A stretch of 64,000 nt of DNA from Thalia democratica (lineage: Eukaryota), in assembly GCA_965202585.1 (NCBI GenBank), contig OZ241828.1, positions 76,012,001-76,076,000 on the forward strand, written 5' to 3'. How positions within the stretch are numbered: the stretch's first letter is position 1; every line of letters begins with the position of its first letter. The notes beneath the pieces are model-generated. The model ran no database searches. It saw nothing but the letters and a program-made list of their open reading frames with translations, and was not told where the DNA came from. Positions 1-64,000 of this stretch are shown here, one piece after another. The position numbers were made by a program, and so were the translations under genes.

Positions 1-1869
1 TTTATAATTTCTCTTCCAGTTTAAAACCCAAAAGTTTCAAACTTTCTCAGTCTAATCTTAAATTAAAAATATCAAGCTGACAGTATGGCCACTGTTTTTT
101 GAAAAATATTTTCCTTGTTTTCAAATTTTCTTCTGGATTTAATGGTTTTCATGTAATAAGTAAGTTATATTTTAAAATTCATTATAAAATATAATTTTAT
201 CTTTTAAATGTGGACTAAAGTTGTTTTGTTATGTTAGAACCCCTATGACCTTGAAAATATTCAATACCCTTTGGTTTTATAAAAATTTGAAAATTCTTGT
301 TAAAAACTAAAATGTTTTTTGTTTTTTTTCTCACAACTGAATGGACTGTTTTATCTTATACTGTCATGTAGTCATTTTATGTTGAAAACTCATGGAAGTT
401 AAGTGTTTGCTTTCCATATTAATTTAGGACTTGTTTTGCTGTGTTTGGGTATTCTTCTTTATAAAATTTCTTGCCATGTATTTCTTAATGGTAATAATAA
501 GTTTGTAAAGGATATTTTTCGCGCTCTTTTTGTAGTATTCCTCCGCGCATTTTCAAATTTTTAGGCGCCTAATTATTTGTTGAAAAATTTTAAATAACAA
601 ATATGATGTCATAAACAGTAATTCATACCAAAATTAAATTATAACAATAGTTAGTAACATTATATTAAAGGTAATCCTTGCTCATAGTATTGCTTAAGCT
701 TGTTTAGATAATTGGAGTGTGTTTTGTGAAATTAAAAGCTTGGTTTATTCTTTTTCCTCTTTATATTGTATTAACAATTTAGTTATAAAACATTATTTAA
801 TCTATTATTTATTATGTTATTTTAAGTTAAAAAGTGTTGAGCTCATTAAAAAAAAAAATTAAACTATTATGATTGTTTGCTATTAAATTAAGATTAACAT
901 GTTATAGTTTGTCTATAATTGTATAACTTATTTTGTTATACTATAACTAAAAAAAATTTAATGATTGTTTTAGTTTTCCTATTCCAACTTATTCAAACTG
1001 AAAGTACTTTAATTTTTTTGTTTAGTGTAAAATAATGTTCTATGAAATTGAAACTTCAATGTGCTGCTGTCTCTTCCCAAAAAAATAACACCTTTAGATT
1101 CCAGGTTAGTCTGATTGCTCTCTATCTTTTGTATCAACTTTTCATTCACACTATTCTACTGTTTGAAATAACTTAAGTCAACTAAACATGTATTTTCATT
1201 TAGTTTATAAGTCAGTTGTCGAAAAAAAAATTAATGCCTATTAAATGTACTAATTTTGACTATTCATTAAATCATTATTCAAAAGTTGTATAGTTTCTAG
1301 TGATGCCACAGGGATAGACGTTAAATTGAACAGTAAGTAAATTTTTAAAAATTATAAAGTTTTAAATAAAAAAAGTAAATAAATAGTGATGTAAATTAAA
1401 AGTATGTTTTGTAAAAATTTTTCAAAGCAAACCTATGAACCACTTATTCTTTAATTCAGTATAAATTTAGTTAAGTTCAAGAGTAGAAATCTAGTTTTCT
1501 TAAATTGAAATTGAGATCATCTTTATTTGAAATTTATTTATAGAGTTACATATATTTTATTTTATTAAAACTAATATGAAATTTAAAAAAAAGTATAAAC
1601 TTTCAAGTTATTAAGCCACAAAATTTCAAGTAAGATCTCCTATAAAGGACCTAGTAATTGTACTAATTTTGGCTATTTACACTACAAAAATTTGGTCCTA
1701 ATTGAATAGGTCTTATAGGCTAACCCAAATGAAGTATTTTTATTTAAAAAACTTTGGATAGTTTCGAGTTTTTTTTTAAATCTCATGAAATGTTTTGATT
1801 TTTAATGTATAGACTTTAAATGAGAAGAACATTTTTAGCTGTAACATTTTGTTTCATTTTTTTTATTAG

Positions 1870-4800
1870 AAGTCATTTTCAAGATGAATTTATTTGATTG
1901 GAAAATATTGTTGACACTAATGAAACAAATAAGGTAAACAAAAAAAGTTAAAGAAATAAAAAATGTGAATAAATTTAAACAATAAAGATTCAGATTAAAT
2001 GGATGAAGAACTTCAGCAGGATAACAACAATTGGTAAATGGAGCTTGAAGCAATTGGAAGTGAGGAACATCTGCAAACCAAGGTTGTTATCATTTTTAGT
2101 TTTTTTGACCACACCTTAAAGCTTATAAAATAGAAAAGTTTATGTGTATGTTTTTTCAAATAAGCTAAATATTTATGGAGAACAGATTTATGTTTATTTT
2201 AAGTTTCAAACTTTACTATTCAAAACAAGTTATGTATCCTTTTTGTTTTATATTGAGTTTCGTTCCTATTTTTATTTACAAATATATAAGGGGTCGTACA
2301 AGTCAAGTTAAATATTTTTGGAAAGTTTAGCAAGACAGTTTGTTAGAATTAAAATTTTTAGGATTTTTTGAGAAATCTATATTTAGTAAATTTTTAGTTT
2401 TTATTTAGTTTTTATAGCCTTTACTTTGGTTAAGCAAATGTCATGTTAGAAAATGTCAGTGATTGTCAGTACAAATACTTAAAAGTTTCTGAATTGTTAA
2501 AATTTTTGTTTTTTCGTTTTAAATAAATATTATCGCTTCTTTGTTAATAATATACTTGTTTGATAATTGTCCCCACCTTTTCGCAAAAAATTCTTGAATG
2601 CATTAGCTGCCAAAGGCTACAATATAAAGTAAGTGTATCAGTTTCGCTGTAGTTAGAGTTGTTAAAATAATCAAAATTGGTTTAGCTAGAAAGTAAAGTT
2701 TAATACATGTGTGTGTAGCACTTTAGTAAAAGTTCCGAAAACTAAAGCTTTAATGATATTATCTGGAAATATATCTACTTAAGTATAAATTTTGAAACTA
2801 AAAAATTAAAAGTTATATTATTAATAGTTTACGCATTTATAACTAGTCTTATAGGACAATTTGTTGGTTGTGAGGCCAATTTGGAGCCAACTAAGAAAGG
2901 TTAGGAAAAATGTCAGTCAAAATATCAATCTAAATTTTTCGTACGAACTATGATAAAACCTTTAAGTACCTCTAATATGTAATTTTTTATATGAATATAT
3001 GAAAATTTCTCTTATACGACTGTTATTATATTCACTTCTTTAAGTAATAGTTTTGGCGCCAATTGTTTTCCAGAATATTTAAAATTTTGTGCGAAAATAA
3101 CAATTTAAACTTTTTTTAAAGTTTGGCGCGAATTTATTACTAATAACTTATAAATTTAGGCGGCAAAAATTTGGAGGGGAGGTTTAAAACTAATTTCATT
3201 TAAAAATTAGCTGACGTCATAATATGTTTATTTTAAATAAAATATTTTGAGTCATTTTTTAACTCGAACACCAGTCTTTAAACTTTAAATATAATACTTC
3301 TTATACCTTGAACAAAATTGAACATTTTAAGTTAGATATAAGTTAAACTTGTTATAATAATGTACCTAACTAATGGTAAATTAACTTAATTAAAAAAAAG
3401 TATAACTTCAGAACAATCGATAGTTTTTTAACTGAAGTAAACAAATAAAATCTACAAATAATTTTTTATAGTTAAATGGTATATTAATTATTTGTTAGTG
3501 TTATTTTATGCAGAAAAACGTTAGTGACTTCCAATGTTTAAAATAATTAGTTCACTTAGTACAGACCTTCGTAAAAGGTAAAATATTTTTCTTAACTTAT
3601 AAGTCATACCAGAAGTTTTATTATTTAAAATTTTTTTGTTTCTTTTATTAACAAATATTACTAATGTAGTATTACGAGGTCGTAAACTTTATCTTTTTAA
3701 TATAAACCAAAACATTTAGCCTGTAACTGTTTTATTTAATTGTCGAGTGTCAGTGGACAAACGCTTTTTTTTTTAAACAGTTGTTTAAAGATGTAATAAA
3801 AATACATGCATATTTATGTACAAACACTTACAAAATAAGGTTTTGTGAGCAAATAGTTATCGCTATGCCGTTTCATTATTTTTTTTCGAGTAGAAGCCCT
3901 ATCAAGTATTATTTTTTTTAACAAGAGTAGAGCATCATTTTTTTTCGCATCTTCTATTAGTTAGCTGACATAAGTTTAATCAATTTGCCTCATTAAGGTA
4001 AAGCAAACACACACTTATATCCATACATTAAATTGTACATTTAATATCATTAAAACTAAAGATGAGTCTGTTTTCTTATTTGTTTTATTAAGCTTTTTAC
4101 TTTTTCTGATACAATGTATCCCCGTTTCTGGTCAAATAAATTTATTTAAAATAACATAATTTTTTTTTAGGATTTCTTTTTTTAAAACAACCTAGTCCAG
4201 TTTATTGTAAGTCATTTTCAAGATGAATATATGTGATTAAAAAATATTGTTGACACTAATGAAACAAATAAGGTAAACAAAAAAAGTTTGAGAAATTAAA
4301 AACGTAAATAAATTTAAACAATAAAGATTCAGATTAAATGGATGAAGAACATCATCAGGATAACAACAATTGGTAAATGGAGCTTGAAGCAATTGGAAGT
4401 GAGGAACATCTGCAAACCAAGGTTGTTATCATTTTTAGTTTTTTTGACCATACCTTAAAGCTTATAAAATAGAAAAGTTGATGTGTATATTTTTTCAAAT
4501 AAGCTAAATATTTATAGAAAATAGATTTATGTTTATTTTATGTTTTAAACTTTACTATTAAAAACAAGTTATGTATCCTTTCTGTTTTATACTAAGTCTC
4601 ATTCCTATTTTTATTTACAAATATATAGGGGGCCGTACACGTCAAGTTAAATATTTTTTTCTAGAAAAATTAGCAAAAGATAGTTTGTTAAAGTTGAAAT
4701 TTTTAGGGTTTTTTAAAATTAAATTTTTAATAATTTTTTTAATAAACATTTAGTTTTTATAGCCTTTACTTTGGTTAAGCAAATGTCATGTTAGAAAATG

Positions 4801-6553
4801 TCAGTGATTGTCAGTACAAATACTTAAAAGTTTCTGAATTGTTAAAATTTTAGTTTTTTTGTTTTAAATAAATATTATCGCTTCTTTGTTAATAATATAC
4901 TTGTTTGATAATTGTCCCAACCTTTTCGCAAAAAATTCTTGAATGCATTAGCTGCCAAAGGCTACAATATAAAGTAAGTGTATCAGTTTCGCTGTAGTTA
5001 GAGTTGTTAAAATAATCAAAATTAGTTTAGCTAGAAAGTAAAGTTTAATACATGTGTGTGTAGCACTTTAGTAAAAGTTCCGAAAACTAAAACTTTAATG
5101 ATGTTATCTGGAATATATCTACTTAAGTATATATTTTGAAATTAAAAAATTATAAGTTATATCATTAATAGTTTACGCATTTATAACTAGTCTTATAGGA
5201 CAATTTGTTGGTTGTGAGGCCAATTTGGAGCCAACTAAGAAAGGTTAGGAAAAATGTCAGTCAAAATGTCAATCTAAATTTTTCGTACAAAGTATGATAA
5301 AAATATTGAATACCTCTAATATGTACTTTTTTGTATGAGTATATGAAAATTTCTCTCATACTACTGTAATTATATTCACTTCTTTAAGTAATAGTTTTGG
5401 CGCCAATTGTTTTCCAGAATATTTAAAATTTTGTGCGAAATAATAATTTAACCTTTTTTTCAAATTTTGGCGCGAATTTATTACTAATAACTTATAAATT
5501 TAGGCGGCAATTATTAGGAGGGGAGGTTTAAAACTAATTTCATTTAAAAATTAGCTGACGTCATAATATGTTTGTTATAAATAAAATATTTTGAGTCATT
5601 TTTAAACTCGAACACCAGTCTTTAAACTTTAAATATAATACTTCTTATACCTTGAACAAAATTGAACATTTTAAGTTAGATATAAGTTAAACTTGTTATA
5701 ATAATGTACCTAACTAATGGTAAGTTAACTTAATTTAAAAAAAGTATAACTTCAGAACAATCGATAGTTTTTTAACTGAAGTAAACAAATAAAATCTACA
5801 AATAATTTTTTATAGTTAAATGGTATATTAATTATTTGTTAGTGTTATTTTATGCAGAAAAACGTTAGTGACTTCCAATGTTTAAAATAATTAGTTCACT
5901 TAGTACAGACCTTCGTAAAGCGTAAAATATTTTTCTTAACTTATAAGTCATACCAGAAGTTTTATTATTTAAAATTTTTTTGTTTCTTATATTAACAGAT
6001 ATTACCAAAACAGTATTACAAGGTAGTAAACTTTATCTTTTTAATATAAACCGAAACATATAGTCTGTAATTGTTTTAGTTGATTGTCGAGTATCAGTGG
6101 GACAAACGTTTTTTTAAACAGTTGTTTAAAGATTTAATAAAAATACACGCACATTTATGTACAAACACTTACAAAATTGGGTTTTGTGAGCAAATAGTTA
6201 TCGCTATGCCGTTTCATTATTTTTTTTTTTCGAGTAGAAGCCCTTTCAAGTATTATTTTTTTAACAAGAGTAGAGCATCATTTTTTTTCGCATCTTCTAT
6301 TAGTTAGCTTGACATAAATTTAATCAATTTGTCTCATTAAGGTAATACAAACACACACTTATGTCCATACATTAAATTGTACATTTAATATCATTAAAAC
6401 TAAAGATGAGTCTGTTTTTTTTTAATTTGTTTTATTAAGCTTTTTACTTTTTCTGATACATTGTATCCCCATTTCTTGTCAAATAAATTTATTTAAAATA
6501 ACATAATTTTTTTTTAGGATTTCTTTTTTTAAAATAACCTAGTCCAGTTTATT
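1870..6553 (+). repeat. Direct tandem duplication of a ~2.34-kb unit (a1 1870-4206, b1 4209-6553)
   Basis: Both units start AGTCATTTTCAAGATGAAT and end CCTAGTCCAGTTTATT. Confidence 0.92.
3051..3219. promoter_or_regulatory. CpG-containing motif cluster (E2F-like and CRE), present in all four 2.34-kb units
   Basis: TTTTGGCGCCAA (3051), TTTGGCGCGAA (3122) and TGACGTCA (3212-3219) in otherwise CpG-poor DNA. Confidence 0.35.
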
Positions 6554-9499
6554 CCTGATAATTAATTTTACGTTGGTATGCTTAAAGTCTTTTAAGTGTT
6601 TTCATCATTTGTTCAACTTCATTGTTTACAGTCTTTAGGGTTCAATTCAGTTTATAGGTTTTTCAAATGGATTTTTTTTTAATTTAATAAAATAAAAAAA
6701 AATAAAAGGTCTAGTAATTTGTAGGCTTACCACCTACTACAAATATTTGTTTGTTGGTTTTTATCATTTGAATATCTTTTTTTAATAACTCGTTGGATTT
6801 GATGTGAATTTTCCTCAACTTATTTTTTTTCCAATATAAATTTTAAATTTTCAATTTGTTTAAAATCTTGTTCTTGATTTGGTATATGTTTAGTTTTAAG
6901 TCCAAATATTTCTGTATTTTTTAAAATATTTTCTTCTTAGTTGGTACAATAAAAACCTTTCAGTATTATTCTTCCTTAAAAGTTTCTTATTTTGTCTATC
7001 AGTTTGTACTCACTGCATACAAAAGATACTTTTGTTGGGTATTCAAAATTAGATCTTTCGAAATATGCCATAATTAAAATTAAAATACACTTGAACAACA
7101 TAACTTTCTGGGGATTTTATTTTGGATGTTATAACACTTGAACCTTCTTTATTAGAACTTCCATGGAATAGTTCTCTGTTTTGTTTGTTTTTAAAGGTTT
7201 CAAACAGCTCTTATTTCAGCTAATTTTGAATTTGATGTATTACCTGCCTCATACTGAAGTTTTTCTTAGCAGTTTGTATATGGATCATAATTTTTTTGTT
7301 GTTTGACATAAATCTGGTCTTTTAAAACTGGTAACTGTTTAGATTTAATAATTTTTATATATGTTAATCGCTTTCATCTTTGTTCAAATAAGCATATTTC
7401 TATTCTACTGATATATTTGGTTAAATAGATTTTTTTTTCTTTTAAATTACTTTATTATCACACTCAGCTGTAGGAATACATTGAGGGCCAAAACATTAAA
7501 GTTCAATAATAGTTATATTTAAAATAACATATGATTTTTTTAGGTCTATTTCATTATGTATTTGCTGTACTTTAATTTGCTTGTCACTCTTTCTGATCTT
7601 TTTTGACCTAACATCTTTTACGGTCTAATATCTTATTTTTTGGATAAAGTTCTGTTTTATTTAATTTGCAAGATTTTCGGTCATCTTTTTATTTGTTAAG
7701 TAGTCAAGTAGTAGCAATTTTTAGTTTTGACCTTGTTTTCTTCAAAAAACTGTTTTGATTGATTTACAATTGGTTAGAATAGTATTTTTGGGCGTGGTTT
7801 CTTTTTTAGTTCTTTAAATAATCTTTTCTCACTAATGCAACATTAATTGAGTTTTGATAGATGTTCCTTGATACGTTTTAAAATGTCTTGAAGTTTGCCA
7901 AGTGTAACTTTTTTTAACAGTAGCATCAAAATATGACCACATCCTTTTTCTAGTCTTTTTTCTCACTGGGATTGACTGTTTTTTTAAAAAGTGAACAAAC
8001 TTCTAGTAGTATTCACTAATTATTTTATATTAAATTTTAAAATTAGCTCAAATGTACGGTATTCTAAGTGATGTTGTGCATTTTCTGGAGAAATTTGTTT
8101 GTTTCCACTCGAGTTTTTGTGATTTTATTACTCTTAGCAGAGTTGCCACGGGTCAGGCTGAGTTAGTTTTTTTTTTTTTGAAAATTAGAACATGCTAGAC
8201 TAAGTCGGTTTTTATGGTCAAATTGAACAAAGATTAATTTTTTTAGGTTAAAATGGCAAGAAGTAACCATTTTTTATTACTAAATTACAAATTTCCTTAA
8301 TATTCAAAGCCTTGAAGTTTTCCTAGAAATTTACTTTCATAGTCATTAAATCCCAAAGCTTTGAAAAATATTATTTATAAAGTCAGACTAAAGTTGCAAA
8401 ATATTTTTAGAAACATGTTAGACTATTATCCTATTTTAACAAGTTGTAATCTTTTTTATTTTTAAGACCTGTTGCAAGGACATTTCCATAGTGAAACTTT
8501 GATATATAGAAAAAAGTCTATTTTGCAAAATTTAAGAATCAGATTGTTTTATGTTTATGTAAGTTATTATAGCAAATAATAATTTTATAAATATAGCTTT
8601 TGCTCCAGTACACATTCTAAACACAGTAGCTACTCAGTAGAAAGTTTGTAGCTAATAATTACTAGTCTATATAAAAAATAAACCTGACAGAAAATATTTT
8701 TTATGGTTCAAAAATGTGTACTGAACAAGTAGTAAAATGCGTATTTGTCAAAATATGTGTACTCAAAATGCGTACTTATAAGCCATACCTAAGTTAAAGG
8801 TGATAGCCAAAATTTTGCTTGGAAACCCTATCTTAGAGTTTATCACAAAGTTTTTAGAATGTTTGATCATAAAACAATATTTGAAAAAGTAGTAGTATAT
8901 TATATAAAGTAAAAATAGTAAATGAGATTTTATCTATGGTTTTCTTTATTTATTAAGTTATAGGTTTTTTAACTCTGCTGATGATTCAGCGATTTTTGTG
9001 TATGTTACTTTGACTACTTTGCATGTTCTTAGAGAAAGCTAGAATAACTTTTAGTCAAAATAGTTTTTTTTTTTCCTTACAGCCGCGGAACTGCCATTTC
9101 ATGATCGCCGAGTTCATTTCAGCCGTTCTTTATGGGTTTTTGGATTCTTTTGCACTCAGCTCCAATTCAAGTTAGTTTTAATTATTAAAAAAAATACTTG
9201 TGTTGCAAAAACTAACTTATCAAACAGAAGTTCTTCTATGAAATATAAGCGTTAATTATTATTTTATGTCCAGTGATGGCCAATTCAACATTTTAAGGAT
9301 TTTGTCCTACTTAGCCTACGTTAAACTTTTTTCGACTTGTAGCACGAATCGGCCTAACTGAAAACTAATACATAACTGCGACCCAGCCGTTGACCTATAC
9401 AAATCAAGGTAAGTAAGCGTTCAGTTTTTAACTACGTTACGTCACTAACTTCTTCAGGTGCAGACTCAGAATCATTTAAAAAAATATTGCTCTAAATTT

Positions 9500-9700
9500 G
9501 CATAATTCTCACCTTTTAGAATAAATTAGTTCTCTTATGTTAGATTTTTGCACACAAATTCTCACTTCCAACCGAACTGACGCGTATATATACGAACTTC
9601 GGCATAACCACCTTGATAAGAAAACAAGAGGCGTTTTGCGGCATCGATGATAACACGGCCTCCAAATAATGCCGAAACAAATTGATTTCTTATGAGTCCT
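9500..9700 (-). mobile_element. Possible C-terminal relic of a P-element/THAP9-like transposase (duplicate at ~55495-55690)
   Basis: One frame reads FLIKVVMPKFVYIRVSSVG..KI*HKRTNL.., and a shifted frame ILKGE, reminiscent of LIK.I..KY..IRL.H.GK...IRQKLTKLILFKGQ. Heavily decayed, recalled similarity only. Confidence 0.3.
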
Positions 9701-9819
9701 GAAGAACTTGTACAACAATGTATAATCAAATGACATTGCGACTTGGCGACTTGGCGCACTTGGCCATCTTGGCAGATAAAAACATCTTATTGCAACATTT
9801 ATTTATTTTTGTTTTTTGC

Positions 9820-10054
9820 AAACACTTATTCGCCTTTCTTTGTCCTGCGTTTCTAACATCTTCTGATTGCTTGCCATTATAAGTTATTTAATGTTTGGCA
9901 TACAATAATAGGAAACTTTTAGTGCCTTCCTGTTGAAAACTTTACAATATGGATGGTCTTCAGTTAACTTTTTACCAACAATCTCTAAACAGCGTTTCCC
10001 AACCAGCGTTGAAACGCTTTTGCACAATGAAGCATTGAAGTACAAAATATTTCT
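9820..10054 (-). mobile_element. Shorter duplicate of the same Penelope-like fragment
   Basis: RNILYFNASLCKSVSTLVGKRCLEIVGKKLTEDHPYCKVFNRKALKVSYYCMPNIK; near-identical to 55810-56047. Confidence 0.75.
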
Positions 10055-11579
10055 AGCTTCACATATGAAAATTGACGATCGAATCCTTTTATGTTCACTT
10101 CATCAGGAGTGTCGTGTCTTATTGTGGTGATTGCTGTTCGAAGTTAGTATAAAGTTGTCAAATAACAATAATTTGTTTCATAATGTTTGCTTTTAACTTT
10201 TGTTTTGACTTTATTTAATTCTTCTATATACAACTTTTGGACAACTTATTTTAATCTTTATTTTTACTGATGATAACTGTTTAAAGCTCAAAACAAGTAA
10301 TAAAAGTAAACATTTTAAAAACCTACGAAAAAATTTTAGAAATTATTAAGGTAACTTACCACACTTATCAACATCAATAAGCAAGACTAATAAAATTATC
10401 AAAATAGATATAAAACTTAAAATAAAAAAAAGTGTAAAGTTCTATATACGTTCACATACAACATTTAAAAAAATTGAGACAACTATAACACTTTTGACAA
10501 AATATACACTAATATGAAAATAAACATTAGAAAAGCTTAAAAACGACATAAAAATTATAATTCATTAAAAGGAAAGCTCGTTAATACTGTTTACTGTTTT
10601 GTAAATTTTTGAATCAACCAACCATTGTTTCAGGTGACGTTGCGAAACACAACATTTAAAAAAAATTGAGTCAACTATAACACTTTTGACAAAATATGCT
10701 CTAATATAAAAAATAAACATTAGAAAAAATTACTAACAACATAAATATTTATAACTCATTAAAAGTAAAGCTCGATAACACTGTTTATTATTTCGTTAAA
10801 TTTTTAAATCAACCAACTAGTGTTTCCGGTGACGTTGCAAAACACTGTGACGTAGTTGCGACCGGACGGGTTCAAAGTGTACATACCGGAAACGACATCC
10901 GGGTTGAAAACCCTCATCTCGTTACACGTCCTGTAAAACCTCCTCTCAACGTTTTCCGGCTTCAGCTTCGCGTTCTCAGCCTTCAGCTCGTCCAAGTCCC
11001 GTTGCATCTTGTTCATTTTGACCTCCGAAGCCTGAAAATCCTCTACAAACTGCTGGGAGATGTTCAACAGGACCCGGTTGTTCTCAATTATTTTCCTCTC
11101 CGCTTCTAACGGTACCCTTCCAACTTCTCCCTACAATTTCATCTAGTTTAACTTTGAGTTTTTAATAGTTTTTTATTTTATTTTATACTATAATTTATAT
11201 AGTTAGATGCTTTAACTATTATTTGATTGGATTTAACAGTTATTTTAATTAAAAAAATTTATTTACTATTTCGGTTTATAATGCTGTCTTTTATTTTCTT
11301 TTTAATTTTTAGTTTATAATGTATTTCTTTCATTTTATTTTACTTTCTTAATTTTTACTTATTTTTATGTTTAATTTCAATTATTTTCACCTTGCTCCCC
11401 TTAGGCCCGGCACTTCCAGCAGGTCCGTGCTTCCCGGGAAGTCCCGGAGGTCCTGCGGTGTTTTCCCTCTGTTGAAACTCCGATCCTTGCAAGTTTATGT
11501 TCAAGCTTGGACAATCGCTCTCCTGAGCGTTGAACAAACGGAACAGTGACGTAATAATCAAACACAAAATTAACTTCAT
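9985..11579 (-). pseudogene. Copy A, truncated: exons 11391-11579 and 10818-11130, then exon 3 (starts 10133) broken at ~10053 and joined out of frame to a Penelope-like fragment (stop at 9985)
   Basis: Exon 3 homology ends at ...TCATATGTGAAGCTAG, then reads EIFCTSMLHCAKAFQRWLGNAV*. Exons 4-5 are absent. The upstream acceptor-like AG conserved in the other copies is TG here. Confidence 0.8.
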
Positions 11580-14500
11580 TTTGTTGTTTGATGAGGGTAT
11601 TAGCAACAAAAAAATTAAAAATTTATTATAAGTTATTTAATAAATAGGTATTTAACGGTAAAGTGTTATTATTCGAAGAAAAGAAAATCAACAAACATTG
11701 AACAAATATTTAAAATTATTAAAAATGGTAGCTTTAGGTGGTAAACACCACAAGATTTTTTAAAACGTTTTTTTTTAATATAACACATCTAACTTTTTCT
11801 ATTTAAGCAACATAAAAAAGAACAAAATACCGTACAAAAAGTTGAAAAATTATGTTCAGGTTAATCTTAATATTTTTTGGTACAATATTATTTTCAAAAT
11901 AAAGTATGATTTTTATAAAAATATACAACTAGACTAATCTATAAAACTAGTATTGAATATTTAACTAGCTTTGCTTAAATCTTTCTCAACAAATTAAAAA
12001 AATATTGTTTTCTCAGTCTTGCTTATGTTTTTTTATAACATTATAAAGCTTAACTTTTAAACAGAAGTTTGCTCACAACGTGTTCAGAAAACAGCTAAGC
12101 TTATTAACAATTTTTAAACTAGTTGTTTCAATCACAAAAAGTGTGTAAACTGAAAATATCATGTATAAGTATAATAAGTTTGTTAACTAATGTTTTATCC
12201 TAAAAAAAATTATCTGTCACATAAAAAATAAGGTTTCTAAGTTTAAAAACAACGTTTTTCAACTACAAACATTTGTTTACATTTACAGCTTTTATATATT
12301 TTGCGATATTTGTATTCTGACCATGATAGTTCTGATCTACAATAATACTTAACTTTATCTTTTGTTTTAAACGGTCGATAAAAACAGAATAACATAAAGT
12401 TATTCATTTATAAAAGCACTAACACTCGACTAATGTTTGCTCAACCAAGTCTATAACGGCAATGTTTTACTAAATCAGTGTTTCTTTTGGTTAATGTATA
12501 ACTAAGTTGTGTAAAAATAAAACTTGTGGTTTGATAAAGTGAAGTTGATAAATATTGTTTAAGCTGTTTAAACTTTTATTTGTTGAAAGTTTTACAGTAA
12601 CATCAAGTTTGAATAATTAAAACAGTTCTATTTTGTGTTGTTGTCCGTCATTTCTTTATAAATTTTAATTAATCTTAGTTTTCTGGCTTTCTACAAAACA
12701 TGAAAAATAATTAAGTAAAGTTTTATGTATGTTCTTAAAACCCTAAAATAAGCGAAGTAACAATTATATTACAAAGTTTTCTGTTTTAAAATTTCTGTAC
12801 AGTCTATTAAACTTGATATATATTGAAAATCTTCTAAAATTTTTACAGGTTTTACCAAACTTTAATCGGAAAAAATAATTAATAACAAAAATGAATATTA
12901 CAAACCCACCTTTCTCTTACTAAGATTAGTTTAGTAGTTAATACAGCTGTCGGATAAACACGGCCCTCAGACCAAACAAAGCCTAAGGCGTGTTTGTAAG
13001 CTGTTAATATTAAATTTAGTAGAATTAACTTCATTTTTTGTTTTAAATAAAGTTTTCAACTATTTGTTTTTGATTGTGAGTAAACTATGCTGTTTATTCC
13101 ATGTATACTTCTTTATCAAGTAAAATTTTTTCTAAATATTGTTGCCTGCGAAGCGGTTTTCAGGGCATGTTAATTTAACTTTTGTCAAAACAAAAATGTT
13201 TATTGTTGGACTGTAAATAAACTGCAGGTTAAAATTTAAACGACATACAAATTAAGCAAAACTCTATTAAAACAGATAACAGATAATAAATGCATTTTTT
13301 GAAAATATTCATGCATTGATAAAAAGTAAGAATTTCAATGCAATACATATAAAATAAAAAGAAAAGTTTAAAATTCACTCATTTGTTTTTTGTGTGCATC
13401 AAAAACTTTTTTATTCTTAAAAATACTTGCATTTAAACTTAAATGCGGAACAACTTTTAAAACATTTTAAAAATCTTTATGAGTTTATAGTATACAAATA
13501 ACCTAACCCTTTAAAATATTAATTAATACAATATCATTTCATAAATATCCGATACATGTCAACCTAGATTACACAAGCGCAGAATATTTTAGATTCTGTT
13601 CTAACCTGTATCAAACTAAGTAGGCTGTAAGTTTTACGCTTCGATTTTATAATAATTTCTCGCTGAAACATTACGTAATAGCCAAGTTTGTAACTCATAA
13701 CCTTGTACACATATTTATGATCCCAGTTAAATATGTAGTAGCCAGTTTTATGGTTAAAACTTAAGCTAGTACTTGAAATATAAATTTAAAGCAAGTATGT
13801 AGCTTGGTCAAACCCAAGCTTTTATAAATCAGCCGAAACAAATCTACGAAATTAATTTCGCAAAGCTTGCATACTACCAGTAATTGTTTATTTACGATTT
13901 TTATAAAAATAAGTAATAAATATGTGTGAATATCAGAAATTTTTTTATTTACACATAATTGTAATAAAAATAAGAGCTAAGAATCTATACAAAATGTGTT
14001 TTAATATAGCATAATATTAATATAAACTAGTTTTAAGCTATTAATTTACATATCTTTTTTTTTTTATGGTAGAACAGAAATTAAACTATTACAGTTTTAA
14101 GCTTATGTTAAAACTTCTTGTTTTCTTGTTATTTTACTTAATATTTTATTTATATTTTATAAAAATAAAGTGAAGTTAAATGTCAATACTGCAGTAAGCA
14201 GGTTTTTAAAAATAAGAAGTCAAGTTTGAAAACCCAAGGCCTTATTAACAGGCCAAAAATTGTTTTACAAAAGTTCTAAAAATAAAAACTTATTTCCTTT
14301 TTTAATATATCAAACTAACAAAACTTTATAAATCAAATAAAAACTAGTTTGTAGTTTCATATTAGGCCTTTTCTTAAAATAAACAAAAAATTCTAAAAAA
14401 TCCTTTTTTTGTGTGTAAGTATGTAAGATTTTTAATATGCGATAAAAAACACATAATTGTAAGAAAATGACAGCTAAACTCAAGAGTAACAAAATTGCAC

Positions 14501-16054
14501 AGAAAGTATACAGCAAGTTAAAATACAGAAGGTTCAAAATAAAGTATTTCAGTCAGTTAACACTTAAGTATATAAAGTAATAACTAATGCAAATTGAACG
14601 AAAAAAAAAAAGCATTTTAAAGAACTTTAGAATACTTAAGAATACTTAACTTAGAATTTACGTTTATAAAAGTCTTTGATTACTTTTTTCTTTAATACTT
14701 TTTAAAACTAAAGGTTAACAACTGGTATTACTTAAAAAATAAAAATTCTTTATAATTTAGTTTTATAAAGTAAATATCTTTTGTATCATTTTTGTTTTCC
14801 TTCTTACTTTAATTTTATAATTGCTCAGCTCTCGTCGATTCTAAACTTTGGTACAAGTTTTACAAAACCAAAACTGGATTTTTACAAAAATTCTTCGTGC
14901 TCTTTTCTAATAGTCAATCTGTTTACATATTTTGTTAGAAATAAGACCAAACAGATTGGATATGATTTTCAGTCTATAGTTTGAAGACTTTTGTTTTTTT
15001 CAAACTGGCATTAGATATAACTCATGGCTAGTTTTTTGGTCACTCTTTTAAAGATATAACTTATGGCTGGCTTTTTAGCTTCACACAGTGGCAAGCCATG
15101 ACTATCTTTTGTTTCAAATTACATTAATGAGCTAACCATGCAATCTGTTTTACCTGGAGAACCTCTGAATTTGAACACATAGAAAAAACAACCTTGAATT
15201 TGAAACTTCTTAAAAAAAAATTAAAAATTAAACTTTTTTTTTTAATTAAAAAATAAAACAGTAATTGAATTTTTACCTTCCACTATTTGATCTTAGTTGC
15301 TGATTTTTACTAATAAATAAATATTGTACCATACCAATTAGCTTTGTATAAATTTTATTTGAAGTTTTCAATAAACCTAAAGCTTTTAGTTTTATTTTCT
15401 AAACTATATATGAGTACCAAAATAAGTACTAGCAATAAAATAACAAATTCAGAATATTTAGATCAGGGTTGCCAAAAAACATGGAATTTGACAAGTTAGA
15501 CTAAAGAAACTGAAACAACCTGGAATCCTAAAAAGTTTATACATCCTAAGTAGTAAAATTTTATTTGACATAAATAATCTATCTTGTTGATGTTGTCATA
15601 TATATATTTTTTAAATACATTAATAGAAACTTTGATTTCCCTGAGAAGATTCTCTAAAAACATTTGGTTACCCAGTTAGATTAATGAAATGTTATATCAA
15701 TATCAGATATAAAATATACTGTTAGCCAATATTTAGCCACAGGACCATTTCAGGACTTTATATGGTTGAATTCTCATGGTGATTTGAATTAAAATGTTTG
15801 CATAATGTGATGATGTTAAAGCTGTGTATGGTACACAGTAAGACCTATTAGTTGCTGAACAGGCTAGTTTTAGATAATTCAAATTTTCAAAATTAGGTCA
15901 CTATGTATTAGGCTGTAGAGTTATAAGAAACTTTTATACAAGTTATCTTTATAAAAAGATATTAAAAGCAGCAGCTTTTTATTAATAAAATAAATAAGTC
16001 ATTCACAATTTAAATTACAGGGTTGCCACACACTGAGGGAACTCAGGAAATCTC
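11580..16054 (+). repeat. Upstream flank of copy A, duplicated at 58849-63542 (partial, more diverged versions upstream of B and C)
   Basis: Colinear sequence; ends inside a truncated hAT-like MITE at ~16054. Confidence 0.92.
16018..16054 (+). mobile_element. Left end only of the same MITE, truncated at a rearrangement breakpoint
   Basis: CAGGGTTGCCACACACTGAGGGAACTCAGGAAATCTC, then a switch to unit-B downstream DNA. Confidence 0.75.
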
Positions 16055-17660
16055 TTTCAGAACTTTCAGAAAATTCAAAAAATTTCCATTATTAAACATA
16101 AACATTTTTGTGTGATTAGTAAATATTTAACCTTTCACGCTGAAATTAATTTTAATTAAAAAGATTTTATAAAATCTGCTATCTAGTTCATTATTATGAC
16201 ATATTATTACTACTAAAGCTCAAACTTTGTTCAAAACTAGTTTAGTTATCGAAAACTTTGAATACAAAGAAACTTAATTTTTAATTGTTTTTATTAACAA
16301 TGCTATTCGAAATATGACTTAAAACTTAAGTATTTAATATAACTCAAGTATTTTTGAAAGTTGATTCAATTTGAGGTTTTTTTAAGAAATAATTTTCTTT
16401 ATTATCTGATCTAATTCTTAGTTCAAGCTTTATTGTAATAGCTGTTATTTCAAAAACTTTTTGTTTAGATGAGGTGCATGACATTTTTTTATTTGCAAGT
16501 TGTATAAGTTTGACACACTTAACATACAAGGTTTTTAAAATGATCAAGACATCAAAAAAACGAGTTGCACTAACTATTAAAATAAACTTGATATTCGTAA
16601 AACGTTAAAAACAATGTGCCAAAGTCTTTTATAATGGAGCAGTTTAGCATAGAGAGGTCGACTTTGTACAAAGTTTGAAAAAAAAGAAAATTTAAAAAAC
16701 TTTAACAAAGAAATTGATGAGCTGAGCTTTCATTATTTATTATGCATTCATAATATACAGAGATTAAAACTTTTTAAGACAAAAACAATTTTTGTTTACT
16801 TATTCCGAAAAATGCTTATCCAAACATGTTTACAAAAAATCTTGCCCAATAAGTCCGGAAAAATGAATAAGCACTGACTTAAGATTTACAATATTTCTAT
16901 TTTTACTCAGCAGTAAATATTAGCTAAAATTAACCGTTTTTAATGAATTTTGAACTGCTTTCAGGGTGAAAACAAGCTTTAAAAGATTAGCGGTTTTTTA
17001 AAGTTATAAGAATTTAAATAACCACAATCAGTTATTTTGTATACGGGTCTTAATTTACAGCAATTAACTTTTTGTAAAACCGCTAATCTGTTCTGTGAAA
17101 CCACTTTAAGTTTCGTTAGAGTTTAAAAATGTATATACAAAACAAAATTAATCGTTCTTAATAGCTAAAAGTCTTTTAATTTAATTAAGTTTGTTTTATC
17201 CGTAGTAGTTTTTTTTCAATATTTTTTGCCTTTTCACGCAATTGCTCACCAAACTGCATATAAAATAATGAGCTTCGTTGTTTTTCAAAGAAGATAATTT
17301 ATAAATAGTTCTTTAACTCGTTAGTTAAACTTACAACACCAAACTGACTTGTACACTATGTCTTTAGATTATTAAAAACAAACTTAGCATCTACATAAAG
17401 CTCTATAAAATAATATTTCAAAAAAACTATTCGAGTTAATTTGATTCAGTAAGTTTGTATCATATTACATAAAAAACAACTAGTTGAGTAAATACATTTA
17501 TTTTTTATCTACAACATGTCGTTTTCGAACAACAATAAAAACAGTAAAAAATACTCAAAACTAAAAGTAAAAAAGTAACAATCTCTAAAATAAAACTTTT
17601 AAATATTATTACTTGGGAATAGCAATCTATATGTTAATTATTTAAATTAAACACGTAGAA

Positions 17661-17842
17661 TTAAAAGCACTCAAGGGGTCCTAGTTCGTACCACCCATTC
17701 TCCCCACTTCCTCCAGTGTCGCCGAAGCGCAAGTAACCAACCGGTAATGAGCTCTTATGCTCCAAATAACCCTCGTCAGAAGTGATGACGTCATTTGAAT
17801 TCTGGTCGCAGTTACACTTCTGTTTCTTGTCCACACAAGTTC
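17661..17842 (-). CDS. Copy B exon 5, terminal (GTCVDKKQKCNCDQN...YELGPLECF*)
   Basis: Acceptor aaaacAG|GA; TAA at 17661-17663. Confidence 0.88.
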
Positions 17843-20309
17843 CTGTTTTTTGAAGTATCAGTTTCTAAATGTTCCTTAGAATTGTAAAGTACCTTTCCAA
17901 CATTCGTTTCAAATATAGTATATGTAATGAAGAAAGTTACTGAAGTTAAAAAACTTTAACAATAAAAACATATAGTACAAACAGCTGATACTCTCAGCAA
18001 TGTGTGATATCTTTTAAAAAATAATATTTTCTTTTATTTACGCTAATACATAATTTTACCAATTACTCCACCTTTTAAATGTATTTTTTATTTTTAACTT
18101 CATACCAAACTCACTGCTATAGTTTTTTTATTTAAAACGTAAATAACTTTTTATACCAATCAAGCATGTTGGTCCAACAAAACCAATACAAATTCCTACC
18201 GGTCATTCCACATGCACAGTGGTGTGATTTAGTAGCTCCGCCCCAATAATTCTGCCTGGTACCGTCCTGAGACGCCCAATAACCGTATTGATCGTCCGAT
18301 TTCAACAAGATGGAGCCCTTGCATCTATACTGTTTATTTTATTTCAATTCAATGAACAACTAGTATGAAAACTATTTGAAAACACTTTCTGAGAAAAGCT
18401 TCTAGTTGAAAAATTGTTTTAATGTTAATAAGTGTCTTGCAACTGGTCAACAGAATTCAGTTACTGCCCAGAAACTAAATTTAAATCATTACTTCAAACA
18501 GTTTTTACAAGCTTTAATTTTAAGGTATATATTAAAAACATAAACTAATTGTATGTTTACTAAAATAATAAAACAATTATTCCGCCTAGTCTGCATATAT
18601 TTTTATTTTATTTTTATAACTATTTGAAGTCTAAGAATAGCTGAATTAAAGCTACTAAGCAAAAATTTTATGGAATCTTTTTTTTTCCAACAGAAGTTGT
18701 TTTAAATTTTGTTATTCTAGAATTACAATTACTTTTATAAACTGCCTGCAGTACAAATGAGCATCTATGATCTCCCTGATGTAACTCGATGGTAATTCAT
18801 ACTCAACTAGCTTTCCATATGAAAGATGAGGATCGAATCCTTTTATGTTCACTTCATCAGGAGTGTCGTGTCTTATTGTGGTGATTGCTGTTCGAAGTTA
18901 ATATAAAGTTGTCAAATAACAATAATTTGTTTTATAATGTTAGCTTTTGACATTCGTTTTAACTTTATTTAATTCTTCTATATGCAACTTTTGGACAACT
19001 TATTCTAATCTTTATTTTTACTGATGATAACTGTTTCAAGCTCAAAACAAGTAATAAAAGTAAACATTTTAAAAACCTACAAAATTTTTTTAGAAATTAT
19101 TAAGGTAATTTACCACACTTATCAACATCAATAAGCAAGACTAAAAAAAGTTATCAAAATAATTATAAAATTTTAAATAAAAAAAAAGTGTAAAGTTTTA
19201 TATACGTTCACATACAACATTTAAAAAAATTGAGACAACTATAACAGTTTTGATAAAATATACTCTAATATAAAAGTTAAACATTAGAAAAGCGTATTAA
19301 CAACATAAAAGATATAATTCAATAAAAGAAATGCTCGTTAACACCGTTTACTGTTTTGTAAATTTTTGAGCATAACGTTCACATACAACATTTAAAGAAC
19401 GTTAAGACAACTATAAAACTTTTGACAAAATATACTCTAATATAAAAGTTAAACATTAGAAAAAATCACTGACAACATAAATAATTATAATTCATTAAAA
19501 GACGATAACACCGTTTACTGTTTTGTTAATTTTTGAATCAACCAACCAGTGTTTCCGGTGACGTTGCAAAACACTGTGACGTAATAGTGACCGGACGGGT
19601 TCAAAGTGTACATACCAGAAACGACATCCGGGTTGAACACCCTCATCTCGCTGCACGTCCTGTAAAACCTCCTCTCAACGTTTTCCCGCTTCAGCTTCGC
19701 GTTCTCAGCCTTCAGCTCGTCCAAGTCCCGTTGCATCTTGTTCATCTTGACCTCCGAAGCCCGAAAAACCTCTACAAACTGCCGGGAGATGTTCAGCAGG
19801 ACCCGGTTGTTCTCTATTATTTTCCTCTCCGCTTCCAACGGTACCCTTCCAACGTCTCCCTAAAATTTCATCTAGTTTAACTTTGAGTTTTTAATAGTTT
19901 TTTATTTTATTTTATACTATAATTTATATAGTTAGATGCTTTAACTATTATTTAATTGGATTTAACAGTTATTTTATTTAAAAAAAATTTATTTACTATT
20001 TCGGTTTATAATGCTGTCTTTTATTTTCTTTTTAATTTTTAGTTTATAATGTTTTTCTTTCATTTTATTTTACTTTCTTAATTTTTACTTATTTTTACGT
20101 TTAATTTCAATTATTTTCACCTTGCTCCCCTTAGGCCCGGCACTTCCAGCAGGTCCGTGCTTCCCGGGAAGTCCCGGAGGTCCTGCGGTGTTTTCCCTCT
20201 GTTGAAACTCCGATCCTTGCAAGTTTATGTTCAAGCTTGGACAATCGCTCTCCTGAGCGTTGAACAAATGGAACAGTGACGTAATAGTCAAACACAAAAT
20301 TAACTTCAT
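17661..20309 (-). CDS. Copy B, intact 322-aa secreted collagen/coiled-coil/Caspr-type fibrinogen-like protein (ficolin/collectin-like architecture); join(20121-20309, 19547-19859, 18733-18887, 18200-18329, 17661-17842)
   Basis: All four introns are GT-AG with compatible phases 0,1,0,1. Exons 189+313+155+130+182 = 969 nt, open to TAA. Translation: signal MKLILCLTITSLFHLFNA, (GXY)9 GPPGLPGKHGPAGSAGPKGSKGDVGRV, heptad neck, RTCSEMR..SGMYTLNPSG..VFCNVT, HDTPDEVNIKG..YCRQFIK YRCKGS..YWGGA..CACG..KCNCDQN..SDEGYL..LPVGYLRFGDTG..ELGPLECF, which matches the Caspr/neurexin-IV fibrinogen-like domain pattern from recall. Confidence 0.88.
18200..18329 (-). CDS. Copy B exon 4 (YRCKGSILLKSDDQYGYWASQDGTRQNYWGGATKSHHCACGMT)
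   Basis: Acceptor aaacAG|TAT, donor ACCG|GTAGGA. Confidence 0.88.
18733..18887 (-). CDS. Copy B exon 3 (AITTIRHDTPDEVNIKGFDPHLSYGKLVEYELPSSYIREIIDAHLYCRQFIK)
   Basis: Acceptor aacAG|CA, donor AAA|GTAATT; open frame missed by the ORF track. Confidence 0.88.
19547..19859 (-). CDS. Copy B exon 2 (end of collagen, coiled coil, start of fibrinogen-like domain)
   Basis: Acceptor ttttAG|GGAGAC continues the GXY register; donor ACTG|GTTGGT, phase 1. Confidence 0.9.
20121..20309 (-). CDS. Copy B exon 1 (signal peptide, Cys, first 7 GXY triplets)
   Basis: ATG at 20309; donor AAG|GTGAAA at 20120; 63 codons, phase 0. Confidence 0.9.
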
Positions 20310-20319
20310 TTTTGTTGTT

Positions 20320-20345
20320 TGATGAGGGTATTAGCTACAAAAAAA
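20320..20345 (-). promoter_or_regulatory. Splice-acceptor-like site 25 nt upstream of the copy B ATG (5'-UTR intron or trans-splice acceptor)
   Basis: TTTTTTGTAG|CTAATAC, preceded by ~125 nt without AG; conserved in B, C (32857), D (56797) and E (58874). Confidence 0.45.
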
Positions 20346-22534
20346 TTAAAAATTTATTATAAGTTATTTAATAAATAGGTATTTAATGTTAAAGAGTTAT
20401 TATTCGAAGAAAAGAAAATCAACAAACATTGAACAAATATTTAAAATTATTAAAAATGGTAGCTTTAGGTGGTAAACACCACAAGATTTTTTAAAACGTT
20501 TTTTTTTTAATATAACACATCTAACTTTTTCTATTTAAGCAACATAAAAAAGAACAAAATACCGTACAAAAAGTTGAAAAATTATGTTCAGGTTAATCTT
20601 AATATTTTTTGGTACAATATTATTTCCAAAATAAAGTATGATTTTTATAAAAATATACAACTAGATTAATCTATAAAACTAGTATTGAATGTTTAACTAG
20701 CTTTGCTTAAATCTTTCTCAACAAATTAAAAAATATTGTTTTCTCAGTCTTGCTTATGTTTTTTTTATAACATTATAAAGCTTAACTTTTAAACAGAAGT
20801 TTGCTCACAACGTGTTCAGAAAACAGCTAAGCTTATTAACAATTTTTAAACTAGTTGTTTCAATCACAAAAAGTGTGTAAACTGAAAATATCATGTATAA
20901 GTATAATAAGTTTGTTAACTAATGTTTTATCCTAAAAAAAATTATCTGTCACATAAAAAATAAGGTTTCTAAGTTTAAAAACAACGTTTTTCAACTACAA
21001 ACATTTGTTTACATTTACAGCTTTTATATATTTTGCGATATTTGTATTCTGACCATGATAGTTCTGATCTACAATAATACTTAACTTTATCTTTTGTTTT
21101 AAACGGTCGATAAAAACAGAATAACATAAAGTTATTCATTTATAAAAGCACTAACACTCGACTAATGTTTGCTCAACCAAGTCTATAACGGCAATGTTTT
21201 ACTAAATCAGTGTTTCTTTTGGTTAATGTATAACTAAGTTGTGTAAAAATAAAACTTGTGGTTTGATAAAGTGAAGTTGATAAATGTTGTTTAAGCTGTT
21301 TAAACTTTTATTTGTTGAAAGTTTTACAGTAACATCAAGTTTGAATAAATAAAACAGTTCTATTTTGTGTTGTTGTCCGTCATTTCTTTATAAATTTTAA
21401 TTAATCTTAGTTTTCTGGCTTTCTACAAAACATGAAAAATAATTAAGTAAAGTTTTATGTATGTTCTTAAAACCCTAAAATAAGCGAAGTAACAATAATA
21501 TTACAAAGTTTTTTGTTTTAAAATTTCTGTACAGTCTATTAAACTTGATATACATTGAAAATATTCTAAAATTTTTACAGGTTTTACCAAACTTTGATCG
21601 GAAAAAATAATTAATAACAAAAATGAATATTACAAACCCACCTTTCTCTTACTAAGATTAGTTTAGTAGTTAATACAGCTGTCGGAAAAATACGGCCCTC
21701 AGACCAAATAAAGCCCAGGGCCTGTTTATTAGCTCTTGATATTAAATTAAGTAGAATTAACTTCATCTTTTGTTTTAAATAAAGTTTTCAACTATTTGTT
21801 TTTGATTGTGAGTAAACTATGCTGTTTATTCCATGTATACTTCTTTATCAAGTAAAATTTTTCCTAAATATTGTTGCCTGCGAAGCGGTTTTCAGGGCAT
21901 GTTAATTTAACTTTTGTTAAAACAAAAATGTTTATTGTTTGACTGTAAATAAACTGCAGGTTAAAATTTAAACGACATACAAATTAAGCAAAACTCTATT
22001 GAAACAGATAACAGATAAATGCATTTTTTGAAAATATTCATGCATTGATAAAAAGTAAGAATTTCAATGCATCAATATGTATTTTAAACTACTTTGCAAA
22101 ACATGACACTACAAAATAAAAACCAATGCATCTTCAAACAATACTTAAGCTTACGTTATTAAAAAGCTAAAACTATTTTATACTGACCTAGTGAGTCAAA
22201 CTTATTTTATGAATTTTAAATTTTAACTACATTTTATTTTAGTATTTGTCTTATATTAAATTCCAGACAGAAGAAAATATTTAAATAACATAATATTAAT
22301 TTATCTATATACTATAATAATATAGTTTATTGTTTTCTTACTATAACTTTTATAATTGTTTTTTTTTTCTTTCTATAAATATTTGACATTAAGTAAAAGT
22401 TTTAAATAAAAATAAAATTTTTGTAAATTCTTTTAAGAGGTTCTCCGAAATTGATAAGTAAAAAGATAAGGCTTATAAATTATGAGAATATATAAATTCA
22501 TCATTATTAAGCAACCAACAATATTTACATTATT

Positions 22535-22958
22535 CAGGGTTGCCACTCTTTAAGTCAAAAAAGTGAGTGACCAAAAACTTCCCTGACTGACCTTAAACTA
22601 ATCTTACCTAATAATAGTAGACTAAATCTAATTTAAATTCTTAGTAAAAAATTAAATAAAATTTTACAATAAATAAAATTAAGTTATGTAACAACATTGG
22701 TAATAAAATAACTAAATTTCAGTATTAAAGTACTGAAACTAAATCAAGTAAGTTTTATTTAAAACCTATAAAAATCTAGCCTTGGACTTTAAAAAGTTTT
22801 AACATTACCCTGAAATATTTATTAAAAATTTAAACTACCCATAATCACCCTAAGTTATAAAATAAAGTTTCCCTGAATCTCCCTGAGTCTCTCAGAGGCT
22901 TACTAAAGTTAAAAATACCCTGTGTTTCCCTGAGTATCCTGAGTGTGTGGCAACCCTT
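22535..22958 (-). mobile_element. Older, diverged copy of the CAGGGTTGCCAC MITE in opposite orientation
   Basis: CAGGGTTGCCACTCTTTAAG at 22535 and GTGTGTGGCAACCCT at ~22944-22957; internal TTCCCTGA motifs; ~424 bp. Confidence 0.7.
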
Positions 22959-24634
22959 GATTTTTGGAATTAATAAAATTTAAAAAACAAACTATTTAAA
23001 GGTATATGGTTTTCCTAAGCTAGACCCCCACACTTAAAAACAGTATAACATTAGCCATATAGTTTATTAAAAGCTTTTTTCTTCAAATATAAATAACAAT
23101 TAAAGATATCCAAATTACGCTAGAGAGAATGAAATAACTGCAGTTACTTTAAGATTTTGTTTTCATAAAAATCTTTCACTCAAAAAAAATAGAACGTCAA
23201 GTACAATTAAATATTTTACTTTTTAAACTTAATTAAGATTTTATTGCTTACATTTTTTTTCTTTAGAACATTGTTTTGAAAATAAAATGTTAGAAGTTGT
23301 AACACGTATGTCATATATTAAAATTGTCAGTTAAATAAATAATAAAATATGAACCTAAAAACATATAGCTAAAAGTTTACAAGCTTCTGTTTTTAAGTTT
23401 CATATTCAAGTTGTTTTTTTTGGTTGTATTTTTAGTTGAACTTTATTAAAAATATCAACAAAAACAATCAGACTTAGAACAGCTAATGCTTTTTACTTTA
23501 ACTAACAGGCTCTTCAAAAAAGACTCAAAAAAATTATTAAAAAAAAGTTATTAGGAAAAAATTAAAATATATAAATCATGTTAATCCTTGTCACAATTCA
23601 TTTATGACACAATTTAATAAATAATAAATAATGTCTAAATAACATCTAAATGGAGATTAAAAACTTATTGACCCAACAAAAAATACTTTGAATAAATGCA
23701 TGGTCTTTGTAAATTAGACCTCCTTACTAAAAACTCCACAAACATTTTCATAAAATAAATGTGATAAGTTTTCAAGATAACATGAAAAGAGATATTTAGA
23801 AAAAAACCTGGTAAGGCCTGAGCTATGCAGATAAGATTTCATTTACCTTGTGTGGTCTGAGGAAAACCTTACTATAACTATTTTAAATAAATCACCTACA
23901 AGTATTTTTATTTTTTTATTCTTATAGGAAAAAAGCCAAAATGTTAATTGAACCAAAATATGTTAACATGAAGATATAAAAAAACTAAACATATGATGAA
24001 TAAGTACGAGCAGTTATCTAATTAGCTAAGATGAAACGCCTGACTGTTTATTTAGTTTTATTTTAGTGTCTAACAAAAATAACTTATTATAGTTTGTATA
24101 CTGTGTGCAAAACTCTATAACTAAGTTAAGAAAACTTATATAAGTGCGAAAAAGGAAACAAAATTATTGTAGAAATCACAATCTTGCTTCTATTGTTTTG
24201 AAAATGAATAAATAACACGCTTTCATTTCACTAGTACTTTTGTTTATTAAAACATTATCAAGCGGTAAACGGCTGAAATTATAAACACACAATTAATAGT
24301 AACTAATTTATAAAGTAAACAAAACTAAAATAAAAGTTAAAAATTAAACTTTTAGACTATATAAATTTGTATAATATTTCATAATAAAAAAACAATTAAT
24401 TATCATACAAAATTTTACAACTAAGATCTTACCAACTAACAACTCACAAATGCATACAAGCAAACAAGCCAAAACAGAATGTACAAAAGTGCTCTTTTCC
24501 TGAAAATCTCTAAAATATAAAACTTTCATAAACAGTTTTATTTAAGTTAATTTTTGCATTTAAACTTTTTATTCATAAACTTTCGTTGTAGTCTAAATAC
24601 TTTAATTCAGGTTGTTCTAAAAACATTTTCATAT

Positions 24635-25385
24635 AGGCACTGTTTAATCTATGAGCCACGTACGGCCCGGATCCGGCCCGCAGAGTGAAAATGACCTGCC
24701 TCCGACCGTTTTTTTGAATTTAATGGGACTCGGCTCGCAAATGAAAATGACCGGCCGGCCCGCGAGCAAATTTAAAGGCCCGCAAAGGGTCAATATAACA
24801 AAAATTTTTACAAAACTTTGTATCATATTTTTATAAAACAAAACTGTAAGAATTTGACTTCAACAACATGCTAAAAAATACTTTATAAGTTATTGTGTAC
24901 TAATAAATACACCATTTTTTCCTAATATTTTGTCTTGTTATAACTTAGTTGGAATATCTTTTTGTAAAATTACCCCAAGCAAAGTGTTTGTTTTTAAGTT
25001 CTTTATTTTAAATATGTATCTTTGTCAATTTTAATGTCAATTCTATTTATAGACATTATTTAAACATCTGACATGTCTTAATATACATCTTAAGTTGTCA
25101 AAATTGAGAAAGTTTTTTGAAATTGAAAGATTTTTAAAAATGATCATCTTTATCCATAAATTTATATTCCGGCCGGATCCGAAACTTTTATTTACATTAG
25201 AATCCGACTGGATCTGTATCTCGATTTAAAATTAGTTTCCAGTTAGATTCGGATCTAAAAAGTAATCATTCGGCTTGATCCGGATACCGGATCCGGTAGA
25301 TCACTAATTCGGAATGCTTCGAGCCGCAAAAGACTAATTTTTTTCGGATCCAGCTCGTCGATTGAAAAACGTTGCTCAACCCTAG
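24635..25385. mobile_element. Composite of non-autonomous hAT-like DNA transposon relics
   Basis: Left end with CGGCCCGGATCCGGCCCGC repeats and right end AAAAACGTTGCTCAACCCTAG. A nested GGATCCGG-rich end (..CCGGATCCGGTAGATCACTA) lies at ~25140-25306. Family assignment is from recalled motif style. Confidence 0.45.
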
Positions 25386-25649
25386 TTTAATCCTATATTT
25401 TTAATATCATTATGATGATTCTCAAAGTAGTATTTAAATAATGCAAATTTTTCTCCTTTATCAACCAAGTTAATATTTGGAATATTTTCTTGTTGTTTTT
25501 ATGTGCATTCCATCTTACGTTAAAAATGTTTAGTCTGACCTTTTTGAGTGTGAAAAAGCATTTTCCACACAATTGTGAAACCATTAGTTAGTTTTATATT
25601 TCATTTAACTTTTAAAAAACAGTCGAGTAAAATCAAAAAATTGTAAAGT

Positions 25650-25740
25650 GGTTTACCGGATCAAAAGTTTCGGATTTAACCGAATCCGAATTCAAATCTT
25701 ATTTTGAAGTTTAGGATTCGGTCGCACTTAAGACCGAATC
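25650..25740. mobile_element. CCGAATCC-rich transposon end relic
   Basis: Repeated CCGAATCC/GGATTCGG motifs ending GGATTCGGTCGCACTTA. Confidence 0.35.
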
Positions 25741-25903
25741 TTGGGTTAAGCAGAGCATTATACAAACTTAATTATTATAACTAACGTTATTTTATTTACT
25801 TTTTAAAGTTTGTTTTTTTGTTGTTCGTTACTATTCACTAAACTAAAAACTTGATCTACTTTTTTATTCAAAAAACACATCACTTCACACACATGAGGAG
25901 TCT

Positions 25904-26181
25904 TTAGGTCCTAAACAAAATTCTGATGATTTGATTGAACGTATTGTAGTCTTCATGCACTCCCGTAACATAAACTGTAGAGTTGCTTGCAATTGCTTTA
26001 CAACTATACTTCGGTACAGTTGGACTAGGAAGATACTTTTTAGTTTCAAAGTTGATCAACAGAAAATGTTATTATTTGAGACATTTCCCATATGATTATC
26101 ATTAAACACAACAACACTAAATTCTTCCTGATCACAATGTCTATTTTGATACAAAACAGAAACACGATTACTCAAATGTCT
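25904..26181 (-). pseudogene. Kelch-like (BTB-BACK-kelch family) gene fragment
   Basis: RHCDQEEFSVVVFNDNHMGNVSNNNIFC* then, in a shifted frame, NFETKKYLPSPTVPKYSCKAIASNSTVYVTG, which resembles a kelch repeat (LPSM..PRY.CK....S.IYV.GG). Stop and frameshift present. Confidence 0.5.
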
Positions 26182-28666
26182 GCTGATTGTTTTGAAACTA
26201 GATACAATTTTTTAAATATACTATTGACTCGAGTTTTATAGTTTATAAAACTTATGCATATAGTATATGTAAGGTTTAGTTTTCATTGACTTTGATAGTC
26301 TTCAAAGAACAACTTGGGAAGTTAATTAAAAAAAAATCTATTTTCTCAACTCTTATCACATTAGTTGTTCGAATAAGTATTTTATTATTAGCTTCAGTAA
26401 AATAAAGTTAGAAAATTAATTACTATTTTAAATTCACAGTTTTATTTCTTTATAATTGAAAACTTAAATAATCTAGATTTACTTTATATCTTACCAAGCA
26501 AATAGCTCTAAATCAAATTATATGTTACCAAAGAACTATTTGATAAAAAAAACTTAACAGATGTGTTTATAAAGTTTTTTCAAATTAGGTAACCATCAAT
26601 TTTTGTTTTTAAATTATATAGTATAGTTTAAATTTATGATAAATATATTACAAACAGCCTATTCTGTAAAACTTCAAATAGTGTTAGCTGTGAATATTTT
26701 ATAACCTATGAAACCACAAGAAAACGTTCGAAATAATCGATCATTTTATTTTAGACATAATTATAACCTAATAAAAATAAACTATTATATTTTTTAGTAA
26801 AAAAGACAAAAAAGTAAAAAAAAAACCTTTAAAAATAATTAAATGTTAAAATTTTTGATGTTAAAATGGTCTATGAATAGCAAAACTAATTTAAGCAAAG
26901 TGAATAGCAAAACTAATAAAAGTAAAACAGTTGTCTTTGTTTTTGTTACTACTCTTTTATTAATTATTAAATATAACATTAATAAAAGTAATACTTTTAT
27001 GGTGTTATATTTAATAATTAATAAAAGAGTAACAACAAAAACAAGGACAACTGTTTTACTTTTCTTTGAAACAGTTCTTAAAAAAAATCTAATTCGACAA
27101 AAAAAAATAAATATAAATATTATTAAGTAATCAATTGTGTTAAATAAGTTAAGGAATTCTGTTTTACTTTATTTCTGTTTTCTTAATCAAATAAAATAAG
27201 TTTTTAATTTCTTTTTTGATTCAATTTCTTTTTAGTAAAAAATAATATTTAAGTTATTATTATTTGGTATGATTTGCGTTGTTTAATTGACAACTAATCT
27301 TTAAATTACATAAAAATCTTATTTAAATGTTTTTTTTAATTAAGTTTTTGAATGTCAATACAGTTTTTGTAAGTATTTTTCAAGGTAAGTCATAATCTTT
27401 CAAACTCTGATGAGCTAATATTTTTGTTAAAAAAACAAAAATCCTTGAGAATAAAGTTTTGGCCTTGCTTGTCTTTATTTTTAATATTATTTCAAAGTTT
27501 GATTACATTTTTCTTGTAGTTTGTAAAAAAAAATGCTTCTTGTTTAAAACTTAATAGTTATAAAAAATAATATAAAAAGTATCTAAAGGAAAATAGTTTA
27601 GTGTGAAATATTAAAAAATATAATCACTAAATTATAAAACAGCACAACCAAGGTATTTTAAGATATTAATTTTTCGTAATTACTTATTTTAATGGTTTTA
27701 AAAATTTTTATTTTGAAAATAATGGTATTTTACTGAGTAAGTAAGCTAATATTGTTATTAAATACATATTTTGATGTTTATTATGCATTAATATAGATCA
27801 TAGTAACTTATCTTAATATATTTGTTAAATTTTCTAGATATCTAGTTGTAATTTGTAATATTTCCTTGAGAATGTTCAGAAAGTGTTTTGTTAATATATT
27901 TACACAATTTTTAATGAAACAAACAAATCTAAGTAAGTTCTTACTTAAACTTTTACTACATTTGTCAAAAAACTTTCATTTGAGATAGTTTAATTACTAC
28001 TATTTGAACTTTAAAACTAAAAAAGCCAATAAAGCTACCAGATTTATTTTCTAGTAAAAGGTTTTTGAAACAAAAAAACAAGTATGAATTTTTTAATAAA
28101 AGCTGATTATCAAGATCAAAAAAATGTATAAAAGCTTTAGTTTTATTAAAATTTATATTTTCATGTGATCCACAACATATGCATTACGCACAGCACATTA
28201 AACTGTTGTAACACACATAATTTACCGAAGAGCTTTAAAATTTATGAATCTTTAATCTTAAAATTTTTATAACTATTTAGGTTTAAAACAAAACAGGTAT
28301 AAATGGAATGTCAATTAACTTTTGATGGATTTATATTCCATTTTGGTTATTTTATATTGTTACAGATAGGGTATCTTTGTTAATTGTTAGTAATAAAGCA
28401 AGTCAATATAGTAATACATACTAGAAATATCGTCAAACAGGTACATAAATTGCAATTGAAATAAAAGCCAGGCTGTAACATCTAGTAGAGTCTAAAGCCT
28501 TACCACGTTAGTAGCTGTATTTCAATTTGTAAAGTTCTTAATTTTTAAAATTATTGAATTTAGTTAAAAAGATTATCAAATTTTGCATCAATATATGTGA
28601 ATATAATACAAAAAAAATTACGTTTTACTGCTAACTACTATATTTCAAGACAAAAATTGTTAATAG

Positions 28667-28725
28667 TACAGTGTTAATTCACTTATCTGGCTTTCACTTA
28701 TCCGAACGCTCACTTATCTAAACAG
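28667..28725 (+). mobile_element. Tc1/mariner(pogo)-like terminal relic at the edge of unit C
   Basis: TA|CAGTG start followed by three CACTTATC motifs. Confidence 0.4.
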
Positions 28726-30342
28726 TTTCAGTCAAGAAGAAAATTCAAAAAACTTCCATTATTAAACATAAACATTTTTGTGTGATTAACAAATATTTAA
28801 CCTTTCACGCTGAAATTAAGTTTACATAAATTGATTTTATAAAATATGCAATTTAGTTCATTATTATGACTTATTATTTTCACTAAAGCTCAAACTTTGT
28901 TCAAAACTAGTTTAATTATCGATAACCTTTTATACAAAGTTACTTAATTTTTAATTGTTTTTATTAACAATGCCATTTGAAATATGACTTAAAACTTAAG
29001 TATTTAATATAACTTAAGTATTTTTGAAAGTTAATTCAATTTAAGGTTTTTTAAAGAAATAATTTTACTTTTTTATCTAATCTAGTTTTTAATTCAAGCT
29101 TTATTGTAATAGCTGTTATTTCAAAAACTTTTTGTTTAGATGAGGTGCATGACATTTTTTTATTTGCAAGTTATATAAGTTTGACACACTTAACATACCA
29201 GGTTTTTAAAATGATCAAGACATCAAAAAAACGAGTTGCACTAACTATTAAAATAAACTAGAAAATTTGTAAAACGTTAAAAACAATGTGCCAAAGTCTT
29301 TTATAATGGAGCAGTTTAGCATAGAGAGGTCGACTTTGTACAAAGTTTGAAAAAAAAGAAAATTTAAAAAACTTTAACAAAGAAATTGATGAGCTGAGCT
29401 TTCATTATTTATTATGCATTCATAATATACAGAGATTAAAACTTTTTAAGACAAAAACGATTTTTTTTTTACTTATTCCGAAAAATGCTTATCCAGACAT
29501 GTTTACAAAAAATCTTGCCCAATATGTCCGGATAAATGAATAAGCACTGACTTAAGATTTACAATATTTCTATTTTTACTCAGCAGTAAATATTAGCTAA
29601 AATTAACCGTTTTTAATGAATTTTGAACTGCTTTCAGGGTGAAAACAAGCTTTTAAAGATTAGCGGTTTTTTAAAGTTATAAGAATTTAAATAACCACGA
29701 TCAGTTATTTTGTATACGGGTCTTAATTTACAGCAATTAACTTTTTGTAGAACCGCTAATCTGTTCTGTAAAACCACTTTAAGTTTCGTTAAAGTTAAAA
29801 AATGTATATACTAAACAAAATTAAGCGTTTTTAATAGCTAAAAGTTTTTTAATTTAATTAAGGTTGTTTATTCCGTAAAAATTTTCTTTTTAATCCTTTT
29901 TGCTTTTTCACGCAATTGCTTACCAACCTACTTATAAAATAATGAGCTATATTGTTTTTAAAAGAAGATAACTTATAAATAGATATTTAACTCGTTAGTT
30001 AAACTTACAACACCAAACTGACTTGTATTTTATGTCTTTTAAATTATTTAAAAATCTAACTTAGCTTTTACATAAAGCTCTATAAAATAATATTTCAAAA
30101 AACTATTCAAGTTAATTTAATTCAGTAAGTTTGTAATATATTACTTAAAAAACAGCTATTTAAGTAAATATATTTATTTTTTTCTACAACATAGCGTTTT
30201 AGAACAACAAATATATTAACAAAAACAGTAAAAGTACTTAAAACTAATGACTAAAAAAGCAATAACTGCTAAAATAAAAGTCTAAATTGTTATTTGTGAA
30301 TAACAATAAAAAAAGTCTATTATTTAAATTAAACACGTAAAA

Positions 30343-30524
30343 TTAAAAGCACTCAAGGGGTCCTAGTTCGTACCACCCATTCTCCCCACTTCCTCCAGTG
30401 TCACCGAAACGCAAGTAACCAACCGGTAATGAGCTCTTATGCTCCAAATAACCCTCGTCAGAAGTGATGACGTCATTTGAATTCTGGTCGCAGTTACACT
30501 TCTGTTTCTTGTCCACACAAGTAC
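30343..30524 (-). CDS. Copy C exon 5, terminal
   Basis: aaaacAG|GT ACT TGT...TGC TTT TAA. Confidence 0.87.
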
Positions 30525-32832
30525 CTGTTTTTTGAAGTCTCAATTGCTAAATGTTCCTTAGAATTGTAAAGTACCTTTCCAACATTCGTTTCAAATATAG
30601 TATATGTAATGAAGAAAGTTACTGAAGTTAAAACACTTCAACCTAAGTAAAACATAAAGTACAAACAACTGATACTCTCTGCAATGTATGATATTGTTTT
30701 AAGATTAATATTTTCTTCCAATTACACTTTTATTTATTTTCAACCATTAATTAACATTTTATCTAAAATTCTTTTTTTAAACTTCATACCAAACTCACTG
30801 CTATAGTTTTTTTATTTAAAATGTAAATAATTTTGTATATTGATCAAGCATATTTGTCAAATAAAACCAATACAAATTCCTACCAGTCATTCCACATGCA
30901 CAGTGGTGTGATTTAGTAGCTCCTCCCCAGTAATTCCGCCTGGTACCGTCCTGAGAGGCCCAATAACCGTACTGATCGTCCGATTTCAACAAGATGGAGC
31001 CCTTGCATCGGTACTGTTAGTTTAATTTTAACCCAGTTAGCAACGAGTATGGAAACTAGTTGAAAACACTTTCTGAGAAAAGCTTCTAGTTGAAATATTG
31101 TTTTAATGTTAATAAGTGTCTTGCAATTGGTCAACAGAATTCAGTTACTGCCCAGAAACTAAATTTAAATCATTACTTCAAACACTTTTTACAAACTTTA
31201 ATTTTAAGGTATATATTAAAAACATAAACTAATTGTATGTTTACTAAAATAATAAAACAATTATTCCGCCTAGTCTGCATATATTTTTATTTTATTTTTA
31301 TAACTATTTGAAGTCTAAGAATAGCTAAATTAAAGCTACTAAGCAAAAATTTTATGGAATCTTTTTTTTCCAACAGAAGTTGTTTTAAATTTTGTTATTC
31401 TAGAAATACAATTACTTTTATAAACTGCCTGCAGTACAAATGAGCATCTATGATCTCTCTGATATAACTCGATGGTAATTCATACTCAACTAGCTTTCCA
31501 TATGAAAGATGAGGATCGAATCCTTTTATGTTCACTTCATCAGGAGTGTCGTGTCTTATTGTGGTGATTGCTGTTCGAAGTTAGTATAAAAGTTGCTAGA
31601 TAACAATAATTTGTTTTATAGTGTTTGCTTTTGACATTCGTTTTAACTTTATTTAATTCTTCTATATACAACTTTTGGACAACTTATTTTAATCTTTATT
31701 TTTACTGATGATAACTGTTTCAAGCTCAAAACAAGTAATAAAAGTAAACATTTTAAAAACCTACGAAAATTTTTAGATATTATTAAGGTAATTTACCACA
31801 CTTATCAACATCAATAAGCAAGACTAAAAAAAATTATTAAAATAATTATAAAACTTAAAATAAAAAAAAGTGTAAAGTTTTATATACGTTCACATACAAC
31901 ATTTAAAAAAATTGAGACAACTATAACAGTTTTGATAAAATATACTCTAATATAAAAGTTAAACATTAGAAAAGCGTATTAACAACATAAAAAATTAAAA
32001 TTCATTAAAAGTAAAGCTCGATAACACTGTTTACTGTTTCGTTAATTTTTGAATCAACCAACCAGTGTTTCCGGTGACGTTGCAGAACACTGTGACGTAA
32101 TAGTGACCGGACGGGTTCAAAGTGTACATACCAGAAACGACATCCGGGTTGAAAGCCCTCATCTCGCCGCACGTCCTGTAAAACCTCCTCTCAACGTTTT
32201 CCCGCTTCAGCTTCGCGTTCTGAACCTTCAGCTCGTCCAAGTCCCGTTGCATCTCGTTCATCTTGACCTCCGAAGCCCGAAAAACCTCTATAAACTGCCG
32301 GGAGATGTTCAGCAGGACCCGGTTGTTCTCAATTATTTTCCTCTCCGCTTCCAACGGTACCCTTCCAACTTCTCCCTTTATTTTTATTATTTTTTATTTT
32401 TGTTTTTTTTTTTGTTTATCTAATATTTGAGCTCGTCAGATACTTTGCTCATCATTTTATTCATAACATTATTCATTTTATTCATTGTATACTTTTAAGT
32501 CATTCACCTGTTTTTTTTATTTCATACTGTTGTTTATATTATACGATTTTTATCTTTAAACGTTTTAATTTTTTAATTGTATGTTTTATCAATTACTTTA
32601 ACTAAATTTGCTTATTTTTATGTTTAACTTTAATTATTTTCACCTTGCTTCCTTTAGGCCCAGCACTTCCAGCGGGTCCGTGTTTCCCAGGAAGTCCCGG
32701 AGGTCCTGCGGTGTTTTCCCCTCGCTGAAACTCCGATCCTTGCAAGTTTATGTTTAAGCTGGGACAGTCGCTTTCTTGAGCGCATATGGAGCACAATAGT
32801 GACGTAAAAATAAAACAAAAAAATAACTTCAT
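30343..32832 (-). CDS. Copy C, intact 322-aa paralog; join(32644-32832, 32063-32375, 31416-31570, 30884-31013, 30343-30524)
   Basis: Same exon sizes and phases as copy B. Exons 3-5 differ from B by 12 synonymous and 1 non-synonymous change (hand count). The intron-1 acceptor is an A-rich aaataaAG. Confidence 0.86.
30884..31013 (-). CDS. Copy C exon 4
   Basis: ctaacAG|TAC CGA TGC...ATG ACT G|GTAGGA. Confidence 0.87.
31416..31570 (-). CDS. Copy C exon 3
   Basis: Protein identical to B exon 3; AG/GT boundaries. Confidence 0.87.
32063..32375 (-). CDS. Copy C exon 2
   Basis: GEVGRVPLEAERK...NVTGNT; donor G|GTTGGT. Confidence 0.87.
32644..32832 (-). CDS. Copy C exon 1
   Basis: MKLFFCFIFTSLLCSICA signal; donor AAG|GTGAAA. 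Confidence 0.88.
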
Positions 32833-35800
32833 TTTTTTGTTTGGTGAGCGTATTAGCTACAAAAAAAAATTGAAAGTAATTATAAGTTATTTATGAATTA
32901 ATATCTTATGTAAAAGTGATATTGTTTGGAGAAATTGAAAATCAACAAACATTGAAACATTGGAACAAACATTAAAATTTATTAATAATAGTAGCATTAA
33001 GTGGTAAACAACACAAGAATTTTTATAAGGTTTTTCTTTTTTTTTTAACACATCTAACTTTTTCTAGTTAAGCAACATAAAAAAGAATATAATAACGTAC
33101 AAAAAGTTAAAAAATTATGTTCAGATTAATTTTGATATTTTTGTTGTACAATATTATATTTAAAATAACGTATAATTTTTATAAAAAGAAATAACTAGCT
33201 TAATTTATAAAAGTAACAAATTTTTAACTAGCTTTGCTTAAGTCTTTCTCGACAAATTTAAAAAATAATGTTTTCTCGGTCTTGCTTATGTTTTTTTTTT
33301 AATTTTCAAAAGCTTGCTACAAGTAATTTTTTGAAACAGAAGTTTGCTCACAACGTGTTTCAGAAAACTTTTAAGCTTATTAACAACTTTTAAAATAGTT
33401 GTTTTAATCACAAAAAGTGTGTAAACTGAAAATATCATGTATAAGTATAATAAGTTTGTCAACTAATGTTTTCCTCTAAACAAAATTATATGTCACATAA
33501 AAAATAAAAGGTTTTCTAAGTTTAAAAACAACTTTTTTCAACAACAAACATTTGTTTACATTTACAGCTTCTATATATTTTGCGATATTTGTATTCTGAC
33601 CATGATAGTTCTGATCTACAATAATACTTAACTTTATCTTTTGTTTTAAACGGTCGATAAAAACAGAATAACATAAAGTTATTCATTTATAAAAGCACTA
33701 ACACTCGACTAATGTTTGCTCAACCAAGTCTATAACGGCAATGTTTTACTAAATCAGTGTTTCTTTTGGTTAATGTATAACTAAGTTATGTAAAAACAAA
33801 GTTTGTACTTTGATAAAGTGAAGTTGACAAATGTTGTTTAACCAGTTTAAACTTTTATTTGTTGAAAGTTTTACAGTAACATCAAGTTTAAATAAATAAA
33901 ACAGTTCTATTTTGTATTGCTTTCCGTCAGTTCTTTATAAATTTTTACTAACTTGAGTTTTAAAACTATCAAAAAAAACATAAAATTAAACCCAGTAAAA
34001 CTATACGTATGTTTCTAAAACCCTTAAATAAGCGAAACAACTATCATATTTTAAAGTTTTCTTCATTTGAAAGTTTTATACACCCCAAAAATTAATATAT
34101 ATTTTGAATATTCTAACACTTTTACAGGTTTTCCAAAATTTTAATCAAAAAAAATAAATAAATTACATATAAAAATATACAATATTAAAACCAAATTTTC
34201 TCTTACTAAAATTAGCTAAATCACTAATGCAGTGGTCGGATAAATACCGCCCTCAGACCAAACAAAGCCTAAGGCGTGTTTGTAAGCTGTTAATATTAAA
34301 TTTAGTAGAATTAACTTAATCTTTTGTTTTAAATAAAGTTTTCAAATATTTATTTTTTTTCTTGTGAGTAAACTATGCTGTTTTTTTTTATGTATACTTC
34401 TTTTATCAAGTTAACTTTTTCTAATTATTGTAGCCTGCGAAGCGGTTTTCAGTGCATGTTAAATTAACTTTTGTTAAAACAATAGTATTTATTGCTCGAC
34501 TGTAAATAAACTGCAGGTTAACATTTAAACGGCATCTAAAACTGCAAAATAAGCATAATTCTATTAAAACTGATAATAGCTAAATGCGTTTTATGAAACT
34601 ATTCATGCAAGGATATAAATGTAAGAATTTGAATTCAATATATATAAAATAAAAATAAAAGTTTAAAACTGACTCTTTTTTTTTGTGCATCAAAAACTTT
34701 TTTATTACCCAAAATGCTTGCATTCAGACTTTAATGCGGAACAACCATTCAAACATTTTTAAAGTCTTTGTGAGTTTATTTCGATTTATATGTATTTATT
34801 CTAACCCTTTAAAATATTCATTAATATAATATCATTTTATATAAATGCGTTACAGTGTTAACCTAGATTACACAAGCGCAGAATATTTTAAATTCTGTTC
34901 AAACCTGTATCAAACTAAGTAGGCAGTAAGTTTTACGCTTCGATTTCATAATAATTTGTTGCTGAAACATTACCTAATAGCCAAGTTTGCAACTCATAAC
35001 CTTGTACACATATTTATGAACACAGTTAAATATATAATAGCCAGTTTTATGGTTAAAACTTAAGCTAGTACTTGAAATATAAGTTTAAAGCAAGTACGTA
35101 GCTTAGTCAAACCCAAGCTTTTATAAATCAGCCGAAACAAATCTACGAAATTATTTTTTATAGAGCTTGCATATTACCAGTAGTTGTTTACTTACGATGT
35201 ATATAAAAGTAAGTAATGAATAATGAATCAGAAATGTTTTGATTTACACATAATTGTACGAAAATAAGAGCTAAGAATCTATACAAAATGTGTTTTGATA
35301 TAGCATTATATTAATATACTAGTTTTAAGCTATTAATTTACATATCATTTTTTATGTTAGAACAGAAATTAAACTATTACAATTTTAAGCTTATGTTAAA
35401 ACTTCTTGTTTATTTGTTGCATATAATGCATATAATGTATACCGCAAATTAAAATACAGAAGGTTCAAAATAAAGTATTTTAGTCAGTGAATACTAAAGT
35501 TTATAAAGAAAAAAACTAATGCAAATTAAACGAAATAAAAGAATGCATTTTAAAGAACTTTAGTTAATTTTAATTACAAAAGTAAATACCCTGGCCTAAT
35601 ACATTCTTCCACAGTTAACTTATAACTGAAACATTTTTGCTGTTTTTATCAATTTAATTTGTCGACGTTGAGATAATAGTTTTATTGTAGATTACTATAT
35701 TCTATTATCACTAAACTATTTTTATAAAACAATAATTAAAAGTTTGTAGACATTTTATTTTTAGTACATTTAACGGTTTCTAGCGTATATAATTTTTTAG

Positions 35801-38800
35801 CTTGTACAGTACAAAAGTTATTTAAAGACATGCATAAACAAAAGTCATACTTTCGTCCGTTAATTTTCTTAATATTTTTTTTGTTTCTGAGATGATTGAA
35901 AAACAAATTTCTACCATACGTTTTAAATTCATTAAATATAAATTGAGAAAATTAAAAGAAGCTTTAACTTAAAAAATGTTTGGGAGACGCAAATGAGTAA
36001 AAAAACTAACTTGTTTAAACAGAATTTTTTTTATTGCACTACACATGCCTTCAAACTTCAAAAGTTGCATTTCACCATCGAAGAAAACTGTGTCAGCTTT
36101 TTCCAAGAACCTCAATCTGGTCAGCCTGGGCGTCCGATGCATCGACTACGAAAAGGACGCAGACCTGTGGCAGGACCCAAGTGGAGAAACAGGTTCGTCG
36201 TGGACGAGTCCATCCAGAGCAACCGGGAGGATTTTCACCCCACGGCGTGTCGGCTAAGACAAAAGAGAAGGGTGGGTGGCGGGAAAAAGACGGTAACCGC
36301 AAAAGAGTTTGCCTTTTTGAGCTACTCTGAAGAAAAGTGCTCGGAATAATCAAACACTTGATGCCAGAAGATTAATTTACAACTCTTTTAAAAAAATAAC
36401 TTCTAAGTTTCATTTTCTTTTAAACTCTATATGTTTTCATAATAAAGTTTAGTAGCTTAAACTAAACTCTTTGTCTATGTAAATCTGTTTTTGATTACGA
36501 TCAACTTTTCTCTAAATTGGCAATACTAATGGTAATACTTAATATAGTATAAAAAGTGCCTTATGTTACCTTAAAGATGCTTTTATAAATGTTACTTCGT
36601 GTATTCTTAATTGTAATCTGCTTATAAATAAAATAACTGTAATATACGAAATACCTTATTTGATAGAAAACAATTTAACTACAGACCTTTGGTTTCAAAA
36701 TTTATAAATATTCTCTACAAAAAAAGTCTTTTTTTATATATGTTGGACAATAGTATGGTAGTATATTTATAATAATGCAACTTTTAAAAACTTAAAAAAC
36801 AACATCTATTAGTAATTTTATTGCTACATCTCCATTCTTACTACTTACTAATAAACTTCTAACAATAAAATATGTACGTTATCAATTAAACACCTAAAAT
36901 TTAACTTTTGTCCTAGTTATTATCTATTATTCGATTTTATAATATATCTTTAAGTAATTGAAGTATGTTTAGAAGAAGGGTTGTAGGCTTTTGTAATTAT
37001 CGGGTATAAAAAAGTTTTTTTAATATTAATCGTAAAAAAAATGTCGAGCATAGGCGTTTTGCAGGTTTATGCTAATTAAAAACTGACAGTTAGCAACAGA
37101 ATCACAATTAAAAATGTTAATTCAACGCCACAGCTTGCACACTATTAAATAAACAATTTCCTTTTTAGTTATCAAGAAAATTGTAAATCAACTTTTCAAC
37201 ATGTTGTCAGACGAAAAGTTTTATACTTTCAATCCGCCTCATGAGTCATACATCATAGACTTTTTATTTTCTTTATTCATCTCTTATTTTGATTAGTTTT
37301 AAATTATAATGTATCATCTTTAAAAAGTATGAAATCTGGGCTGACTATTTTTTTCACAATTTTTGAGATTGAAGAGTTCATTTGACTTGCCTAAAGAAAT
37401 AGGCTGAATTTCAGATACTAAACACTTCCATGGGTCGCTTTGTAACTTTACTGAAAGAAAATTCAGTATGTTTAAGTTAATAAAGAAATAGTCATTGAAA
37501 AGCACCGCTTTTTATACACAAGTAAAAAAGGGCAATTTGCAATTTTTTAATATATAATTTTAAGCCTCATTTTCTCTGCATAAGTAATTTTTAGATAAAA
37601 ACAATTTTCGCAGACCAGATATTTCTACGTAAAAATAAAAACACTGTTTTGCAAACTTTTTTTGTAGTTTAAAATAAAGAATTATCTTATCGAGATCTTA
37701 ATTTTCGAAGACCTTTCTTTACACTCATCAACAGATGGCGAAATTAAACATTGGGTTTCTATCATATTTCCAACTAAAAAAAATGAAAAATAAATCCACA
37801 ATGCTGTTTTTTCTAAGTTATGTTTGCAACGGTTGTTTTTATACATTATTTACAGACTTTTCACTTCTACTTACAATCAAATGCCTCACTCGTGCATTTT
37901 TAATGATGCACAAAAGTTGAGCTGTTTATTTTTAGATTTAGAGGTGAACTTTAGTGTTTTTAATTCACTCTGGAGTAAAATAACAAAATATTTAGGTTTT
38001 ATCAAAAAGGAACGTTAAAGTAAAATCTTGCTTGTTCTGCACAATTAATGTAGACTAACTTTTAATAAATTGTCAATTCATCAATAGTTAGTCAAAAAAT
38101 GACCGCACTAAACCTTAAATTGAATAAAAGTTGTAATGCCTTTATTAATTCTTTAAACTAACAGTTTTTATATAGAATTTTTTCTAATTAATTTTATAAT
38201 AAAATAGTTTTCTGTAAAACTACAAAACGTTAATTTTGAAAAAAAAATAATAAAAATAGCTACTAACTTTAGTTGTTTAAATAAAATTTGTATAATCTAC
38301 TAAACTTTTAGCGAAACTTTAAGTTAGAATACCAAGAAACTTAAATTTAAAATCAACAAATTTTTATAAATTGAATGATAGTTTACTTTTTTTTTTTACA
38401 ATAAAATGGTTTACAACTTTTTATTTAGCTTATAAATATACAACTGTATTTAAAATCATGATCTAATGTTTGAAATATTAGTTCAACTTTATTAAATTTC
38501 TAACTAATATTATTAAGAAACAAGACCAGATCAAATTAGCTAACATGTTAGACTAAATCTCTGTATGTGTCAATTTGAAATAAGTTCACCAACTGACCGA
38601 AGAAAAAAATTTTAAAAAACTTTATTAAAATGAAAACCATACTTTAAACATTAAATCTAGTTAACCATAAAATGGAAACTAGTAAAACTTCAGACTATAA
38701 TTTTAGACAAAGTCGTAAAACTTAAACCCAATGGTGTTAATATGTTTCATTTAAGTAAGCGCAAATAGAGCTATATTTTTTCTAAAAATTTTAAAAGTCC

Positions 38801-38886
38801 ATGGTGAGATCAGGCTGATCCTCAATATCACGTGATTTTGCATTTTGGAGGATTTTTCTGATCTCTGGCGTTATTCCTGGGTGAGA

Positions 38887-41040
38887 ATATTAGGCCTTTT
38901 CTTGAAATACATAAACTCTAAAAACTGATTATTTGTGTTTAAGTATGTGAGATTTTTAAAATGCGTTACAAAACACATAATTGTAAGAAAATGACAGCTA
39001 AACTCAAGAGTAACAAAATTGCACAGAAAGTATACAGCAAGTTAAAATACAGAAGGTTCAAAATAAAGTATTTTAGTCAGTTAATACTTAAGTATATAAA
39101 GTAATAACTAATGCAAATTGAACGAAAAAAAAAAAGCATTTTAAAGAACTTTAGAATACTTAAGAATACTTAACTTAGAATTTACGTTTATAAAAGTCTT
39201 TGATTACTTTTTTCTTTAATACTTTTTAAAACTAAAGGTTAACAACTGGTATTACTTAAAAAATAAAAATTCTTTATAATTTAGTTTTATAAAGTAAATA
39301 TCTTTTGTATCATTTTTGTTTTCCTTCTTACTTTAATTTTATAATTGCTCAGCTCTCGTCGATTCTAAACTTTGGTACAAGTTTTACAAAACCAAAACTG
39401 GATTTTTACAAAAATTCTTCGTGCTCTTTTCTAATAGTCAATCTGTTTACATATTTTGTTAGAAATAAGACCAAACAGATTGGATATGATTTTCAGTCTA
39501 TAATTTGAAGACTTTTGTTTTTTTCAAACTGGCATTAGATATAACTCATGGCTAGTTTTTTGGTCACTCTTTTAAAGATATAACTTATGGCTGGCTTTTT
39601 AGCTTCACACAGTGGCAAGCCATGACTATCTTTTGTTTCAAATTACATTAATGAGCTAACCATGCAATCTGTTTTACCTGGAGAACCTCTGAATTTGAAC
39701 ACATAGAAAAAACAACCTTGAATTTGAAACTTCTTAAAAAAAAATTAAAAATTAAACTTTTTTTTTTAATTAAAAAATAAAACAGTAATTGAATTTTTAC
39801 CTTCCACTATTTGATCTTAGTTGCTGATTTTTACTAATAAATAAATATTGTACCATACCAATACATTAGCTTTGTATAAATTTTATTTGAAGTTTTCAAT
39901 AAACCTAAAGCTTTTAGTTTTATTTTCTAAACTATATATGAGTACCAAAATAAGTACTAGCAATAAAATAAAAAATTCAGAATATTTAGATCAGGGTTGC
40001 CAAAAAACATGGAATTTGACAAGTTAGACTAAAGAAACTGAAACAACCTGGAATCCTAAAAAGTTTATACATCCTAAGTAGTAAAATTTTATTTGACATA
40101 AATAATCTATCTTGTTGATGTTGTCATATATATATTTTTTAAATACATTAATAGAAACTTTGATTTCCCTGAGAAGATTCTCTAAAAACATTTGGTTACC
40201 CAGTTAGATTAATGAAATGTTATATCAATATCAGATATAAAATATACTGTTAGCCAATATTTAGCCACAGGACCATTTCAGGACTTTATATGGTTGAATT
40301 CTCATGGTGATTTGAATTAAAATGTTTGCATAATGTGATGATGTTAAAGCTGTGTATGGTACACAGTAAGACCTATTAGTTGCTGAACAGGCTAGTTTTA
40401 GATAATTCAAATTTTCAAAATTAGGTCACTATGTATTAGGCTGTAGAGTTATAAGAAACTTTTATACAAGTTATCTTTATAAAAAGATATTAAAAGCAGC
40501 AGCTTTTTATTAATAAAATAAATAAGTCATTCACAATTTAAATTACAGGGTTGCCACACACTCAGGGAACTCAGGAAATCTCAGGGAATTTTCAAACTGT
40601 AGAAAACCTCAGGGAAACTCAGGGAATTTTGGCATTTTTCTTTTAACTCAAGGAAACCAAGGGAAGTTTTGATTTTTTCTCTAAATTTCAGGGAAGTTTT
40701 TTAAATTTAGTTTTTAATTTTTAATTGGTTTAAACCTTTTAAGATTGAGTTTTTGAAAACAGATTTTTTCATAAACTTAATGCAGAAGCATACGCATACA
40801 ACCTTCCTTTTATTATTAAAGAAGAAAAATGAGAATGAGGTATTAAAAATTTGTGTTAGAAGAGAAAAAATTTTTTTTAAGATTTGAAAAATACTCAGGG
40901 AGATTTAAGGTTACTCAGGGAAATTTTTGGTCACTCAGGGAAGATTTTTTGGCTCAAAGAGTGGCAACCCTGAAATTAGTGTATAAGATATTAGTTGTAG
41001 ATTTAAACAAGTTTCTCATTAAATGAATAAATAAAACAAA
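38887..41040 (+). repeat. Duplicate of 61845-64000 (offset ~22.96 kb); 38887-40580 also matches 14360-16054
   Basis: Colinear, including the 427-bp MITE; runs off the window end. Confidence 0.92.
40546..40972 (+). mobile_element. 427-bp hAT-like MITE
   Basis: 12-bp TIR CAGGGTTGCCAC...GTGGCAACCCTG, multiple subterminal CTCAGGGAA motifs, flanked on both sides by AAATTA. Superfamily inferred from the CAGGGTTGCCA end. Confidence 0.8.
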
Positions 41041-42565
41041 ATATAATTAATAATCATTTTATTACTATATTGTTTAGGAACTGTTCTGAAATTTTTTAAC
41101 AAAAATGTAAACTTAATAATAACTTAGAGTGAGTATTTGTAGAAGGTTTCCAGATTTTTGTGGTAATGGAATGATTTTAATCTAATTTAAAGGATACAAT
41201 TTGTCCTTTTCTTACCATGATAGAATATTATCCTTTATATTTAAGTTTAATTGCTCAAGAAAAGAAGGAGTTGATGGGATTGTAAGATTGCTTCAAAATA
41301 AGAAATATTTTTTTATTTTAAACACAATCAAATCATTCATACCTTTATTTTAGGGTTGATTTTGTTTTATGTTTTCTACAAACTGTTTTAAAATACATAC
41401 TTTCAACTGGAACCATTGTTATGTTTTGGAATCTTATACCCTGCATGGCCTTAAACTACTATATAATTTTATGTTTATCATATACTCAAATTTGTTTAAA
41501 CTAAATTAAAGTATTTAAACAAAGGTTAAGAGAGATTGGTCAGAAAATTTAGGAGTAAAAAGAGTATTTTTAAGTACATACAAAAAAGTAAATAAGCTGT
41601 AAACTCCATATCTTTGTCTATGGCTTAAAAAATTTTTAAATTGATCAAAATGCTCATACTTTTGACCACTCTCCCCCAATATACCAGTAGGTATTTTATT
41701 ACAAAATCAAATAAGAAGGCAGAATTTTAAATAAACTTAGTGGAATTTATAATTCTTTTACAGTTTAAAACCCAAGAGTTTCTAATTATATCAGTCTAAT
41801 CTGAACTAAATAATGTCAAGCTGGCAGTGTGGTCACTGGGTTTTGAAAAATATTTTCTGTATTTACAATTTTTTTTCTGGATTTTAATGGTTTTCATGTC
41901 ATAAACAAATTATATTTTAAAATCTATTATAAGATATAATTTGAGCTTTTAAATGTGGACCAAAGTTGTTTTGTTATGTTAGAACCTCTAAGGCCTTTTA
42001 AAAATATTCAGTACCCTTTGGTTTTATAATAATTTAAAAATTCTTTAAAAAAACTAATATGTTTTAAGTTTTAATCTCACAACTGAATGGACTGTTTTAT
42101 CTTATATTGTCTTGTAGTCATTTTATGTTGAAAACTTATGAAAGTTTAGTGTTTGCTTTTTATATTTATTTATGACTTGTTTTGCTGTGTTTGGGTATTC
42201 TTCTTTATAGAATTTCTTGCCCTGTATATCTTATTTGTTATATTAAGTTTATAGAGAATGTTTTTCGCGCTCTTTTTGTAGTATTCCTCCGCGCATTTCA
42301 AATTTTTAGGCGCCTAAATTTTGTTAAAAAATTATAAATATAAAATATGATGTCATAATCGAAAAATCATACCAAAATAAATCATAAAAAAATATAGTAT
42401 CATTATTTAAAGGCAGTCCAGCTGCCAGTCAGTTGACTTAATCTTATTTAGATAATTTGAGAGTTTGTTTGAGATTAAAAGATTAGTTTAAACTGTCTAC
42501 TTATAGTTATAACAATAATAAGCCTTAATATAGGATTCTTTTTGAGGGTCCAAGAAAATTCAAAA

Positions 42566-43174
42566 CTATATTTTATTAGCTTTTTTCTTGGGTACAATTG
42601 GTCTTTTTCTTACAATGAAAGAATCTTCACTTTTAAGTTTATGTTGAATTTCTTAAAAAAGAAGTAGTTGCTGGGATTTTCATTTGCAATAAAATATAAA
42701 ATAATATTTTATGTTTCAATACAATTAAATCAAAACTATATTTTTAGGTTAATTTTATTTTATGTTGTCTAGTAACTTTTTAAAATATATATTTTGAGCT
42801 TTCAACTGGGACCAATATTATGTTTAATGTTTTATATTCTCTATTGCCTTAAACTACTAAAATCAATTTTTTTTTATTCAATTTTATTTATATTATAACA
42901 AAAACGATATACCTCAAACTTGTTTAAACTAAAATTATAAATATTGTGACTAAGGTTGAGAAAAATTGCCTAGAAAATACAGCAAGAAAACATTTATTGT
43001 TATAAAATAAATGGAATAAGCTGTTAATTCAATATTTTTATCCATGGCATATCTTTATCCAATGCTATAATTTTTGAAACCCTTTTTCACTTACATACCA
43101 GTAGTTATTTTTTTACAGAAACAAATAAGAAGGCAGAAAATTAAATAAACTTTGTGGAATTTATAATTTCTCAT
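42566..43174 (-). CDS. Candidate small secreted peptide gene, unit U2: 43099-43174 plus 42566-42651, 53 aa (MRNYKFHKVYLIFCLLICFCKKITT EIQHKLKSEDSFIVRKRPIVPKKK ANKI*)
   Basis: Intact signal exon. The exon-2 donor is mutated GT->CT, so the frame reads through to TAG at 42566. Confidence 0.42.
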
Positions 43175-43550
43175 CCAGTTTAAAACCCAAAAGTTTCAAA
43201 CTTTCTAAGTCTAATTTTAACTTAAAAATATCAAGCTGACAGTGTGGCCACTGTTTTTTGAAAAATATTTTTCTGAATTTCAAATTTTCTTCTGGATTTT
43301 AATGGTTTTCATGTCATAACAAAATTGCATTCAAAAATCTATTATAAAATATATTTTTAGCTTTTAAATGTGGACCTAAATTGTTTTGTTATGTTAGAAC
43401 CCCTATGGTCATAAAAAAATATTCAGTACCCTTTGGTTTTATAATAATTTAAATTGTTTTAAATTTAAAGTTAGTTTCTGAGTTGTAAGTAAGAAAGTTA
43501 AATAGCTTATTTTTGAGGGACCACAAAAATTCAAAACTATATGTTATTAC

Positions 43551-44330
43551 CTTTTTTATTTGGTACGATTGGTCTTTTTCTTACAATGAAAGAATCTTCA
43601 CCTTTAAGTTTATGTTGAATTGCTTAAATAGAAGTAGTTTCTAGGATTTTCATTCAGAATAAAATATGAAATAATATTATTTTGTTATAATACAATTAAA
43701 TCAAAACTATATATCTGGGATAATTTTATTTTATGTTGTCTAGAATCTTTTTAAAATATATATTTTGAGCTTTCAACTGGGACCAATATTATGTTTAATG
43801 TTTTATGTTCTCTATTGCCTTAAACTACTAAAAAACAAAATTATTTTTTATTCAATTTTATTTTTATTATAACAAAAACAATATACTTTAAACTTGTTTA
43901 AACTAAATTGTAACAAAGGTTGAGAAAAATTGCCTAGAAAATACAGAGAAAACATTTTTTGTTATAAAAAAAAGGAAAAAGCTGTGAACTCCAAAATTTT
44001 GTCCATGGCTTAATTATTTTTAATTATTATATTAATTAAATTATAATTTTTTTTTAATCAATTTTATTTATATTATAACAAAAACGATATACCTCAAACT
44101 TGTTTAAACTAAAATTATAAATATTGTGACTAAGGTTGAGAAAAATTGCCTAGAAAATACAGCAAGAAAACATTTATATTATTATTATTATAACATAATT
44201 ATTTTTAAAAATAATAAATTGCCATAACTTTTGACCCCTTTCCACCATACATACCAGTAGGTATTTTATTACAGAACCAAATAAGAAGGCAGAAAATTAA
44301 ATAAACATTGTGGAATTTATAATTTCTCAT
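43551..44330 (-). CDS. Candidate small secreted peptide gene, unit U3: signal exon 44255-44330 (MRNYKFHNVYLIFCLLIWFCNKIPT) plus exon 43551-43622 (AIQHKLKGEDSFIVRKRPIVPNKK); downstream exon deleted
   Basis: ATG, hydrophobic core and G|GTATGT donor (phase 1); acceptor ttaAG|CA and donor G|GTAATA; phases compatible and frame open. Confidence 0.5.
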
Positions 44331-44808
44331 CCAGTTTAAAACTCAAAAATTTTAAACTTTCTCAGTCTAATCTTAACTTAAAAATATCAAGCTGACAGTA
44401 GGCCACTTTTTTAAAAAACTGTTATGTTTTAAGTTTAAATCTAACAACTTGATGTTATGTTTTATCTTATATTGACATGTAGTCATATTATGTTGAAAAC
44501 TCATGAAAGTTTAGTGTTTGCTTTTCATATTAATTTATGACTTGTTTTGCTGTGTTTGGGTATTTTTCTTTATAGAATTTGTTGCCTTGTATATCTTATT
44601 TGTTATATTAAGTTTATAGAGAATATTTTTCGCGCTCTTTTTGTAGTATTCCTCCGCGCATTTCAAATTTTTAGGCGCCTAAATTTTGTTAAAAAATTAT
44701 AAATATAAAATATGATGTCATAATCGAAAAATCATACCAAAATAAATCATAACAATAATTAGTATCATTATTTAAAGGCAGTCCAGCTGCCAGTCAGTTG
44801 ACTTAAGC

Positions 44809-45575
44809 TTATTTAGATAATTTGAGAATGTGTTTGAGATTAAAAGCTTTGTTTAAACTGTCTACTTATAGTTATAAAAATAATAAGCCTTTTAAATTTA
44901 AAGTTAGTTTCTGAGTTGTAAGTAAGAAAGTTAAATAGATTCTTTTTGAGGGTCCAAGAAAATTCAAAACTTTATGTTATTACCTTTTTTCTTGGGTACA
45001 ATTGGTCTTTTTCTTACAATGAAAGAATCTTCACCTTTAAGTTTATGTTGAATTGCTTAAAAAGAAGTAGTTGCTGGGATTTTCATTTGTAATAAAATAT
45101 GAAATAATATTTTTTGTTTCAATACAATTAAATCAAAACTATATTTTTGGGATAATTTTATTTTATGTTGTCTAGAAATTTTTTAAAATATATATTTTGA
45201 GCTTTCAACTGAGACAAATATTATGTTTAATGTTTTATATTCTCTATTGCCTTAAACTACTAAAAAACATTTTTTTTTATTCAATTTTATCTTTATAATA
45301 ACAAAAACAATATACCTCAAACTTGTTTAAACTAAAATTATAAATATTGTGAATAAGGATGAGAAAAATTGCCTAGAAGATACTACAAGAAAACATTTTT
45401 TGTTATAAGATAATAAAATAACCTGTTAATTCCATATCTTTATCCATAGCATAATTTTACCCATGCTATAATTTTTTATAACCCTTTTCCACATACATAC
45501 CAGTAGTTATTTTTTTACAGAAACAAATAAGAAGGCAGGAAATTGAATAAACTTTGTGGAATTTTTATTTCTCAT
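44809..45575 (-). pseudogene. Unit U4: signal exon with 1-nt deletion; exon 44984-45055 intact; putative last exon 44809-44864 (VDSLNKAFNLKHILKLSK*)
   Basis: ATGAGAAATAAAAATTCC is 1 nt shorter than in U2/U3, giving a frameshift and stop. Confidence 0.45.
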
Positions 45576-46255
45576 CCAGTTTAAAACCCAAAAGTTTCAA
45601 ACTTTCTAAGTCTAATCTTAACTTAAAAATATCAAGCTGACAGTGTGGCCACTGTTTAAAAAAAAATATTTTCCTTGTTTTCAAATTTTCTTCTGGATTT
45701 TAATGGTTTTCATGTCATAAATAAATTATATTTTAAAATCTGTTATAAGATATAGTTTGAGCTTTTAAATGAGGATTAAAGTTGTTTTGTTATGTTAGAA
45801 CCCATATGGCCCTAAAAAATATTCAATACCCTTTGGTTTTATAAAAATTTTAAAATTCTTGTAAAAAACTAAAATTTTTTAAGTTTTATTCTTACAACTG
45901 GATGTTATGTTTTATCTTATATTGACATGTAGTCATATTATGTTGAAAACTCATGAAAGTTAAGTGTTTGCTTTTCATATTATTTTATGACTTGTTTTGC
46001 TGTCTTTTAGTATTCTTCTTTATAATTTTTTTTTCCCTGTATATATTATTTATAATAATAAGTTTATAGAAGATATTTTCCCGCTCTTTTTGTAGTATTC
46101 CTTCGCGCATTTCAAACTTTTAGGCGCCTATTTTTTGTTGAAAAATTTCAAATAACAAATACGATGTCATAAAAAAAGTCATCCCAAAATAAATCATAAC
46201 AATATATAGTATCATTATTTAAAGGCAGTCCAGCTGCCAGCCAGTTGACTTAAGC

Positions 46256-47031
46256 TTATTTAGATAATTTGAGAGAGTGTTTGAGATTAAAAGCTTTGTT
46301 TAAACTGTCTACTTTTAGTTATAAGAATAATAAGCCTTTTAAATTTAAAGTTAGTGTCTGATTTGTAAGTTTGAGAGTTAAATAGATTCTTTTTGAGGGA
46401 CCAAAAATGATCAAAACTATATGTTCTTACCTTTTTTCTTGGGTGTAATTGGTCTTTTTCTTACAATGAAAGAATCTTCACCTTTAAGTTTTTGTTGAAT
46501 TGCTTATAAAGAAGTAGTTGCTGGGATTTTCATTTGCAATAAAATAAAAAACAATATTTTTGTTTCAATAAAATTAAACCAAAACTAAATTTTAGGGTTG
46601 ATTTTATTTTATGTTGTCTAGAAACTTTCAAATATATATTTTGAGCTCTTACTTGGGACCAATATTATGCTGAATGTTTTATATTCTTTATTGCCTTAAA
46701 CTACTAAAAAGCAATTGTTTTTCTATTCAATTTTATTTTTATTATAACAAAAACGATATACCTTAAACTTGTTTAATCTAAATTAAAAGTATTGTGACAA
46801 AGGTTGAGAAACATTGCCTAAAAAATACAGCAAGAAAACATTTATTTTATAAAAAAAAAGGAATAAGCTGTGAATTCCAAACCTTTGTCCATGGCTTAAT
46901 TATTTTTAAAAATAATTAAATGCTATAATTTTTGACCCTTTTCTCCCATACATATCAGTAGGTATTTCATAACTGAACCAAATAAGAAGGCAGAAAATTA
47001 AATAAACTTTGTGGAATTTATAATTTCTCTT
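46256..47031 (-). pseudogene. Unit U5: ATG->AAG and signal-exon donor GT->AT; exons 46431-46502 and 46256-46311 still open
   Basis: Direct comparison with U2/U3; positions 1-20 of the window carry the same ATG lesion. Confidence 0.45.
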
Positions 47032-48884
47032 CCAGTTTAAAACCCAAAAGTTTCAAACTTTCTCAGTCTAATCTTAAATTAAAAATATCAAGCTGACAGT
47101 ATGGCCACTGTTTTTTGAAAAATATTTTCCTTGTTTTCAAATTTTCTTCTGGATTTAATGGTTTTCATGTAATAAGTAAGTTATATTTTAAAATTCATTA
47201 TAAAATATAATTTTATCTTTTAAATGTGGACTAAAGTTGTTTTGTTATGTTAGAACCCCTATGACCTTGAAAATATTCAAAACCCTTTGGTTTTATAAAA
47301 ATTTGAAAATTCTTGTTAAAAACTAAAATGTTTTTTGTTTTTTTTCTCACAACTGAATGGACTGTTTTATCTTATATTGTCATGTAGTCATTTTATGTTG
47401 AAAACTCATGGAAGTTAAGTGTTTGCTTTCCATATTAATTTAGGACTTGTTTTGCTGTGTTTGGGTATTCTTCTTTATAAAATTTCTTGCCATGTATTTC
47501 TTAATGGTAATAATAAGTTTGTAAAGGATATTTTTCGCGCTCTTTTTGTAGTATTCCTCCGCGCATTTTCAAATTTTTAGGCGCCTAATTATTTGTTGAA
47601 AAATTTTAAATAACAAATATGATGTCATAAACAGTAATTCATACCAAAATTAAATTATAACAATAGTTAGTAACATTATATTAAAGGTAGTCCTTGCTCA
47701 TAGTATTGCTTAAGCTTGTTTAGATAATTGGAGTGTGTTTTGTGAAATTAAAAGCTTGGTTTATTCTTTTTCCTCTTTATATTGTATTAACAATTTAGTT
47801 ATAAAACATTATTTAATCTATTATTTATTATGTTATTTTAAGTTAAAAAGTGTTGAGTTCATTAAAAAAAAAATTAAACTATTATGATTGTTTGCAATTA
47901 AATTAAGATTAACATGTTATAGTTTGTCTATAATTGTATAACTTATTTTGTTATACTATAACTAAAAAAAATTTAATGATTGTTTTAGTTTTCCTATTCC
48001 AACTTATTCAAACTGAAAGTACTTTATTTTTTTTGTTTAGTGTAGAATAATGTTCTATGAAATTGAAACTTCAATGTTCTGCTGTCTCTTCCCAAAGAAA
48101 TAACACCTTTAGATTCCAGGTTAGTCTGATTGCTCTCTATCTTTTGTATCAACTTTTCATTCACACTATTCTACTGTTTGAAATAACTTAAGTCAACTAA
48201 ACATGTATTTTCATTTAGTTTATAAGTCAGTTGTCGAAAAAAAAAATAATGCCTATTAAATGTACTAATTTTGACTATTCATTAAATCATTATTCAAAAG
48301 TTGTATAGTTTCTAGTGATGCCACAGGGATAGACGTTAAATTGAACAGTAAGTAAATTTTTAAAAATTATAAAGTTTTAAATAAAAAAAGTAAATAAATA
48401 GTGATGTAAATTAAAAGTATGTTTTGTAAAAATTTTTCAAAGCAAACCTATGAACCACTTATTCTTTAATTCAGTATAAATTTAGTTAAGTTCAAGAGTA
48501 GAAATCTAGTTTTCTTAAATTGAAATTGAGATCATCTTTATTTGAAATTTATTTATAGAGTTACATATATTTTATTTTATTAAAACTAATATGAAATTTA
48601 AAAAAAAGTATAAACTTTCAAGTTATTAAGCCACAAAATTTCAAGTAAGATCTCCTATAAAGGACCTAGTAATTGTACTAATTTTGGCTATTTACACTAC
48701 AAAAATTTGGTCCTAATTGAATAGGTCTTATAGGCTAACCCAAATGAAGTATTTTTATTTAAAAAACTTTGGATAGTTTCGAGTTTTTTTTTAAATATCA
48801 TGAAATGTTTTGATTTTTAATGTATAGACTTTAAATGAGAAGAACATTTTTAGCTGTAACATTTTGTTTCATTTTTTTATTAGA

Positions 48885-51800
48885 AGTCATTTTCAAGATG
48901 AATTTATTTGATTGGAAAATATTGTTGACACTAATGAAACAAACAAGGTAAACAAAAAAAGTTAAAGAAATAAAAAATGTGAATAAAATTAAACAATAAA
49001 GATTCAGATTAAATGGATGAAGAACTTCAGCAGGATAACAACAATTGGTAAATGGAGCTTGAAGCAATTGGAAGTGATCATTTCACCAGAGGAACATCTG
49101 CAAACCAAGGTTGTTATCATTTTTAGTTTTTTTGACCACACCTTAAAGCTTATAAAATAGAAAAGTTTATGTGTATGTTTTTTTAAATAAGCTAAATATT
49201 TATGGAGAACAGATTTATGTTTATTTTAAGTTTCAAACTTTACTATTCAAAACAAGTTATGTATCCTTCTTGTTTTATATTGAGTTTCGTTCCTATTTTT
49301 ATTTACAAATATATAAGGGGTCGTACAAGTCAAGTTAAATATTTTTGGAAAGTTTAGCAAGACAGTTTGTTAGAATTAAAATTTTTAGGATTTTTTGAGA
49401 AATCTATATTTAGTAATTTTTTAGTTTTTATTTAGTTTTTATAGCCTTTACTTTGGTTAAGCAAATGTCATGTTAGAAAATGTCAGTGATTGTCAGTACA
49501 AATACTTAAAAGTTTCTGAATTGTTAAAATTTTTGTTTTTTCGTTTTAAATAAATATTATCGCTTCTTTGTTAATAATATACTTGTTTGATAATTGTCCC
49601 CACCTTTTCGCAAAAAATTCTTGAATGCATTAGCTGCCAAAGGCTACAATATAAAGTAAGTGTATCAGTTTCGCTGTAGTTAGAGTTGTTAAAATAATCA
49701 AAATTGGTTTAGCTAGAAAGTAAAGTTTAATACATGTGTGTGTAGCACTTTAGTAAAAGTTCCGAAAACTAAAACTTTAATGATATTATCTGGAAATATA
49801 TCTACTTAAGTATAAATTTTGAAACTAAAAAATTATAAGTTATATTATTAATAGTTTACGCATTTATAACTAGTCTTATAGGACAATTTGTTGGTTGTGA
49901 GGCCAATTTGGAGCCAACTAAGAAAGGTTAGGAAAAATGTCAGTCAAAATATCAATCTAAATTTTTCGTACGAACTATGATAAAACCTTTAAGTACCTCT
50001 AATATGTAATTTTTTATATGAATATATGAAAATTTCTCTTATACGACTGTTATTATATTCACTTCTTTAAGTAATAGTTTTGGCGCCAATTGTTTTCCAG
50101 AATATTTTAAATTTTGTGCGAAAATAACAATTTAAACTTTTTTTAAAGTTTGGCGCGAATTTATTACTAATAACTTATAAATTTAGGCGGCAATTATTAG
50201 GAGGGGAGGTTTAAAACTAATTTCATTTAAAAATTAGCTGACGTCATAATATGTTTATTTTAAATAAAATATTTTGAGTCATTTTTTAACTCGAACACCA
50301 GTCTTTAAACTTTAAATATAATACTTCTTATACCTTGAACAAAATAGAACATTTTAAGTTAGATATAAGTTAAACTTGTTATGATAATGTACCTAACTAA
50401 TGGTAAATTAACTTAATTAAAAAAAAGTATAACTTTAGAACAATCGATAGTTTTTTAACTGAAGTAAACAAATAAAATCTACAAATAATTTTTTATAGTT
50501 AAATGGTATATTAATTATTTGTTAGTGTTATTTTATGCAGAAAAACGTTAGTGACTTCCAATGTTTAAAATAATTAGTTCACTTAGTATAGACCTTCGTA
50601 AAAGGTAAAATATTTTTCTTAACTTATAAGTCATACCAGAAGTTTTATTATTTAAAATTTTTTTGTTTCTTTTATTAACAAATATTACTAATGTAGTATT
50701 ACGAGGTCGTAAACTTTATCTTTTTAATATAAACCAAAACATTTAGCCTGTAACTGTTTTATTTAATTGTCGAGTGTCAGTGGACAAACGCTTTTTTTTT
50801 AAACAGTTGTTTAAAGATGTAATAAAAATACATGCATATTTATGTACAAACACTTACAAAATAAGGTTTTGTGAGCAAATAGTTATCGCTATGCCGTTTC
50901 ATTATTTTTTTTCGAGTAGAAGCCCTATCAAGTATTATTTTTTTTAACAAGAGTAGAGCATCATTTTTTTTTCGCATCTTCTATTAGTTAGCTGACATAA
51001 GTTTAATCAATTTGCCTCATTAAGGTAAAGCAAACACACACTTATATCCATACATTAAATTGTACATTTAATATCATTAAAACTAAAGATGAGTCTGTTT
51101 TCTTATTTGTTTTATTAAGCTTTTTACTTTTTCTTATACAATGTATCCCCGTTTCTGGTCAAATAAATTTATTTAAAATAACATAATTTTTTTTTAGGAT
51201 TTCTTTTTTTAAAATAACCTAGTCCAGTTTATTGTAAGTCATTTTCAAGATGAATATATGTGATTAAAAAATATTGTTGACACTAATGAAACAAATAAGG
51301 TAAACAAAAAAAGTTTGAGAAATTAAAAACGTGAATAAATTTAAACAATAAAGATTCAGATTAAATGGATGAAGAACATCATCAGGATAACAACAATTGG
51401 TAAATGGAGCTTGAAGCAATTGGAAGTGATCATTTCACCAGAGGAACATCTGCAAACCAAGGTTGTTATCATTTTTAGTTTTTTTGACCATACCTTAAAG
51501 CTTATAAAATAGAAAAGTTGATGTGTATATTTTTTCAAATAAGCTAAATATATATAGAAAATAGATTTATGTTTATTTTATGTTTTAAACTTTACTATTA
51601 AAAACAAGTTATGTATCCTTTCTGTTTTATACTAAGTCTCATTCCTATTTTTATTTACAAATATATAGGGGGCCGTACACGTCAAGTTAAATATTTTTTT
51701 CTAGAAAAATTAGCAAAAGATAGTTTGTTAAAGTTGAAATTTTTAGGGTTTTTTAAAATTAAATTTTTAGTAATTTTTTTAATAAACATTTAGTTTTTAT

Positions 51801-53596
51801 AGCCTTTACTTTGGTTAAGCAAATGTCATGTTAGAAAATGTCAGTGATTGTCAGTACAAATACTTAAAAGTTTCTGAATTGTTAAAATTTTTGTTTTTTT
51901 GTTTTAAATAAATATTATCGCTTCTTTGTTAATAATATACTTGTTTGATAATTGTCCCCACCTTTTCGCAAAAAATTCTTGAATGCATTAGCTGCCAAAG
52001 GCTACAATATAAAGTAAGTGTATCAGTTTCGCTGTAGTTAGAGTTGTTAAAATAATCAAAATTGGTTTAGCTAGAAAGTAAAGTTTAATACATGTGTGTG
52101 TAGCACTTTAGTAAAAGTTCCGAAAACTAAAACTTTAATGATATTATCTGGAATATATCTACTTAAGTATATATTTTGAAATTAAAAAATTATAAGTTAT
52201 ATCATTAATAGTTTACGCATTTATAACTAGTCTTATAGGACAATTTGTTGGTTGTGAGGCCAATTTGGAGCCAACTAAGAAAGGTTAGGAAAAATGTCAG
52301 TCAAAATGTCAATCTAAATTTTTCGTACAAAGTATGATAAAAATATTAAATACCTCTAATATGTACTTTTTTGTATGAGTATATGAAAATTTCTCTCATA
52401 CTACTGTAATTATATTCACTTCTTTAAGTAATAGTTTTGGCGCCAATTGTTTTCCAGAATATTTAAAATTTTGTGCGAAATAATAATTTAACCTTTTTTT
52501 CAAATTTTGGCGCGAATTAATTACTAATAACTTATAAATTTAGGCGGCAAAAATTTGGAGGGGAGGTTTAAAACTAATTTCATTTAAAAATTAGCTGACG
52601 TCATAATATGTTTGTTTTAAATAAAATATTTTGAGTCATTTTTTAACTCGAACACCAGTCTTTAAACTTTAAATATAATACTTCCTATACCGTGAACAAA
52701 ATAGAACATTTTAAGTTAGATATAAGTTAAACTTGTTATATTAATGTACCTAACTAATGGTGAGTTAACTTAATTTAAAAAAAGTATAACTTCAGAACAA
52801 TCGATAGTTTTTTAACTGAAGTAAACAAATAAAATCTACAAATAATTTTTTATAATTAAATCGTATATTAATTATTTGTTAGTGTTATTTTATGCAGAAA
52901 AACGTTAGTGACTTCCAATGTTTAAAATAATTAGTTCACTTAGTACAGACCTTCGTAAAGCGTAAAATATTTTTCTTAACTTATAAGTCATATCAGAAGT
53001 TTTATTTTTTAAAATTTTTTTGTTTCTTATATCAACAGATATTACCAATGTAGTATTTCAAGGTGGTAAACTTTATCTTTTTAATATAAACCGAAACATT
53101 TAGCCTGTAACTGTTTTATTTAATTGTCGAGTGTCAGTGGGACAAACGTTTTTTTTTTTAAACAGTTGTTTAAAGGTGTGATAAAAATACATGCATATTT
53201 ATGTACAAACACTTACAAAATTGGGTTTTGTGAGCAAATAGTTATCGCTTTGCCGTTTCATTATTTTTTTTTCGAGTAGAAGCCCTTTCAAGTATTATTT
53301 TTTTTAACAAGAGTAGAGCATCATTTTTTTTCGCATCTTCTATTAGTTAGCTTGACATAAATTTAATCAATTTGTCTCATTAAGGTAATGCAAACACACA
53401 CTTATGTCCATACATTAAATTGTACATTTAATATCATTAAAACTAAAGATGAGTCTGTTTTTTTTAAATTTGTTTTATTAAGCTTTTTACTTTTTCTGAT
53501 ACATTGTATCCCCATTTCTTGTCAAATAAATTTATTTAAAATAACATAATTTTTTTTTAGGATTTCTTTTTTTAAAATAACCTAGTCCAGTTTATT
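48885..53596 (+). repeat. Second copy of the 2.34-kb tandem pair (a2 48885-51233, b2 51236-53596)
   Basis: Same boundaries as a1/b1. Confidence 0.92.
49004..49097 (-). other. Candidate terminal exon encoding a GPI-signal-like tail (CSSGEMITSNCFKLHLPIVVILLKFFIHLI*); copies at 51356-51449 and, with a 13-bp deletion, ~1991-2069 and ~4330-4408
   Basis: Acceptor tttgcAG|A, small residues followed by a hydrophobic C-terminus and TGA; upstream exons not firmly established. Confidence 0.3.
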
Positions 53597-55809
53597 CCTG
53601 ATAATTAATTTTACGTTGGTATGCTTAAAGTCTTTTAAGTGTTTTCATCATTTGTTCAACTTCATTGTTTACAGTCTGTTTTTTATTGACATTGACTGTT
53701 TTTTAAAAAGTGAACAAACTTCTAGTAGTATTCACTAATTATTTTATATTAAATTTTAAAATTAGCTCAAATGTACGGTATTCTTAGTGATGTTGTGCAT
53801 TTTCTGGAGAAATTTGTTTGTTTCCACTCGAGTTTTTGTGATTTTATTACTCTTAGCAGAGTTGCCACGGGTCAGGCTGAGTTAGTTTTTTTTTTTTTTG
53901 AAAATTAGAACATGCTAGACTAAGTCGGTTTTTATGTTCAAATTGAACAAAGATTAATTTTTTTAGGTTAAAATGGCAAGAAGTAACCATTTTTTATTAC
54001 TAAATTACAAATTTCCTTAATATTCAAAGCCTTGAAGTTTTCCTAGAAATTTACTTTCATAGTCATTAAATCCCAAAGCTTTAAAAAATATTATTTATAA
54101 AGTCAGACTAAAGTTGCAAAATATTTTTAGAAACATGTTAGACTATTATCCTATTTTAACAAGTTGTAATCTTTTTAATTTTTAAGACCTGTTGCAAGGA
54201 CATTTCCATAGTGAAACTTTGATATATAGAAAAAAGTCTATTTTGCAAAATTTAAGAATCAGATTGTTTTATGTTTATGTAAGTTATTAAAGCAAATAAT
54301 AATTTTATAAATATAGCTTTTGCTCCAGTACACATTCTAAACACAGTAGCTACTCAGTAGAAAGTTTGTAGCTAATAATTACTAGTCTATATAAAAAATA
54401 AACCTGACAGAAAATATTTTTTATGGTTCAAAAATGTGTACTGAACAAGTAGTAAAATGCGTATTTGTCAAAATATGTGTACTCAAAATGCGTACTTATA
54501 AGCCATACCTAAGTTAAAGGTGATAGCCAAAATTTTGCTTGGAAACCCTATCTTAGAGTTTATCACAAAATTTTGAGTATATTTGATCATAAAACAATCT
54601 TTGAAAAAATAGTAGTATATTGTATTAAGTAAAAATAGTAAATGAGTTTTTATCTATGGTTTTCTTTATTTATTAAGTTATAGGTTTTTTAACTCTGCTG
54701 ATGATTTAGCAATTTTTTGTGTATGTTACTTTGACTACTTTGCATGTTCTTAGAGAAAGCTAGAATAACTTTTAGTCAAAATAGTTTTTTTTTTTCCTTA
54801 CAGCCGCGGAACTGCCATTTCATGATCGCCGAGTTCATTTCAGCCGTTCTTTATGGGTTTTTGGATTCTTTTGCACTCAGCTCCAATTCAAGTTAGTTTT
54901 AATTATTAAAAAAATACTTGTGTTGCAAAAACTAACTTATCATATCAAAGTTAATAAGTATAGCTTAATTTATATAAAATCTATACAGTTCAATTTTAGA
55001 AATGTTGATATCGAACCATGAACCATTCTTATGTGTATCAGGTTTTATCGCTCAACATTACTGTATAATAATTAATTTAATCTATTTAAATCTCAATTTG
55101 AAAGTGTTCTAGTCTTTAAGTTTTATACTGGCTGATTATAAGCAGTATGTAATTTATCATTAATCTAGTTAATACTTGTTTGAATCATTCTACACTTAAA
55201 TTACATTACTTATCAAACAGAAGTTCTTCTATGAATTATAAGCGTTAATTATTATTTTATGTCCAGTGATGGCCAATTCTACATTTTAAGGATTTTGTCC
55301 TACTTAGCCTACGTTAAACTTTTTTCGACTTGTAGCACGAATCGGCTTAACTGAAAACTAATACATAACTGCGACCCAGCCGTTGACCTATACAAATCAA
55401 GGTAAGTAAGCGTTCAGTTTTTAACTACGTTACGTCACTAACTTCTTCAGGTGCAGACTCAGAATCATTTAAAAAAATATTGCTCTAAATTTGCATAATT
55501 CTCACCTTTTAGAATAAATTAGTTCTCTTATGTTAGATTTTTGCACACAAATTCTCACTTCCAACCGAACTGACGCGTATATATACGAACTTCGGCATAA
55601 CCACCTTGATAAGAAAACAAGAGGCGTTTTGCGGCATCGATGATAACACGGCCTCCAAATAATGCCGAAACAAATTGGTTTCTTATGAGTCCTGAAGAAC
55701 TTGTACAACAATGTATAATCAAATGACATTGCGACTTGGCGACTTGGCGCACTTGGCCATCTTGGCAGATGAAAACATCTTATTGCAACATTTATTTATT
55801 TTTGTTTTT

Positions 55810-56189
55810 TGCAAACACTCATTCGCCTTTCTTTGTCCTGCGTATCTATCATCTTCTGATTGCTTGCCATTATAAGTTATTTTATGTTTGGCGTACAATG
55901 ATAGGAAACTTTTAGTGCCTTCCTGTTGAAAACTTTACAATATGGATGGTCTTCAGTAAACTTTTTACCAACAATCTCTAAACAGCGTTTCCCAACCAGC
56001 GTTGAAACGCTTTTGCATAATGAAGCATTGCAATATAAAATATTTCTTATACATCTTTTCTTGTTCATATGTGTTTGTAGGTTAACTCGTGATCGTAACC
56101 ACTTGCTCTTATAGCTTCCTTGAAGTGTTGGGTTAATACCTTAAAAATGCTTTGACTACTAGAAATCTCTTGAAGGGTGTTATTTTCAT
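55810..56189 (-). mobile_element. Decayed Penelope-like element, RT thumb/linker fragment
   Basis: Translation LQEISSSQSIF..FKEAIRASGYDHELTY..KRCIRNILYCNASLCKSVSTLVGKRCLEIVGKKFTEDHPYCKVFNRKALKVSYHCTPNIK resembles the recalled PLE motif LSxISSxxxIF..YxxALxxSGY..RNIIWFNPPF..KIFNRNTxKVSYSCMPN. Contains stops and frameshifts. End coordinate approximate. Confidence 0.8.
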
Positions 56190-56771
56190 GTTGCATCTCG
56201 TTCATCTTGACCTCCGAAGCCCGAAAAACCTCTACAAACTGCTGGGAGATGTTCAACAGGACCCGGTTGTTCTCAATTATTTTCCTCTCCGCTTTCAACG
56301 GTACTCTTCCAACGTCTCCCTAAAATTTCATCTAGTTTAACTTTGAGTTTTTAATAGTTTTTTATATTATTTTATACTATAATTTATATAGTTAGATACT
56401 TTAACTATTACTTAGTTGGATTTAACATTTTTTTTTGTTTAAAACAAATTTTATTTACTATTTTAGTTTACAATGCTGTCTTTTATTTTCTTTTTAATTT
56501 TTAGTTTATAATGTTTTTCTTTCATTTTATTTTACTTTCTTAATTTTTACTTATTTTTATGTTTAATTTCAATTAATTTCACCTTGCTCCCCTTAGGCCC
56601 GGCACTTCCAGCGGGTCCGTGCTTCCCGGGAAGTCCCGGAGGTCCTGCGGTGTTTTCCCTCTGTTGAAACTCCGATCCTTGCAAGTTTATGTTCAAGCTT
56701 GGACAATCGCTCTCCTGAGCGTTGAACAAACGGAACAGTGACGTAATAATCAAACACAAAATTAACTTCAT
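56065..56771 (-). pseudogene. Copy D, truncated/chimeric: exon 56583-56771 plus exon 2 from 56319, fused at 56189/56190 in frame to Penelope-like RT sequence (147-aa ORF)
   Basis: Reads ...SEVKMNEMQ|HENNTLQEISSSQSIFKVLTQHFKEAIRASGYDHELTYKHI*. Only ~50 bp of its own upstream region remains. Confidence 0.78.
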
Positions 56772-56836
56772 TTTTGTTGTTTGATGAGGGTATTAGCTAC
56801 AAAAAAATTAAAAATTTATTTCACAATTTCAAATAC

Positions 56837-58848
56837 TTTTATGAACTGCCTGCAGTGCAGATGAGCATCTACAATCTCTCTGATGTAGCTCGATGGTAAT
56901 TCGTACTCTACAAGCTTTACATATGAAAAATGAGGGTCGAATCCTTTTATGTTCACTTCATCAGGAGTATACATCAGGAGTATACATCAGGAGTACATAT
57001 AAAATAAAAAGAAAAGTTTAAAATTCACTCATTTGTTTTTTGTGTGCATCAAAAACTTTTTTATTCTTAAAAATACTTGCATTTAAACTTAAATGCGGAA
57101 CAACTATTAAAACATTTTAAAAATCTTTATGAGTTTATAGTACACAAATAACCTAACCCTTTAAAATATTAATTAATACACTATCATTTTATATATATGC
57201 GTTACAGTGTTATCCTAGATAATACAAGCGCATAATATTTTCAATTCTGTTCAAACCTGTATCAAACTAAATAGGCTGTAAGTTTTACGCTTCGATTTTA
57301 TAATAATTTCTTGCTGAAACATTACCTAATAGCCAAGTTTGCAACTCATAACCTTGTACACATATTTATGAACACAGTTAAATATATAATAGCCAGTTTT
57401 ATGGTTAAAACTTAAGCTAGTACTTGAAATATAAGTTTTAAGCAACTACGTAGCTTGGTCAAACCCAAGCTTTCATAATCAGCCGAAACAAATCTACGAA
57501 ATTAATTTCGCAAAGCTTGCATACTACCAGTAATTGTTTATTTACGATTTTTATAAAAATAAGTAATAAATATGTGTGAATATCAGAAATTTTTTTATTT
57601 ACACATAATTGTAAGTTATCAAATAACAACAATGTTTGCTTTTGACACTCGCTTTAATTTTTTTGTCTTTTATAAACAACTTTTATATTACTTTTCTTAA
57701 TTTTTATTTCTACCGGTGGTAAAATTTTGTTTCAAGCTCTGAAGCAAAACAGTTCAGTAAATATTTATCACCTGTAAAAAAATATTAAAAATTTTTTAGG
57801 TAATTTACCACACTTATCAATATCAATAAGCAAGACTAATAAATAATACCAAACTTATAAAACTTAAAATTAATGAAGAGTGAAGTTCTATATTTTACAC
57901 AAATTTCTGAGCATAACGTTCACATACAACATTTAAAGAACGTTAAGACAACTATAACACTTTTGACAAAATATACTCTAATATAAAAGTTAAACATTAG
58001 AAAAAATCACTAGAAACATAAAAAATTATAATTCATTAAAAGGAAAGCTCGTTAAAACTGTTTACTGTTTTGTAAATTTTTAAATCAACCAACCGGTGTT
58101 TCCGGTGACGTTGCAAAACACTGTGACGTAATAGTGACCGGACGGGTTCAAAGTGTACATACCGGAAACTACATCCGGGTTAAAAATCCTCATCTCGCCG
58201 CACGTCCTGTAAAACCTCCTCTCAACGTTTTCCCGCTTCAGCTTCGCGTTCTCGGCCTTCAGCTCGTCCAAGTCCCGTTGCATCTCGTTCATCTTGACCT
58301 CCGAAGCCCGAAAAACCTCTACAAACTGCTGGGAGATGTTCAACAGGACCCGGTTGTTCTCTATTATTTTCCTCTCCGCTTCCAACGGTACTCTTCCAAC
58401 CTCTCCCTTTATTTTTATTGTTATTTTTTTGTTTATTTAATATTTGAGCTCGTCAGATATTTTGCTCATCATTTGTTTATAACATTATTTATTTTATTCA
58501 TTGTTTACTTTTATCATCATTCACTTGTTTTCTTATTTCATATTGTTGTTTACATTATAAGATTTTTATTTTGAAAGGTTTTAATTTTTTAATTGTATGT
58601 TTTATAAATTACTTTAACTAAATTTACTTATTTTTATGTTTAATTTCGATAATTTTCACCTTGCTCCCCTTAGGCCCGGCACTTCCAGCAGGTCCGTGCT
58701 TCCCGGGAAGTCCCGGAGGTCCTGCGGTGTTTTCCCTCCGTTGAAACTCCGATCCTTGCAAGTTTATATTCAAGCTTGGACAATCGCTCTCCTGAGCGTT
58801 GAACAAACGGAACAGTGACGTAATAATCAAACACAAAATTAACTTCAT
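56837..58848 (-). pseudogene. Copy E, disrupted: intact exons 58660-58848 and 58094-58406, a 5'-truncated exon 3 (56837-56968), exons 4-5 missing
   Basis: The exon-3 acceptor and first ~23 nt are replaced by a ~620-bp copy of upstream intergenic DNA. The exon-3 donor is followed after ~16 bp by the upstream flank of copy D. Confidence 0.8.
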
Positions 58849-59256
58849 TTTTGTTGTTTGATGAGGGTATTAGCTACAAAAAAATTAATAATTTATTATA
58901 AGTTATTTAATAAATAGGTATTTAATGTTAAAGTGTTATTATTCGAAGAAAAGAAAATCAACAAACATTGAACAAATATTTAAAATTATTAAAAATGGTA
59001 GCTTTAGGTGGTAAACACCACAAGATTTTTTAAAACGTTTTTTTTTTAATATAACACATCTAACTTTTTCTATTTAAGCAACATAAAAAAGAACAAAATA
59101 CCGTACAAAAAGTTGAAAAATTATGTTCAGGTTAATCTTAGTATTTTTTGGTACAATATTATTTTCAAAATAAAGTATGATTTTTATAAAAATATACAAC
59201 TAGATTAATCTATAAAACTAGTATTGAATATTTAACTAGCTTTGCTTAAATCTTTC

Positions 59257-59508
59257 TCAACAAATTAATAAACAATGAACTTTACCGCAAGATCAACAAC
59301 AACAGCATCCGAGACAATCCTACGACCGGTTTCGTCCTTATTAGGACTCATCAGGCAGGAATAGTCGCGAGAAACCGCTATTGTGATCTTAAACAAGCGG
59401 GCTTAAGTACTTGTTGTTGATCTTGCGGTAAAGTTCATTGTTTATTATCGATGGCATAAAACATCTCAACATTGTTGATGATGGCCGAAATAAATATCAA
59501 CAAATTAA
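59257..59508 (-). mobile_element. Young 240-bp Penelope-type pLTR/retrozyme-like insertion with 12-bp TSD and 37-bp inverted repeat
   Basis: TSD TCAACAAATTAA at 59257-59268 and 59497-59508. Perfect IR at 59266-59302 / 59411-59447. The homologous sites upstream of copies A (~11990), B (~20720) and C (~33250) are empty. Confidence 0.85.
59318..59360 (-). ncRNA. Minimal type I hammerhead ribozyme
   Basis: Minus strand reads UCCUGC CUGAUGA GUCC-UAAUAA-GGAC GAAA CCG GUC^ GUAGGA. It has the invariant CUGAUGA/GAAA core, a 4-bp stem II, a 6-bp stem I (UCCUGC:GUAGGA) and a palindromic ACCGGU stem III with a GUC triplet. Predicted cut between 59324 and 59323. Confidence 0.88.
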
Positions 59509-62500
59509 AAAATATTGTTTTCTCAGTCTTGCTTATGTTTTTTTTATAACATTATAAAGCTTAACTTTTAAACAGAAGTTCGCTCACAACGTGTTCAGAA
59601 AACAGCTAAGCTTATTAACAATTTTTAAACTAGTTGTTTCAATCACAAAAAGTGTGTAAACTGAAAATATCATGTACAAGTATAATAAGTTTGTTAACTA
59701 ATGTTTTATCCTAAAAAAATTATCTGTCACATAAAAAATAAGGTTTCTAAGTTTAAAAACAACGTTTTTCAACTACAAACATTTGTTTACATTTACAGCT
59801 TTTATATATTTTGCGATATTTGTATTCTGACCATGATAGTTCTGATCTACAATAATACTTAACTTTATCTTTTGTTTTAAACGGTCGATAAAAACAGAAT
59901 AACATAAAGTTATTCATTTGTAAAAGCACTAACACTCGACTAATGTTTGCTCAACCAAGTCTACAATGGCAATGTTTTACTAAGTCAGTGTTTCTTTTGG
60001 TTAATGTATAACTAAGTTGTGTAAAAATAAAACTTGTGGTTTGATAAAGTGAAGTTGATAAATATTGTTTAAGCTGTTTAAACTTTTATTTGTTGAAAGT
60101 TTTACAGTAACATCAAGTTTGAATAAATAAAACAGTTCTATTTTGTGTTGTTGTCCGTCATTTCTTTATAAATTTTAATTAATCTTAGTTTTCTACAAAT
60201 CATAAAAAATAATTAAATAAAGTTTTATGTATGTTCCTAAAACCCTAAAATAAGCGAAATAACAATTATATTACAAAGTTTTCTGTTTTAAAATTTCTGT
60301 ACAGTCTATTAAACTTGTGATATATTTAAAATATTCTAAAATTTTTACAGGTTTTACCAAACTTTAATCGGAAAAAATAATTAATAACAAAAATGAATAT
60401 TACAAACCCACCTTTCTCTTACTAAGATTAGTTTAGTAGTTAATACAGCTGTCGGATAAATACGGCCCTCAGACCAAATAAAGCCCACGGCTCTTGATAT
60501 TAAATTAAGTAGAATTAACTTCATTTTTTGTTTTAAATAAAGTTTTCAACTATTTATTTTTTGATTGTGAGTAAACTGTGCTGTTTATTCCATGTATACT
60601 TCTTTATCAAGTAAAATTTTTTCTAAATATTGTTGCCTGCGAAGCGGTTTTCAGGGCATGTTAATTTAACTTTTGTTAAAACGAAAATGTTTATTGCTCG
60701 ACTGTAAATAAACTGCAGGTTAAAATTTAAACGACATACAAATTAAGCAAAACTCTATTAAAACAGATAACAGATAAATGCATTTATTGAAAATATTCAT
60801 GCATTGATAAAAAGTAAGAATTTCAATGCAATACATATAAAATAAAAAGAAAAGTTTAAAATTCACTCATTTGTTTTTTGTGTGCATCAAAAACTTTTTT
60901 ATTCTTAAAAATACTTGCATTTAAACTTAAATGCGGAACAACTATTAAAACATTTTAAAAATCTTTATGAGTTTATAGTATACAAATAACCTAACCCTTT
61001 AAAATATTAATTAATACAATATCATTTCATAAATATCCGATACATGTTAACCTAGATTACACAAGTGCTGAATATTTTAGATTCTGTTCTAACCTGTATC
61101 AAACTAAATAGGCAGTAAGTTTTACGTTTCGGTTTTATAATAATTTCTTGCTGAAACATTACGTAATAGCCAAGTTTGCAACTCATAACCTTGTACACAT
61201 ATTTATGAACACAGTTAAATATATAATAGCCAGTTTTATGGTTAAAACTTAAGCTAGTACTTGAAATATAAGTTTAAAGCAAGAACGTAGCTTGGTCTAA
61301 CCAAAACTTTCATAATCAGCCGAAAGAAATCTACGAAATTAATTTCGCAAAGCTTGCATACTACCAGTAATTGTTTACTTACGATGTTTATAAAAATAAG
61401 TAATAAATATGTGTGAAAATCAGAAATTTTTTTATTTACACATAATTGTAATAAAAATAAGAGCTAAGAATCTATACAAAATGTGTTTTAATATAGCATA
61501 ATATTAATATAAACTAGTTTTAAGCTATTAATTTACATATCTTTTTTTTTTATGGTAGAACAGAAATTAAACTATTACAGTTTTAAGCTTATGTTAAAAC
61601 ATCTTGTTTTCTTGTTATTTTACTTAATATTTTATTTATATTTTATAAAAATAAAGTGAAGTTAAATGTCAATACTGCAGTAAGCAGGTTTTTAAAAATA
61701 AGAAGTCAAGTTTGAAAACCCAAGGCCTTATTAACAGGCCAAAAATTGTTTTACAAAAGTTCTAAAAATAAAAACTTATTTCCTTTTTTAATATATCAAA
61801 CTAACAAAACTTTATAAATCAAATAAAAACTAGTTTGTAGTTTCATATTAGGCCTATTCTTAAAATAAACAAAAAATTCTAAAAAATCATTTTTTGTGTG
61901 TAAGTATGTAAGATTTTTAATATGCGATAAAAAACACATAATTGTGAGAAAATGACAGCTAAACTCAAGAGTAACAAAATTGCACAGAAAGTATACAGCA
62001 AGTTAAAATACAGAAGGTTCAAAATAAAGTATTTTAGTCAGTTAATACTTAAGTATATAAAGTAATAACTAATGCAAATTGAACGAAAAAAAAAAGCATT
62101 TTAAAGAACTTTAGAATACTTAAGAATACTTAACTTAGAATTTACGTTTATAAAAGTCTTTGATTACTTTTTTCTTTAATACTTTTTAAAACTAAAAGTT
62201 AACAACTGGTATTACTTAAAAAATAAAAATTCTTTATAATTTAGTTTTATAAAGTAAATATCTTTTGTATCATTTTTGTTTTCCTTCTTACTTTAATTTT
62301 ATAATTGCTCAGCTCTCGTCGATTCTAAACTTTGGTATAAGTTTTACAAAACCAAAACTGGATTTTTACAAAAATTCTTCGTGCTCTTTTCTAATAGTCA
62401 ATCTGTTTACATATTTTGTTAGAAATAAGACCAAACAGATTGGATATGATTTTCAGTCTATAATTTGAAGACGTTTGTTTTTTTCAAACTGGCATTAGAT

Positions 62501-63505
62501 ATAACTCATGGCTAGTTTTTTGGTCACTCTTTTAAAGATATAACTTATGGCTGGCTTTTTAGCTTCACACAGTGGCAAGCCATGACTATCTTTTGTTTCA
62601 AATTACATTAATGAGCTAACCATGCAATCTGTTTTACCTGGAGAACCTCTGAATTTGAACACATAGAAAAAACAACCTTGAATTTGAAACTTCTTAAAAA
62701 AAAATTAAAAATTAAACTTTTTTTTTTAATTAAAAAATAAAACAGTAATTGAATTTTTACCTTCCACTATTTGATCTTAGTTGCTGATTTTTACTAATAA
62801 ATAAATATTGTACCATACCAATACATTAGCTTTGTATAAATTTTATTTGAAGTTTTCAATAAACCTAAAGCTTTTAGTTTTATTTTCTAAACTATATATG
62901 AGTACCAAAATAAGTACTAGCAATAAAATAACAAATTCAGAATATTTAGATCAGGGTTGCCAAAAAACATGGAATTTGACAAGTTAGACTAAAGAAACTG
63001 AAACAACCTGGAATCCTAAAAAGTTTATACATCCTAAGTAGTAAAATTTTATTTGACATAAATAATCTATCTTGTTGATGTTGTCATATATATATTTTTT
63101 AAATACATTAATAGAAACTTTGATTTCCCTGAGAAGATTCTCTAAAAACATTTGGTTACCCAGTTAGATTAATGAAATGTTATATCAATATCAGATATAA
63201 AATATACTGTTAGCCAATATTTAGCCACAGGACCATTTCAGGACTTTATATGGTTGAATTCTCATGGTGATTTGAATTAAAATGTTTGCATAATGTGATG
63301 ATGTTAAAGCTGTGTATGGTACACAGTAAGACCTATTAGTTGCTGAACAGGCTAGTTTTAGATAATTCAAATTTTCAAAATTAGGTCACTATGTATTAGG
63401 CTGTAGAGTTATAAGAAACTTTTATACAAGTTATCTTTATAAAAAGATATTAAAAGCAGCAGCTTTTTATTAATAAAATAAATAAGTCATTCACAATTTA
63501 AATTA

Positions 63506-63932
63506 CAGGGTTGCCACACACTCAGGGAACTCAGGAAATCTCAGGGAATTTTCAAACTGTAGAAAACCTCAGGGAAACTCAGGGAATTTTGGCATTTTTC
63601 TTTTAACTCAAGGAAACCCAGGGAAGTTTTGATTTTTTCTCTAAATTTCAGGGAAGTTTTTTAAATTTAGTTTTTAATTTTTAATTGGTTTAAACCTTTT
63701 AAGATTGAGTTTTTGAAAACAGATTTTTTCATAAACTTAATGCAGAAGCATACGCATACAACCTTCCTTTTATTATTAAAGAAGAAAAATGAGAATGAGG
63801 TATTAAAAATTTGTGTTAGAAGAGAAAAATTTTTTTTTAAGATTTGAAAAATACTCAGGGAAATTTAAGGTTACTCAGGGAAATTTTTGGTCACTCAGGG
63901 AAGATTTTTTGGCTCAAAGAGTGGCAACCCTG
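63506..63932 (+). mobile_element. 427-bp hAT-like MITE (segmental-duplication copy of 40546-40972)
   Basis: Same TIRs and flanks. Confidence 0.8.
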
Positions 63933-64000
63933 AAATTAGTTTATAAGATATTAGTTGTAGATTTAAACAAGTTTCTCATTAAATGAATAAATAAAAGAAA

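Follow-up and report, generated by a model that had tools for sequence, protein, structure and literature searches.

A tunicate gene family encoding secreted proteins with a short collagen stalk, a predicted trimeric neck and a Caspr/procollagen-type head

Introduction

What kind of molecule is encoded by tandem genes that place a few collagen triplets, a coiled-coil neck and a cysteine-rich head in a single short secreted chain, and to what kind of animal does it belong? The question is raised by a window of 64,000 nucleotides from the genome of Thalia democratica (the whole stretch of DNA analysed here). The original prediction regarded its genes as ficolin/collectin analogues that could serve a lectin-pathway-like system in a non-bilaterian.

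Results

Gene copies, splicing and selection

Five copies of the gene had been proposed, and five copies of exon 1 are indeed present in the window; however, only copies 2 and 3 are whole genes, and only these two fall within positions 17661-32832, whereas the other three are truncated 5' fragments (Table 1). The spliced coding sequence of copy 2 is 969 nt long, with 0 internal stops and GT-AG at every intron, and its protein is identical to that of copy 3 at 302 of 322 residues (94%). Exon 3 of copy 1 is interrupted at ~10054 by unrelated sequence, the breakpoint being the edge of a duplicated block, and copy 5 is without exons 4-5. The presence of both intact and dead copies bears out the suggested expansion of a tandem family by birth-and-death.

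Table 1. Positions in the window of the gene copies and of their parts
Feature	Position	Strand	Content
Copy 1, truncated	10054..11579	minus	exons 1 (11579-11391) and 2 (11130-10818) open
Copy 2, intact gene	17661..20309	minus	5 exons, 322 aa
Copy 2, exons	20309-20121, 19859-19547, 18887-18733, 18329-18200, 17842-17661	minus	
Copy 2, exon 1	20121..20309	minus	signal peptide (aa 1-18), N-terminal segment with Cys23, GXY triplets 1-7
Copy 2, exon 1, DNA coding for P-G-K-H-G-P	20152-20174	minus	
Copy 2, exon 2	19547..19859	minus	last 2 GXY triplets, heptad neck (aa ~71-126), start of head
Copy 2, exons 3-5	17661..18887	minus	remainder of Cys-rich Caspr-type/COLFI-like head (aa ~167-322)
Copy 3, intact gene	30343..32832	minus	5 exons, 322 aa
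Copy 3, exons	32832-32644, 32375-32063, 31570-31416, 31013-30884, 30524-30343	minus	
Copy 4, truncated	56190..56771	minus	exon 1 (56771-56583) and first ~130 nt of exon 2, end at 56190
Copy 5, truncated	56837..58848	minus	exon 1 (58848-58660), exon 2 (~58409-58095), 3' part of exon 3 (56968-56837)

The five-exon model agrees with an environmental transcript (L001, 1,076 nt, JGI sample 3300019144), which follows the five exons in order and confirms each of the four splice junctions; its product is 92-93% identical to the window's proteins. RNA runs from the organism itself were looked for, and none was found. The genome holds five intact 322-aa genes with dN/dS of 0.17-0.29 (0.18 for copy 3 versus copy 2), and in the collagen segment of the intact genes dN is 0-0.017, compared to dS of 0.05-0.41. 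Judged from these substitution rates, purifying selection on the intact copies appears well supported. At least eight divergent paralogous loci are found on other chromosomes of the same genome, and five proteins of the same layout, with 32-36% identity, are encoded on four chromosome-scale contigs of Clavelina lepadiformis. These ascidian proteins, which carry the NCBI automatic name "contactin-associated protein-like", are the only named relatives. Sequence comparison and structural models together support a real, working gene family, and the sequences suggest that its collagen-stalked form has so far been seen only in tunicates.

Host and search for a MASP gene

The assumption of a non-bilaterian host is contradicted by the mitochondrial COX1 code and by the relatives in Clavelina, both of which indicate a tunicate. 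In the COX1 of the assembly, there are 35 AGR codons, with AGR read as Gly, and it is only under the ascidian code that the conserved Gly motifs which we checked are read correctly; the window's own chromosome holds nuclear copies of mitochondrial DNA that are 80% identical to the mitochondrial contig. Because the host is a tunicate, the locus does not represent a convergent lectin pathway outside Bilateria. A convergent lectin-pathway-like molecule of a non-bilaterian (cnidarian-type) animal is a candidate that we give virtually no chance: its architecture and Lys motif do exist, but the host evidence contradicts it.

Tunicates possess MBL-like lectins, ficolins and MASPs (PMC5465252). A gene of MASP architecture was not found in a search of the genome for CUB, Trypsin and Sushi domains, in which 150 of 382 CUB, 150 of 689 Trypsin and 150 of 2312 Sushi candidates were scored, and 17 long ORFs and 4 CUB loci were inspected.

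Protein layout and the conserved Lys motif

All of the parts proposed for the 322-aa chain were found, i.e., a signal-peptide-like start (residues 1-18, judged by eye), one Cys (C23) in the N-terminal part of the mature chain, nine uninterrupted GXY triplets (residues 43-69), a neck, and a Cys-rich head, the 10 Cys of which are invariant across the family. An N-terminal Cys segment followed by a collagen-like domain is the arrangement expected of a ficolin; the number of GXY triplets is 6-10 among the collagen-bearing family members. A single long helix is predicted over residues 71-126, corresponding to a heptad neck of ~55 residues.

The motif GLPGKHGP had been reported from all five copies, and the corresponding DNA pattern occurs five times in the window, always on the minus strand, versus 0 expected. 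This invariance is by itself weak evidence, because the five copies of exon 1 are 86-99% identical at the DNA level. Conservation extends, as it turns out, well beyond these closely similar copies: all 10 divergent members with a collagen segment, comprising every collagen-bearing paralogue as well as Clavelina, have P-G-K-[H/R/I]-G-[P/A]. Since divergent paralogues keep P-G-K-x-G-(P/A), the evidence for conservation of the motif is strong; all X/Y positions of the stalk outside the motif are variable in these members, and a single stalk of this kind would contain the motif by chance with a probability of ~6-7%. The X of the motif is His or Arg, not aliphatic, in most members, and is aliphatic in Clavelina (PGKIGP). 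Within the stalk, the Lys triplet is number 1 to 3; the MASP site of MBL lies after the kink.

Fold of the head

Structure and trimer predictions used a ~93%-identical proxy (P0001) in place of the spliced protein of the window itself, and the monomer model of this proxy is only moderate (pLDDT 66.9). The assignment of the head to the Caspr/neurexin-IV FBG-like type is upheld by Foldseek matches to CNTNAP residues ~587-783 with E of 1e-14 to 1e-11; the best 20 AFDB-SwissProt matches are CNTNAP1-5, at residues ~581-791, with 21-27% identity over the whole head, those at E of 1e-14 having 25-27% identity. ESM Atlas clusters agree with a Caspr-type FBG-like module. The top match among solved structures is to procollagen C-propeptides (VIA Z of 12.5-12.7 over 165-173 residues; Foldseek E of ~1e-9 and TM by target of ~0.5 for PDB 4AE2, 5K31 and 6FZV), compared to a Z of 6-7 over about 110-120 residues for solved ficolin/fibrinogen domains. 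Fibrinogen_C was matched by 1 of 11 members (E 0.0073) and not by P0001. Given this result and the difference in Z, a "ficolin analogue with a fibrinogen-like head" is an overstatement. Sequence matches in the PDB to fibrinogen gamma span only the neck and the first ~60 residues of the head.

Searched against Pfam, the 322-aa protein yields only weak Collagen and COLFI matches. COLFI is the only match of the head (25.1 bits versus a cut-off of 26.2, profile positions 5-121 of 233), and sub-threshold COLFI matches are found in 6 of 11 members. Lectin_C was matched by none of the 11 members, and C1q is absent from both the Pfam sequence matches and the fold matches of the head. We consider it well supported that the head has the fold common to the Caspr/CNTNAP "FBG-like" module and the fibrillar-procollagen C-propeptide.

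The likeness to procollagens bears on a possible role as a mini-procollagen, in which the head would be a propeptide-like folding module that is later cut off by a tolloid/BMP-1-type protease. The Lys would recruit the protease, as with PCPE and other CUB proteins, and cleavage would yield a short, disulphide-linked collagen peptide or a free head. The succession of collagen, helical stalk and COLFI-like domain is that of the C-terminal end of fibrillar procollagens, and 6FZV/6FZW, i.e., the CUB protein PCPE-1 on a C-propeptide trimer, are among the best structural matches. However, inspection of the sequence after the GXY run reveals no recognisable site for procollagen C-proteinase, and the COLFI match lies under the family cut-off and covers half of the profile only. 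The head is, moreover, the part that is best conserved, with 43 columns invariant in the family, and is retained in a collagen-less paralogue (L029 and P0011). Such processing is, in our estimate, improbable.

A similarly low probability is assigned to a secreted signalling ligand of the angiopoietin-like, C1q/TNF or Cthrc1 kind, the heads of which would cluster a cell-surface receptor. A coiled coil with a globular head resembles the fibrinogen gamma chain and angiopoietin-like proteins, to which there are weak sequence matches, and Cthrc1 is a precedent for short-collagen signalling proteins (PMC7058181). Conversely, the head is not C1q-like, and developmental ligands would not usually show such rapid birth and death in tandem arrays together with many divergent paralogues.

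Trimer model

The trimer modelling called for by the original prediction gave a homotrimer score of 0.34, compared to 0.01 for the best control, a pass that may partly reflect remembered coiled-coil and collagen geometry. Among proteins solved as pairs of one chain, 21 of 30 attain the mark applied; among those solved as single chains, 0 of 23 do. At least 72% of the contacts recur between runs, with partner pLDDT of at least 79, and the confident contacts show heptad a/d spacing over residues 74-127 and also cover residues 43-67. Helix and trimer model together indicate, by prediction, a trimerising coiled-coil neck of the collectin type, and the predicted assembly is a parallel homotrimer formed via the neck and the collagen segment.

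Discussion

The explanation that we tentatively prefer, by analogy with known defence collagens, is a tunicate-specific defence-collagen-like oligomer, which would act as a recognition or adaptor molecule with a collectin/ficolin-like layout. The trimer would form from the C-terminal side, with nucleation of the short triple helix by the neck and head, a mode known from collectins and procollagens; Cys23 would join trimers into higher oligomers, as in adiponectin; and the three heads would constitute a multivalent binding end for a putative ligand. The strictly conserved X-position Lys of P-G-K-x-G-P/A may serve to dock a partner that binds Lys in a Ca2+/acidic pocket. The leading candidate for this partner is a MASP-like CUB protease, the alternatives being other CUB- or LDLa-bearing proteases.

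Several observations point the other way. Among solved folds, the closest is that of the procollagen C-propeptide, a module for trimerisation and no known lectin, which speaks against the defence-collagen reading. Docking of a MASP is disfavoured by the location of the Lys triplet near the start of the stalk, by an X that is mostly His/Arg, and by finding no MASP gene among the candidates scored.

A serious rival to the defence-collagen reading, although a somewhat doubtful one, is a structural matrix protein, the trimers of which would build up or cross-link an extracellular material, for example the tunic, the net of feeding mucus or a basement layer. In that case, the head would be a COLFI-like trimerisation/assembly knob, and the Cys and Lys would be used for cross-linking or matrix docking. 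Both the best solved-structure match and the only Pfam match of the head are consistent with this role, as is the finding that, in other phyla, many proteins of matrix type carry the head module joined to Ig, TSP1, C1q and LamG domains. The transcripts of every subfamily, all of them assembled from environmental metatranscriptomes, suggest high expression, which is expected of secreted matrix proteins, and abundantly secreted structural proteins are often tandemly amplified. Nevertheless, a load-bearing collagen needs more than nine GXY triplets; an X-position Lys would be an unusual target of hydroxylation or cross-linking, yet no other non-Gly residue is invariant; and many divergent subfamilies with a kept stalk motif look more like the evolution of recognition molecules.

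A more specific form of the defence-collagen reading, likewise drawn by analogy, appears unlikely: a further tunicate class of lectin-pathway-type initiator, in which P-G-K-x-G-P would dock a MASP-like, CUB or LDLa protease and the Caspr/procollagen-type head would sense targets. If true, targets would be sensed without a C-type lectin, fibrinogen-related or C1q domain, and the orphan Caspr "FBG-like" module, for which we know of no established function, would gain its first defined binding function.

Comparison with known systems

Ficolins resemble the window family in being secreted, with an N-terminal Cys, a short collagen stalk and a C-terminal head of the wider fibrinogen/COLFI fold group, and the shortest ficolin stalks are of the same order of length as nine triplets. 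They are, however, without the long coiled-coil neck of the window family, the head of which fails Fibrinogen_C and the Lys triplet of which is at the N-terminal end of the stalk. At the sequence level, the family's P-G-K-x-G-P appears to match the published MASP-binding consensus for ficolin/MBL, the source of our motif comparison (PMC2856262). Collectins (MBL, SP-D) have the same domain order, including a trimerising neck (predicted in the window family), and MBL has the Lys motif in common with it, whereas the window family's head is not a CTLD and its stalk is much shorter.

The fibrillar procollagen C-propeptide shares the order of collagen, helical stalk and globular domain and a trimerising role (predicted in the window family). 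Fibrillar procollagens, however, have ~340 GXY triplets versus 9, the window family being without a long triple helix, and COLFI has 8 Cys, compared to the 10 conserved Cys of the head studied here. Cthrc1, also small and secreted, has about 12 GXY triplets and ends in a trimeric head, and is present in ascidians (PMC7058181); its C1q-like head directly follows the collagen, without a neck, whereas the window family has a 55-residue neck and no C1q match.

In AlphaFold DB/ESM Atlas clusters, proteins of 285-505 aa from other phyla align over the neck and head, and in cnidarians, molluscs and arthropods the head module also occurs joined to Ig, TSP1 and C1q domains. The Collagen Pfam family does not occur among the clusters listed; only in tunicate sequences did we see a collagen stalk bearing the Lys motif. 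The closest match overall to the head is the Caspr/CNTNAP/neurexin-IV module. Caspr proteins span the membrane, are ~1,300 aa long and contain discoidin, laminin-G and EGF domains, features that the 322-aa protein does not have; in the window family, by contrast, the module is attached by itself to a collagen/coiled-coil stalk, and the whole protein is secreted and has 322 aa.

Gene models and copies in the window

The window is AT-rich (GC 0.21-0.31), and every family member in it is carried by the minus strand. When positions 17500-20500 are read in reverse complement, all introns of the 17661-20309 gene show GT-AG borders; the products of the two intact genes are identical at 302 of 322 residues. 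The protein had been described accurately in the original prediction, with its signal-like start, one Cys, nine GXY triplets, neck, Cys-rich head and a motif found five times. The claim of five copies stands in part: the DNA pattern for G-L-P-G-K-H-G-P occurs 5 times versus none expected, but only two of the five copies are whole genes, and the other three are fragments, all missing exons 4-5. Because three of the five copies are near-identical and sit in a duplicated block of ~16 kb, the invariance of the motif among them says little by itself.

Features of the window and of the encoded protein
Feature	Position	Strand	Description
Protein, start	residues 1-18		signal-like, hydrophobic
Protein, Cys	C23		single Cys of the mature N-terminal segment
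Protein, collagen segment	residues 43-69		9 GXY triplets without interruption
Protein, helix	residues 71-126		single long helix, predicted
Protein, head			~195 residues, ten Cys
Copy 1, fragment	11579-10054	-	exons 1-2 present, broken within exon 3
Copy 2, intact	20309-20121, 19859-19547, 18887-18733, 18329-18200, 17842-17661	-	five exons; CDS 969 nt, 322 aa
Copy 3, intact	32832-32644, 32375-32063, 31570-31416, 31013-30884, 30524-30343	-	five exons; 322 aa
Copy 4, fragment	56771-56190	-	broken within exon 2
Copy 5, fragment	58848-58095 plus 56968-56837	-	exons 1-2 and end of exon 3
Duplicated block	1-16054 and 47017-63542		~98% identity; holds the three fragment copies
Tandem repeat	1862-6553 and 48876-53596		unit ~2.35 kb, 93-94% identity
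Tandem array	41480-47763		period ~1.2-1.45 kb, 83-94% identity
Sequence at breakpoints of copies 1 and 4	7952-10054 and 53673-56047		mostly local to the cluster

The duplicated block, whose second occurrence has extra partial duplications, may reflect segmental duplication in recent times; alternatively, it may be an artefact of the assembly or of haplotypes. Pfam gave no match for the ORFs of the sequence by which copies 1 and 4 are cut short. A stretch of ~390 bp (about 9409-9800) recurs in many places at ~80% identity (1361 first-look candidates), including tandem arrays with a period of ~1.2 kb on another contig (C7, ~50.0-50.2 Mb). Across the whole window, no Rfam family reached the gathering score.

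Expression, extent of the cluster and selection

A HMMER search of the whole library with exon 2 found P0001, a protein of 324 aa with 92-93% identity to the window proteins. Its source contig, an environmental transcript of 1,076 nt (L001, JGI environmental sample 3300019144), is colinear with the five exons, including UTR-proximal sequence, and its four junctions lie exactly where they were predicted. This mRNA comes from a relative or paralogue and not from the assembly's own RNA, and it bears out the proposed five-exon gene structure. Among sequencing runs of this organism, none recorded as RNA turned up, so that the case for splicing is that of L001. The family genes are real and expressed, expression being seen in a close relative.

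The window spans C4:76,012,001-76,076,000 of the assembly. The tandem cluster continues outside it, with intact 322-aa genes at 75.997 Mb and 76.099 Mb of the same contig (C4) and also on contig C48, and with an additional broken copy at C4:76.12 Mb. Pairwise dN/dS values among five intact genes were 0.17-0.29, which establishes purifying selection on intact copies; in the collagen segment of these genes, dN was 0-0.017 versus dS of 0.05-0.41. That intact copies stand beside dead ones is in keeping with birth-and-death evolution, as had been proposed for the expansion.

Host

The mitochondrial contig (L002, G000:C1833:6815-11131) of the 802-Mb assembly contains a COX1 gene with 35 AGA/AGG codons. 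Under the ascidian code (AGR = Gly, ATA = Met, TGA = Trp), it encodes the canonical GGFGN, FFGHPEVY, LPGMG and IPTGIK, whereas a cnidarian/standard-like code places Arg at those motif positions. A Hydra or other cnidarian host, first suggested by AT-richness, was ruled out, as COX1 is legible only in the ascidian code. The only named protein relatives are from an ascidian, Clavelina lepadiformis. The nearest COX1 proteins, entries of a marine catalogue, share 92% and 88% identity. It should be noted that two nuclear copies of mitochondrial DNA (L003 and L004, G000:C4:56.84 and 56.94 Mb) lie on the window's own chromosome; they are ~80% identical to the mitochondrial contig across 3-4 kb and full of stops.

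The original prediction had placed the family in a non-bilaterian, as a convergently assembled lectin-pathway-like molecule. Since the host is a tunicate, the premise of such convergence falls, and this version is essentially excluded. Tunicates have been reported to possess MBL-like lectins, ficolins and MASPs (PMC5465252).

Fold of the head

Pfam, folding, fold searches and trimer prediction were run on P0001 as a stand-in for the window protein. The Pfam match of the head to COLFI was sub-threshold (25.1 bits versus a cut-off of 26.2; profile positions 5-121 of 233), the match to Collagen was weak, and Fibrinogen_C matched one of 11 members (E 0.007). Among PDB sequences, matches of the family profile to the C-propeptide of collagen I and to fibrinogen gamma chain (E ~1e-5) were confined to the helix and, in the head, to the first ~60 residues. 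The AlphaFold model of P0001 has an overall pLDDT of 66.9, and blocks of 80-94 alternate with blocks of 51-69 in the head. When this model was compared to models of reviewed UniProt entries, all of the top 20 matches were to Caspr/CNTNAP proteins ("FBG-like" residues ~581-791; E 1e-14 to 1e-11; 21-27% identity to the head), followed by neurexin-IV, axotactin and fibrillar collagens. Among solved structures, the C-propeptides of procollagens I and III came first (Foldseek E ~1e-9, TM by target ~0.5), with VIA Z values of 12.5-12.7 over 165-173 residues versus only 6-7 over ~105-120 residues for ficolin, fibrinogen, angiopoietin-like and intelectin domains. Language-model and shape searches returned COLFI, GON and Caspr-like clusters.

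The Caspr/CNTNAP matches show that the "Caspr-type" assignment was right. As modelled, the module resembles the C-propeptide of procollagens more than it does the fibrinogen domains with which ficolins bind their ligands, and no ficolin-type pocket can be claimed for it. Another reading, that the protein is a mini-procollagen whose head is cut off, we regard as improbable. In other phyla, there are neck-plus-head proteins of 285-505 aa, and the head module is fused to Ig, TSP1, C1q or LamG; the collagen-stalked form was seen in tunicate sequences only. A role as a signalling ligand is likewise given little credence.

Family breadth and the stalk motif

With P0001 and the family profile as queries, a collection of 5.8 billion proteins yielded only 12 proteins of comparable length: P0001, P0009-P0013 and P0016 from environmental transcripts, and P0014, P0015 and P0017-P0019 from Clavelina lepadiformis (32-36% identity). 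The five Clavelina proteins, named "contactin-associated protein-like" in public annotation, have the same order of signal, Cys, short collagen, helix and head. Divergent paralogues that match the environmental subfamilies were found by tblastn on contigs C5, C7 and C2 of the genome. One of these loci (L029, G000:C5:27.02 Mb) and the environmental protein P0011 keep the signal peptide, N-terminal Cys and head; the collagen segment is missing from both, as is most of the neck.

We aligned the stalks of ten divergent members. In all ten, Pro precedes Gly and the X of the next triplet is Lys; the X of the following triplet is Pro in seven and Ala in three, and the residue after Lys is His, Arg or Ile. 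The remaining X and Y positions are all variable. The motif is located within the first to third triplet in every stalk, and its chance, from the family's own composition, is ~6-7% per stalk. That lineages at ~30-35% identity have all kept it indicates that the Lys motif is under constraint. In the MASP-binding consensus, specificity is driven by Lys, and three substitutions are enough to give SP-A MASP binding (PMC2856262). The MASP-binding-like motif is conserved in 10 of 10 divergent members, which is better evidence than was originally offered; this conservation is the strongest point for the idea of a defence molecule.

Predicted trimer

The three-copy prediction for P0001 residues 43-324 scored 0.34 versus 0.01 for the best control, by a mark that was calibrated on two copies of mainly microbial proteins. 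Of proteins solved as one-chain pairs, 21 of 30 passed this mark; of those solved as single chains, 0 of 23 did. The runs share at least 72% of contacts, and partner pLDDT is at least 79. Confident contacts recur at a spacing of 3-4 along residues 74-127 and are also found across 43-67, i.e., the modelled contacts are those of a parallel three-stranded coiled coil running into the collagen segment; no confident head-head contacts were seen in this prediction. The result supports the trimer whose modelling had been suggested, as a prediction, with coiled-coil and collagen geometry perhaps partly remembered by the predictor. If the protein were instead built into the matrix of tunic or mucus as a structural component, it would be a minimal "procollagen", with a coiled coil and a COLFI-like knob driving a 27-residue triple helix. 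We consider this matrix role only somewhat less likely than the defence-collagen reading given below.

Candidate protease partner

Genome searches with the CUB, Trypsin and Sushi domains gave 382, 689 and 2312 candidates, respectively, of which the best 150 were scored in each case; Pfam was run on 17 long ORFs, and tblastn on four multi-exon CUB loci. The architectures met were CUB-LDLa-Trypsin (two genes), CBM14-CTLD-Trypsin, Trypsin-Sushi, Trypsin-TSP1-EGF and CUB-only; no CUB-EGF-CUB-CCP-CCP-protease was found among these candidates, ORFs and loci. As only the best 150 candidates per domain were scored, absence of a MASP from the genome does not follow. The two CUB-LDLa-Trypsin genes (L005, G000:C1:50.20 Mb; L006, G000:C7:24.65 Mb) are single ORFs without introns, of 801 and 680 aa. 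The products of these two genes are alternative candidate partners of the stalk Lys, since binding of Lys via Ca2+/acidic pockets is common to CUB and LDLa modules.

Numerous serine-protease genes of this genome are single long open frames. For example, an ORF at 2226-4304 on the minus strand of locus L013 (G000:C7:10289000-10295000) encodes 693 aa with peritrophin-A chitin-binding, two C-type lectin and trypsin domains, i.e., recognition and protease on one chain. Sushi/CCP modules are abundant genome-wide, many of the first-look candidates lying in dense arrays (e.g., C1:55.55-55.58 Mb, C1:58.02-58.12 Mb and C5:29.66-29.91 Mb).

Possible function and comparison with known systems

We tentatively favour the reading of the family as a defence-collagen analogue, which is plausible but short of probable: a secreted, disulphide-linked oligomer of trimers with ligand-binding heads and a stalk Lys that serves as a protease dock. 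Neck and head would assemble predicted trimers, and disulphide links would join these into the secreted oligomer. Three Caspr/COLFI-type heads would then be presented to a putative ligand, and the conserved stalk Lys would be offered to a partner that binds Lys in a Ca2+-dependent way, for which a MASP-like protease is the leading candidate. Gene structure, selection, architecture, fold class and conservation of the motif are established, and trimerisation is predicted; docking of a protease, binding of a ligand and assembly beyond the trimer are what we infer. The family would also supply a soluble, readily expressed Caspr-type module, for which, to our knowledge, no role has been established in the vertebrate neuronal adhesion proteins.

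Collagen-stalked oligomeric secreted proteins are already known as a kind; we found no description of the Caspr/COLFI-headed architecture in the literature searched. Cthrc1, the known short-collagen family of ascidians, differs in having a C1q-like head and no neck, and membership in it was ruled out since the head studied here has no C1q-like match. The classic example of a single stalk with different recognition heads is that of the defence collagens (collectins, ficolins and C1q), and tunicates stand at the base of the lineage in which the lectin pathway was elaborated. This tunicate multi-gene family would add a fourth kind of head to the defence-collagen stalk, with the protease-recruiting stalk residue kept, and is therefore a concrete candidate for a branch of innate immunity in chordates that has so far gone unrecognised.

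What the first reader, a model, noticed from the sequence alone, without database searches (positions are those of the whole stretch)
59257..59508. Fresh 240-bp retro-insertion carrying a complete hammerhead ribozyme between perfect 37-bp inverted repeats
Seen: a 12-bp TSD, a 37-bp perfect IR, and on the minus strand every conserved element of a minimal type I hammerhead (CUGAUGA, stem II GUCC/GGAC, GAAA, palindromic ACCGGU, GUC site, 6-bp stem I). Three paralogous sites in this window are empty, so the insertion is recent. Established: Penelope-like elements carry such minimal hammerheads in their pLTRs, these are thought to cleave as dimers through the palindromic loop III, and they often insert with an inverted 5'-truncated pLTR. 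Inference: an active PLE or non-autonomous retrozyme-like family is mobile in this genome. The IR could fold the whole RNA into a long hairpin with the ribozyme in the loop.
Basis: partly seen in the sequence, partly recalled or inferred. Interest (0 to 1): 0.8.

Follow-up and report, generated by a model that had tools for sequence, protein, structure and literature searches.

The report
Truncated hammerhead retrozyme copy, inserted head-to-head
This is one young, incomplete copy of a very abundant small non-coding jumping element that carries a self-cleaving hammerhead RNA; its perfect inverted repeat is a scar of how it inserted, so it is an ordinary member of a known class.

Summary
There is a 228-bp insertion (59269-59496) with a 12-bp target-site duplication. 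Three paralogous sites in the window are empty. The inverted repeat is 37 nt and perfect. A complete type I hammerhead lies on the minus strand (Rfam HH9, 38.4 bits, E 3.5e-6 over the window, below the gathering score).

Public-run contigs show what it is. About 6,000 contigs of the source organism match the element, at summed depth roughly 10^3-10^4 times the flanks. An RNA-library contig closes a 327-nt cycle through the hammerhead core. That cycle contains the two halves of this locus in the same orientation, plus 131 nt that this copy lacks.

The locus is therefore two 5'-truncated arms of one 327-nt unit, joined head-to-head with both 3' ends facing outward. The inverted repeat is only the 37 nt that both arms copied. 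This is the usual insertion shape of Penelope-like elements, and the element belongs to the animal non-LTR retrozymes (2020).

With one hammerhead and 60% of the unit, this copy is probably inert. Mobilisation by a Penelope-like element is inferred, not shown.

This scan has already reported the same ~328-nt family several times on other DNA of this genome.

The parts
59257..59268 (.). Left copy of the 12-bp target-site duplication TCAACAAATTAA. Its last 3 nt (TAA) also match the element end, a microhomology.
   Evidence: The empty paralogues carry the sequence once.
59269..59410 (-). Arm 1: a 5'-truncated copy of the unit in sense on the minus strand. It holds the hammerhead plus the first 34-37 nt of the following segment. 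Its 3' end faces the left duplication.
   Evidence: contig record 1 of X1 matches 59303-59411 with 0 differences and then continues into 131 nt absent here. X11 record 5 matches 59266-59411 with 0 differences.
59301..59372 (-). Type I hammerhead ribozyme motif. The predicted cut is after C59324, between 59324 and 59323.
   Evidence: Rfam HH9, 38.4 bits; dimer fold; helix I covaries across loci that share the core.
59266..59302 (.). Left arm of the perfect 37-nt inverted repeat, which is the 3' terminal part of arm 1.
59411..59447 (.). Right arm of the inverted repeat, which is the 5' part of arm 2.
59411..59496 (+). Arm 2: a second 5'-truncated piece of the same unit, in sense on the plus strand. 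Its 3' end faces the right duplication.
   Evidence: X1 record 1 holds 59411-59497 in the opposite orientation to 59303-59411 and directly joined to 59303.
59448..59496 (+). A 49-nt tail by which arm 2 runs further along the unit than arm 1. It is the canonical continuation of the unit.
   Evidence: X11 record 5 joins 59266 directly to 59448-59496.
59497..59508 (.). Right copy of the target-site duplication.
20718..20729 (.). Empty paralogous target site, the closest paralogue. The other two are at 11986-11997 and 33249-33258.

Best explanation
The insertion is a dead-on-arrival fragment of a roughly 327-nt non-coding retroelement, an animal non-LTR retrozyme, that has one type I hammerhead per unit. 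The family occurs as tandem or circular units in thousands of copies. Family RNA was copied into DNA at a staggered break 12 bp wide. The plus-strand 3'-OH primed cDNA 37 nt past the hammerhead segment and copied 142 nt (arm 1). The minus-strand 3'-OH primed 49 nt further along the unit and copied 86 nt (arm 2). The two incomplete cDNAs were then joined at 59410/59411. This gives two 5'-truncated arms head-to-head, a 37-bp perfect inverted repeat where both copied the same segment, a one-sided 49-nt tail and a 12-bp duplication. The enzyme was most likely supplied by a Penelope-like element. The geometry, family size, unit length and youth are shown. Dual priming and the Penelope-like source of the enzymes are inferred. 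With one hammerhead and 196 of 327 nt, this copy cannot release a unit-length RNA. Its ribozyme is predicted to cut well only when paired with a second copy.
For: The exact insertion limits and empty sites come. In one search, 6,156 contigs of run X8 lie on the element, at summed depth up to 1.7 million against 240-480 on the flanks. Of these, 896 contigs are at least 99% alike and 2,747 are 90-95% alike, which suggests a long-lived family with young members. Also, X1 record 1 (356 nt) leaves and re-enters the shared hammerhead-core word after 327 nt. It contains 59303-59411, then 131 nt absent here, then the reverse complement of 59411-59497, all with 0 differences. X11 record 5 shows the canonical direct join of arm 1 to the tail. 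Other copies also show opposite-strand joints (59274/59459, 59284/59458). Fifty-seven contigs end at 59266 with unlike flanks, so that 3' end recurs. Craig et al. 2021 (PMC8557442) describe frequent 5' truncation, an adjacent inverted 5'-truncated copy and a 30-40-bp tail at one end as typical of Penelope-like insertions. Metagenome contigs L001, L007 and L008 carry the identical hammerhead core beside RT and GIY-YIG ORFs. A 2026 preprint (10.64898/2026.07.22.740005) places animal retrozymes as non-autonomous derivatives of Penelope-like pLTRs. The dimer fold forms a 6-bp ACCGGU:ACCGGU helix III, whereas the monomer optimum pairs away part of the core.
Against: No Penelope-like ORF lies in this window: there is no ORF of 150 aa or more. 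I could not compare the family's 3' end with a resident Penelope-like element. Summed contig depth is not a true copy number, and the kind of run X8 is not on record. The hammerhead core word is shared with other repeat families, which inflates depth over 59324-59354. RNA-library contigs do not prove transcription, because trace DNA of a repeat with thousands of copies would look the same. The Rfam score is below the gathering threshold. Self-cleavage has not been tested.
Confidence: 0.85

Rival explanations
1. The element and structure are the same, but the family is mobilised by a LINE-type reverse transcriptase through classical twin priming, not by a Penelope-like element.
For: The geometry of two outward-facing 3' ends, 5' truncation, an inversion junction and a 12-bp duplication is exactly what twin priming produces. 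No Penelope-like ORF was seen in the window.
Against: Neither outer end carries a poly(A) or microsatellite tail. Hammerheads with this same core sit beside RT/GIY-YIG ORFs. The one-sided tail is described for Penelope-like elements and said not to occur in LINE insertion (PMC8557442). Retrozymes co-occur with and are related to Penelope-like pLTRs.
Confidence: 0.1
2. It is a solo pLTR fragment of an autonomous Penelope-like element rather than a copy of a separate non-autonomous retrozyme family.
For: pLTRs carry hammerheads, and insertions are often severely 5'-truncated.
Against: Hammerhead-to-hammerhead spacing in the contig cycle is 327 nt, not the roughly 3 kb expected across an ORF. The roughly 6,000 contigs and the earlier notes of 328-nt tandem arrays point to a short repeat unit.
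Confidence: 0.04
3. It is a DNA transposon or MITE with 37-bp terminal inverted repeats, or a purpose-built hairpin RNA gene with the ribozyme in its loop.
For: The inverted repeat is perfect and the insert is flanked by a duplication. A transcript would fold into a 37-bp hairpin at -93.7 kcal/mol.
Against: The right arm is 49 nt from the insertion end. The family unit has the segment once and in direct order. Other copies break at other points (joints). Twelve bp is long for a MITE duplication.
Confidence: 0.01

Closest known systems
Animal non-LTR retrozymes (Cervera and de la Pena 2020, PMC7229834)
   Same: The unit is short (327 nt, within the 170-400 nt range), AT-rich and non-coding, with one type I hammerhead per unit. 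It is organised in tandem or as a circle, copy number is high, and the duplication is longer than 4 bp.
   Different: This copy is a 60% fragment with one ribozyme, arranged as two inverted arms. CircRNA and self-cleavage were not shown here. The papers I read name no tunicate, and earlier scan notes call this genome a tunicate, which I did not test.
Penelope-like element insertions with pLTR hammerheads (PMC4209133, PMC8557442)
   Same: It shows 5' truncation, an inverted 5'-truncated partner copy, a tail at one end only, and a hammerhead with a short palindromic helix III. The identical core lies next to RT/GIY-YIG ORFs in L001, L007 and L008.
   Different: There is no ORF here. The tail is 49 nt against the 30-40 nt described. 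The hammerhead has the canonical 6-bp helix I and 4-bp helix II rather than the min-HHR layout.
Amphibian satellite 2 / axolotl HHR_Amex1 repeats of 330 bp (PMC7229834)
   Same: The unit length is nearly the same. Helix III is one base pair capped by a palindromic tetraloop. Activity is predicted to depend on dimers.
   Different: No sequence similarity beyond the ribozyme core was tested or expected, and the host lineage differs.
L1 twin-priming inversions
   Same: Both target strands appear to have primed cDNA, giving an inverted 5' part.
   Different: There is no poly(A), and the two arms overlap by 37 nt instead of being roughly contiguous.

Membership tests
Hammerhead ribozyme, type I | Conserved core C3-A9, G12-A14, the A15.1:U16.1 pair and a cleavable H17 | tested here: met
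   CUGAUGA, GAA, the A..U pair and C17 are all present on the minus strand. The Rfam HH9 alignment covers model positions 1-77.
Hammerhead ribozyme, type I | Three helices around the core, with helix I open | tested here: met
   Helix I is 6 bp plus a distal helix, helix II is 4 bp, and helix III is 1-2 bp and palindromic. Helix I changes on both sides at 5 of 6 pairs across loci that share the core.
Hammerhead ribozyme, type I | Score at or above Rfam's curated threshold | tested here: not met
   38.4 bits against a gathering score of 52. The shortfall comes mainly from the missing helix III loop. E is 3.5e-6 over the window.
Hammerhead ribozyme, type I | Self-cleavage | not testable with these tools
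   Only folding was done. The dimer optimum is the double hammerhead.
Animal non-LTR retrozyme | Short non-coding unit (about 170-400 nt) with a type I hammerhead, repeated in tandem | tested here: met
   A 327-nt cycle runs through the hammerhead core in contig X1 record 1. This locus itself is a single fragment, not a tandem.
Animal non-LTR retrozyme | Multicopy, dispersed, with target-site duplications | tested here: met
   6,156 contigs with unlike flanks and a 12-bp duplication with empty paralogues.
Animal non-LTR retrozyme | Expressed as linear and circular RNA | tested here: inconclusive
   The unit is present in RNA libraries X1 and X2 while the flanks are absent. Trace DNA of a repeat with thousands of copies would give the same result.
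Penelope-like element (autonomous) | ORF with reverse transcriptase and GIY-YIG endonuclease | tested here: not met
   The window has no ORF of 150 aa or more, and the insert is 228 bp.
Penelope-like mobilisation (non-autonomous) | Insertion scars: 5' truncation, an inverted 5'-truncated partner, a one-sided tail | tested here: met
   One search compared with the description in PMC8557442.
Penelope-like mobilisation (non-autonomous) | Sequence shared with the pLTR or 3' end of a resident autonomous element | not testable with these tools
   I had no access to the rest of the genome. Only foreign metagenome elements share the core.
MITE / DNA transposon | Terminal inverted repeats present in all family copies | tested here: not met
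   The repeat is not terminal on one side and is absent from the canonical unit.

The most novel reading that the evidence does not exclude
The family may be transposing now in this marine animal and may be expressed as a 327-nt circular RNA. The sequence-perfect unit seen in an ocean metatranscriptome would then be real RNA. In that case, copies such as this one record cDNA synthesis primed from both target strands on a tandem or circular template, which would be a readable trace of the still undefined Penelope-like integration mechanism. The host would also be a lineage where retrozymes have not been described.
Probability: 0.3. Interest if true: 0.45.

Novelty: new member of a known kind. 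Interest (0 to 1): 0.22.

Why it matters
On its own this copy matters little. It is a routine, probably inert fragment of a repeat family that this scan has already met several times in the same genome.

Its modest value is as a clean example. The empty paralogous sites fix the insertion limits to the base, so both outer junctions (3-nt and 1-nt microhomology) and the inner junction of a head-to-head insertion can be read without ambiguity. A collection of such young copies could constrain how Penelope-like enzymes integrate, which is not yet understood.

The insertion lies 421 bp upstream of the start codon of one member of a tandem collagen/ficolin-like gene family, in the same orientation. 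It could be checked for an effect on that paralogue.

Tried and rejected
**Presence/absence polymorphism.**
- The contig in run X8 that skips the 240 bp carries exactly the two differences of the 20.7-kb paralogue (59581 and 59677 C>T). It is that paralogue, not an empty allele.
- X8 holds 0.76 of the sampled words of 59069-59696. That equals the 0.759 expected if every locus-specific word is missing.
- Contig building drops minority branches among collapsed paralogues, so this says nothing either way.

**Other copies in public collections.**
- The metagenome scan with the core pattern gave nine loci that share only 32-36 nt of ribozyme.
- Two scans of viral contigs found nothing.
- The genome scan gave one 23-nt chance match inside a bacterial gene (L010).

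**Other checks.**
- There are no other copies in the window.
- Looking up earlier findings by sequence, and by words for a resident reverse transcriptase, came back blank.
- Near-identical copies in runs labelled organisms C, D and E and in many marine metagenomes look at first like horizontal spread. Their depth is 3-17 against 1.7 million in X8, and the flanks are absent. Traces of the source animal's DNA explain this, because a repeat with thousands of copies is detectable when single-copy DNA is not.
- I rejected the MITE reading and the purpose-built hairpin reading.

Full report
**Observation**

A perfect 37-nt inverted repeat has arms at 59266-59302 and 59411-59447, 108 nt apart. Only one other long close inverted repeat exists in the 64 kb. 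The 12-mer TCAACAAATTAA occurs at 59257-59268 and 59497-59508.

The flanks belong to a segment present four to five times in the window. At 11986-11997, 20718-20729 and 33249-33258 the left and right flanks abut with a single copy of the 12-mer. The insertion is therefore exactly 228 bp (59269-59496) plus a 12-bp target-site duplication. It is younger than a duplication whose copies differ by only 1-3% near the site.

**The ribozyme**

On the minus strand, 59372-59301 contains:
- CUGAUGA;
- helix II, GUCC/GGAC, with a 6-nt loop;
- GAAA;
- the palindrome ACCGGU;
- GUC, with the predicted cut after C59324;
- a 6-bp helix I, followed by an internal loop and a distal helix.

Rfam's HH9 model aligns end to end at 38.4 bits. 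E is 2e-8 for the local search and 3.5e-6 for the whole window, where it is the only match with E up to 1. The score is below the gathering threshold of 52, so a default scan lists nothing. The loss comes mainly from the missing helix III loop.

This layout is what Cervera and de la Pena call the canonical metazoan type I hammerhead: helix I 6 bp, helix II 4 bp, and helix III 1-2 bp with a palindromic loop. They predict it works as a dimer (PMC4209133).

Folding agrees with that prediction. The monomer optimum pairs away CUG of the core. Two copies together give the double hammerhead with a 6-bp ACCGGU:ACCGGU helix III, at -46.5 against 2 x -21.2 kcal/mol.

A metagenome scan for the core with a free loop 2 returned nine loci from other organisms. 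In those loci helix I differs in sequence but stays complementary, with changes on both sides at 5 of 6 pairs. Helix II and the core are invariant there by construction of the search pattern.

**What the element is**

The window holds no second copy, so I used public runs.

In run X8, from the organism that also holds the flanks, 6,156 contigs lie on the element. Summed word depth reaches 1.7 million over the core and 0.5-0.6 million over 59426-59488, against 240-480 on the flanks. This is not a true copy number, but it indicates thousands of copies. Identities range from at least 99% (896 contigs) to under 90% (641 contigs). Loose ends have unlike sequences, as expected for dispersed copies.

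The key record is a 356-nt contig from an RNA library (X1 record 1). It matches:
- 59325-59411 on the plus strand;
- then 131 nt that are absent from the window;
- then 59411-59497 on the minus strand;
- then 59303-59353 on the plus strand.

All of these have no differences. The contig leaves and re-enters the shared 31-nt core word after 327 nt. The source molecules are therefore tandem or circular units of 327 nt with one hammerhead each. In that unit the segment 59411-59497 has the opposite orientation to the one it has in this locus. A contig from another run (X11 record 5) independently joins 59266 directly to 59448-59496.

**Anatomy of the locus**

Arm 1 is sense on the minus strand, 59410 down to 59269. 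It holds the hammerhead segment plus the next 37 nt.

Arm 2 is sense on the plus strand, 59411 to 59496. It holds the same 37 nt plus 49 more.

Both arms are 5'-truncated and meet head-to-head, with both 3' ends abutting the duplication. The perfect inverted repeat is simply the 37 nt present in both arms. The 131-nt remainder of the unit is missing.

The outer junctions show 3 nt (TAA) and 1 nt of overlap with the target. The inner junction shows 0-1 nt.

**Mechanism**

Each strand of the target ends in the duplicated 12-mer immediately before its arm. This is the geometry expected if both 3'-OH ends of a 12-bp staggered break primed cDNA on family RNA and the two incomplete cDNAs were then joined. 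This step is inferred.

Other family copies also show opposite-strand joints at other positions. Fifty-seven contigs end at 59266 with diverse flanks, so that 3' end recurs.

Craig et al. list exactly these features as typical of Penelope-like insertions: heavy 5' truncation, an adjacent inverted 5'-truncated copy, and a 30-40-bp tail at one end only. They say these are not seen with LINEs (PMC8557442).

The link to Penelope-like elements has two further supports:
- Three of the metagenome loci (L001, L007, L008) carry the identical core on the same strand as long ORFs. L007 has both RVT_1 and GIY-YIG hits, L001 GIY-YIG only and L008 RVT_1 only. In L001 and L007 the core lies downstream of that ORF, in L008 upstream.
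- A 2026 preprint places animal retrozymes as non-autonomous derivatives of Penelope-like pLTRs.

I could not test whether a resident Penelope-like element shares this family's 3' end. The window has no ORF of 150 aa or more.

**Consequences for this copy**

This copy has one hammerhead and 196 of 327 nt, so it cannot release a unit-length RNA.

That is an accident of insertion and not a family trait.

The insert lies 421 bp upstream of the ATG at 58848 of a minus-strand gene. The first exon of that gene encodes a signal-like peptide and a collagen repeat. No RNA contig covers the flanks.

**Limits**

- RNA-library contigs do not prove transcription, because trace DNA of such a repeat would look the same.
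- Trace DNA also explains the element's presence at depth 3-17 in runs labelled with other organisms and in many marine metagenomes.
- The contig that skips the insertion is the 20.7-kb paralogue.
- The missing locus-specific words in X8 are explained by how contigs are built, so polymorphism remains open.

**Comparison and verdict**

The element fits the animal non-LTR retrozymes described in 2020 (PMC7229834). Its insertion scars are those described for Penelope-like elements.

Earlier follow-ups in this scan reached the same reading for a ~328-nt family on other pieces of this genome. I reproduced the unit length, the abundance and the head-to-head shape independently. Their statement that the host is a tunicate was not tested here, and the papers I read mention no tunicate.

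This is a new member of a known kind and of low interest.

Noticed in passing
window:26915-27066: There is a second foldback: two 64-nt arms, 94% complementary, 24 nt apart, in very AT-rich sequence. It has no hammerhead match. It could be a MITE-like hairpin or another head-to-head insertion.
   Followed up: partly
window:59324-59358 (contigs of runs X8 and X1): The 31-nt hammerhead core word is shared by at least two other repeat contexts. Contigs continue with quite different sequence before 59324 and after 59358, for example TCATCAGACCACAAG... So several hammerhead-bearing families coexist in this organism.
   Followed up: no
L001:712-742, L007:3847-3877, L008:837-867: Metagenome contigs from unidentified organisms carry RT and GIY-YIG ORFs (Penelope-like elements). 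Their hammerhead has a core, helix II and helix III identical to the window's. Helix I is 4 bp, with a compensatory G:C to A:U change in L007 and L008.
   Followed up: partly
L004:34-1463: A lake-metagenome contig holds four identical hammerheads at alternating spacings of 607 and 185 nt. It is a tandem retrozyme-like array from another organism, with a 6-bp helix I (GCCUAA/UUAGGU).
   Followed up: no
window:56213-60500, 11024-12989, 19753-21721, 32269-34275: A segment is repeated four to five times. It holds the first exons of a minus-strand gene family: a signal-like peptide, a short collagen repeat and a coiled-coil-like stretch. Identity near the insertion site is 97-99% for two of the copies.
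   Followed up: partly
window:59269-59496 in runs X11-X28: The repeat is detectable in many marine and seawater metagenomes, and in runs labelled with other organisms, where the flanks are not. Such a high-copy element could serve as a sensitive tracer of this animal's DNA in environmental samples.
   Followed up: no
L010:5252-5274: There is a 23-nt exact match to the element inside a coding region of a Lachnospiraceae MAG. Nothing around it matches, so it is a chance hit.
   Followed up: yes
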